Shown piece after piece: positions 1 through 64,000 of a stretch of 64,000 nt of DNA. Source of the DNA: Ascidiella aspersa (lineage: Eukaryota); contig OZ004612.1 in NCBI GenBank assembly GCA_963924565.1, positions 6,634,001-6,698,000 of the forward strand. The letters are read 5' to 3'. Both the position numbers and the translations under genes were made by a program. The number at the start of each line of letters is the position of its first letter. The stretch's first letter is position 1. The notes under the pieces are model-generated. The model searched no databases. It saw nothing but the letters and a program-made list of their open reading frames with translations, and had not been told where the DNA came from.

Positions 1-475
1 AAATCCATTTCTCTTTTATAAACTAGAACCTATAGTGACTGATTTTGACTGAGACAAGAAAGTCTATACTGTTTTGCAAACATTCGAAGTCATTGTCGTC
101 ATTAACGTGTATTAGGACGAGGAGATATCTTCATTTTTACATATTAAGTTTGTATTGCTGGTAGCTGAGAATTATTTTTACTGATTTTGAAATTGACTAC
201 TGGCAATTGAATGCACCATTTTTTTTAAGTTTTAAATATTAAGGAAAGTTCAGAAAGTAACAGTTACACATGGATTATTCCATAATTTCAAAATACCTGC
301 CTTGGTTACCATGTAGGCCTATGTGTTGATCGTACTGAATAATAAAAAGTAGCCTTAAAGTAAAACACGCGGCACACCTGACATGGTCTTACTATAATGC
401 CACTTTACAACACGTGCATTTTTGTTCTAATATAATATTTTTTCGCCTCTGTTTGCACTATAATTTTCAATCTTA

Positions 476-512
476 GTTGTTGTTGTTGTTGTTATTGTTG
501 TAGTTGTTGTTG
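476..512. repeat. Imperfect (GTT)n microsatellite
   Basis: gttgttgttgttgttgttattgttgtagttgttgttg. Confidence 0.8.
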
Positions 513-569
513 TACAAATTTTGTCTTTGTCATTTACAAAATACTTTTTATATTGTCTAATCACTCATC

Positions 570-625
570 GTGGGCGGGTAACGGAAGTCACACGAAAACA
601 GGTACAAGCCGGAAATTGGGCGGAT
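570..625. promoter_or_regulatory. Possible housekeeping promoter (GC boxes and ETS motifs), perhaps for the NIPA gene
   Basis: GGGCGG twice, plus CGGAAGT and CCGGAAA, clustered in a CpG-containing patch. No transcript evidence. Confidence 0.25.
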
Positions 626-825
626 TGTTTTAGGGCTTCAAAACCCTTAAAAGCAGATAATAAGGGAATATGATAGCCTACGTCAAAAATCATAACTATA
701 AACATCCTATTCGCTCTCGGCTGCTTTGGATATTATCATATGTGCTTATCGTCGTTTTAGGTAAACTTTTGTACGTGTTCCGCTAAGAATTTTAAACCCC
801 GTTGGACTGGTGTGCCGCAAGTGAT

Positions 826-2840
826 TGTAGCGTCATAAGTAATAATTAGTGGATAATTTGGAATTTATCGTATTGCATATTTTTACCTCGTTTGTTTTCA
901 CATAAAATCTGTCTTTTATCGCTACGTAATGGAAATTTACCGTTATTTTGCCGCTCGTAAGAACTTTCTAACCAAAACATTCCCAGTAAAACGCGCCGTT
1001 ATGTAATGACACACATTTTCGCTGCCCTAAAAATGTTTTTCGTGTTATGATACGTGACCTGTTTCCGACATGCGAAGTGTAAATATATTTATGTGTTGGC
1101 GTTTCGATATATCCAGTTGGTCGCCAGTCTTGTCTAGTTAATACAGTAAGCGGTTGAGTTGCTTGCCGGCTTCTGGCTGGCCAGCTCAACACCAGCCAAC
1201 AAAAATTGTGTGGATTTGTAATCAGACTCAGACAATACCCATTGTAGAAGTTGGTGATTGTCGTGGTAAAAGAACATTTAATTGAGATTAATCAAAAACC
1301 ACTTTCCACAAATTGGTGCCCCGAGTGTGGATCAAAGAACTCAAATTTCACGCATATCTACAAGGAAAGACGTCGAAACGACCGCCTGACAACTGTCATG
1401 TTTGGAACCTGCAAGGACCCAGCTTTTGGAAGAATTGATATCGTCGAAAGTTATGTCAAAAGACGATGGATAGCATCAAAGCTAAAGTAACCACCGCCCG
1501 GAATCATGGATTTCACAATAACTGATTCTGCCTAGTTTATCAGGTGAAAATCTTCAATACGCAAATTATGTATAGTCTATATCCATAAAGTCTAAATTAA
1601 AACGCCGATCGCAGGATCTTTTTGATATATTTAAAAAAAAAAGTTTGATTTTGTACTTGGATCTCAATAGTTTGAAATCAACGCGTTAAACTTGTGAATC
1701 ACGATTTAACTTTGTTGTGCACGAAATAATTTCGTGTTAAATTTCCGAATTCTTTTAAACATTTGGTACGTTTTGGGTTTTTGTCTGGTTTTCTCTGATC
1801 ACGCAGCAGCGTTTACACACGAGTTTAAATACCTCGTATCAAAAAGCATAATGATTTATCCACACGCGAAATATTAGCTTTCGAATCACAACTTTAGGAA
1901 CACCCCATTTCCTGCCTTTTGTTGAAAGCAATAGTAAAAAACCAGCCACTTCAAAGCGTATTTTCTTGTGATGCATCGTTATTTTAAAACTTACATTGAA
2001 CGAATTGTGTAAACAAATAAAAGGCCAATTTATAAGGTGATGTTACTCAATGTTAAAAATCAATAGAGTTTAATTCCGAACAAATAACTGCTCCTCCTTT
2101 CTTTTGTCTTCACAGTTTCACGTTTTTCACCATGTATGACGATAGGACATGAGCGAAACAAAGAGACAACAACAAAATGCCTGTCGATCGTTGACTTATC
2201 AACAGAAGAAAACATCTTTCGCTCAAATCGTATGAAGCACTTTCTAACAAAAGTCAAGTGTGTTAAAAAAATAGCAACCTTTCGGGTATATTGCGAATAT
2301 CAGCCGCCGTGTTATATTCACGGACGGCAACAAATTTTGAGTGCGAGTATTTGCAGCGTCATGAGTAATAATTAGTGGATAATTTGGAATGTATCGTATT
2401 GCATATTTTTACCTCGTTTGTTTTCACATAAAACCTGTCTTTTATCGCTAAGACGTAATGGAAATTTACCGTTATTTTGCCGCTCGTAAGAACTTGCTAA
2501 CCAAAACATTCGCAGCAAAACGCGCCGTTATGTAATGACACACATTTCCGCTGCCCTAAAAATGTTTTTCGTGCTATGACACGTGACCTGTTTCCGTCAT
2601 GCGAACTGTCAATATATTTATGTTTTGGCGTTTCGATATACCCAGTTGGTCGCCAGTCTTGTCTAGTTAATACAGTAAGCGGTTGTGTTGCTTGCCGGCT
2701 TCTGGCTGGCCAGCTAAACACCAGCCAACAAAAACGGTGTGGATTTGTAATCAGACTCGGACAATACCCATTGTAGAAGTTGGTGATTGATCGTGGTAAA
2801 AGAACATTTAATTGAGATTAATCAAAAAACACTTTCCACA
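826..2840 (+). mobile_element. Non-autonomous LTR retrotransposon (Ty3/Gypsy-like deletion derivative)
   Basis: Direct repeats 826-1310 and 2352-2840 both begin TG and end CA (about 21 substitutions and 2 indels by eye). 4-bp TSD TGAT at 822-825 and 2841-2844. PBS-like TGGTGCCCCGAGTGTGGATC starts at 1314. Weak purine-rich tract before the 3' LTR. Internal ~1 kb has no pol. Confidence 0.88.
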
Positions 2841-5081
2841 TGATAAAAGCTTGCTGAGCACTGATGTAGTTTAATTTAAACTGTACATAGTAACTTTATG
2901 TTCTATGACAAAACATAAAATCCCCTAAATCAATGGAGCGTGCGGTTACAAAAAGTAAACTTTCTTTTTATGGTGGAAAACTTACCGTGAGTGAAAGTAA
3001 ATTAAAAGTAAATTTGGCAATGCTGTATTTGGTCCTATGAACGCGTATGCGCTGCCGCTGGGTAGCTAATGTCATTAAACTGTTTTTTTTTTATCAACCG
3101 GCATAACCAGCGTTTTAGGTGCGCTAAAATGTTAATGTAATGTTAAGACATTTGAATAAAAAGACTATTATGCTAGTTTTATTCTATTAGTCACTTTTCG
3201 CTTGCTCGATGTTCGTGGGCAATTATGAATGAAAACGTATAAATAAATTATTTTTCTTTAGTAATATATGTTTATTATTAAGGTGTTTTTATTTCAATTA
3301 ACAAAATAGTCAAAATATTGTAAATATTTATACGTTAGGAAAAAAACATGTCAAAATCATTTCAAGTCATTATCATAGGCGCTGGTCTAGAATCCTACCA
3401 CTTTTTCATCCAGGGGTTTATATTGCTAAGCTAACAATACTTGGCTTAGGGTGAGTTAGCATTGGGTGGATCACGTATTATTATTAATCGTTTACAAAAC
3501 TAAAAAAAATACCTTACTTAAGGCATCTTTTTAAAATTGTTGTTCAGTTAAAATTTTATCAAACAAAATAGTTGAGTTATTTTCAACAGAATTTTGGGTG
3601 TGTCATATCTTCATTAGAGCAATATACGGCATAGCGAGCTGGCAAAATTAACCACCCAGGCCTAGTTTATCGCATAAGTTTGAGCTCAAACTTTGTTTTT
3701 GCTTTACTACATAGTCTTGTATCACTGATTTGGACAGGTGTAATAAAGTTAAACAGTATTTGCTTTTTATGGTGGTTTGTCTTTATGATGTGCAAAAAAA
3801 CACCAACTAAGCTTTCAAGAGTTCTGCATAATCTTATCAAAATATTTGATTTGTGAACCACCGATCGTCAGTAAAATATTTAAAACGTGTGTTTGACGAC
3901 GCCAAGACCATAATGCAGCACTTCCATCAACAATATGTTGTTAAATTCAATGTAATTCTAATAAGTCAAAATTTTGTCAAAAAGTATATTTTCAGGTCAA
4001 AATTTTCTATTTTTAAGTTCAAAAAATATTCGCCTCAATTATTACTAAATTTAATCTTACATTTTTATGCCTTCTTTGCAATTTCAACTTTGACAACTTG
4101 TTTCAGTAATGTTAGAATTAATGTGGCCGGATTCTACCAGGGCCGAATTGCATTTTACCTTTCTGATTTCCTCTTTGTGATAGTTTTGCAGGCAAAAAGT
4201 CTTATACTGTATGTAGGGCGGGAAAACATTGTAACTCTAAATGGGCTGATAAATTGAATTTTTATGAATATGTCTGCGAAAGTGTTAGTTGGCACCTACA
4301 AATATATAAACCGAAGGACTTAACACAACCAATTTATGCTTTTGTAAAGAACAATTTGTTCTGACAAAGTTGCCTTCCAATGATATTTATGCCGAAGTAC
4401 AAATTCGTTTTCCAAGGGATGTTACGCTTTGTTGGTGATTAAGCATTTTGTTCTGGTTACCTAAACGCCCTGGGGTTTTGAAAAATCGGCGCCTATGGTC
4501 AAGTATTATTATTGTATTTATTGTGCCTTATTTATTGATTTATTGCAATTAAAATTTTTTAAATCTCATTTTGTTACTATAAAAACATGTGGTAGGATTG
4601 TACACCAGCCCTGAATTTGATAAATTAGTATAAATATCATTTTGAATCGCTATTTAAATAGTTTTACGATTTCAACATGTAAACATTTGCTCACTGTGTT
4701 TTAAGTCTTTATTTTGAAGTTATTTCTAGGAAAATGTTTGGTCAAAAGATTAGGCTAATGTCTAGTAATAAGCCATAATGTTTGTTTAGCTTTACAAAAG
4801 TGAATAACTGTGTTATAGATTGGTTAACTAACTTCACAGTTTGAATCACTTTCACTTGGGTGACAAATATTTGTATTATATTCTTAATTACTTTCACAAC
4901 AAAGTGTACAACCAACAGAAAGTGTCGGAAAATATTTTTTCCACTATCTATTTAATTGTTGGCCTTGTTTGGTTTTTGATTGTAATTTGTAATACTTTGG
5001 TTCAGTTGAAATTAATAGAGGTTTTGTATGTGGTATTTACAAAGTTAAAGTACATCAGCATTGAAAGACCTCGAAAAAACT

Positions 5082-8000
5082 ATGGCAGTAGGAAACATAA
5101 CTGACGATGGGCCAAAAGACAGTCACCCCTTTCTTGGACTGATGCTTTCTGTTGTGTCGGCTGTTTTGGTGGGAAGCAGTTTTATCCTGCAGAAGAAAGG
5201 ACTTTTAAGGGCCAACTCAAAGCTGTTGAAAAAAGGTAACCATATATTATATATTATACATACATGGGGATGTGCCTAACTTTAGTGTAATAACTGCATT
5301 ATTAAAATATATGGTAAAACATTTAATGTGGCACATTTGGGTTGATATTTAACCATCAGTTATATATAGATGTATATCCTATCCTAACCGATGGTTAAAT
5401 ATTAACTGAGATGTGCCAAATTAAAATGTTTATATAAATTTACATACTTTGGACTAATAAAAACCTTTTGCAATTCTTAACAAATTTACATAATTTCATT
5501 TTTATTTAGGAAATTTTTGTATTGCTCATTTCCTGTGTGGCATAATTGCACCAATTTCCCTTTTTAAAGAGTATTAGACCTAAGAGTTTGCTTCTAATTT
5601 GCTGGCTGCTGTTTTTTGAACATTGCAACTCAACCAAACATTAATGTGTCACCAGCTACCTATAGTTACTGTTACTATGGATAATTACATCAGGCCCTTA
5701 TGTTGACTGACTAGATATATAATGTTGATATTTCCATGTTTTAAGATGTTTCCTCACACACTGGATTTGGTTATCTGATGCAGTGCACTTGGTGGCTTGG
5801 AATGCTCTCCAGTAAGTCTTAACATAAGCTCTATGCATAATACATGTCTTTAAACAAGTTTTAACAGCAATAGTGCACGATCGTCTGAATAGTTGGCATG
5901 TAGGAAAAAATGAAGTGACGCCATAACTGAAATAGGAATTGTTTAATATTTATCATCCATAACAATCATTTCCTTTATTCATTTTTAGTTGTGTCCCAAT
6001 TTTGCCACTTGTGTTTATTCCGGCAGATAATATTTACTCAGAATATCTCTTTATTTCATAACATTAATTTTTTTTAATACTGTGATGTATAAATACATAC
6101 ATAGTTTACCTTATTTGTCTAAAATGTTATCTGTAGAATTTCAAAAATAACATTCTTTTAAAATAGTTATCCTTTTCAATATTTGTCCTGCGGCACTGTA
6201 TAAAGACAAATTGTATTGCAATCTTGACAAGCTAGTTTAGAATTAGACAAATACATCCATTTGCAACGATCTATATTTTTAGTGGCTGTAGGAGAAGTGA
6301 TCAACTTTGTGGCCTACACAATCGCACCGGCCATCTTGATCACACCACTGGGAGCCCTCAGAGTAATTGTCAGGTAAATATCTTCTTTTGCACCTAACTA
6401 TTTGAACAAATACCTTTACACCTGGATACTGCATTCTGGTTTGCTTAAAACTAGGGTCTTCTTGTAGGTTACATCAATACAATAGGATCTAATAGAGAGC
6501 CAACAAAAATTAGAAAACTTTATAACATTAAGTACATGTATTAAGTAAGTTTTTAAAACACTTGCCTGTAGCTGTGATGTGATTCTACTCATATCATTAG
6601 CTTTGGTGATTGTGCCTTTATAAAATGACCTTGAAAATTAAGTGATAGAATGACAAGTATTCATACTTTGTATGCTTCTGTGGCAGACATGACCAGCATA
6701 ACTGTTATGTTCTTATGAATGGTAATGGTAGTGACTCAGAAAATCCTTTTTCTAAAGGCATTTGCTGAACATATTGCTAGACAGGTTGTGAATGAAAAAA
6801 ATATGTCTCTTTTGTTCTGGCACAAAAAGCAGCCGAAAAACTTTTTTGTGTTTTAATGATATGATAAAATCCAATATTAGAAAAATCCTATAGAAAAGGC
6901 GACAATATGTTCCAAAGCTGTTTTTGGCAAATATAATATAATGGCGTTTGACATAGGGGTCGGTTGTTATTGAAGACATACCAGCGGTCTGATTTATGAA
7001 AAAACTATAGTCGCGCCCAAATCTGTTACTAAGCGTCAAAAAAGTCCAAAACCAGATAACAAACACACTGTTAAAAGTGAAGAAAAAATGCTTTATGTTC
7101 GTCACGCGATGCTCGGCTAGGTTGCGATCAGCGGCGACGGCTGCCTCTGCTTGGAGTTGGAGTGCCTCAGGGCCGCATGCTGCTGTTGCTTTACCACAAT
7201 CTTTTTCCCAGCCTCGTTTCTCAGCACTCCGCCGCCACTGGCAGTAACAGAACCGGGCTTGAGCTGTATCGCTGGCAGCTTAATGCGACTATGCTTGGCC
7301 TGGACGCCGCCTCCGTAGCTTGGCGTGCTTGTGAGCGGTGAAGTCCTGCGGATAGCGTTTGCTGCCATCACCTTGCGCTGCGCAACGTTGAGCGCCTGTC
7401 TGGCATTGGCGGCTCGATCCCGCATGCGTTTGAGATGAGCCGGACAGGCGGGTTCGGTGGGCGGCACTAGGACCGCGTAGGGTAGCGAGTTGTAGAGCAC
7501 GGCGTGCTTGTTGCACCACCTTTAGCAAAAGAAGAAATGGCGCCGGTGTTGGGTACCATGCCAGACAACATATATTTTTTGCAAGCTTCTTCGCAAAAAT
7601 ATGTTTAAGGATGTTTTTAAATGAAATTTTGCTATTTAAAGACTGATCGCGATTTTGCAAAAGTTTAAAAACAAACAAACCATGCTTAATTGTCGAATTC
7701 TTTTTGTTTTTCAATAGGAATAATCAGAACAAAAATGCAAAAATGAAAGCTTTTCTTTTCTTTTCGAAAGGTAATCAAAGCAAAATTGTATACGTGAAAA
7801 GTGGTGTAGAAAAAACTTTGTAATATATACAGTGGCTTTTACAAAGATACCAATCGGTGTAAAAGCAAATAAAGTATACAGCACTGTCTGGTCACCTTTC
7901 TCAACAACGGAAAGCAATATTTCAAAGAAAAAAAAAACTGTGAAAATCCATCGGGTCTAAAATGCGTACGTCGAATTTTGGTTTCCGTGTATTTAAAAAA

Positions 8001-11000
8001 ATCCCATTTTTACCAAGCTGCGTCTCAATTACCTTATTTCTGTGTCTATCGTGGCCCTCCGATGCCTTTTCTTTGGCTTATAGTTGTTTTTTCCCAGTAT
8101 CTGACTTGTCAAACCTTCAGCCTGAATCCTCAGAAATGTTTGTTCCACCTGATTCAAAGCAGCAAATTAGAGTTTCCGTAATACTTTATGGCTAATTTAC
8201 TTTTAGTTATGGAGTGTATGCTCTTAGAAAATTGTGTCTTAATTTCGGAATTCCTATCGGAATAGATTTTTTTAGGTTTGCATTTTATGAAAAAAATAAT
8301 TTATATCGCTTTGATAATAATTTTTCTTAATGTTTGAAATCTATTGTGAAATATTTACGATTTGTTTTTAGTGATTTAACTGTTTTCCAATACACCAACC
8401 CGTGTACAAACACTCAACATTTTTAGGTTTTTCCTTCGCGACATTTCTAATTGTGTTCTTAATTTTATTTTTCCTTAAAATTAACGGCGACTGGATTTTT
8501 GAAACTGAAAAATTGCCTTTTCTGTTTTTATTCGAAATTTATGCACTTTCCGGCCGATAACCAATGCTACCAAACCAAGGCGGTACGCGTGACACCATTT
8601 ATAAATCTTACGTCGGCGACGATGTTTGTGCGTCGCCGTAAACATCTTCTTGTAAGTTCGCCTAATTTAAACAAACCAGTCTCTGAAAGTTGAATTAACA
8701 AAGTGAAGCGTATAGCTGTAAAGCGCGAACCTGGTCTATAGGCTCCGCTTGGGCATTGATCGAATGCGGAACGTCTTCCAACCACACTGTAACGCTGCTG
8801 CGCCTCTGTTTTGCCGGTCGCGTGTCGAATGGCGACGATTCCTATAATAACAAGTTTAACTACTGTCAAAAGTTTTTCCACCCCTAGGACTGCTTGCTTG
8901 TTTACGTTTCATTTGACATCTAAAGATGTCTTTATTAAATCCTATATTATTGGCAGTTCGTACAACTGTATAGTGTAAAGAAAGTTTTACTGTTCCAAAA
9001 AAAAGACTATATCAAAAATCATAATATTCGTCATTTGTTCCCATGTTTGAAATAAATCTTTTGTGATCTTCCGAGCCCACTTCGCGTTATAATGCGAAAA
9101 TAAATTTGTATCTATTTTATCAGTTCTTTGAACTCTTAATTTCAAATTGCGGCTTGCTTTCCTTTTTACTAACCCCTGATCTACAGTCTTGTCGTCAGTT
9201 TACCCAAAGACTGACAGCTGAACGTTACTTTTTATTTGAAAGGTTTGCGATCGAGAGCTGTGCAGTTACAAAAACATTCTAACATATATTTCGTCAACTG
9301 AATGCCCAAAGCTTTCATTCAAAGTCAGCTGAACACGCCAGATCACACTTTTGTCTCCAAGTTGACCTGGCTATTGCATTTAGCCGAAAAAATTAGCTTC
9401 TAAACTAGCTGCTTAACCCTTTCTTACTTGTCTTCCCATACTCGCCTCAATAAGAGCCTTTGTAACTTCACTAAGTCGATCCTGGATCGATCCCCGCCTT
9501 GATCTTTCGCGTGGCAGCATTTCGAGAACCTATAGACAAACGGAATAATTGGGTTTGGTTGCACTATGCACGGTTCTGTAATGTGGCTCGATAACATTAG
9601 CAGGAAATGATAAAATTCGTTTAGAAACGTCTTAATTAAGATGATGTTGAACTAATCATCCTTTTGGGCTTTGCAATTCATTATCAAACGGAATTATGTT
9701 ATCTAATTTCTTGTCCACCAGCCATTGTTTTCGGTATGCATTTGTCGAAAGAAAATACCTTGCATAGAAAAATATAAAATTTAGCCTTGTCAAAAAATGT
9801 GGCAAAAACGTTACATGGTTAGTCTAATAAAGTGTTATTACCAGACAGGCACAGAGCTTCACTATACTTGGCCTCTTGTTAAACAACCGTTTTCCTGAAA
9901 TGCACGTTTCAGCGATTTAATAGATTTATCAAAATGATTTTCGCAAAACGTTTAACTTCCGTTGACCCCTAGATGACCAGATGTAGAGCTGGCCTTGAAT
10001 TACAGTTCACAATCGCCAGTCGGGCGAGTAAAATTTAATCAACACGAGCCGGAAACAAATTACACTCGCATTGTCGAACGGGTGAGTGCAAAATCCCAAC
10101 CCTGCAGTTGTTGTAAAATTTAGTCTAGGTTCTGTGAGTGCTGTAGTAAGCAGGGGAGAGGGTTTGAAACTATGTATCACTATTTACGGTTGGCTTATAT
10201 GTTGGTTTTTGCGCGCGCGATATAATATCCAGCCAGTCCCCACTATCCAGCCAAGGTCTAAAAAAACGTCAGTCACCTTTGTCTTTTTCTTGGACGCCGC
10301 TGCCGGTCGTGTCTTTTCCCTCTCTGTTGCTGCCGTGTGTATGTTGAGGAAGTTGACTGCGTGCTTGACCTGACGCCACTGCGCGTGGACCTGCCCCTTG
10401 GACGTCCTCAGTGTTGTGGGAGATGCAACCCGTCGAACGTCGCTCGGCATATCGCAGGGAATAGATTTTACCTGCCACAACAAAAGGAAGTTAATCGGTT
10501 GTTCGGGTCTGTGTACGAGTGGTTTGGTGTGAGGTGCCTTTTCACTTTTTATTCTTTGTCCCTATTCGGTTTTCGAAAGCACGCCCATCTGCTCTAAATA
10601 TCATTTATTTTATGCCCAAATTTATTTTTTTCACTGAATTCATACAATTGATAAAGTGGAGCATAGACCCGTTTATTTTTTTTAGATTTAGCTTGAATTT
10701 TCTTATTAGGTCACTATAGAAACAGTTTCTTAGTTGAGTATGGGTCACGGCTACCGTTTCGAAGGCTTAAAATATTTTTTGCAAAATTTTTCTTGTGACA
10801 TTAGTTCTTTTAATCTGAATATCCCAAACCAGTATTCCTGTAAAATTAACTATAGTGACACAAATGGAACTAAATTCTTCCAGAAATCTAGCTTTTTTAA
10901 ATTGGTCTATGGCCCACCCCAGTATCTTTTCCCTTGGTTGAGAACCACTGCCCTCGTAAATAAACGCTTTAACCCAACCTAAAAAACACAACGGCGAACT

Positions 11001-14000
11001 CACATGCACTGGAAGTTGAATAGCCCAGGGCTGTGTTTGGCCGAAGGTGCCGATGTAGCGTCCAGAGTCGGTCCACAGCCTCACACTACCGTCCACTCCA
11101 CCAGAAGCAATCAGTCCGCTCTCATCTACGTAAGCAAGCGATGTGACCGAACGTACGTGCGCGCGAACCGACATCTTCAGATGTGGAGCTTGGTCGTTCG
11201 GCATGAACTTAGTGCGCTGCAGAGAACAAGTGGAAGGGTTTGAAATTTACAGTTGAATTGTGTCGTGGTAATACGATGCATTCTCTCACAAAGCTTTTTA
11301 TATTAGCAATGCTGTAAAAGTTACTCTGTATCCTGTGAGCGCTGCAGTGAACAAGTGGAAGGGTTTGATATTTACCCTGGAAATTGTGTTGTGTTGTTTT
11401 TTCAATGAGCAGGGCTCGGCTTTTTTAATGAGCAGGGCTCGGCTAATGCTGTAAAAGTTACTCTAGGTTCTGTGAGCGCTGCATTGAGCAAGTGAAGGGT
11501 TTGAAATGTACACTGGAAGGTGTATGGTGTTGCTTCGATGCAGCTCTCTCTCTCGTAATGTACGATAATAGGTTTGTGACTCTCGACCTTCTGCATATGA
11601 TCCACTAGTAATACGTGAGCAACTTTTTGTTTATCTATTTTGGGTAACTTATTGTAATATACTGTATCGATCTATAGATTGTATAGCCTAGTGGCGTTAT
11701 AAACCAGTGAGGTTATTTGTGTGTTTATGTTAATGCTGTAGGATTTACTGTAGGTTCTGTAAGCACTCCAGAGAGCAAGGGTTTGAAATTTACACTGTAA
11801 ATTGTGTCGTGGTAATTCGATACATTCTCTCACAAAGCTTTTTAAATGAGCAATGCTATAAAAGTTACTTTGGCTTGTGTAAGCGCTGCAGTGAACAAGG
11901 GGAGAAATTTACAGTGGAACTTGTATCGTGTTGATTCGATGCATTCTCTCACAACGCTTTTTTAATGGGCAGGCCTCGGCTAATACAGTAAAATCTAGTC
12001 TAGGTTCTGTGAGCGCTGTAGTAAGGGGAGAGGGTTTGAAATTCACACTAGAAAGTTGTGTCGTGTTGCTTCAATGCAGCTTTCTCGTAATGTACGATAC
12101 TGGGTTCGCTTATTTTCAATGAGCAGGGCTCGTCTCGTGCTGTAAACGTTACTCTCGGTTCTGTGGGAAGAGTACAAGGATCGATATGTACTATGTGGGA
12201 TAAAGTTTTCATTGTGTTGCTTTTACAATTACTTAAAATTAAAAAAAAAGACCAGACGACTTCTTTTCAATGTGCCAGTTTAAAAAACAACAACGTTAAA
12301 AAATCCCATTATTCGCTAGGAGTGATTCGTTTAAGCCACTTTTCCTTTAAAGGGCTTTCCGCCCTCCGATCTCACCTCGGCCTCTTCTCCCTCTTCCTCC
12401 TTATTCTCCTCGCCAGAGGAGCTCCCTCGCATCAAATTCCTCCTCTCAGTAACGTCCGCTCCGTTGCAATAAGTCTCGACATCCCAGACTCTAATGTAGC
12501 CACGGCTGTCTGCGGTCACCAGCACTTTGTTGTCTGCGTCGGTTGCCATTGTCGTAACGAAGTCTCCGGAGTTCTTCTTTTTGCACGCGTGGAAGTAACC
12601 TGGTTTAGACGTAATAAGAATATTAAAGCCCATACAGAAGTAGGTATTATTTTGAACGTTTCGAATAAGTCTTTCATTTTTAAGATGTTGAAAATGTTTA
12701 AAGAGTTATTCGAAACGTGCATAACGCGAAAAATGCCTCTCATACAGCATTTTCGTTTACAGATGGACCGAAAACATGTCTCGATTTAGTAATCTCAAAG
12801 CCCATACAGAAGTAGGTATCATTTCGAATGTTTCGAATAACTCTTCCTTAATTTTCAGCATAGATGAGTAAAGAGTTATTCGAAACGTTCAAAATGATAC
12901 CTACTTCTGTATGGGCTTTGATATTATTATTAAGTCTTACCACAACCTCAAACCATTATGCTTAAAAATCCTAGCTGCTCCAATGTCTCAATTTGGTTAT
13001 CACTTAACCGCGGTTTGTCTCGTCCACAAGCTATAGTCACCGCGCGTAAGCAGCAAAAAACCAAGAAAATCGTCACCCACCCAGCATTCCTCCGCGCTGA
13101 TGAATGGACCACATGCACATCCACCCTCCCGCGCACGCGCTCATCAGACTGCCGACAGTCTCGGACGTGTTACGAGTCTGGAAGAACAGAAGCTTGTAGA
13201 TGGCGCGGTCGGCGATCTGCGACACAAAGTCGCCGCGCGAATGGCCTGACGTCACTCGACTGCTGCTCGCGCTCGTCGACGCCGAGCTGGATGACGTCAC
13301 TTCCGACACGTCATGGTCGCTTTGCGCCGCCTCGTTTTCTGAATAAGTTTCGACCAATGGCTGTTTAGTGGTAGCGGTGTTCTATCCTTATTCCCGGCAA
13401 CGGTGTTGCGAATTGAGTTGTAATAATCCGGATTTGTGATATTGTTTGGAAAATTAAAAATTGAAAAGATTTAAATGAGGAAATGTGACGAAAATGTTTT
13501 TTTTTAGTAAAGTGCACATCGAGCTGTTTTTCGCTGCTCCTCGGAATTATTTTCCGAATTTAATAAACATATCTATCTATCGGATCTATCCTTACGTTTC
13601 TCACTAAAACATGTTAAATATAATTCTACATTTTTTACTTTTTCAATTTGGATGATAAATCGGCGTTTGACCAAAAATGACTTTCCAAAGGTGTTTTTAA
13701 TTGAATAAATGTCAGTGCAAGTTATACCAAAATATATACATTCTACCGCCATGCTTGGTCCCAATTCGAAAGTCAATTCCACACTTTTAACTGTTCTCAA
13801 AAACAAAAAAACGAATACGTAGTACGTGCACCGTCATATAGCTACACCTGCTTACATTTAAATAATACTTGACCTAAAAAAACAAGTGCAAAAATTCCTA
13901 CCGCTGCCGTAGTAGAACATCTTCCTCTTCTTGAGCCAAGGAAGATTGGATGGGAGCCAAACGTCAGATTTCTTGAGCACGATCTCACGCGTCATGGCTG

Positions 14001-17000
14001 ACCTCCGGCCAGCAAGTCGCTGGGCTGGCTGTGAAGCCGTCGAACCTGCAATAACTGAGGCTCGCACAACAAGGAAAGTGTTTTCCTGGGTAGGATGGCA
14101 CTCTCGCATAAGAGGAAATATGTATTTTGCATACCAGTTTAAATATGCTGTTGCTCCAGGTATAGTATGTACTGAAAACAATTTCTTCTTTTATTTATTT
14201 GTTATTTCGTTGTTTTGGCTAACTATCCAGGAAGCCTTCATCAAGGATTGCAACACCCCAACAACACGCGAAGTGAAATGACACAAACACACAGTTTTTC
14301 AGAAACGATTTTTTAAGAAGTTTCTTTGCATACCAGGATTTGTTTTCAGGAAAAGCTTGTTGTTCAGATCAGTGGCGAGTTGTTTTACAGAAGAGTGGTT
14401 TCACGACACGCTAGGTGATTTTAGATAAAATATGATTCTTTTAAACAAGGCATTTGAAGATGCTGCGTTTTTTGTGCATTACAAGATGTTTATCCATGAC
14501 CTGTTATGTTTGAGGCCTGTGTTGTCCGATTTTATCCGGCAAACAGGTGTACAGAAGGGCCACAAAGTGAGCCTTTCGAAAAACGATACACAATGTTTTT
14601 TTTTTAAACAAAGCTGTTATAGTGACTTTAAACAATCTAATTCAATTTTACCCTGACTTCACTTTACGTTTTTTACATTTTCCTATCTAAAGCTGAAAGC
14701 TAGAGGCAACTAAAAGAGGGACGCCATGTTCTATAAAAATATACTATATGATCTTTATAAGTCAACGCAATGCTCTATAAAACAGTACAGTCTATAACTC
14801 TACAACAAACTCTAAGAGCAAGCCGGCGGAACATATAAAAATTAAGTCTCTCTGCACATTACCGTCCGAGTTGCAGATCGAAATCGTCATCTCTCTTCCG
14901 CCCTTCACCTCATCGCAAGAGGACATCTGCACCCGCTCCCTGGGGGTCCTTTTACGCTCCTGCGAGATCTTCTCCTCTTCAAGATGAATGGGGAAGAGGC
15001 TCCGATGCATGTTGTACGTCATGAGAACGTCCCCGCTATCCAGTGACCATAGGAAGATGTCCCCGTCGTAGGATGCGGACGCGCAGGTGGATTCGGCGTG
15101 GTGGTAGTCCAGGCTCATGATGTCGTCCTTGTGTTTCTGTCTTAGCAAGGAGCAGCGATCGTCTCCGTACGAATCCAGATAAACGCCCAAGTGCCGGTTC
15201 CAGCCCGCCGTTACAATGCGCTGCCTGCTCGAAAAAAAAAACGTTTTTTCTCGCTATTATGAGTAGGTTTGGGGTAAATTTCTTAAAATGAATGAATGAA
15301 AGGTTTTGTTCTCAGAAGACTGAGATTCAGTTTGGGCTATCGAGCTATACAAGGAATTGTCGTTAATTATTGTTTAGCTATTTTTTTGCGCCCAGGTGAC
15401 GGTTCCGTTCCGTCGTTACGATGCGCTGCCTGCGCGAAAAAAATACAGTACGCTCCCTATTCTGCCGAGATTTGGGTAAAATTCCTCCGCAATGTAAAAA
15501 AGCGTAATCTTTTCTTAGTTCTTCCAAAAAAATTATTTTAAAAATTTTCCGTTGCTGTAATTTTAATATTACATTCGTCAGTTTTAATATTCTAAAAAAA
15601 CAATTCATTCTCTGTTTATCCTTTTATAGGATTTTTTTCAAATTTTTGTTTGAACATTATAAATGACAGTTTTGTGCTTATTGAAGATCGAATTTCATTT
15701 TAGGAAATCGATTTATGCAGGGAATGATGGTTAATTATTTAAGGCCTTCTGCTATTATTTGAACTATTTAGAAATAAACGCCCAAGTGCCGGTTTCAGCC
15801 CGCAGTTACGATGCACTGCCTGCGCAAAAACAAAAAGAACGGTTCTTCTTCGCCATTTAAAAACGCACAATTTTTTCTAATTCCCTCAAACGTTTTTTTT
15901 TCAAATTAGTTCAGTATTTCAGTTTTAAATTTCCAATAAAACATTTCGTTTTTCATGGACCACTTTTTTAAGTGTTTTTGAAACAACAAAATTAAAACTT
16001 GAAACGATTGACAGCTCTACAAGGAATGGTCGTTTCTTATTATTTGAGGTATTTTTGTCATTTGGACTCTATATAAATTATTTATTTTGTCATTTTTTGT
16101 ATCCGAACGTTTTTCTGGTAGACTATCTTTTTTGCACTTGTTGTTCGGCATTACTGGTCGTGACCTGTCTATAGTTATCAGAAATGTTTTTATATTATAC
16201 GTTTCAGATATTCCTTATTGGTTTTAAAGTGTGTTAGCGAAAGCTCAGAGATAAGTATCACGAAAATTTGTTTGTTGTCTCAGATGCTCATGAAACTTCC
16301 ATTTTGTCTAATCGTTGACTGTAACGTTCTCTTGAAAATTGAAAGTTGTTTTTCACTATTAGATGCTTATATGTAAAGATAATTTTGCCTATTACCATTG
16401 ACTGTTACATTCCCTTGAAAATTGAAAGTTGTTTTTTCACTATTAGATGTTTATTCCGTGTTATCATTGACTGTTACATTTTCTGGAAAAGTTTGCTTAT
16501 GGCCGTTACCTTAATGAAGGCGTTTAATCAAGTGCTTTGATTCAACCGACCTTGTAAAAACGACGTCATTGATTTCCTGTCCGTCCATCTTGTCTAAACG
16601 CCGAAGCTTTGCTCCGTTATTAAAGTTCCACATCGTCGCCGATCCGTCTCTGCCGCCTGCAATAAGTCTGTTGCCGATCTCGTTTTAAACACAACAAGGA
16701 TAGAAGGAAATAACTTAAATATTGTGTAGATATGTGCGTTACTTAAAGTCGTGGTCGTACGAATCTAATGGTGCATCTAAGTCTAAGCAACTCTATAGAT
16801 ATTGTGAACCACTCTTCGAGCTCGAGGAACCCCAGTGCAATAATTTCACTAGCTCGAGGAACCCCAGTGTAATAATTTCACTAGCTCGAGGAACCCCAGT
16901 GTAATAATTTCACTGGCTCGAGGAACCCCAGTGTAATAATTTCACTGGCTCGAGGAACCCCACTGTAATAATTTCACTGGCTCGAGGAACCCCACTAATA

Positions 17001-20000
17001 ATTTCACTGGCTCGAGGAACCCCAGTGTAATAATTTCACTGGCTCGAGGAACCCCACTGTAATAAACACACCCCAATTAGCTACAGAATTTAGAAATGGC
17101 GGAACCCCTGGCCTGTCCTAGCTGAACCCTTAGGTTCCGCGGAACCCTGGTTGAAAACCACTGTGTTAAATATGTGAACCACTCTTCGTTTTGAACTTAA
17201 AGAACAGGATTTAGCACGGTTAGTTTTTCAATGTTTTTGAATCGATTTACGTATTTAAAAGTCTTAGTATAATCTTTAAATTTATTTTATGTTCAGCTTA
17301 AGTTATGTGATTTTGAAACGTGCCGTCCAAATGTTTTTGAAGTGTGTTTACCATGGCATTTAAACTGTTTTGTTGTCGCAAAAAAAAACGTTTCGCGATC
17401 GGATTTGGGGTCTTTGAAAATCTACTATTTTTCTTTGAATGTATTTTTTCTTAAAACTGTGTGGCAACCCTGTTTAGATGTGTTTAAGTTTTAGGTATGC
17501 ATGAGTTTAGTCAGATGATGCTGTTTGAAATTCCAACTGTTGAACTGATTTACAAAAGTAATCCCTTTAAGCCAGTGGTTTTTAACCCATTTTCTTGCCT
17601 TTAATATTACCGACCAATTCTCGCAACCCTTCTAGAATTGCTGAAATATCAAAACCATTGTAATTTCATTTTTATACAAGTAACTAACAGCACATGAACA
17701 CAATTCCCAAGTGTGAGTTAGTTTTACTTTTAACTGAACAAATAGATAAATTTCATTAATACATTTTATGTGACTGATTGAGCCCCGCACGCCCTTGGAA
17801 CAGCTATCGCACCCCTGGTTAAAAAACCCTGCTTTAAACGGATGCGTCGATTTTTAAACTGATGCCACTTTTTTCCTGTTAAATACGTTTCATTTTGATT
17901 TGACCTGTAAGCAGCCTGCGGTTGGTTTGGTCGAACGCCATGCAAGTTATCTCCGCCTCTGTCCCGGTGGTGAACTGCATTTGCTTTACTCCCGTCTTGA
18001 TGTCCCACAGGCAAACCATCGAGTCTTCTCCGCCAGTCACCAGCTAAAGATAAATGGGTTACTTTTTGTCTGGTAAACAATTATTTTTCTAGAATTGTGC
18101 TTTATGGCCTTCGATATTATTTCATAACAAATTCCTCCCAAAAATTGAAAAAAACAGAGTCATTTTCGAAAATATCGCCTTTAAATGCCTTGGCATGTCT
18201 TTACGAATTTTTTCTCGCAGTGCTTCAAATTCAAGGCGGAAACCAACGAAAAACAAGGCGGTATCCTGTACAGCATTTAGCCAAACCTATTTTCTTCAAG
18301 AAAAACAGCAGCAATACCTGGTTAAAGAGCGGATTATAGAGAACCTTGACCACCGCTTTCTGGTGGCTCTTTGCCAGCTTGGCTTGCTTGTAACCGATCG
18401 ATGAAGGGTTGCGAGGTTTGAGCACAGCGATACGACTGTTGGCAACCGCCAGCTCTGCTTGCCGCTCATTAAAACACACAGCCGTGATGTCGAGTCTCCC
18501 CAGCTCCAGGTTTCTTCCGTGGATGCTCTGTTTGCACGAATAGTCGCGTAAGTCCCACACTCGCACGTTCTTGTCCTTGCTGATGCTGCAAAAAGCCAAA
18601 TAGTACAAGTAAGTCGACACCATCTTGATTAAGATGTTTCGATACTCACTTTTATCATCATCGGTTAATGTGACTGAGAAGTAAATCAAAGCATCAGTTT
18701 AAAGGTGGGAGGCAATTCTTATCATTCAGAGTTTCTAATCGTTTGGAGCATTAATTAGCACCTCATAAACCTTCAGATTTAATATAATATTTTATTTAAA
18801 AAATAACACATTAAAAAAAATAACACATGGGAATACAATGAAACATATGTACACACATATATGTGTGCTTACAACTGAGATCTAGCCCTATTGTATTATG
18901 ATATGATACTGGCGATCCCCTTCGTTATGAAGCTGCTTGTACTAACAGATTGAGCAAGCATTGGCGTATGGTTGTTTCTCGACTCGTTCCCTTCTGAGCC
19001 TGCATAGCTCAGTTGGTAGAGCGACGGTCCCGGCTTGACCGGAGGTCGTGAGTTCGAACCTCACTGCAGGCTAGTTGTTTTTCTAGTCTGCTCTGCTTGC
19101 ATCATTGATCGACAGATTCGGTGAGTCTGCAATGGCTTTTCGGTGTACACATGGAAATATATGAATTTGGTCAAAAATTGTCGTTAGACTAAAACCTAAA
19201 AGTTGATAGTTGAAGTCGGTGGTTTTGTGATTTGTTGTTTCTATGATCACACTGTAGTTTCGTTAGACTGGCCGAAATGTAGTTTTGAGGTTGTATTTTG
19301 AATTACATCGTTGGCTGCGCCTGGTCAGTTAATCGGTCTAGGCCCTAGGGTAAACGGTGTTTTTATGCTGCTTTGCCGTTACCGTGGTACATACACTGTA
19401 TAGGTTGTATTAAAACCTGTCGATTATTTTGTGATTTCGTTTTTTTACGACTAAATTGTGGTTTCTTTAGACTGAAATACAGTTTTGAGGTTGGAGTTCG
19501 AAAACCAGCGTATAAAATGGTTGAGGTGTGTTTAAATGCCACCGCTGGCTACGTCTGTTCAGTTAGTTTATTCTTGGCTGTGGAATTTGTGTTTAGGATA
19601 GTCTTACTGATTTTCCTGAGATTTAATTGTGCTTAGGATAGTCTTACTGATTTCCTTAAGTTTTCGAGCATATAAAGTATATATTGCTCACGAAATACAT
19701 TGCTGCTAAACGCACCAACGACTTACCTGATGACCTGGTGGTCGCAGTTTCGCACGAGCACGTGTAGCACGGCCGTGTTGTGTCCCTTAAGCACAGCGGC
19801 CGACTTGGACACGACGTAGGGGTTCCAGACTCGCACCTCGCAATCACGACTACCTGTGACTATTAGGTTCCACTCGGGATCGTAAGACAGGCAAAGGACG
19901 CCCTTGCGCACGTGAAAGTGAGAGCTCCTGTAGGGAAAAACACAATAAGGCAGTGCTTCTCAACCTATGGGTTGCGACCCAAAATTGGGTCGCTGTTTAA

Positions 20001-23000
20001 TTTGGTTGGGTCGCCAACCTCAGTAGTTTGTATGTTTATTGAGATTGGTTCTGAGAAATATTTCTCAACTAAGAAAATTAAGGAAGCAAAATAAATAATG
20101 TCTTATAAAATAATTCTTATAATTCGAAATTATTTATGCTAATGCCTATTTTTGTTCGCTTACAAAAAGCTAGTTATTATTTTGCTTACAAGAAAAAACA
20201 ATTGGGTCGTCAAAGCTTAGTCGTCATACTTACGCTTAATATTTGGGTCGCCGCGAAAAAGGTGGAAAAGCACTGCAAAAAGGCTTATATGCAAACTATA
20301 TCTAAGCGGAAGTAGTTCTAATACCGTGGTATTAAGACCAACGGCATAAAGCCAAGTACGCGGCTAATGTTGCCATCAATATGTGATATAATGGAAATCA
20401 CCTTGACCCCTGCAAGATAAATGTCGACCTTAATTTATAATCAGTAACAGCAGAATACTCTAGCAAAGTACACCGAAAGCATCGCAGACTCACCGAGTCT
20501 GTTGATCTATGATGCAAGCAGGGCAGACTAGAAAAGCAACTAGCCTGCAGTGAGGTTCGAACTCACGACCTCCGGTCAAGCCGGGACCGTCGCTCTACCA
20601 ACTGAGCTATGCAGGCTCAGAAGGGAACGAGTCGAAAAACAACCATACTCTAGCAAAGGTAGCAATTCAGGTCGGAGACTATAAAATGGTCCTAAAGATA
20701 TTTCGCCAACACAGGCATCGTCAGTATATAATGAATGAGTTTGTACAACAGAATACGATCTACACTCGCTGGAATGACAACCGTCCCATTTTCATGTTAT
20801 TCCGAGCTGTGTTTTATTCCAACGTTGATGTTATTTATTTTGTTTGTTAAACTGCTAGAATCCCTCCTGTGGGTGTTATCTATCGAGGGTCGATGTTATG
20901 ACTTCAGTCAAAATACTTCGCTTTTTTTGGGCTGATTAAATTATTTTATCAAAGACTAATAAATGGAAAAAAAATTCCTGCTTGTGTTTTATTCAGATGC
21001 CCTAATGTCGAGGCAATTGACTTGTTCGTGATTTGTAGTTTTTAAAACCTCGATTTTTTGTTTAAATTGAATTTTATTAGATTTTAAAACTGACGAGATT
21101 TCCAGTTCGACTAAAAGGCGAATTAAGCAAAAGCAACTAAAATTTTGAAAATTAAGCAGAAGAAAGCATGGTTAATACATTTCAAATAATGTTGCATCTA
21201 ATGCAGTTTACCTGTTGATGATCATTTTTCTGTTCGATTCGCCTCTAACTTTCTCCGTTATATCGGCGAAGAACAAGGCGGTGTCTCCTTTCACACAACC
21301 GGAAATGACGCACTCCTGGCCCTGCGCCAACAAAACGACACTACGGATTAAAACGCAATCTTCGAGCAAAAACTTATTTGGACTGTAGACGTCGAAAGAT
21401 GATAAGGTACCGAGGCCAAAGTATGAACCTAATGGTGTTAAATTTAGTCTGCAGTATTCAAGCGACACATACCACCAGTACTACCGGTTTGGTCCTAAAT
21501 AATGAAATCGCTTTGCAGTAAGACGTGTATACTCGACAAGGATACTTAAGAGCAGTGATTGTCAACCTATGGGTCGAATTAATTAAAATTGGGTAAATTT
21601 CTTCGCTGTTATACCTATACAAGCTTAATAATTAAGTCGCCGTGTAAAAAGTTGAAAACATTGATTTAATTTAAAGCCTTACAAGCATGTCGTGAAACAC
21701 CCTAAAAACTTGTCGTACGCAGTATCATTACGATATTGATCTATCCGAGATGTAGGATATATGTCTTCTTATTAAGACACTAGCATACATTAAACACGGG
21801 CCTTACCTTCTTGTTTACATAGTAGCGAACTTGTTGGACCCAATCGCCATGCACGCCTCTATACTTCGCCGCCTTAATGCCGTGAATGTAGCCGCGCAGC
21901 ACTCGTATCATGGAAATACGGTTTAGAGGGCAGAGGGGCGCAGCAAACAGGCTCAGGTTCGGGTTCTCGTGGAAGCGGATCACCGTCAGACTGCCGCTAG
22001 TGTCGCCCCAGAGAAGTATAGCGTGCTTGGGATCTTTGATGTCGTAGTAGTAGTCCATCGTCAGCGCACAGTCTTTTAGGTCTGCGCCAAATTTTGCGTA
22101 TTACAAATACAGTTGAACTTCGACACTATGCCACCCTTTGGGACCGAGAGAAAGTGGCATAGCAGCGAGAGTTTTATTAAAATAGCCATTGAACAATCCT
22201 TTAGAATGAACACCAACTTATTTGCAACCTGGATACAATTTGATAATCAATTATTATATATTTTTGTCAGTAAAAGTAGAAAATACATTTTTAAAGATGT
22301 TTTTAGGTTTCAAAAATTATATATGAAAGTAAACTAAGTGTCGTAACATGCGCCAGCTGACGATTCCTCGAAGTTTTGGACTACATTAGAGAAAAGAGAG
22401 TAAACATTACTTGCACATACATATACGTTTGCCGTTTCAAAGCCGTTAAATCGTTCCGTTTGTAGCGTTTACTGTTTCGTTGATACAGTACTACTATACT
22501 CTCGTGTGTCATAGTAGTAAGGGTAAGGGGTGGCATAGTAAATAATTTTTCTATTGAATTTAGTTGGTGATGATCGAAAGTGGTTTAGTAGCGAGAGTGG
22601 CATAATAGCAAGGTGGCACAGTACCGAAGTTTGACTGTAAATCTCTTCGCCCTTTTCTTTCACAGGTGTTGTTTTTGCTTGCGACCCTTAAAATCTAACC
22701 ACAATTTGATGGCAGGTGGATTAAACAAATTCTTTGCAAGCACGGATGTCTACCTTTTCGTTTAAACATCGCGTATAACACAACACGAGCGTTGTTCGTT
22801 CATTGTACGAATCTTTAAATCTGCGCCGCGCAATTTTAGGGTTTGTTTACCGAAAGATGTAACCTGAATTTTATGTCTTTTTCTTTATCGCCATAATCGG
22901 CTGTAAAATTATTGGCTTTATGTGTTCCAAGTCATTGTGCAACCTTTCTGATCTACACACACAAAGTTTTAAAGAGGCGGAAAAATACAGTTTTAGTTCT

Positions 23001-26000
23001 TTGAATTTAATTTAGAGTAAAAATCACTGTTAGTTTTTATTCTCAAAATTTGTTTTTTATGTTCTGAATCAGGCATGTCAATTATCTCGACAAGATAAGG
23101 TATTTTTTGAAACTTTGTATTATGTACTTCTTTTGTACATGGAACTTTTTTCAACTTTGCTCGAGATTGTTTTGAAAACCTAGATTAACAATGTCTATTT
23201 AAAAGCGATTCCTTGTATCGTTTATCGGCGAATAGACTTTTTTATGTGTTTATAAAATACCGTAGTAAAACAAAGTTCTACACTATTTATTGTGTTGGCC
23301 ATTTAGTTTTTTATTTGTATTGAAAAAACACGTCGAGCGATCCAATTTTAGGTCAAACAATTTGTCTAACAATGCTTTAAATTTCATTTACAACAATATG
23401 TGGCAACCCTATCACTAGATTTTTGACTCAAAGCAAAAACCTCACCTTTAATCTGAAACCTCTTCTGGATCATGTTCGACGTCATCGTATAAAATGACAC
23501 CTCGTAATCGGTCGTGGCCACGGCCACTGTATTGCAGTTGGTCATGCACACCATGTCAGTCGCCGACACTTGACGCTGAACTAGGCCGAGATTGGTCGAG
23601 GCTCCGCCAATCACGCCGCCCGCTCTAGCGCCCTCCAGCGTGGTGGACTTCTGCAGCGTCCAGTCGATATTCCAGATGTTGAGCACTCCGTCACGGGAAA
23701 GAGTAAGGTAGCGGCTGGCTGAATCGTCGGGTTCTTGTACCCCGTCTGCTGTCTGGCGCGCCGATAGGGCCTGTGAAGATTAAAATGCTTGTTGGCGCTC
23801 GATTTTTACTGTATTATGTCGTTTTATTGGAATGATTTTTCAGGCATACAGTTGAGTTTAATGGTATGTATGCTGGTGCGATTCAGAGGTTTAGGAGTCT
23901 GACTTTAATTGGGTGACAAAAAACAAAAATGGTGTGACGTCATCGTTTTATTTCATTAGCTTTCTACTGCTATCTAGTTTGTATTGGGTTTGTGCCTTTG
24001 TGCATCTATAAGCTGTGAGGTCAGAATTATTTAGGATTAACCTCTTGGTTGGATTTCCTCCCGGGTCAAATCAACTAACAAACTATAAAATTCGTAGCTT
24101 TAATATTGCAGTCTTCTTGTGTTTCGTGCCGCGATGTCTTGGTAACGGTGCAAAAGGTTTTTCAGGACAACGCATTATACTGTTGTAGCCTGATGAAAGC
24201 AATACGGAAGAATGGATTTATTTTGCAGTCCATTTAGACTATTTTTTTAATCAGCTTGTTCAAACTTAGTTTAACAAAAAAAAAACACTTTGCAGATCGG
24301 TTTCACATGTAGACACAACTAAATCATGTTTTACAAGAACTATAAATGATATTGTCCAGCATTTTTAACGCTAACAGAATCAAAAAGCAACTTACAGAAT
24401 ATTTTTGCATATCATTTTGCATTCAAGGGTTTTACATTTAGACAGAATTTAACATTTTTACAAGAATTCTAAATGAGAATATCCATCGTTTTTCACGCGA
24501 ACAAAATGCAAAAGCAACTCACAGAAAATGTGTGCACATTAGTTTCGCGTTCAAGGATTTTACGTTTAGACAAAATTTAAACATTTTTACAAAAACTCTA
24601 AATGAGAATAGTATGTCAAGCTTTTTTCACGAGGACAAAATGCAAAGGCAACTCACAGAATATTTTTCCACATGATTTCTAAACAAATTCCGACCACTTT
24701 AAAGCGTCTGGCTTCTTTACCTGGAGGAACCTTATGCTGCAAATGCTCTCGGCATGTGTGTTGATATAGCAGGGCGGGTTCGGGAAGGGACGGTCTTGGT
24801 CGAAGGTGAACATGTTCTTCTTCTGATGATACTCGAGCAACATGTAGGAGAGGTACTCGTCCCAATCCACTGTACCATCGCAGTTGTTGTCCACCTGGCG
24901 ATAGAGTAATGTCCAATATTTTCTTATTTTTTGAGCGGTAGAGTAACGTACCAGTTCGTCTTTTTTTGAGCGATAAGACATTTTTCGTGGAATTACAAGA
25001 CTCATTTTTGGAGTGATTACACACCTTTTAACAGTTGGCAACCTATTATTTTAATGCGCTAACACCATTTTTTGTGCTGGAATTACGACACAACTTTATC
25101 TTGAACTATAGTCAGTTTTTTTATAGGAATAATAAATTAAATTTTGGCAGGGTAGCACTAAAATTCTTTCCTTTAGCTATTATACAAATATACTCTTTTG
25201 CAGTACGTCTTAGATAACGTCCCATAAACTTTTGCGCTTTTTTCCTTTAAGACATTTTTCGTGGAATGGCAAGACTCATTGTTAGGGGGATTACATATCT
25301 TTTTACAGTTGGCAACACATTGCTTTGATTGATGCACTAACACCTATATTTTTTGTGCTGGAATTACAACACTTTCTCTTGAACTTTGAATAGTTTCTTC
25401 TCTGAAGCAAATATCCAAATATACTATTGATTGTAGTGCGTTTTAGATAACATTCGATTAACTTTTGTTATGTATATTACTCGACTGCCCTATTTTGATT
25501 TTGAGTTGCTTCAACAATTATTTAATAATCTCTCTTTGTTAAACATGCAATTAAATGCCCGTCGTTTAATTTTTGATAGCCATTTTGTTGCGGTTTGTAC
25601 TTTTTTTCAAGAATTGTGGATCAAACAAAATCTTCAGGTTAAATATGAATTTTACATTCCAAATCTAAAAGCTTTCAAAACACCTGGTTGTTCGTGTAAG
25701 CAAATCTCATGGGTTTTGTACCTTCATAAAGATCATGTCCAGCTCAGTATCGTCGATGTGGCTTCCCATCGTCTTTTTCATCGCAATACGAAACTGTTCC
25801 ATGTCCAAACCCTCCTCACCGGCCGAACCTGTGTTGTATGGTAAAAAATGACTAAAAGCGTTGTTCGCACGGCCCCAATCTGTTTTATGCAACAGTTTGT
25901 GTTTTTTCATTAAAATTTAATTTTTTGCGTATTAAATCTTTGTGCAATTCAAAAATAGAAACTCACTGCTAATTTAAATAGCACCAAAGCGTATAAACGT

Positions 26001-29000
26001 TTATTAATAAGGGCTTATTTAATTCTTTTGGTATACTCGGGAAACAAAATGACACAAACGCAGATTTGACAGGGTCTGGCGCAGTGGTTCTCAACCTTTT
26101 TTCTTTCGTGGCCCATTTACGTTGCAAAAAAATTCTGACAGATTATTTATTCAACCTTGCATTAGTGAGATACTTGCGGCTGAACAATAAATTTACATTC
26201 CTTTTTATTCCCCCACTCCCCCAAGCCATTATTCCTGTAAAATTAAATATAATGACACAAATCGTCACGCTCATAACCAAATTGCCTAAGTCATTTTTTT
26301 ATGATTTTTGCCTAAGTCACGCTTTACCATCTAGATCCATGGAAAAAAGTGCCTAAGTCATTTTTTGCACAAGCGCATGGAAAATGACCTAAAACGACCT
26401 GAGCACTTTTTCTATGGATGGGGATGGTAGCAAGAAGTGACTGAAGCAAAAACTCTGAAAATCATAAAAAAAAAAGACTTAGGCAATTTGGTTATGAGCG
26501 TGACGAAACTAAATCTAGCTTGTTTAAATCGGTCTGTGCCCACCTCAAATGTTTTATGGCCCACTGGTTGAGAACCGCTGGTCTAGCGCTTTACAGAATG
26601 GATCTTTTTATTGTTGTTTTTTTATGACATCTTCGTGTACTTTGAGGTGGAAAACAGGGGTTGTAATAAATATGTAAATCTTTCTTTTTAAGAAAAGTCT
26701 ATTAAAATTGTTTTTATCTGCTTAGTAAGTGCGATCAAAACCTTTTTTAACTATTTTCTATTGTCTCGGCGATGACAGTTGTTCTGTTTTGCTTTTTATA
26801 TTAAAAATCGTCGAGCGAATTCGAGATCTTCGAAATGCTATAATTTCTTTGAACGCTTTTTTCATAAAACTGTTTGACAAACCTGGAAACACAATCAAAC
26901 TCGAACTGCTATGAAAGCTTATTTCCTGCAATTGTTAGTTCTAAATGTTCCTACCTTCTTTAAATATTTGCTCGAGCTCCTGCAGATGCTCGTGGTTCAT
27001 TTGGTCGTCCACTCGCTTCGAATGTACGCTCGCTGCACCCTTTTAGAGTAGAAAATAAGCTGTTGTGAAAAAACAACTGTTCATACACGATACATGTTAA
27101 TTTCGTGGTGGTGATCAAACAGACTCGACACATTCAACAGAAGTAAAGCAAAATACATGCGCGCATACGTTTTAAAGAAAACTTTTTTTTTCCTTTAAAC
27201 CTTAAATATCTCAAAAAAAACGTCGGGCGCCTAGCTTTTTTTGTCCTATACGTACACCTTAAAAAATCGTTTAAAAAAAAATTGAAGTTTTACAGCATTT
27301 GCTTCTCGCTATATTTTTTTCTGATTTGTGTTAATTTCGACAAAAAACCTTTATGTACATATGAAAGACACACACCTATGTGTTTAATAGCAACTGTGAT
27401 CTAGTCCCTCGGAAGCTGCTTTTTGACCGATAGTTACGCTTCCATGTCATTATAATACACCGAAAAGCTATCGCAGACTCGCCGAATCTGTCGATCAATA
27501 ATGCAAGCAGGGCAGGCTAGAAAGAAACCAGCCTGCAGTGAGGTTCGAACTCACAACCTCCGGTCAAGCCAGGACCGTCGCTCTACCAACTGAGTTACAG
27601 CGATATATATTGACAATATTAACTTCGTTACCTTTTTCGCCGGTTTCGAGATAGCAACATCTTCTTCGTGTGTTCCGCCCTCGTTAAAAGCAGCCGACTT
27701 TTTCGCTTTGAGCTGCTTTACGCTCGAACGTCGTCGTCTGTTGTAATTATCGCGAGCATCGGTGGACGAAGACCTTGGATGTTAAAAGCAAAGCTAATCA
27801 ATACTAGTCAAATGAATTCGATAAATTACATGTTGAAAATTAGCGATTTCGTATACTTGACGTGTTATATCGATACCTTATCTTTCGAAGGAAAACTTGT
27901 CACGAGTTTAAGAGTTGTAATCTACTATTTTTTATACATATATTTATTTTAGCCTACTGCCAGCTGCCACCCAGTTATCGCACCAGAACCGATACTACCA
28001 CTTGGCATCGGGTATAGCTTTCGATGATATCGGTCATCTCGAAAGTTAATAAAGAACTTTTCACGTTCGGAATATGCTACCTATACTTCTGTGTTGGCTT
28101 CGATATATTCCTTCTAGTAACATAATCATTTTAACATTCAAAATCAAATTAATGTTGTCATTTTACTAAAAAAATGTTGGTTTAATGGTGAAAATAACGG
28201 CCCAAATAGACGTTAAAAGCGACATGCTTTATTTTCAAACGTTTCGGCAAATTCTCATGCCATCATCAGTGATTCACCATTAAACTTATAAACAGATCCC
28301 TATATAGTGTTCTAATGTTGGTTTGATGAAACAAAAATCATTGCTAACCACCATAATGACGTAACAATGAAACATATATTTTTGCAAAACTAAAAACCTC
28401 CTACAGTCTCCCAGCACTATCCCCTGATTAAGAAAATTCCAAATAAAACTTTGGTGAAAGGAACAACAAAAATTATATCGCATGTTTGGACAGATGCCCA
28501 CCTAAAATAATAGCCTGGTGGTTGGCGGGCGTTTCTTACACAATGTATATCATCGAGATAAAGTTGACCAGACAGTAGTCATTTATTTAATAAAGTAACG
28601 TTTCTGCAGGCTTTGGTTTTAAAAATATTGTGTTTTTTTTCCCCGATCTTCAAAATTTTAAACCAACTTTATATTACCTATCATATCAAGTTCTGTCATA
28701 AACACCGTATAGTATATTTAGACGTTATAATGTATTTACCCGATGGCAAAATATTTTGGAAAGTTTGTGCACTTTTGCTGCCACGATTAAGTAAAAATAT
28801 AATATTATCAAAACATGTCTTAACAATCGAAAAACTTTTTTAAATGCTTTACGAACTACCGATTTCATCAGAAATTTAGATCTTAAAATTCATAGGACAT
28901 TTTTTTTTGTTCAAATATTTTGGCAGCAAATATTTAAAGCAGTGGTTCTTAACCTTTGGTAACCCGTCGAACCCCTATGTTATTCTGCAAGCGTTCATCG

Positions 29001-32000
29001 AACACCAAATTTTCGCTCAGTATTCGTTTCTCCTAGCAGCTGAAACTGGGTATATTTAACTTATGAACTTGCATTTATGCAGGTTAAATTGGCCAAAAAC
29101 CTTCAATTTATAACGTTACATGACACCTTGGTACATAAAAAAGATTCCAATTTAGCTTGAATAACAGCATTTATGTTTTAGAGGACATTCTCGCCGAACC
29201 CTTAAAAAAGCTGCGTCTCTAACCCCAAGGGTTCAATCGAACCCTGGTTAAGAACCACTGATTTAAAGGGAACGCAGTTCCTCACCGTTCCGGCTTACTT
29301 TTACCATTAGGTCCTTTATTATTTCAAGGAAGCAAACGGTCTGCTATATAGGTGGAGAGTCAATGACGGCTGCTTTAACAGGCTTTATGCGGAGTCAGAG
29401 TCGGCCCCGGGACCCGGCATAGTCGTTTTGATTTGCCATGGTCGGACTCGGGATTCAGGACTCGAGTAAAACTACCCGAGTGCCGAGTCCAACGTGCGCA
29501 TGCGCAGTACGAAATTTTAAATCTGATATGTAATGGCGAAATAGCATGGTGGATACTTTTAACCATTTATTGTGAGTGAATGATTGATATGACACCCCTT
29601 TGATTGGATTGCTGAAAATCCTCATTTAGTTCCATACATGGTTGAAAATTGAAATACAGACTGTAGAATCAGAGACGGACTCGTGACTCGACGAAATCGC
29701 ACATTTGGCCTAGTCGAACTCGGACTCGGGTTATTTTCTCGGTCGGAGTCGAACTCTGGTTATTTTTAACCGACTTCGCAGCCCTGCTTTATAAGTTTAA
29801 CCGAGATACAAGGTACCGACTTTATCTTAAATCCCTTTTTAAAAACTTAACAAAAAGTCGCATTAATAAGGCCAAATCCTCACCTGTGCGAATCCTGCTT
29901 TCCAGTTTCGCTGCTGCTGCTTCGCGTTTTTGGCAGCAAGCCAACTGACGAACGCTTTGATCTAACTGCTCCCAACTCGGACCCCGAGGTCGGCGGCAAC
30001 TCGATCATACTTTTATCCGAGAAACTACTCGCTTACTCGATCTCTATCGCCACAGCGGCGTGTGACCTTCGCTAAAACTTTAAGGTCAAATATTCGCCCT
30101 GAATTTTTGAGCAAGTGTTGGTTTTCTATATCGCTAGGAAATGGTTAAACCCGCCCGTTAACGTTTCTTACCCAAATAAAGACAAAAAGAGTAATATAGA
30201 TAAATCAAACAAGCTAATACACAAGTAGGTACCATTTTAAACTTTGCGAATAACTTAAATAAATTTGCGAAAATTTTGAAAATGAATAAAGAGGTATTCG
30301 AAAAGTTTAAAATGCTACCTACTTCTGTATGGGCTTTGATGTTCTTACTACGTCTCACTACAACCTCAAACCATTATGCATTGAAGATAAATTACCGTTT
30401 TGTTTTATTTACAAAACCTGAATTTAATTGCCCAATGTCGCTATTACTAACTTTATCATTGCAGTAAATGTTTTGGTTAAACATAAGCTATTCAACTGTC
30501 TTACATTTAAAAATATGCGGAAGTAAAAAGCAGATAACTGCGTTAAACATTTTTATATAAGGTTAAAATTGCCTTCTACAGAACAAAAAAATCCAATTTA
30601 TTAACACTTACCTTCGAATGAAGGTATTCTTCGCTATACTTGGCGTAACTTTTTCCTAAACCTGCAATTAAAACTGACTAACCCTACGCTAGCGAACAGA
30701 AACCTTACGCTGCAAAACAGAAAACCCATGGTGGCCTACTTTTAATTTAGAAAACGCACAAATAACCGTTGGAAATTTCCCCGCCTAATGTGGTAATTTT
30801 TGCCAATAAAAATGCCAAGGCAACAGACCTACGTTAAACCATTGTCGGTTATTGATCGTATTGTGACAAACAGGAGGCATTGTTACGAACAAAGCAACGG
30901 GTTTAGCCTTGACTGAACCTTGTATTTTTGGGTTTGAATTGCTACAGGAAAACCTCTTTATTTATACAAAACGACTGTGTTTTTTGATCATTTTTGTATT
31001 TTAAAGGAAATCGATTAGGTTATTTAGCGCTACTATTGATGAAATTTGATTTATATGTCCGAAAACTATAAAAAATTACGTTTAAAATGTAATCAAAGTG
31101 ATATGTAAAAAATGCCGTAAATATTATAGTTTTCCCAATTTAAAGAACTAATGATGATAGGATTTGGTTTATTTAACGATTGAAAGATAAGATCGTTTTT
31201 CATCCAGCAATAATATAAAAAAACATTGTAAAAGTTTATGGTTTGTAACTGAACTTTGATTCATTCACTTCGTTTAGTTTTAAATGGTTGGATTTACTGG
31301 GACTGATTTTGAGCAAGATTTCTGAAATATTTGAGAAAAAATTGCGCAAGCAATACGAAAACATGGCATAAGATTGTTTTTATTGTTTAGTTTCTCCTTA
31401 ATATTGAAGTAATTTCTATGGTAACACTGGTTATAAAGTGATTTGTTTTCGCTTGAGTTGCTTGAGTTTTAGTGGCACCTAAGCCTTGGAAAAACATTGA
31501 GCAGAAAATGTAAATGGCGGATAAACCAGAATTCGTCACAAGTCAATGTATATGCAAAATTATGAACTAAAGTTTTATGAACTAAAATCGAATTGAGAAA
31601 AGTTATTCCTTGTTTGTGTTTTACTTATGACTTTTGCCGCAGAAAGTAGCTTAGAAACACTGATATAAACTATCACAAATCTACTCATTTAAAGAAAATG
31701 TGTAAGAGAAACAACTGAACAAACACCTATTATTTAGGTTTGTGTAATACGAACTGATTATTTTCGTGTTGTTTTATCACAGCCGTTGTTTATTTGCAGC
31801 GCTGTTTTGTCGTCCATCTTCCTGAAAGACAAGCTGAACCGGCTTGGAAAGATCGGTGTTTTGCTTAGCTTGGTCGGATCCACCGTCATTGTTATCCACT
31901 CTCCGCGTCACGAACAAATCTCAAACTTCGCAGAACTGGTGGACAGTTTCACTGATACAGGTGGGATCAGTGTCGTAAACAAGTCATTTTGAAATGACTT

Positions 32001-34889
32001 AAGTCCAAGTCAAGTCATTTGAATAATTAACTTAAGTGCAAGTCAAGTCTATCGCAAAAATAACAAGTCAAGTCCCAGTCCAAGTCATCGTTTGCCCAAG
32101 TCCAGTCCCAGTCAAGTCATTATGAGAGCAAGTCAATTTCAAGTCATGTTATTGTCATAAAAGTAAACTGTTAAACTATTAAAATTGGTAAACTCGTCCG
32201 ATAATGAGCAACAATTTAACTAAAAATTTACACAAAGGAAATGTGCAGCAATAAATTGTTTAGTGTGCACAACTTGAGATACATTTTAATAAAAAACACT
32301 TAACTTAATTGCAAGATGTTTGACAGAATGACTCAAGTCCAAGTCAAGTCATTTGTCCAAAAGACTTAAGTTAAGTCAAGTCATTCTGGTCAAAATACTT
32401 AAGTCAAGTCAAGTCATTTTAAAACAGTGACTTAAGTGCACTTAAGTCAAGTCAGTGACTAAAGTCATTACAACACTGGGTGGGATAATTGTAGAAATGC
32501 GCAGTATTAAAGTTTTCCCTACTTCAGAAAATTAGTTGTTCTAAAAACGCCTTAAAATCGCGTTTTTCAGTTGCCTGATTGGCACTTCATATTGGGTAAA
32601 ATATCGGTATTCATTGGAGAAACGGCTATTAGTCAAATGACAGGTGATACCTTGAATACTTTTTTGCCATTTTAAGCGAAACGGTAACATCCCCATTGTG
32701 CTGCTCTATTCCGCGGTCCCGTCTTTTAGGTTTATTGGATCTTACTTTTTCAGCTTACAGCTTACAACTCACTAAAAAAATGGCAGCTCACTTGTAGCCT
32801 TTGTCTAGTTCAAATTATTACTTGACAATCACCCTGCAAGACAATTGCTAAAACTTTTTATAGTTTTATTCAAGGCCAGTATTCTTGCTCGCATGTCTAT
32901 TTGTAATAGAAATCAGTTTTGTTCAAAATTGCAAAAACTTTTGCGTCACACTTGAGAATGTCTCGAGGCACTCAGTTTAAAAAGCACTACAATCTAAGCA
33001 TTTCAGATTTTAGTTACCATTTTCACTTACGCTTATCAAAATACCCATTGACCTCATATAATAATACTCGGAAAGGTCACATAGGTCTACTCAGAAAGTA
33101 GAGGACTTTTATAGTAAATTTTTTTGTTTGTTCCTTTTATTCAAAAATGGATTCAATATAATTATATTCACATAAAAAACTCTGCTATAAAATCCCATTG
33201 GTGTTATAAACCCAGAAAAATGCTTTCTGCCGCTTTGGTAGTCCTACAATTGATACAGTGTTAAAATAAATTATTATTTAACCGGTTTCCTATACTTAGT
33301 GTTAAACTAGAACTTTTTACTTCGAGGTTTTGCGACACACCCGTCGATCAATTTTTGGCGAGTCTGTTTTGCACATAAATACAGTAAACCGTCGTTTCAA
33401 GTTGCCAAAATGGCGATTGATTAACCATTTGGAAGTATAGGCTTGTTTCGCAGAAATAATGTTTCCAGTCGTCCCTTTAAACCAACAAATGCACTCGTCT
33501 TACACTTGTGTATAAATTTGAAGTGATTGAATGTTTTAAATCTGTAAAATATGAGGTGTTACCTTAAAATTATTCAAGTCTTGTTTTAAATTTTGTACAC
33601 AGTGGCCAACATATTAAAGCAGAACGCAGTCAACGAGTCAAAACGAAAAATTCCGATTTGGTGCAAAGTTATTTAAATTTAACCAAGTTCTCAATATATG
33701 CGTAAATGGTCAAACATATATATATACAATTCGAAATCACGCTTAATTGTTTTGTTTCCAAATCTATTTTCTGCCATTAAAACGTTTGAGAATTATCTGA
33801 ACCACCTCCTATCACAACTATAGACTTACAAGTGAGAATACAGCTCAATGTTGTGCAATATTTGTTGAAAGCACGAATAAGCCAATCATATGGCGCCACG
33901 TCACAAAAGACGCACACCACAGAACTAACTTTTTTTTTTCAAACTTGCCCTGAAGCACACTAAACACGGATCTATTCATGATCTTCAAAAGAAAGAAAGT
34001 GTCCCAAATAATAGAAAAAAGATTCATTCTTTTATTAGCAAACGTTTCGGCCGAACTGATGATGGCAAAAGTACTTGCCGAAACGTTTGCTAATAAAATA
34101 ATGAATCTTTTATCTATTATTTGGACCACTCTCTTTCTATTGAAGACCCTGAAGAATCTTGCGCATTTTGACATTATACAACGAAGCCAAGTAAACCCTT
34201 GTTTTATTTTAGTCCTATAACACCAAAATGCTGTGACAGGCAATGCTTTCTTGTGGTTTCGAGCGAAATGTTTAGAAGCTTACACGAACGGACACGCAAT
34301 TTTGTGACTCCAAATTAACAAAACGAACCACTAAACTTGTTCCTTTGTTAATGCGTCGTCCCTATTTTTTCTTCCAGCGTTCCTTGTCTACTGCGCAGTT
34401 CTCATTGCTGCAACCCTTTACCTGATAATCGACCTTGCCCCGCGCCGCGGCCAACACAACCTACTGGTTTACATCACCATTTGCAACATGGTCGGCGCCA
34501 TGTCCGTCCTTTGCGGCAAGAGCTTAGGCATCGCCCTCAAGGATGCTTTGGCGCCATCACCGGCCAGTGCCCCCCTGAAAATCTACCTGCACCCCCTCTT
34601 CTGGCTACTTATAGTGGGACAAGTCTTGGGCGTGGTCATTCAGATTGTGTACTTGAACCGTTCGCTTGCCGTTTTCAACACAAGCGCAGTTATACCAGTT
34701 CAGTACGTCTTCACCAACCTCTTTCTTGTAATCGGCTCTATCCTTCTCTTTCGCGAGTTGTCCTCGATGAGCGGGGAGAGTTGCGTAGGCCTGCTGTGCG
34801 GTTTTGTAACGGTCGTTGTCGGAGTTGTGCTGCTTAATTCTTTCAAGAGCGCCCGTCGGATCGACGACGATGCACCCCTGGCTTTGTGA
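5082..34889 (+). CDS. NIPA2: NIPA-family magnesium transporter (NIPA2-like), 5 coding exons, about 327 aa
   Basis: Exons 5082-5235, 5746-5811, 6283-6373, 31800-31960, 34378-34889; GT-AG introns in phases 1,1,2,1. Motifs GSSFILQKKGL, GYL..WWLGMLSM.GEVINF.AY..APAILITPLGAL, LGKIG.LLS.GST..VIHSP, LVYITIC, QIVYLNR.L..FNTS match the NIPA family. Orthology to NIPA2 versus NIPAL not tested. Confidence 0.92.
5312..5435. repeat. Imperfect hairpin / small MITE in NIPA intron 1
   Basis: ttaatgtggcacatttgggttgatatttaaccatc ... gatggttaaatattaactgagatgtgccaaattaa. Confidence 0.6.
7117..30008 (-). CDS. EF-hand and WD40-repeat protein (WDR49/EFCAB8/WDR64/WDY-like), about 22 exons and 1390 aa, nested in NIPA intron 3
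   Basis: Phase-consistent exons on -: 30008-29884, 27773-27632, 27039-26955, 25828-25722, 24894-24721, 23770-23446, 22081-21807, 21321-21212, 19927-19727, 18585-18318, 18043-17905, 16656-16551, 15224-14863, 14045-13902, 13338-13081, 12599-12376, 11216-11004, 10471-10277, 9529-9428, 8841-8731, 8148-8033, 7519-7117. EF-hand FMKVDNNCDGTVDWDEYLSYM. WD repeats VTGSRDCEVRVWNPY, SISKDKNVRVWD, VTGGEDSMVCLWD, ASGGVDGSVRLW. Exons at 8-10 kb are less certain. Confidence 0.88.
11213..12165. repeat. Degenerate ~125-bp tandem repeat overlapping the WD40 exon 17 acceptor
   Basis: Recurring gagcgctgcag.gaacaagtggaagggtttgaaatttacac...aatgctgtaaaagttactct units; a further copy at about 10110-10170. Confidence 0.8.
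12609..12960. repeat. Palindromic dispersed repeat (aaagcccatacagaagtaggt family)
   Basis: Inverted arms around ttattcgaaacg; other copies at about 28070-28130, 30190-30380 and 49445-49522. Confidence 0.75.
16821..17064. repeat. 32-bp minisatellite, about 8 units
   Basis: CTCGAGGAACCCCAGTGTAATAATTTCACT(A/G)G at 16821, 16853, 16885, 16917, 16949, 16981, 17011, 17043. Confidence 0.95.
17573..17831. mobile_element. hAT MITE
   Basis: CAGTGGTTTTTAACC...GGTTAAAAAACCCTG; TSD CTTTAAGC/CTTTAAAC. Confidence 0.7.
18966..19148 (+). mobile_element. tRNA-derived SINE
   Basis: A box TAGCTCAGTTGG and B box GTTCGAACC in a tRNA-like head (18998-19072), followed by a tail shared with other copies. Confidence 0.85.
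19951..20275. mobile_element. hAT MITE
   Basis: CAGTGCTTCTCAACC...GGTGGAAAAGCACTG; TSD CAATAAGG/CAAAAAGG. Related remnants at about 21553-21663 and 60686-60905. Confidence 0.75.
20469..20644 (-). mobile_element. tRNA-derived SINE with TSD
   Basis: Near-identical reverse copy of 18966-19148, flanked by ATACTCTAGCAAAG at 20455-20468 and 20645-20658. Confidence 0.88.
24330..24680. repeat. ~130-bp tandem repeat, three copies
   Basis: caaaa.gcaact.acagaa.at recurs near 24381, 24510 and 24643. A separate ~170-bp duplication lies at about 24940-25110 / 25200-25385. Confidence 0.7.
26082..26580. mobile_element. hAT MITE containing a nested TIR element (26263-26505)
   Basis: Outer CAGTGGTTCTCAACC/GGTTGAGAACCGCTG with TSD GTCTGGCG/GTCTAGCG; inner ~30-bp TIR CGTCACGCTCATAACCAAATTGCCTAAGTC. 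Confidence 0.8.
27456..27599 (-). mobile_element. tRNA-derived SINE, 5'-truncated
   Basis: Same head and tail as the 18966 copy. Confidence 0.8.
28235..28272 (-). ncRNA. Minimal type-I hammerhead ribozyme motif (Penelope/retrozyme-like)
   Basis: On -: TCA-CTGATGA-T-GGCA(TGAGAATT)TGCC-GAAAC-GTT-TGA, within repeat 28181-28309 in WD40 intron 1, sense to that pre-mRNA. Confidence 0.7.
28940..29260. mobile_element. hAT MITE
   Basis: CAGTGGTTCTTAACC...GGTTAAGAACCACTG; perfect TSD ATTTAAAG. Confidence 0.88.
29379..29786. mobile_element. Degenerate hAT-like MITE with GGACTCGG/GAGTC subterminal repeats
   Basis: CAGG..TGCGGAGTC...GACTTCGCAGCCCTG; TSD eroded. Confidence 0.55.
30811..30824 (-). promoter_or_regulatory. 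Candidate RFX X-box upstream of the WD40 gene
   Basis: GTTGCCTTGGCATT on -, about 150 bp upstream of a possible non-coding exon 30661-30612 (ttgcag...GTAAGT). A second X-box-like ATTTCTATGGTAAC lies near 31412. Confidence 0.3.
31968..32478. mobile_element. hAT-type MITE rich in AAGTC repeats, inserted at the NIPA exon 4 donor
   Basis: TIRs CAGTGTCGTA/TACAACACTG; 8-bp TSD GGTGGGAT at 31960-31967 and 32479-32486. Confidence 0.85.
34056..34090 (+). ncRNA. Hammerhead core inside a ~190-bp palindrome (33970-34158)
   Basis: CTGATGA-T-GGCAA(AAGTAC)TTGCC-GAAAC-GTT. Stem I is poor, and the upstream arm is the inverted copy of the downstream arm. Confidence 0.55.
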
Positions 34890-35513
34890 GCCTCATTTCG
34901 TTTGTTTTTGGACCTCTTTGTCTTAGTTTTGTGTGTGTGTGTGTGTGTGAGGCGCGGAATTGTGTAGCGATGCGGAATGTTTGTCCGTTTGACTATATTT
35001 TTGTTCCCTGCAGCTCAATTGCGATTTTGTCTCGACTTACCTTTCTACGGTATTGCAAAAGTGAATTTGTTTTTACAAAGTATTCGAAGCGTTTCCGTGG
35101 TAGTTTTAACTTTTGAAGCTATACTTGTTATTTGACCTATGACTGTGCTATACGTTTAATTTTACATTATCTTTGCGCGACGTGATTCTTATTGACTGGC
35201 GTTGCCTCGTATGCAAAAAACTTTATCCCTGCATTGTCGATAAATTTGCTGTGTGCAAAAGCGATACAAGTCGAGGGATGGTTTATAACGACTCTATTTC
35301 CTTTTTTTAAATGCAGTTGTTTCGCTAATGCATTAATTTTGATCAAAATAACCCCGCGTCAACCACTAGAGTTGCCTAACCTTGTTAGTTTTCTACTTAA
35401 CCTTTGGTTTTTTTACCTTTGTATGTTCAGCGCGTAATTGCGCCTCAACTATGAAGCGTTTGTCGATCTTAAAATCTTTTTGTTACCTGCAGCCAATCAC
35501 GAGTTTAACGTAA

Positions 35514-35816
35514 AGGCCCGTTTACACTACAGCTGCACTGAGCTGCACTGAGCTGCACTGGGCGTGAAATTGTTTTCACTACAGCTGCACTGAGCTGCGC
35601 TGGGCGTAAAAATCGCTCCAAACGTAACGTGTTTCTATAGCTGCACTGGGCTTGAGTTTTGCAAAGCGTGAAAATCGCTCCAAAGCGTATTTTTAAGCTA
35701 GCTGCAGCTGCTGCACAGGGCTTGAGTTTAGCAAAGCTTGAAACGCTCGCCACAATAGAATTTAAATGCAAATTACGCTTTGCTCAGCTCAGTGCAGCTG
35801 TAGTGTGAACGGGCCT
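35514..35816. mobile_element. PIF/Harbinger (Tourist-like) MITE
   Basis: TIRs AGGCCCGTTTACACTA / TAGTGTGAACGGGCCT; 3-bp TSD TAA. Confidence 0.85.
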
Positions 35817-37184
35817 TAACTGTTTAACGTTACTACGATATTGCAAAAGTAGATCATTTTACACTAGTATTCAAAGCGATTAATTTGTGGTGTTAAAGTT
35901 GAAGCATTATTTTTGTGCCTTTATTTTTCTTTTGTATTATTATTCTTTGTCCCCGAGTGACTATTACCTAAACGATTGATTTTGGTTTTGCATGCAACAA
36001 ACTTTATATTAATTTGACTTTGGCTGCCTGCTTCAGTAATATGTACTTTGTAAGTCGTTACTATTTTAGAAAAACATTTGTAGGACTAACTTACATTTTT
36101 ACGTGCGAATTAATCGTTTTTGCAAAATAGAGCCAACATTGCGTAAAACATTTGGCATTATTCGGAACTTCTTTACTTTTTAATCGGTTGTTGCTGACAT
36201 ATTGTTATCTTTTGTATGGTATTTAATAAGTATTTGCAGGTCCAATGCTCATTATCTACCCCAAAGTGACCCGAGTATTTGCGCTTATTTTGGTTGCTAT
36301 TCCTACAACCTCACAAGCGTGCCACAGTAAACCTTATTATGTGACTCATGGCAGTCCCCCTTTTTCGTTCAGGTTCGATTTTAAAGCTCGTTTTTATTTC
36401 ATTGGGACTGATTCCCTACGTCATACGTACAATTGGCAGAAAAAGTGATTTAGTTTTTCGACTTTGATGTCGAGTATATTTTAGTTGCTTTGTATAGTGA
36501 GCAATGCAAAATTTTGTTTAGATTCCTGTCCAAAATACATTTTCGAATTGTTTCTTTTGATATCGTGAAGTCCTTGTTTATTTCTTAATCATTGCGTTCC
36601 ATATCAGTCGATTTTCATCTTTTGCACTAAAGTACTTTGAGGTGAATTTGTCTCTAGTATTCGATCAACCCTTTTCATTTTTATTTGAAAGCAAAAAAAT
36701 AGAAGAGATATGTTCTCGTCTTATCGACATCTTTATACGCTACAAATTTCGTGTTCCTTATGTTTTGTATTGCAGTAAATCTGTGTTCTAGTTTGTTATA
36801 CCAATGGACGCCGGATCATGTATTACCTAGACCTATACAGACGGGTTCGGACTGGGCGTCGAACTTTTACTGAGGCTTGCACTATTTCAAGTTTTATCGC
36901 TTCGTAATCGCCTATAAGACCTTATTTATCTTGTTGATGGTCATTTTGTTATTTTGTTTGAACATACATTAATCACCTTTTAAACCAACTTTATTGTTCA
37001 CCGGTTAGTAGCTTGTATTTGTTTCCTGCCGGGAGTATTTCGTGTGGAACAATTTCGCCAAGTTTATGCTTGACGCGATTTACGCTCAATTCGTCCTATC
37101 TTGGTTTCGACACTGAAGTGTTTATTAACTTTCGCATATAAACCTCAGAACTTCACCGCCGGTCGTGTCTTGCGTTGTGTAGGG

Positions 37185-37501
37185 CAGGGGTGGGCAACCT
37201 TTTTCAGGTCGCGGACCCAAACCAATTTCAAAGGTTTCTGCGGGCCGTTAAATATAACTGTGTAGACATATCTTACTGTAGCAATCGCAACGACTATTAA
37301 TCTGCAGTTGGAAAGGATCTAACTACATGTTGTATTTGATGCAGGAACAAGATTTACACCAAGCGCAGAACAATTTTGCTTTTAATTAGTTAAAATAACC
37401 GAAAATGTATGAGGAATGGCGTGCGCCCAGTTTGAAAAATAGGTTGCGAGCCGCATGATTTGCGTTGACGTACCGGATCTGGCCGTAGGTTGCCCGCCCA
37501 T
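37185..37501. mobile_element. Degenerate hAT MITE
   Basis: CAGGGGTGGGCAACC...GGTTGCCCGCCCA. Confidence 0.55.
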
Positions 37502-38599
37502 AGTAAAGGTCAAAAGGCTACAGCTTAGTTTGGATAGACAAGTACAGTGTGTTGTTTAAGATATACTGCTCTTAAATTTTTTAATTTCAAGCACATTTCT
37601 TGCAAACAAAAAATGTGTATATATTGTCACCCTGCTTAGAGATCGGGGTTTTAATTATTTTAATAACAACTATACACCAGATTCGGGAAAACTAGAATTT
37701 CTTTCATGTTTTTTAAATAAGATTTGAATTATCATGATAGCTTTTAGATTAGGTCAATTACCGCATTCTTTTTCAGGCTGTATATTTCGCCGCGCATTGC
37801 TGAAAATTTAAACGAAAATTATATTAGAACTAGCAATGTACAAGTTATCAAAAATTAAGCCTACTATTACAAGCACATTGCTCTGTCGAACTAGAAAACT
37901 AAAATTATCTAGTTGTTCAAGTCTGCTCTGTTTCTAAATAAAAAAAATGAGAAAAAAAAACGAAAAATCTAAAAAACTGAGAAACTACACTTTCTTTAAA
38001 TCCACTCCAGTCCGAACACACTGCCAGTCAGTGACGTCAGTTACGCGATGAGCATTAAGTAAAAAGTCTAATTTTTTAACGGAATAACCATCAATTTGTT
38101 TTTAAACATTTTGCCCATCCCTTGTTTAATCAAATTCACTCGAAAACTAACGCAAACTAAGGCCGATATATAAATGACATTTCGTCATACTTCAATTTAC
38201 CTTTATTCTTAACGAGAATATGGCCTATAGTGAAATATTTCGGCTAACGTGTCACACATATTTTTCCTTTCAGCTTTCTTCGCCTACTGTTCCATTTTTT
38301 TGTAATAATATTTGCAGAACGGCTTCCTGTGTGCGATTTATGCTTTATTTTGCATGATATCGCCAATATACTTAACTGTAGGGGAGATGTGGGACCAGTC
38401 ACGTTTGACGTTTTGCATCTGCAGGATTTATTTGCCTCGTAGAAGGGATTTAGAAGTCTTAGCACGAACTTTAATCTATCCTTCAACATACCACAGCATT
38501 TAACTTAAAATGCCAAAAGAGAAAACTTGTTTATTTTGCATGCCAAAAAAGCTACTCAAACATTTCCAATAACACGTCGTCCCTCTTTTTTCCTCACAG

Positions 38600-39116
38600 C
38601 GTTCCTTGTCTACTGCGCAGTTCTCATTGCCGCCACCCTTTACCTGATAATCGACCTTGCCCCGCGCCGCGGCCAACACAACCTACTGGTGTATGTTACC
38701 ATTTGCAACTTAATGGCGCCATGTCCGTTCTCTGCGGAAAGAGCCTGGGAATCGCCCTCAAGGAAGCCCTGGCGCCATCACCAGCAATAGAAGAGGCGTA
38801 CAGCACCCCCCTGAAAATATACCTGCACCCCCTCTTCTGGGCGCTTGTTATCGAGTTAGTCTTGGGCATTGTGCTTCAGATCGTTTACCTGAGTCGTGCG
38901 CTTGCTTTGTTCGAAACCAGTAAAGTGATTCCTGTCCGTTATGTGTTTACCAACTTTTTCGTGGTTATCGGATCCATCCTTCTCTTTCGCGAGTTGTCCT
39001 CGATGAGCGGCGAGAGTTGCGTTGGCCTGCTTTGCGGCTTTGTAACGGTTGTTCTCGGCGTTGTGCTGCTTAATTCGTTTAAAGGCGACGATGACGACGG
39101 GAAATTAGTGCTATGA
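38600..39116 (+). pseudogene. Duplicated NIPA terminal exon (5b) with a 1-nt frameshift: alternative last exon, pseudo-exon or assembly error
   Basis: Same phase-1 acceptor (cag|CGTTCCTTGTC) as exon 5a. AAC TTA AT GGC GCC versus AAC ATG GTC GGC GCC shows a 1-nt deletion near 38714. The downstream frame is open to TGA at 39116. No duplicate of exon 4 was seen between the two copies. Confidence 0.8.
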
Positions 39117-39363
39117 GTGTGAGTGTTATCTTTACTTTTTGTATGTATAGAACCATGAAGCTTTTGCCCATGTTACTTGCAGCGCTTTGTTTCTCGCAAT
39201 TGAGTCACGATTTTACCTCTACCTGCCTTTTGCCTTACGGAATTGCCAATTAGGATTTCTATTGATTAATATTTGATTCACATTTATATTGATTATTGTT
39301 TGATGCACTTTAATGGTGAAAATAGCAGCCCAAATAGACGTAAAAAGCGACATGCTTTATTGT

Positions 39364-39401
39364 TCAAACGTTTCGGCAAATGCTCATGCCATCATCAGTG
39401 A
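39364..39401 (-). ncRNA. Minimal type-I hammerhead ribozyme motif at the apex of a ~150-bp hairpin element
   Basis: On -: TCA-CTGATGA-T-GGCA(TGAGCATT)TGCC-GAAAC-GTT-TGA, flanked by ~46-bp inverted arms 39309-39354 and 39416-39461. Confidence 0.72.
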
Positions 39402-40514
39402 TATAAAGGCCACATCATGTCGCTTTTTACGTCTATTTGGGCCGTCATTTTCACCATTAAACTTATGAACAGATTCGTATATAGTGATGCATAGTTTTGT
39501 ACTATGCGACCTATAATGGCCCGCTAAAATTTTGACTTTCGAAGTGCAATCCATCACCTAATATTTACAACACGTTCTGCACTTGTGAATTTTATCTGCA
39601 ATATATTTCGACCTTATAGCCTTATTGTTCTTTTTTAGGATTTTACTTCCGAAAATTTTGCCTTGGATTGCCGATTGCAGTTTTTGTTTACGTCTTACCT
39701 TAAGCTGTTTAATTTCCAGGTTTTTGCATTTACTCCTGTGAACAAAGTAATACTTATATCGAATGGTACCTTTTCCATATTTGCGGCTTTTACGTACTAA
39801 GCGACAGATATTGTCCTGTCTTTGAAAGACATTATTTTCTTAACAATCTTTTCTTCCACCTCCTTCTATTTAGTTGATTTCCAAATCCGTATTTTTTATG
39901 TGTTGCACTAAACGCTAAAATATTACACATTATAGTTATATTCGATTGATTTTTATGTTAAGTGTCGTCATAACGTGGATAACGACACATTAAAGTTACG
40001 CGTTTGTTTTTTTGCAATAACACCTATATGGCAACTTGTGTTTTATCTTCTTAAATTCCCTTAACCTGAAACTGCCCTCAGTTAACTAGCGTTATAAAGG
40101 AAGCGACCTTCCTGCGTATACTTGCTTTTAGACAAATCAACGCCGTACTTAAATCTGTTTACTGAAATATTAAACAATTTACAAAACAAATTTATAAAAT
40201 CAAGCACTATTAGTTTATACAGGCACAATGCGTGTCGATAAAGTCTCGACTTCTTCAGATAGAACAAATTGATTGATTAGAAATCAAATTAAGAGCAGAT
40301 TGAACGATTACAAATTAATTTATTTATTTTTACCTAAGTTTTCTACAGAAAATATTTTGTCATAGGAGGCCTTCGACAGCCTTATCGTCATTTTTAGTCA
40401 CATTCGGTTTTCTCAGGTAGGTGTTTAGCGATTTCGACAGCTACACCTATACTATTCATACTTTAAATCCATTTTTGGAATGGAGAGAAATTGACTCAAA
40501 TTTTCTTTCGATTA

Positions 40515-43500
40515 TCACATATTTGAATGTGTCTCGACCTCATCTTTTTCGCCAAAGTCTTCATTGCAACTCAATTCGTTCTGGAAAGACTTGTTGACGA
40601 CACTGCTTTGTCCGGTTGTGTTAGTGATCACTCCATTGCCGCCGTGCGTTATAGTGCTGCCGATACCCGAGTCCCCACTACCCGTGCTGTTGACTTGGAG
40701 TGGCTTGTTTCTGGTCACTGAGATTCTCTTGCCCACAGCCGTCTTGTTCCAGGCACCCAGGGCGGCGTTTCGTACCTCCTTGCTGAAGACACAGTAAACG
40801 AGGAAAACGAAGAATCCCTGCAGCCCGTTCACCACTATCGTCAGGTACAGGAACACGACACCGGCGTCTGTGTGGATAATTTGTACTTGGTAGGCCTATA
40901 GCTTGCAAATTTGAAAAAATTCCACTAACTACAAAGCTAGACTTGCTTCCAATTAAAAGCACTATACCAATATATTTAGAGGCTGACCGTTTGTTGAAAA
41001 AATGTACGGGAATAAGCTCTCAAAATAGTGTTTCTATTTATTAGGTAAATATCGAATGGAATTCGTTTGTTATTAAGGATTTATAAATTGCCTAAGTTGC
41101 ACAAGTTTACCTTCAACCAACGAAAATAGCACCCAGTTTTTTACGCAACATTATGCTTAGCCTGTCATTGGTACAGACTCCACCGGTTCAACGGAATAAA
41201 CGAAAAAAATATTTGCCAACGAACAACTTTGCACTTGTTTTTCTGTATATATTCTGGCAACCTATAAGTAGGCTAATATACAATATACATGTTTCCCTGT
41301 TGCACCGCTATTAAATAGAAAATATATTTTTCGTAAGACGTTGTTGTTGACCCCGCTTTAGATCATCTTATTCTTATGACCCGAAAACTAATTATAACAC
41401 TTGATGTTGTTTATAGTCAGTGTGTGCCTTAGTTTCTCTTACTATTTATCGCACTTACCAGCCAGCAGAAAGAGCAGCCATGGTACGCTCATGATGGGTA
41501 ATAGTAGGGCTGCGGCTCTAAGTGCAGCTCGCAAATGAGTCGTGTCCAGTTTGCATCTCCCGCTCCCGCATCGGTGGGCGACCGGCTTGAAGGTCTCGGT
41601 TTGCTTGCTCATCTTGTAGATGAAGAAGCCGACTCGAATCAGGATGAGGAGGTTGATCGTGATACTCGCAGTCACCGGGAGGATTACAGTCGGGATGAGG
41701 AAGTCTCCGGATCCGACCCAGCACCTCTCGAACCTTAAAGGAGATGACCGAATATATCATATATCTTAACTGTGTGGTTCCGAACGTTTTTCTCTGGCGA
41801 CCTTGTTTTTTAATTTGCTCATATGAGATATAGCAGAGTCAACTACAATCGTATTCTTTGTCGAAGCGTTGCCTCTCCTGAGTATTAGGATTTATCGAAG
41901 ATGTATGCAAGGTTCTTTTTTGCTACTCTATACTTTTAGGTTCACATCTCTTTCTGCTCAGATTTTCCTAATTTTTTTCTTTAAATCTTAAACTTGAGTA
42001 TTAAATTAAACGGCGACGACTCATACAACCCTTAGTGACCCTGCGCGAATCAAACCACTGTAGTATTAGGCCTATTAAAAATCAATTTGGACTTCAAACA
42101 GTAGGGTTATTCCAACAGTTTAGTATTTTTTATGAATAACCTAATTTTAGCAATAAAGGAATCCGCGATAGGAAAAACGGACAACATAACATAGGATATC
42201 GCTAGTCGTTTAGCCTACCTTTCCAGCTCATTCTCCTCCATGTACTTGTGCATCGCAAATCCCGAAACCGCGCTACACAGGACCAAGATAGCGGGGAATC
42301 CCCAACCGAAGAGGAACTTGTATAGGTTTGCCTTCCTGTGTGAAGTGAACCTCATTGCTTGGTCTGTGGTCTTTAAAAGCAGTGTTACTCCCTCGACCAG
42401 CATCCAGCATGCTGTTGGATTTATGAATGTTACTCAACAAGCAAGCGAGAGGAAAATAGCAGTTTTGTAAACTCCAAAGTCGGGTCATTTGCAAAAGAAA
42501 GTCAACTAATATTCAGTTAATGTTATGTCAAGTCCCAGTCCAAGTACTTGCCATAGCAAATTAACTCTTTTTTTCAGTTACTTAACAAATTAGTTTTAGT
42601 ACAAATAAGTCCCAAGCAATACTTCCTAAAGCAAACACCAAAAACGTACAAAATAGCAAGTAAATTTAACACTAGAAATTTAGGGAAATAGGCATAACCA
42701 ATTTTTGACAAATAATATATTTTAAATTTAACTCTTAGCCTAAGACTTAAGTCCAAGAACAGCCATTTGTCAAAATGCTTTGTCAAGTTAAGTTATTTGA
42801 AAACAGTGACTGCAATGTATTGAAATCAAGCGATTGATTAAAAATCCACTAAATGTGTTACAGATTTGAAGAATGACGCCAGTAGGATTGGTATCCATAG
42901 TGGAGTTGGGGGTAGTCCAAAACTTTCTCGGGTGCGCACCCCTTATATTAAGGATGAGCTGGTGGGACAGTAAAAAATTAAAAAAAGTAAAACATTGTCA
43001 CCTATACTAACTAAATGCTTTTGGCTTTCGCGAACGAATATTTCGCGAACAAAAGTAAACCAACATTTTTTTATTTTTCAATTAGTTCGAATAGTGTGTT
43101 TTGGGTGTAGGCTAAACAAATTAACTTTATAAACGGTGTACTTATTTTGATTGAAGGCATACCCCTAAAACCCCACTTTACGAAACAGCAAGAAACACAC
43201 CTGGACGCTTGGTTGGAGGTTTGCGGGAATTGACCACACTAACACAACATAACTGGCAAATGTTTTCAGAGAGAATGAATGATTTTATCCCTAATTTGAA
43301 TAGTGTGCAACATTTAAGGCCCGTTTACACTACAGCTGCACTGAGCTGAGCAAAGCGTAATTTGCATTTAAATTCTGTTGTGGCGAGCGTTTCAAGCTTT
43401 GCTAAACTCAAGCCCCGTGCAGCAGCTGCAGCTAGCTTAAAGTTACGCTTTGGAGCGATTTTCACGCTTTGCTAAACTCAATCCCGCAGTGCAGCTATAG

Positions 43501-46500
43501 AAACACGTTACGTTTTGGGGCGATTTTCACGCCCAGTGCAGCTGTAGTGTAAACGGGCCTTTACCTGAACCCAGAATAGAGAAATGTAGCGTCACAGCAA
43601 CAATCTCGCAAGCTCCGTGGTCGTTTAAGGCCAAGTCGTGGAAAGTATTCGACACGTGAAAAATAAGTAAGGCCACAGTCAGATTTATCTGCACAATGGT
43701 TCGTTCGTTTCGTATCCGCTTCCTCACTCGGTTGATCACGACCAGCGTCAGTACGAGTGAAAGAATGGACACGACCTCGCATAAGTAGGTCAGAACCTGA
43801 AAAATGTTTGCAAATTTAATGGATTTATATAAATTATTTTGAAGGCGGTATTTATCCGAAAGGTAGTATTGTGCAAATTAGGGAAAGTGTAAGCGTTGGG
43901 AAACTTCGTATCAAACATTCAAGCTTATAAAGCAAACGTTTATACATCTACTGTGTAGAAGCGGTTTTCTTGTTAAGAATAGTTTTAACAATTTGAACTT
44001 ATTTACCCAAATGTTAAACATGACTGCCAACACAAATATACCCTGGCTATGATTATCGAATCTCACATGGAGCCTATTATAATTACGACATAATTAAATG
44101 TTTGAAATATTATCTTTTTTACACTAGAGGGCTAGCAACTATATTTAAAAAAATGTTAATAACAACAATTGGTACACGTAACGCTTTACACCCTTAAACA
44201 ATTTTTATACATACTTGTTTGAAGAATGATCCCAGGTTAACCAGCGTTGCCTAAAATCAGCATAAGAAAAATGAACTTACCCGCGCCTGATAAGGCACCA
44301 CTCTGCCGGTGACCGAAAGCAGAACTGCGAATATGGTTGTGTGGTTTGAAACGCAGCGGACCTCGTCGTTGCAAACTTCCGACACGTGCATTCCAAAGCT
44401 GGAGAAGCGGGCCTTGTCCTCGTCCCAGTAAACGCACTTGTGCTCCACCGAGTGAGGCTGAAACCTGCCGCTGTACTTGTCCTTTATGCCAGCTAGCAAC
44501 TGACGTGCTTCGTCGACACTCACTTTGACACCGAACCTATAGCGGTAGCGGTAGATTTTAAGGTTGGCTCGTTTGCTGTTTTTTCTATATCGTGTTTTGT
44601 TTCTTTTATATTTTTTTAAACATCGCAAATTCGCAACTTTTGTTTTTTGAGTCGCTTTGAAGCTTAATATGTTATAATATAACAACAAGAGTCTGGGAAT
44701 GAGTTTACCAATATAGAATACTGTTTTGGTAACTCCAGTAAAGGCAATATGATGGATTTGTTTAGGAAACAAGTGTAGAACATTTCTGAGACGCCGACTT
44801 CACACCAAAAAATGTTAACTGCCTTTGCTGTTCGCAGCATTTTAAACTTACCAATACTCTTGGACGCAACATTTCAAGAAAACTCTAGGGGCCTTGGCCT
44901 GATCCGTTAAGCGTCTAATGCTTATACATTAAAAAAGTTTGGTTTGTACACTAAGTTTCAAGCTCAGATTGTTGAAACGAAACTCAAAAGTCAGCATTTT
45001 TTTATCTATTTCGTCCTCACCTGACGGTGATGTTTTCAATGTGTCTTTCAGGAGTTATCTCTAACAGAGTACCGAGCGGTGCCTCTCTAGTTACTTCAGA
45101 GCGCCCAATATTTTCATTGCCTTCTACCAACTCCAGATCCGCGACCAGCTGGAGGGTCTTCACTGTTGCCATGAAGCTCTCGTCGGTGTCCACCCGCAGC
45201 GAGATTTGATCCTTTGACCCTAGGACTTGTTCGCGCGTTTCGTGCCGCGAAAAAGTAGTTCTCTCCGATGTTTTGACCGTAATGAGCTGCTTAAGGTTTT
45301 TCTTTGCTGAAACTAAGATTTAAGCTGGTTGTTTTTGTTGTAGGATTACATATTCTTTAATAGATTTCACAAATGCTTTAAAGAAAACCTAGATCGAATG
45401 ATATATATGGTGTTATCGACAAATTTTCTTGACCTATAACCCTAAAAATGGCGTTTTGTTAATGTGGCCACATAGTGCGAATAAAACATGTCAGTACAAC
45501 AAGAACCACTTATGGTTTGCGAACAGCTAGTGAAAAAGTATATCCCAGGGGAATATTATGCAACTTCCAACGTTAATTGAATTAACAAATGTGAGTAGTA
45601 TAGTGGTCCCATACGACAAAATGTTGAATGACCAGGTTTGTGATATTTTAAAGCGAAGAACAAAGATATGCTACTTTCTATGGTTCAAATTGAAACCGTT
45701 TCAATTACTTTGTTGGCGATCTTTGATAGACGCTCGAACTGCTGGTAACGCTCCATAAACTTCCGGGTGATTTTGTTTTGATATTAATTGCATCTTTTTC
45801 GTAGTAGAAGTCGCTTGGTGCGTTGATCTATTGGTTAATAGTTGGTTGGATTCAGTTTCGAAACTGGTGGTTTGTGTGTTTCTTGTAGTCGCAGCATTTT
45901 TTTGAGAAGAGGTTGCTGTTGTTGTTGGCTGTTTTCTTGTTGTTGTTGTTGTTGTTGTTATAGTTGCTGTTGTTTCCTCTCTCTTGGTGCTTTCACTTGC
46001 TGTAGCTATCTTATTTCTATCAGATATTTGTGCTGTTGGTTGTAGACAGTTGGACGCCGACTCGCTGCCTTTGCATACTGAAAACACAACAGTGGTTACA
46101 TTAAAGTTTATTGCAGTATTAAAATTCCTGCTAATGCTCTACAAAACGTTTGCGTGTCATCTTTAGTAGCTATCGGACACCAATATATGTTTTATCTTTT
46201 ATATTTTGGTATTGCGGTAGGTAGATTTAAGTACGGTAAGTGTTCAGTTAATGCTTCTTGATCATCTCGCTCGTACATCAACGTGTAAAACATACGTCGA
46301 GTGGCTGTTTATCCCTTAACGTGTTGAACAAACGAACAGGATGCAGCAACGATGCTTTGGTCATTAATCGATCTGCTATACTCTGAGCCTGTCTAGCTCA
46401 GTAGGTAAAGTAACGGCACTGATTTCGCCAAGGTTGTGAGTTCAAACCTCACCGCATGCTAGTTGTTTTATTAGCCTAGCCTTGTTGGCAGAATAATCCT

Positions 46501-49500
46501 GATTAGGCCGATTGATCCCGGTAATGGCTTTCCGAAGGTACCCTTGTATTATAATAAGTATACTTTCATGGTTGGTCATTACTACTTCAGCAGGGCTGAT
46601 CACATTATATACACTCCTGTGGATTTAATGATTTGGTTTTATGTGGCTGTTGATCCCCTAATATGAATTTGCATGTAGGAATAGGGTATGGTAGGCAACG
46701 GTACTATGGTCGTTCCACGACTTGCACCCCCCTGAGCCTGTGTAGCTCAGTTTGAAAAGCGACGGTCCCGCTATGTCCGAGGTCGTGAGTTCGAACCTCA
46801 CTGCAGGCTATTTTTTTCTAGCCTGCCTTTCTCACTATAATCCTGATTAGGCCGACTGATTTCAGGGGAAACATTTCCGAACTACCCAGTACATATGTAC
46901 AGTAGGGTTGTTCAAACAAACACTTTTATGTCAAATTTCAGTGAGGAAGCCATTTTTCGTACAAAACAGCTTAATAAATGTTGTTTAAATGTGACATTTG
47001 TACCATAATTACTCACTTTTTTACTGCGAAACAGATTTATTTATAGCTATTCAATTGCAAAGCTATGCAAAAAAAAAAATTTTTAGGGGGAGTTTTTTTT
47101 TTTTAGGGGGAGGACAATTTATTTTTTTCAAAAATTTTAGCCTAAATCTGAATTTTCAAATTGACGTAGCACGGTCAATACTGAACCAAACGTAGTTAGA
47201 TTTGGTTTGTGGGGTTTTTAGACGCAACCTAACAATTCCAGGGGGTCCCCACTGAAATTTGACAAAAAAGTGTTTTTTTGAACAACCCTAATGTACAGTG
47301 ACAAACAAGGTATGAAAATTTGTGATATTTTAAAAAGGCCGATGTAAGTTGCTTAAAGTCATATTGCATGTTGAAGTCAATGCATGTTAACCGTATATGA
47401 TGTTTTTACACTTTACCCAAGATCAGGCTTGTGTTCAAAAATCTGTAAATTAAAGGTAATTTTTATTTTCTTATCTGCAAAACAGGTAAAACTGGCCATG
47501 ATGTCCAAATTTAATTAGGACTAAATTCTAAAACAAGCGTACGTCTTTAGGTAGGCAAACCCAAACATAGTATAGCATATGTAACCCTGGACCGTTCAAG
47601 TGAGCTGTGCACGTTAGATAGACAAACAAGTTGATAAACGACCGTGCGACTGCTTCCTATGGTACTACAACAACTCAGTTTTAAATTGTACACTCGCGCG
47701 CTTTTCAGTCAATGCCTTGCATGCAAGCGCTGCTTGATAATCCTGTGTTCTTCAACATCACAAGTATCTTTAGAACAAGAACCCTTACCTTTGTAGCAGG
47801 CGAAGTACTTCAGTTTCCTGTAGTTGTCGCAAGCTATGTCGTTCCACCGCCAACCGAATCTTGCCCTCTTCTCCACGCAAGCCTCAGCTGAGTGAGATGG
47901 CTGACCCTCGTACCAGTTCGTCCAGCTTGGAGCTCTACCGTCTTGCCATTCAAATGCACTTGCGTTGGTCGTGGAACGGTGCAGGCCTGAAATGAAAAGT
48001 GTTTTTTGCTGATTTGTGGAAAGGAACTCTGTAGAAATTTCTGCTGGTTAACTGAATTCTTTCTTGAAATGGTTAGACTTTGGAACATTTCAGCGTGGTT
48101 AATTTTTCATTGTATATTAAAGTAGCAGTAACTGAATTAAGGTCGGTTATTTGGGCCACATGCATGAGGCTGATTTTGGATATTTATATGGAAAAGTTGT
48201 CTAGCCACAGATTGTCAAATCAACTATTGGAATTTGTTCAAGCAGAATTTTTAGTTTAGAACCGCTTCGGTGAAGTTTTTTCACCTCTATTTTCGATTTT
48301 TTTTGCCTTTATCTATAATTCGTAATGCAGTATGTTAAACCCGATTTGTGAGAAACAAGCTTCTTTTTTTAATAAATTGTTTTTATTCACACTATTGGAT
48401 ATTATATTATTACATTTAAATTAAGTTTTAGTGCTTAGTAAAAAAGGCATATTCGTAATTTTCGACCGAGCTATTTGTTTTTCGAAAGGCTCTTTCGCAC
48501 AAGGCTAGTAGCCTATGGTGCTATGGGCAGCTACATAAGAAATAAACGGCCAATTTTCTTGTTCATTCTCTATTTTTTTAGGTAAATTGTTGTAAATACA
48601 TGGTATAACAACAAAACAAATTATAAACTAATATAGGCTTCGATCGAATGTATTAGAGGCATCCATATTCATGGGCATCTAATATCGGTTTCAAAACGAT
48701 AGAATCGGGCATCCGTATTTATGGGTATCTAACGAAACACAAACCTATCCAAACTCCGGACTCTGGAAACGATCGCAGTTTAGCTTTTTGGATGACGCAA
48801 TCCAGAATCTTCTCGTCTGCCACGGAGTCCACTCTTGCAAGCTCCATGTTTTTGTCGCGACACAGCTTTCTCGCAAGTTCAAATGTACCACGCTGTGTGG
48901 TGACTTCGTAGCATTTCGTCGATATATTGGTGCTGTCATTTTGCCCTGAATAGCAGCAGATCACTCATTATGAGGTTTGCATTTGAAAGTATGTTGTATA
49001 TCTATCACACCAGGCAAACTCTGTACGGATATCAAAAAATCGCATGTTATTTCGCCATCAATAATCTATACATAATCTGTGGAAATCAGCTCCAAAAATA
49101 ACAAAATTGTACAACTGAGATTAACTAGACGAATTAAACAAAATTGACATATGCGAATCGTATTTGTAACCCCCCAGTATGGAGTGGCAAATGCGTTAAA
49201 CATAATGACTTTTGCTACAAACCTGTATTCTTCGGCACAAGTAGCTTTTAAGTTAGAAAAAGTTATATTCGATATCTTTCATTTCTAAAATAATAGTTTA
49301 ATCCGGTATCGGATATTTACAAAAATCACATAAGAGTTCACTAAACAAAAACACCACGTTTTCAGACATCGTTTCATTTAGTTTTTGTATGCTCCGGTTA
49401 AAAAAAAAAAAATTGTTTGCTCCGGTTTAAACAAAAAAAAAAGAGCATAATGATTGGAGGTTGTAGTAAGACGTAATAAGAATATCAAAGCCCATACAGA

Positions 49501-49967
49501 ATTAGGTATCATTTTGAACGTTGTAAAACTAATAATAAAGTAACCGATAAAGTTAATTAAGATTGGTTCACTTGTTTTCCTCTTCCATTTACCTATATTT
49601 TATGTTCAGTTAAGACTAAAATTTTCATTCGCCGCGGACCCTCTAAAAGTTCTAGTTCATGTTAAAACATATTAAATATGCAATTCCTTGTTGCTTATTG
49701 AAGTAACAACAGGTTAATAACATTCTATTGTAACCTTTCCGAACACAGTCATTTTATTGTCTCCAAAAATTAAGTATAAATTGTGGTCAGCCAATATTTT
49801 TATTAACTTGATAACGTTGTGATTAGATTATTTAAAAAAATAAATAAAACACAGGCCTGATTGAGCTACGCCAAGTTTGTTTACTGACCTTTGGTTACAG
49901 TAGCCACTATTCCAAGAAGGCACATAATTTGCGAAAGGGTGGTGTGGCGAACGCTGCACATTATCAT
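40515..49967 (-). CDS. Adhesion GPCR with C-type lectin domain, mucin stalk, GPS and 7TM (paralog 1), 10 exons, about 815 aa
   Basis: Exons 49967-49889 (signal peptide), 48945-48745 and 47986-47789 (CTLD: VWIGL..WQDG..W.NW..GQPS..CV..WNDIAC), 46077-45709 (Thr-rich), 45312-45021, 44536-44281 (GPS CVYWD..FSSFGM..RCVSNHTTIFAVLL), 43796-43565, 42411-42219, 41733-41459, 40867-40515. Family-B 7TM motifs WMLVEG, GWGFP, CW, NGLQG. Confidence 0.92.
43317..43560. mobile_element. PIF/Harbinger MITE of the same family, in the aGPCR1 exon 7 donor
   Basis: Same TIRs as the 35514 copy, opposite orientation; TSD TTA at 43314-43316 and 43561-43563. Confidence 0.85.
46385..46890 (+). mobile_element. Two diverged tRNA-SINE copies (about 46385-46520 and 46705-46890)
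   Basis: Head gagcctgt.tagctcag...gtgagttc.aacctcac; both share a different tail ataatcctgattaggccga. Confidence 0.75.
46903..47290. mobile_element. hAT (TAGGG-terminus) MITE
   Basis: TIRs TAGGGTTGTTCAAA/TTTGAACAACCCTA; perfect TSD ATGTACAG. Confidence 0.88.
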
Positions 49968-50366
49968 CACGACCGTGAAGTGTCCATCTTCTTTTAATAA
50001 GCTATTTCGCAATTGTAATACCGAACTGTAAGGATGGCTTGGCACAACCACAGATATAATGCTACTAAAATTACGGTAAAATCAAGAGTTTCTAAAAAGC
50101 CTGATAAACTAGATGGTAGCGTCTTGTTGGTAGCTTTTGAAATAAATCCGGGCGACTTCTGTGTTGTATAGAAGCAACGTCACACGTTCAGCGACTTTCC
50201 AGCCTATTCACGAATTCACTCTTATTACTAACAACTTCCTGTTTTTTGTATGGCGGAGCGCACGTCCAGCATATAGACGTCTCAAAATGCTCCTGGCTTT
50301 TCGTTTGGATTCGTTCTATCTGGTTATTTGCATGCGTGACGTCATATGCCTCTAGAGTGTGTAGAC

Positions 50367-51341
50367 CAGGGTTTCTTAACCGTGGCCCTCGGCCCCCCTG
50401 GGGGGCCACAGAGCGGTCATTGGGGAGCCACGGGCATCTCTAGCAAGTTATGCGAAAACTAAATGGTCACTTTTTTAAAATTTACTAGTTAACTTAATTT
50501 TGTGTTTTTTATTATGACTGTAAACCTTTCTTGTAGCGTTTTTGTAACCAATTTTTTCTGACACGTGCTTTGACTCGTCAGTAGTGATGTTTAAAGTAGA
50601 ATATTGGATCATTTTTATTTGTTTTATCGCGTAAAGTTACGCCTAATTGGTTGTTCGCGAGGGCAAGTTTGGTTAAAGGCCTACCGCTGCGGCGAAACAA
50701 TTACTGATGTGCTTCATACGTAGCCATCCAGAGCGGCGTCAGCGTTTTTTGGGGGCGGCCAATTATTACTCTCCGATAACTTTGCTTAATCATTAAGTGA
50801 ACTACAAATGTTGTCAGACGAGCAACTAGTGTGCAATGTCAGGTGCAACGGCTTTGCAAATTCCTTTAAGGCCGTTTAGTTGCAAAATAAACATTCCATC
50901 GTAAAACGTATATTACGCTACAGGGTTATTCAAATATTTAAGGTCATTTTTAGGCTAACATTCATCGGTTCATGCACAGCTTATTTGTCAAGTAGGCTAA
51001 TAGTAACGCATTAACAAAACAAAAATCGGGAAATCATCTCGACGAATGTAGTGACATCGCTTGACTCAGTACAAAACAGAGCGGAATATAAAAAATGACC
51101 AGGCGGCGTCGAAGAACAAGATTTGTCATGAAAAACTAAGTTAATTTAAATCAAAATGACTAATTTGTACAAAGTAAGTGCATTTATTTGTTGATTAATG
51201 GCTGTATTTGTTATTAACGAGAAGAAGTAAAACAAGTAAAATACGTTAAACACAATGCTTGGTATTTTTACAAGAACGGGGCCACGAGGGTCGAGAGCCA
51301 CTCAAAGGGGGCCACGAAGCATAAAAGGTTGAAAACCACTG
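50367..51341. mobile_element. Non-autonomous hAT element upstream of aGPCR1
   Basis: CAGGGTTTCTTAACC...GGTTGAAAACCACTG; perfect TSD GTGTAGAC. Confidence 0.88.
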
Positions 51342-52039
51342 GTGTAGACCCTTCTTTGGCAGTTGTCAGTCGCTATTTTGGCTAGTAGGTAACCCTTTCA
51401 TTACACATGTTTTTGCGTTATTTAGGCGGATTTATTCAAATCTTTGTTTCCACGGATTAGGTAGAGTTGTACAAATATTTCTAAAGCAAGTGCATTGCTA
51501 TTCAAAATGTCGGCAAACGTTTCATTCAAACGTTTGCTATAGCATAACTGCTGTAGTTAAGTAATTAAGAACATACCGGGAAAATTAGTTATATGTTAAT
51601 ACGTTTATAAATTAAAATCGCGTCGCCTTATTTACCTTGGGGTGTACACTGTGTTACATAAATGTTTCTTCTGATTTTGAAACAAGACTTATTTTTTAAG
51701 TGACGCGCTTCATTCAAATAAGAGCTAAAGCGATTTGTGAATCAATTATTTCATCCGGTAAGTCTTATAATCAGTGAGCCCGTATCGTATTTTAATGTTT
51801 ACCCTGAGAAAAAGAATTTCGCAAAAAGTAACAAAATATTTACTGGGCACTTGAATAAATGCGATGGCGAATATATTACTAATCTCAACGTTGTGGAAAC
51901 TTTTTTTTCACCTTTGACTTGCAATTCTAATCTAGAACATAATGACACATAAAATGTATGGACATGCACGCGCACACGCGAACTCACATGAAAAGCTTCT
52001 ACTTTTAAATGACCGAGCAGCCCTGTACAGTTAGTTCTA

Positions 52040-53536
52040 ATATGCCAGAGTCCCACACAAGTCTAAATATATACATTTGCGTGACGATGAGAATTTTTCT
52101 AGTAGTAGTCAAAAGTCTGCCTACGATTTTTTCTACGCTTTGCGGAAACGCGTAGCTAAATGATGCCAATTCGAGCTAAACTGTGCGTAAGATGAACTCA
52201 TTGTTTGTTTGGAGTAACATTTATAAAGTTATTAAATACATTATTAATGACAAAGCATAATTATGTAGGCAAATATTTTACATCAGCTGTAGTCTAACTC
52301 TATAGCCCCAAAATCTAAAACAAGTGTAATTAAACTTGCAATCGTAAAAAAATCGTTTCGTTTTCATAATAAGACATACGCCATACGTCATACAGTCGAG
52401 TTGGGGTCGTACCACCGGTAAACCCGCCGTCAATCATCGCTTTAGGCAAACTCTGTACTGTAAGTTGTGGATATCGAAAAATCGCATGTTATTACGCCAT
52501 CAATATATTCCACACATAATCTATGGAAATCAGCTCCGAAAATGACAAAATTGTACAACTGCGATTAACTAGACGAATTAAACAAAATTGACATATGCGA
52601 ATCGTATTTGTAACCCCTCAGTATGGAGTGGCAAATGCGTTAAACATATTTTAAGTCTTTTGAAATAATTCTGGCACAAGTAGCTTTTAAGTTAGAAAAA
52701 GTTATATTCGATATCTTTCATTTCTAAAATAATAATTTAATTCTGTATCGGATATTTACAAAAATCACATTAGAGTTCACTAAACAAAAAACTCAACATT
52801 TGCAGACGTCGCTTAATTTAGTTTTTGTTGGCTGCGGTTAAAAAAACAACTTGGATCGTATTTTAGTTAAATCATTTGTCAGCCATGTAAAAAGTAAGCG
52901 GTTTCTTTCAAAATAATAATTTAAAAAAGAAAAGCATCAATAGATAAAAACATATATGTAGAACTTTGTGCCTTGTGTGGGACTCTGGCATATTAAGTCT
53001 AATTATATACATTTGCGTGACGATGAGAAATTTTCTAGCAGTTATAGTCAAAAGTCTGCCTACGAGTTTTTCTACGCTTTGCGGAAACGCGTAGCTTAGT
53101 GATGCCAATTGGAGCTAAACTGTGCGAAAGATGCACTCATTGTTTGTTTGGAGTAAACGATCGTTGGTATCTTTGGTGCTCTTAAAAGTAGCCGTGTGTT
53201 AACAGATAATGCTTTTAACAGAATTTGCAGGTCACAATGTAGTTTTTTTTTTATTTTTCTGCTTTTATTGCCCAAACAAATACAAACTGCGAAACAATTG
53301 ATGGGCATTTATAAACTTATTAAATACATTTTTTATATACAAAGCATAATTATGTAGGATAATATTGCACATTAGCTGGTAGTCTAAATCTATAGCCCTA
53401 AAATCTAAACTAAGTATAATTAAACTTGCAATCGTAAAAAAAATCGTTTCGTTTTCATAATAAGACATACGCCATACGTCATACAGTCGAGTTGGGGCCG
53501 AACAACCTGTAAACCCTCAGTCAATCATCGCTTTAG
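52040..53536. repeat. Local duplications between the two aGPCR genes
   Basis: 52061-52445 matches 52998-53536; 52445-52845 matches 49012-49410 in aGPCR1 intron 1. Confidence 0.8.
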
Positions 53537-53719
53537 ACACGCCTTCCATTAACAAATCTATATATAAGTTGAGAAATACAGTAACACATGACACAGCGTG
53601 CTATGTTTAACACACAATTGCGTGTTCTGCCTTTGCAACGCTGTAAAGATATACAATTTTCTCAGAAATATCAAAACAGTTAGGTCGGAAACTAATTAGC
53701 CTTCTGTCATTTAAAACCA

Positions 53720-56700
53720 TCATCCAACGTTAGTTGACCCGGTCACAGCGGTTGACATCGAACCGTTGTTGCTGGCTCCCGGGAACTTGTTCTTCTTTCG
53801 GATCTGAAGGCTCTTTATCGCTGTTCTGTTCCAAGCGTTCACGGAGGCGTTTCGTACCTCCTTGCTAAAGACGCAGTAGACGAGAAAAATAAACAATCCT
53901 TGTAGTCCGTTCACCACGATCGTCAGGTACAGGAACACAACGCTCGCGTCTGTTTAAAACAAGAAAATGGAGGTTAGAACGGCGACACCCACAGACAAGA
54001 AAATGTCCTATCATTGAGTTTTCTGTTGCCATAAACGAAGACTCTCCCTATTTAAAAATCAATTCGAAGTGTGTTTGACAACAAACTTCTTTGTAAAGTT
54101 TCGATGGATAATTATCAACTTGGTTAATCAGAACAGGTTTATTTAACTTCACGTATGATTTAAACATGAATATAAATCAACGACGTATCTCTGCAATATG
54201 TGATCAACCACCTATAAAGGTAAGCCATCGTAACTATGTGCTACATTTTCTAGCCCTGCTTGATTGCACTACGACCCTAGAAGGTTTAACTGATTTCGTT
54301 AACAATCTTTTCGAAGTACCCGGTAAACGACCACCTCTAAAACTTTTTTTGTTTAAACCAGCAATCCGCTACACAACTTGGGTAGACTCTTCATAAGTTT
54401 ACAATTAGGAAACATATACACTTACCGACGAGCAAGAAGAGCAGCCAAGGAACACTCATGATGGGCAGGAGCATGGCTGTGGCCTTGAGTGCAGCGCGCA
54501 AATGCGTCGTGTCCAGTTTGGTACCGCTAGAATTCCCGCCTCGCTCAGCAATCGGCTTAAAACTATCGGTTTTCTTACTCATCTTATGGACGAAGAATCC
54601 GACTCGGATTAGGATGAAGAGGTTGATCAAGATGATAACGCCGACTGGGAGCATTACGGAAGCGTAGAGGATCGGAGAAACATTCACCCAGCACTTCTTG
54701 TAGCCCCCTGCGCCATTCGGGGCCAGGTAAATTTCGAGAAGGAATCCTGGTATTGCGCTTATGGTCACTATAAGCGCAGGTAGACCCCAAGCGAAAATCA
54801 TTCTTGGCGCGTTTGAATTTCGCGCGGAGTTGAGCTTCATGGCTTGGTCGGTGGTCTTCAGCAACAATGATGTACCCTCCACCAGCATCCAGAAGGCTAA
54901 AGATTTTAAATTACAGTGGTTTTATTAACGGCTTATCAAATGAAACACGGATTTAAATTTCTTTCTCACTGCTATATATAGTATTATGGTAATGGTATTT
55001 GTTCAGGTTTTTGAAAAAGAAAAAAAACTTCTGTCTGTATTTTTGTTTGAATATTTTGTTCATTAACACATTTTCTCGACTGGACAGCATACAAGCTGTC
55101 ATACGGTTCCCACAAAGAAACATCGCCACATTTTGCACTCATTTTAGCCACGGAGGGTTACAAGGGTTGTTTAATGTCTCCATATTTCTTGTGAAAAAGT
55201 GTCTTTCCGCGTCATATGGAATGCACTTATATTATGGCTGCCGGACGCAACACTAATTGTAACACAAATGATGCAATTAGTTATAAAGATGCTTGTCCAA
55301 ACCATTTCGCCGGTGAAAGCCAACACATACTCTCTTTCACTGATTACGCTTCCAAGTAAACGTTACAGCAGTTTAAAAGGTATCAGCATTTATTTTATTT
55401 TGTCAAATCATAAACCGTTTAGGGACGACAGTGGTTTAATATGTCAATCTGAATGATTGTAAGTTCTAATTTTTTATTTTTATGGTCGTTATCGCAAGTT
55501 CTTTCTCATCGCGTTGTTGATTTTTTTTCCTATGTGCTTTTCCATATATTGTTTCTCGAGCGTTCGGTCTCATTGGCCCTGAAGAAGGCGATTTGAATAG
55601 GTTGTCAAAGCGTTTGTTGACAATTACAACTAGCAGACTAGCTGTTTGTGATTGCTACTATTAAGCCTGCGGTAGCGAAATTTGATATATTTGAAAGTCC
55701 TTATTGTTCAACGGTGTTTCTAACCGACGAACGACTAACCTGAACTCAGTATGAAAAAATGCAAAACCAGGGCGGTCACTTCGCAAAATGTACGGCTTTG
55801 CAGCGCCGCGTCGTGAACCAGGTTGAAAACGTGGAAAAGCAGCAGGGCGATAGCCAGGTTGATTTGCACAACGCTTCGTTCGTTACCTCGCCTCTTGCGC
55901 GCAGCTATAAGGACGGTGAGCGTCAATAGGAGTGACAGAATCGACACGGTTCCGCAGACGTACGTCAAAGCCTGGATGATGATTAGTGGTTATTTGTCGT
56001 TTCCCTTGAGCTATTACGTTTTATTTTTAGCGACTCTTCTATTAGTTAGTGTGGGTGGTTTAGGTTTGATTTAGCACGATTTATTGATATATATATATAA
56101 TATAAAAATTGATAATAACTTCATTGAATGCTTAGTTGGGTCGGTTTGAGCCAATACAACCATTTATTTGGTCAATCAAATGTGTATCGTACAGGTGTAT
56201 TTTTAGAAGCTGATATAACTGCTGTTTGCCAGTCTTCAAACGCGGTATGTTACAATTTTTTACTAAACTGAATTTAAGGGGTAAGCGTAAAGAAGTATAT
56301 GTGGGAAAACCTTGGGATGCTGTTTTACCACAGCACAATGCTCTCTTTAAAATGGCGCATAAAATAGGGCAAATACAGAGCTATGTGTACCGTTCTTTTT
56401 AAACCTAACAAATAAAATTCCTGCCAAACATACGACAACAAAACAAAAAGGTAATCTTTTCCGGTTACTCAGTGTTTTGAGGGCAGATTTTTTCTTTTTA
56501 TTGCATTTTAAGAGAAATGTACATCACTTAAACGATAAACTGCTCCCTGAATAAATTTCGGATGGTTCAATTCTAACTCCATAATCGCTAACAAACCGTT
56601 GAATTATGTTTCAATAAACATGGATAAACAAGTACGTACATCAAGTCATAGTACGATTTTCAATATAACTAACCTTTGCTGATGCAGGAACCAGTCTCCC

Positions 56701-59700
56701 GGTAACAGAGAGCAACACAGCGAAGATGGTTGTGTGGTTCGACTTGCATCTCACTTTACCTTCTTCATCTACTCCAAGATTCGTCATGCCGTAACTCGAC
56801 CACTCCCCGCTCGATTCGTTCAGAAAAACGCACAAGTACGTAGCGCTCTCAAGGCGAAACCGCCCCTCGTTCTTGTTGTTTATCATCGCGACCGCGCGTT
56901 GTGCTTCGGCCGCGTTGACTTTAATTCCAAACCTCACTGTAACGTTGGACTGTGACACTTCGGGTAGAATTTCCAACGCAATGCCAACCGGGATTTGTCC
57001 GCTGATGGTTAATTCGCTGTTCTTTGTGGGTGAAAATACGCTCGTTTTTAGCTTGAGGGTCTGAAGTGTTAAGTTGAAACCTACTGGGGAGTCTAGTTCC
57101 ATTAATATTTGACCCCCTGAACCTAGGGTCTGTTGTAAAGTCTCCCCCGGTGCCACGTTTGCCTTCCTCGTTGACTGGACTTCCCACTGGCAGCAATATC
57201 CACCTAAATATAATGGACGGTATGCAGTGACACTGAATTGCCATTTATCGAGTTGCTCTTCCTTTTTTAGCATAATTTCGTGAAGCGGTCAAGGATGACT
57301 TATTTTGTTAGTCAAAATAACCTTACTAACGCAATCAATTAAATAAACCACTGCATTAAATGTTGATATTATAGGCTTTGGTGAGCATGGAAAACTGTTT
57401 ATATCACCTGTTTGTAGAGCAATAATTCAAATTTTTTAATAGTCACATTGTCGTCAATCTTCCGTGTAATGTAAGAGTTCTATATGCGAAAAACTACACA
57501 CCATCCCAATTTGTTCTTATTACTGTGATTAACTTTGATTTCGTTTTTCAAGCAATAATTTAGATCAAACGCTATAATGCATCATCGACCAAATATAGTG
57601 TTTAAAGTTGGATATACAGTCAAAAGGTTATTACTGCTCTGTAAATGGCGCTGCACAACCATTAAATATTTGACCCCAATCAGTAATTACGAACTGCTAA
57701 GCGTTTTCCTGTGAAAATTGCGGGACGCCCTTATATATTATGTTATTTGCGTCCACAGCATTAAGAGTGAAAATTTTAAACCACACATTACGTTCTTGTA
57801 TCTATAATCGCCTTTAAATTATTTTTTATGTTAAAGGAAAACTTTTATACATGTTGGGATTTTTTAAGCTAAGGTTGAAACACGTTTAGCTTACTTGCAA
57901 CAAAAATGCCGCCTGCTGTTGTATGCGTTTCGGCAAGAGCTGGTTTGCTTGTTTTTTTTGTTGCGCTTATGGCGGATGTCATTCCACTTTGTTGTCTGTT
58001 GGATCTTGAGTTTGTTGATTGCGACATTGCTGGTAAAGTTGTTCCGAGCAATGTGTCGGTGAAATTCGTGTATGTTGTTTCTGTAGTTACGATTGATGGT
58101 GTCATTTTCGTGTCTGTTGTTGTTTCTGTTGTGGTTATATTTGTTATTATTAGAAGCGTTGCTGTTGGTGTTGTTGTTGTAGGTGTTTCTTTTGTTTGAG
58201 ATTCTGTCTTTGTTTGTGTGGCGGTGGTCGATGCTGTTGTAGTTGTTGCAGCCATGGTCGGTGTTGTTGTTGTAGATTGCAAATCTGTAGCATGAAAAGC
58301 TCATAAACGACTCTGCATAAGTATGTTATTTGCAAACAAAGCATTCTGTACCTTTATAACATGAATAATAATACTTGGAAGTACACCTCACGTTATTCCA
58401 ACCGGATGACGTGGTTTCCACGCATCCTTCTATTTGATTGTCGGGCTGATTATTTTTCCAGTTATCCCAGGTTAAGGAAGAACCGTCTATCCATTTATAG
58501 CTGCTTGATTCCGTGCAGCTTGCACCGTCCTCACACTTTAACCCTTAATTAAAAAACATTCTCGCTTATGTACCTTATGAACGTATTTGTAATGTAACTT
58601 AATACTGAATGTGAAAGCTAAAAGGCCAGTAAATCAGCATCATCTTGTTTGGGACGTTTTGATACTCACTGATTATCAGTCGATGTGACTGAAATATATT
58701 CTAGCCTTACTCAAGAAATGGTTGAACGCTATTATAATTCGGAAATCATAAGAGTTGCCTTCAAACTTGCATTAGTGTCATTGTTAGGATTTGTTGATTG
58801 AGATGATGTCGACCCGACCCTTAAGCGTTGACACTCATTTTTAAGCTGCATTTTCGCTAAAAGTCTTGTGAAGTTTGTCAGTTTCCAGTCTTACCGCTCA
58901 GAACTTACCTATCCACAATTGCCTACTGCCGAAAAGCACTTCCTGCCGCATGAGACACTTCATTAAATTTCCATCGGCAGAACTTTCCAGCTTTGCCAAA
59001 TTCGATCCCCGGCTTTGGCATGCGCCTTGGGCTGAAGTGTGTGTTTCATAGGATTTAAAGATGGCGAGAAGCTTCGATCCGTTGCCGTTGATTGAAGTGG
59101 CTGTAAAACAATTGTTTAGGTGACCGGAGCAAGCTGTTGATTACTTCTGCCAAAAACGCAGGTCGATTGGCCAGTTACGACAATTATAAACCTTCACTAA
59201 GCCGATATTTTAACAAATTTATACAAGTTTGTATATATTTTATATCAGTCAACAGCGTAAAAGATTCCTTCTTTCTTCAGTAAAATTAACAATCACAAAA
59301 TACAAGTCTTCACGCTTTTTCTGTTCGTTACTTTAGTTTGCAATGTTTAGAGCAGTGATTCCCAAACTTTTTTTCTCGCGAACCATTTTGAGCTTTTGTA
59401 CAGTGTTGATGTACCACCTAAGTTACACCTTACCAGAATATCTCAAACTTTAACTCAGTGGTTCTTAACCTTTTTTCAGCCGCGCCCCCCTTTGGTAATT
59501 TTCTCATGCCTTGCGCCCCCCTAATATTTCGACATTTTGCAATTAAATATCACTGAGAAAACAGGAAAATAGTGAAGGAAGGGGTTGTTGGTCGCGCGAA
59601 GCGCGAAAAATTTTGAGTTTTAGTTGGTCGAATTGGCTAAACTGCAACCGAAGAGGCGTTTCGCATTGGGCACGCAACAAATTGCGCGAGCTCGACACAT

Positions 59701-62250
59701 TGATTTTATCGAGCTGATTTTGACAAACGTGTTGCGAGGGCATTTACTCCACAGTAGTAAGAGTTATTATGTCGAGCGCAAAAAATGTCAAGCGCAAATA
59801 TTAAACATTGCGTTATCGTGTTTCAAAAGATGTAACGACACACAATACAACGGCAATATTGCAAAAACAATACAGTTTCGCGCAAAAAAAGTTCGACTCC
59901 CCCTGTTGCTATAGCCTGTTATCATATATAAAATATGGATGAAAAATAGTCCGAAAGGGCGATAGCTTTTATCGTTTATCTATAAGTTAATTTAATAGGA
60001 CGGTGATACCATGAATTTTCTAAAAGGGAACTATAAGATTCGCGTGCAGCGCGAAAATTTTTGCAGTTTTAATGTTAAAGTTGGCAAAAAACAGAGTTTG
60101 GATGTAGGAATTATGCCTGACCCAAACGAAACCCTTAAAATCACTGCAAAAAGTTAAAATATATAAAGTCGAGCTCGCGCCCCCCTTAGAATTCCTTGGC
60201 GCACCCCTAGGGGGGCGCGCCCCCCCGGTTAAGAACCGCTGCTTTAACTATTTTAGCATATTATACAAAATAAAATGAGCATGTAAGCAGAATTAAACTT
60301 TACCAAACGCCATACCAGGAAGACAAAGAAGCCATAAATTAAACAAAACCCAATTCAATGCGATAGTTGTTTTTTCTTCACCAGCTGGTCGATACATACG
60401 ACAATACTACACCGCTCACTATTAGTTTATTACTACATATATATTAAACCAGCTAACAATTAGCGTTTTATTATCTTGAACAAGATAAGTGTTACGTCAT
60501 AAACGTGCGAAACCTCAAGTTAAAAGTAACTAGAACGCAGCACGGCAAATTACCCAATCTGAAAGTTTAAAAAGTTGAACGTTTTCGAAATTTATACGTA
60601 TGCTGAAGTTAGTGGCGTACCATCTGAAAGACTCTCGCGTACCACCGGTGGTACGCGTACCACAGTTTGGGAACCACTGGTTTAGAGTGTTTCTCAGCTC
60701 ATGGGTCGCAACCCAAAATTAATTCGCCAATTGATTTGGTCGGGTCGGCGACTATAGTAGTGTTTTATGGTTAGATTTATAGAGATTGGTTCTGAGTAAG
60801 ATTTCTCTAATACTTGATAAAAATGCGTAAGCTGTAGAAAAACACGGCCACATAATTTAAATTCGTGTAGATGCAAACGGCCTATGCACTTTTATCGCTT
60901 ACAAAAAGTTCAGGGGAGCGAATTGGAGCAATTTTCAACTCAGCAAGTTTCGGTAAAAAACGAGTAGATAAAGTGATTTTTATGAAACTATTTTCACGGT
61001 AAAAACAATAGTCGCACTACAAGTGTTTAAGTATACATTTCTTTGGAAGTTTGTTGTACAGCGGTGGAGAAATAAAAGAGTCCCGATTCCAGTAAGAATA
61101 AACAGAAAATACCGATTTTTATTCTGATTTTTTCTGTGGTTTGAAGCTGGACTAATCGATATTTAATCAGTGCCAGTATAATTTTCCCAACAACCGTTGG
61201 TTGAAAAACAACTTGACAATATCATGGTACGATTGCAACAAATATAAAGCCCATCAAAACTCACATTGACATTGGCAGTAGTAGAAATGAAGCAGATGTT
61301 GATGCTCAAAGAATTTTTGCGCTTCATCAGGTGCATCTGAGACGGTATTTGCAATTTATTTTACGCTTTCCACGTGGTAAAACACTTATCTTCAAACCAG
61401 TAGTTTTTATAATCAGTTAATCAATCATTTAGGCACGCGTTGCCTTTATGTAGAATCAAAGCTAATAAAACTATATTCGTTTACCAGTTACTGGCGATCC
61501 ACCATTGCACACTTCTGACCGATCTAAATAAAGAAACAAGTTTATATTTGTAGATATAAAGGTTATAACAAAATAAATTTGTTGGGTTTTGTTCACAGTT
61601 GTGTTTTTAGGAGTTAAAAAAACCGTGTTGTAATGTCTTTTTTCTTGACTTGACTTAAGTGCACATATGTCACTGTTTTCAATGAATTGACTTGACTCAA
61701 TTTTTTTGACAAAATGACTTGACTTCAATTGCGGCTTAAGTCATTTTGTGAAATATCTTGGGATTTTCATTGATTATTTTATTAAAATTTATCTCGAGTT
61801 TTGCACGTTAAACAATTTGATTGTTGTATATTGCGTTGGTGTTATTTTTTAGTTGAATTGTTGCCCATAAATGGACGAGTTTACCAGTTTTAATAGTTCA
61901 ACAGTTTACTTTTATGTTAAAGACATGACTTTAAATTGACTTGCTCTCATAATGACTTGACTGGGACTTGACTTGTCAAACGGATGACTTGGACTGGGAC
62001 TTGACTTGATATTTTTGCAAAAGACTCTAATTGGACTTACATTACTTTTTTAAATGACTTGACTGGGACCTAAGTCATTTTAAAATAACTTGTTTACAAA
62101 ACTATTAAAAACCCATGATAGCAAAGCGATTGCAAAAAACTCAACCCAATAGCACTTTAACTCACCGAGTCCTAGAACTGCTTTGCTTCCCAATTCCGAC
62201 AAAGCCAACAAGAATAAAATTAGCATTCCTGCCAGATTTTTTCTTGTCAT
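53720..62250 (-). CDS. Adhesion GPCR with C-type lectin domain, mucin stalk, GPS and 7TM (paralog 2), 9 exons, about 786 aa
   Basis: Exons 62250-62166 (signal peptide MTRKNLAGMLILFLLALSELG), 61523-61485, 59100-58909 and 58543-58352 (CTLD: LWIGL..WIDG..WDNW..QPD..CVE..WNN..C), 58284-57895 (Thr-rich), 57203-56674 (GPS CVFL..WSSYGM..RCKSNHTTIFAVLL), 55971-55740, 54896-54426, 53949-53720. Phases are consistent. Confidence 0.92.
59353..60679. mobile_element. hAT MITE with a second hAT element nested inside (59456-60241)
   Basis: Outer TSD GTTTAGAG and inner TSD CTTTAACT are both perfect; CAGTG...CACTG/CGCTG termini. Confidence 0.9.
61630..62105. mobile_element. Inverted, older copy of the AAGTC-repeat MITE
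   Basis: Reverse-complement similarity to 31968-32478 (gacttgactgggacttgacttg; aacagtttacttttatg). Another remnant lies at about 42475-42850. Confidence 0.75.
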
Positions 62251-63886
62251 TCTTGTATTCAGAAATTTTACACTATAGTTTTAAAAAACAGACACACCTT
62301 TCTTCAAAACTATAACAACATGGCTATCAGCGTGCTTGTTACGGTTTTAAGCGTTTTCGCCAGTTACATACACATTTGAATGTATAGACTTATCTCCTGT
62401 AACTCAGTTATTTTTGTAAGCTTATTGGGTCTTATCTAATTGCTTTCCTAATTATAATGCGCTACACTGCCATCAACATCATGATAAAACTTCATACAGC
62501 TAAAGTAACCGGAACTTAATCTACCTCATCCGTATGTTATAAGCGTGGTGAAGCTAGAACTAGATCCACACAATACATTAATGACGACTACCGCTGTAGT
62601 CCCATGACGTAATTTGATCATTAAATATGTGTTAGCACACGCTTGAATTTGTAATTCATAACGTATACCGTATTGACTTAGCCTACTTACCTAACAGAAC
62701 ATACAGCTTTATTATATCGTGTTTAAAAGGTTTATTTGCGAAATTGGGAACATGACATATATATACAGGTATAATAAAACGGTACCGGTAATACATAAAC
62801 ACAACAGCTTTACAAATATAGACTTAAAACAGTGCGCACGAAAGCAATATAGTGAAGTTTGTTTTACCAAGAGTTTTGCCATTTGTTACGCATTTATGCC
62901 AAGTGGTTAATCGTATGAAAATGCTAAACAACAAATTAATTAAAATTGAAAAAATGAAAGCTTTTTGTGCACCACAAGTAAATTCAATCGAGCGAAATTT
63001 AACGTATTTCAATACTGTGTTGAACTACCATTAGTGCAACGCATATAACAAAAAATAACAATAAAATTTCGTGTAAACCGTTGGGTGGTGTGTATTTACT
63101 TAAAGCCCTACAGGTGCTGGTTTTCAGCCAATTTATTTCGACTTGATGTAATGGTTTGCCAGTGGCTTTTAAACAACGCCATGTAATTATTGAAGTTAAT
63201 GTCCTGCACCGAACCGGCAAAATATATTACAAAACGCCAATGTTATGTTTGCGAGGCTTAGAAGCAACCTGTTGTGCGCTTTATTCTTCGTCAAGACGAA
63301 AACGTATCACAAATTTGTTTTTTTACAAATGGTATATATCACGTCGGCCTGTTTTTGAACAAATCGGGGCTCGCTAAACAAGAAACTTAATTACCACTTA
63401 GAAACGCCAATTAAGATTCTAGGGCGTCAAGATGGGGGTGATCTAAACGTTTTGCACTGCAAACTGAACAAGCAGAAAATCAAATAATTAAATTTACATA
63501 ACTATAAAATGATAAAGAAGCGGCATTAGAAATCCTGCATCACTTCAGAGTGACCTATAACGTTCGAAAGTTAATACGACGTGTTATGTTAATTTTCGGG
63601 ATATTTAGGTTGTAAACTGCTGCGGCGGTTATTTAGGGGCAGTTGCTACACATGGTAATTTTATTTACGCCTCGTTATTAGCAAGTCGCATTTTCCTCCA
63701 AATTGCGCCACTTACTTAGTTTTTTTTCTGATTCTGATTTTACTTTTATTAAATGAAGGTGTTATGCGAAAGCTTGTCACTATTGCAATACAATTTGTGT
63801 TCGGCATAGTGCCTCGTGTTTTCAGATTTGTAATTTGCGTGTCACGTTAAAACTCCGGAAACGTGCAGGAACTTGAACTTGTAAAA

Positions 63887-63960
63887 ATGGCGGTTTCGAA
63901 AACCTACATAGGGGTTAGTTATGAAAAGCAAGAAGCAGTTGTGACAAAGATACACAGAGG
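63887..63960 (+). CDS. Possible first coding exon of a downstream gene (MAVSKTYIGVSYEKQEAVVTKIHR...)
   Basis: ATG in AAAATGGCGG context after a CCGGAA motif; possible donor GTACTG at 63961. No homology recognised. Confidence 0.25.
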
Positions 63961-64000
63961 GTACTGAAAGCTTGTAAATGTCGACATGAAAAGTGGTGAA

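Follow-up and report, generated by a model that had tools for sequence, protein, structure and literature searches.

The inverted hairpin at positions 39309-39486 of the window (the whole 64,000-nt stretch of Ascidiella aspersa DNA analysed here) is very probably a heavily 5'-truncated, head-to-head insertion of a Penelope-like element (PLE) whose coding copies lie elsewhere, likely the product of a single event with both nicked strands as primers. As an element it is ordinary and belongs to a known kind of PLE insertion.

Structure of the hairpin and its hammerhead motif

The sense arm (39309-39417, minus strand) contains the last ~19 nt of the 3' UTR, the hammerhead and the first 15 codons of the element ORF (39309-39353, minus strand, ATG at 39353). 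Once translated, these codons show homology to the start of the intact family-B protein described below; the arms, which the original prediction had regarded as non-coding, are the opening 15 codons of the element ORF. The sense arm was identical to a longer copy (L132) at 104 of 108 nt and 93.5% identical to L123, a copy bearing reverse transcriptase (RT) and endonuclease (EN) sequence, and it stops at the inner RT start site without a tail. The inverted, 5'-truncated arm (39416-39461, plus strand) repeats the ORF start and meets the sense arm in a 2-nt overlap junction at 39416-39417. The predicted ~46-bp inverted arms were recovered as 39309-39354 and 39416-39461 (46 nt, 93% complementary). 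The inverted arm alone continues into the PLE tail (39462-39486, plus strand), which comprises about 25 of ~29 nt, supplies the next ORF codons and had escaped the original description. The sequence of arm end plus tail had 149 exact matches genome-wide. A candidate 7-bp target-site duplication was read from the sequence (right copy 39301-39307, left copy 39485-39491, both given on the minus strand, the tail end being overlapped by 2 nt); it is weak and falls inside the range of shuffled-pair controls. Contigs from two DNA runs span a junction of the insertion, and no empty allele of the site was seen in three contig sets, which drop variants.

On the minus strand, CUGAUGA runs from C3 at 39398 to 39392 and is followed by one extra U, stem II (GGCA/UGCC with an 8-nt loop) and GAAAC-GUU, which ends at 39367. 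This minimal type-I core (39367-39398) was assigned by motif and by cross-family covariation, and its predicted cut lies 3' of GUU at 39367. Stem I (39355-39408, minus strand) is formed by UCA (39401-39399) with UGA (39366-39364), an internal loop, and CUUUAU (39408-39403) with AUAAAG (39360-39355). Both helices were present in MFE folds, and most genome copies have CUUCAU where this copy has CUUUAU. The intact core and closing stems were located exactly where they had been predicted. Helix III can form in a dimer only, by pairing of the ACGU palindrome. The window has three such exact cores, at 39398 (minus), 28269 (minus) and 34056 (plus).

The whole hairpin folded at -82.6 kcal/mol (z = -10.9), a value equalled by 0 of 200 shuffles. 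The ribozyme region by itself folded no better than shuffles (z = -0.7), so the evidence for the hammerhead consists of motif, copy number and covariation. In the monomer, a fold that mispairs the core lies 2.7 kcal/mol below the hammerhead fold, and in a cofold of two copies the lowest-energy form was not the active dimer. The hammerhead scan suggested with the original prediction, run against Rfam, reported no hammerhead at E up to 5; sub-threshold Rfam miRNA matches were obtained on two such hairpins.

Covariation was scored in 10 sequences from five related families of this genome. Two-sided changes were found in 6 of 7 stem pairs, and 92.9% of cells were paired versus 11-43% in slid controls. 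The core was constant across the five families except for a U3-A8 swap in family C, seen at L156 2631-2674 and at 12607-12962 of the window. At the level of sequence, this covariation indicates that the hammerhead fold is selected in mobile lineages. Conservation within insertions was assessed on 31 inserted arms picked regardless of core (60 loci, 51 arms, 20 duplicates dropped). Mismatches amounted to 14/397 in the core and 39/1747 downstream (p = 0.15), the core count being inflated by two rows that are junction artefacts. The core of the stubs was no better kept than its flanks, which is one of the two outcomes that the original prediction had named as telling against it. Judged by these counts, the stubs decay neutrally and the hammerhead there is not under selection. 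The assignment to minimal type-I hammerheads of Penelope-like origin, with the inverted duplication as a PLE trait, was supported.

Genome-wide copies, coding parents and mode of insertion

The 32-nt family-A core pattern was searched in the 308.6-Mb genome with the reversed pattern as control. Exact matches numbered 272 for the family-A core and 140 for the family-B core, both lower bounds on copy number, and 0 for the reversed controls. Anatomy was recorded for the first 100 of the 272 family-A matches in genome order, with both-arm matches merged, and yielded 63 units with an inverted arm (median about 207 bp). The 30 best genome matches had sharp outer ends common to all and differed in their middles. 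Each unit begins after the flank with the reverse complement of the element end, including about 29 extra nt, and passes through the junction into a forward hammerhead copy that stops 29 nt short and is followed by the flank repeat. The tail belonged to the inverted arm in 41 units and to the sense arm in 19, while 3 units lacked it and 0 had it on both arms; a tail of about 29 nt on one arm only was thus seen in 60/63. Target duplications of at least 8 bp flanked 44/63 units versus 4/400 shuffled (mismatched) pairs. Junctions were almost all distinct, and ahead of the core each of 54/54 short-armed copies had its own sequence, only 2 pairs being nearly identical.

Copies extend upstream over a continuous range of lengths, up into an ORF with RT and GIY-YIG endonuclease. 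In L123, the family-A end sits about 240 nt past the stop of an ORF in which RT motifs precede a C-terminal GIY-YIG endonuclease. This ORF aligned in pieces with residues 101-837 of the intact family-B protein at 43-56% identity, and its coding sequence is broken by frameshifts and a ~1.3-kb insert. L236, also of family A, runs in frame past the tail and is 63% identical to family-B residues 15-63. The high copy number and the linked RT/GIY-YIG ORF that the original prediction proposed to look for were both found, in the 272 exact cores and in L123. No intact family-A ORF was present among 125 scored of 654 candidates, so family-A stubs may have been moved in trans. A Pfam search of a 318-aa family-A fragment returned nothing at E up to 0.01, and the identification of family A accordingly relies on motifs and tblastn matches to family B. 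From two copies a 35-nt upstream pattern was built, which matched those two alone; the upstream extension in these copies was rejected as a parent, as it was junction sequence.

Family B has an intact ORF of 837 aa (RVT_1 by Pfam, E 1.6e-9) that starts at an ATG inside the hammerhead, so that arms and tail represent the first ORF codons. The family-C ORF matched RVT_1 and, weakly, GIY-YIG (E 7e-4, below the Pfam cut-off). GIY-YIG was detected by Pfam only in L156, in this weak form, and elsewhere the motif was read by eye. A single ORF with RT and C-terminal GIY-YIG endonuclease is present in the parents L123 (broken), L154 and L156 and not in the stub. Ahead of the ORF there is a direct repeat of the 3' end, 1038 bp in L154 and 1232 bp in L156, in keeping with a pLTR derived from a partial tandem and containing hammerhead and ORF start. 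L154, L156 and the L123 fragments have a CCHH finger in the EN, a C-terminal EN and no CX2-5CxxC linker finger. By the clade criteria of PMC8557442, these sequence traits point to elements of Penelope/Poseidon type. A DKG motif was read by eye in L154 and L156, where L123 reads DKD; no named reference proteins were among the 120 homologues listed.

According to the original prediction, the hairpin belongs to a non-coding, non-autonomous retroelement family of ~180 bp. On such a view, the whole hairpin would be a retrozyme- or MITE-like unit that undergoes transcription and copying in one piece. The sharp common outer ends, the hundreds of copies with a median of about 207 bp and the lack of an intact family-A ORF among the candidates scored would agree with such a unit, and so would one locus (L321) that has a head-to-tail repeat with TATA box and hammerhead. 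Junctions can also change after insertion, as described below. Arm lengths, however, are continuous up to the ORF, the tail occurs on either side, the upstream strings are distinct in 54/54 copies, and the arms of one unit (L091) come from two subfamilies. Animal retrozymes are moreover defined by tandem arrays of 170-400-nt units (PMC7229834; bioRxiv 10.64898/2026.07.22.740005), from which the locus differs. Copying as one fixed unit is therefore very unlikely, and the idea of a self-propagating ~180-bp family did not hold for copies of variable length that reach a coding region.

Several arrays were observed alongside these copies. At L321 (G000:C4:5245060-5245460), a family-A insertion consists of an inverted arm and a 128-bp head-to-tail repeat of about 2.3 copies; the repeat holds TATA box, hammerhead and ORF start, and the locus is possibly a starting form of a retrozyme. 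L157 (G000:C9:23.485-23.493 Mb) contains 3-4 head-to-tail family-C units of about 2.67 kb that are 99.8% alike; two of its ORFs have a common changed C-terminus relative to L156 and a third ORF is shorter. L071-L078 (G000:C1:37.57-37.73 Mb) form a tandem array of about 20-kb units with one family-A stub each. L129 has an uninterrupted 1068-aa frame (2743-5946, minus strand) with leucine-rich repeats and a TIR-like end, which by eye resembles a Toll-like receptor.

Duplication, one-arm tail, inverted arm, junction, hammerhead, ORF start, coding parent and unique flanks and junctions were observed directly. An insertion scheme that would produce them can be modelled on the PLE of the anole (PMC11167929), whose enzyme cuts and extends both strands and begins synthesis at two internal sites, one on each side of the tail. 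The endonuclease would nick both strands about 8-14 bp apart. Priming from one DNA end would use the outer RT start site, that from the other a site about 29 nt deeper inside, and these unequal start sites would place the tail on a single arm. The two short cDNAs would then join by micro-homology. The hammerhead would ride as a passenger, with selection in mobile lineages and none in stubs.

As proposed for Adineta, the inverted arm could instead arise from one cDNA that folds back and primes itself, which would leave the PLE origin unchanged. The arms of a unit agree at a non-CpG subfamily site in 40/43 cases, a result equally compatible with fold-back copying and with two primings on a single RNA. 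Short palindromic extensions occur at start-site junctions, and in PMC3846280 self-priming was deduced from junction palindromes. A fold-back does not readily match a tail that lies on exactly one arm, either one, in 60/63 units. The arms of L091 differ at four linked sites and derive from two templates, and the anole enzyme extends both strands in vitro (PMC11167929). We regard self-priming as unlikely and prefer priming by both nicked strands. Within the ~20-kb array, L077 shares its insertion site with L072-L076 and L078 and has a different internal junction. Since these are paralogues of one insertion (compare L073 with L077), some junctions were remodelled after insertion.

Arm ends and the start of the template RNA

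The arms of family A ended preferentially just before the core. As many as 46/100 ended at most 7 nt from it, 35/100 at exactly -4 or -6, and the end rate per nt was 0.080 at -1 to -7 versus 0.012-0.033 further up. A TATA box lies at -35, so the hotspot is 29-31 nt past TATA. In family B, TATA lies at -40/-42; here 17/77 arms ended at -8 to -10 and 2/77 at -4/-6, in 77 of the 140 core matches and with four lengths corrected by hand. The shift of the hotspot between the families was significant (p = 1e-8). Sampling by core pattern is blind to arms that stop inside the core.

A G stood just before the start in 20/35 start-site junctions versus 11/54 others (p = 6e-4). The preceding G doubles as the opening base of a palindromic extension, and extensions of at least 3 nt were found in 6/35 versus 0/54. 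Single inserted bases, read by eye, were five G and two C. The excess of G would fit cap copying as known for L1 (PMC9341517) and equally a short palindromic extension.

Inverted arms that ended within 2 nt of the cleavage site numbered 2/62 versus 3.1 expected. Cleaved RNA was considered as template and rejected for want of an excess of arm ends at the cut site. A splice or trans-splice acceptor behind the hotspot was likewise rejected: family A has no AG before -4 or -6, and in family B an AG ends at -15, yet no arm ended at -14. In RNA run X5, of which about 6% was read, we found hardly any reads on the family-B ORF body, no pile-up of ends and no usable start, end or cleavage signal.

The hotspot that follows TATA, together with the lack of ends at the cleavage site, suggests uncleaved, capped RNA as template. 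It is reasonably likely that many stubs, including the copy at 28180, are run-off copies of such RNA, with its first base 4-6 nt ahead of the core. They would arise through the short distance, about 90-120 nt, between the RNA 5' end and the RT start sites. The copy at 39309-39486 reaches -19 and therefore came from a longer, read-through RNA. We also favour, by a narrow degree, a strong-stop-like origin for the commonest PLE insertion, in which synthesis on the capped, uncleaved mRNA starts at whichever copy of the two RT start sites is nearer the 5' end, runs off at the cap after about 100 nt and the product is joined to a second cDNA, sometimes that of another RNA.

It is possible, if rather doubtful, that the hotspot, instead of recording where transcription begins, marks the point at which RT stalls on reaching the ribozyme fold or a bound protein. 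At -8, the family-B peak falls where stem I may end, as read from the sequences, and run X5 gave no RNA signal for the start. Against stalling, the hotspot holds 29-32 nt from TATA in both families and lies on pyrimidine-purine steps, the G excess fits the cap copying known for L1, and the longer stem I of family A extends to -10, beyond the hotspot.

If the start-site reading holds, stub ends offer a cheap genomic test of the template RNA and of prior cutting by the hammerhead. If the strong-stop reading is true, stub ends would locate PLE promoters at single-base resolution in any genome, argue from in vivo events that the template is not a hammerhead product, and account for the abundance of minimal hammerheads. 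No title or abstract among the papers listed in the accessible literature described run-off stubs at start sites, and none joined hammerhead, ascidian and Penelope.

Genomic surroundings and comparison with known systems

The window contains at least 10 PLE stubs from four families. The second family-A stub (28174-28324, minus strand) has a sense arm at 28273-28180 that begins exactly 4 nt before C3. It was predicted as a near-identical copy at 28181-28309 that had lost most of one arm; the copy exists (28180-28313), while the short arm is probably its original form. The short inverted arm with full tail (28274-28313) and the 11-bp target duplication (28174-28184 and 28314-28324) indicate that it was probably made short-armed. 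The family-B stub (33948-34154, plus strand) has 77-bp arms, a hammerhead at 34056-34087 and an 8-bp duplication, and its hairpin at 33957-34146 is the end of family B. Family C is represented by two neighbouring stubs with inverted arms (12607-12962, plus), a decayed inverted stub (30187-30379, plus) and a single-arm stub (49443-49522, minus). By blastn only, family-D stubs were placed at 9562-9687 (plus, about 80% to L143, with a short inverted arm) and 18592-18763 (minus), and a family-D-like stub (72%) at 58570-58692 (minus).

Other repeats were noted in the window. Short inverted repeats at 5315-5432, 26262-26506, 35510-35820 and 46896-47297 do not match the five PLE families and are probably MITEs. 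A tRNA-related family, likely a SINE, occurs at 18966-19134, 20480-20648, 27456-27597 and 46356-46809 and includes one inverted pair (96%, 1345 nt between). A 32-bp minisatellite of about 8 copies lies at 16788-17088.

Exons of NIPA (plus strand) and of an adhesion GPCR (minus strand) were identified by Pfam, which bears out the predicted location of the hairpin between the two genes with the ribozyme in GPCR sense. The last NIPA exon is duplicated (38590-39116 versus 34378-34889). In the second copy, the frame is shifted by a 1-nt deletion near 38713; there the X2 contig has an extra base and X1 is the same as the window, so that the deletion looks like a polymorphic frameshift allele.

The element lies about 1.0 kb beyond the GPCR stop. 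An AATAAA at 40328 is 187 nt past the stop and about 0.84 kb ahead of the element. In about 6% of run X5, the flanking bins had no RNA reads and the last GPCR exon was likewise almost uncovered. In this library, which suits small circular RNA poorly, reads on the element itself came from both strands, and 194/212 were only partly placed, mostly running into the flanks of other copies. It had been suggested that the ribozyme could cleave GPCR read-through transcripts. Co-option of this copy for that role would be in keeping with its sense orientation about 1.0 kb past the stop, its intact core, the contigs from two DNA runs that bridge the junction and the lack of a visible empty allele. We consider it highly improbable, as the copy is one among at least 10 PLE stubs in 64 kb, a density at which one intact core beside a gene end is expected. 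Its core is no more conserved than the flanks and is mispaired in the lowest-energy monomer fold, and AATAAA lies well ahead of it. In addition, single minimal hammerheads were uncleaved in vitro and dimers cleaved weakly, as reported in Cervera 2014 (PMC4209133), and the anole ribozyme needed its protein (PMC11167929). Read-through cleavage is thus unsupported.

For annotation, such hairpins resemble new ribozyme elements or microRNA precursors, yet they are PLE ends. The stub copies are a natural record of an unsettled transposition mechanism.

The insertions resemble Pen2a_Av of Adineta (PMC3846280; scheme in PMC8557442), which has an inverted truncated copy, an optional 30-40-bp tail and an 8-10-bp target duplication. 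In the scheme for EN+ PLEs of the same papers, the pLTR includes the start of the ORF, which the tail extends by about 10 codons; a TATA box with an Inr-like site and junction palindromes are also shared. The unit studied here differs in being merely a pLTR end with its inversion, of about 180 bp, and neither paper, in its accessible text, tallies 5' ends at the start site copy by copy.

PAc, the Poseidon element of Anolis carolinensis (PMC11167929), is alike in that both strands are cut and extended and two internal RT start sites within the ORF start lie on either side of the tail; like family B, it has its ORF start at hammerhead stem II. Its main template is uncleaved RNA and its targets are AT-rich. 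Family A, by comparison, has no open frame from the ATG within the ribozyme, and its ORF starts just downstream. PAc is known from biochemistry, whereas the families described here are known from sequence alone.

Minimal hammerheads of metazoan PLEs (PMC4209133) likewise have an extra base between 9 and 10.1, G10.1-C11.1 and a palindromic 15.2-16.2. They are mostly single motifs of truncated PLEs, with opposite-strand pairs 100-700 bp apart. The U3-A8 core variant is shared by Schistosoma Cercyon elements and family C. Stem II is 4-5 bp here versus 7-8 bp in the Schistosoma motifs, and families A and B differ in having GUU at the cut site. Animal non-LTR retrozymes (PMC7229834; bioRxiv 10.64898/2026.07.22.740005) are similar in their type-I hammerhead, small size and PLE pLTR ancestry. 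Retrozymes consist of head-to-tail tandem units that give rise to circular RNA, whereas the locus at 39309-39486 is single, arranged head-to-head and has a coding parent.
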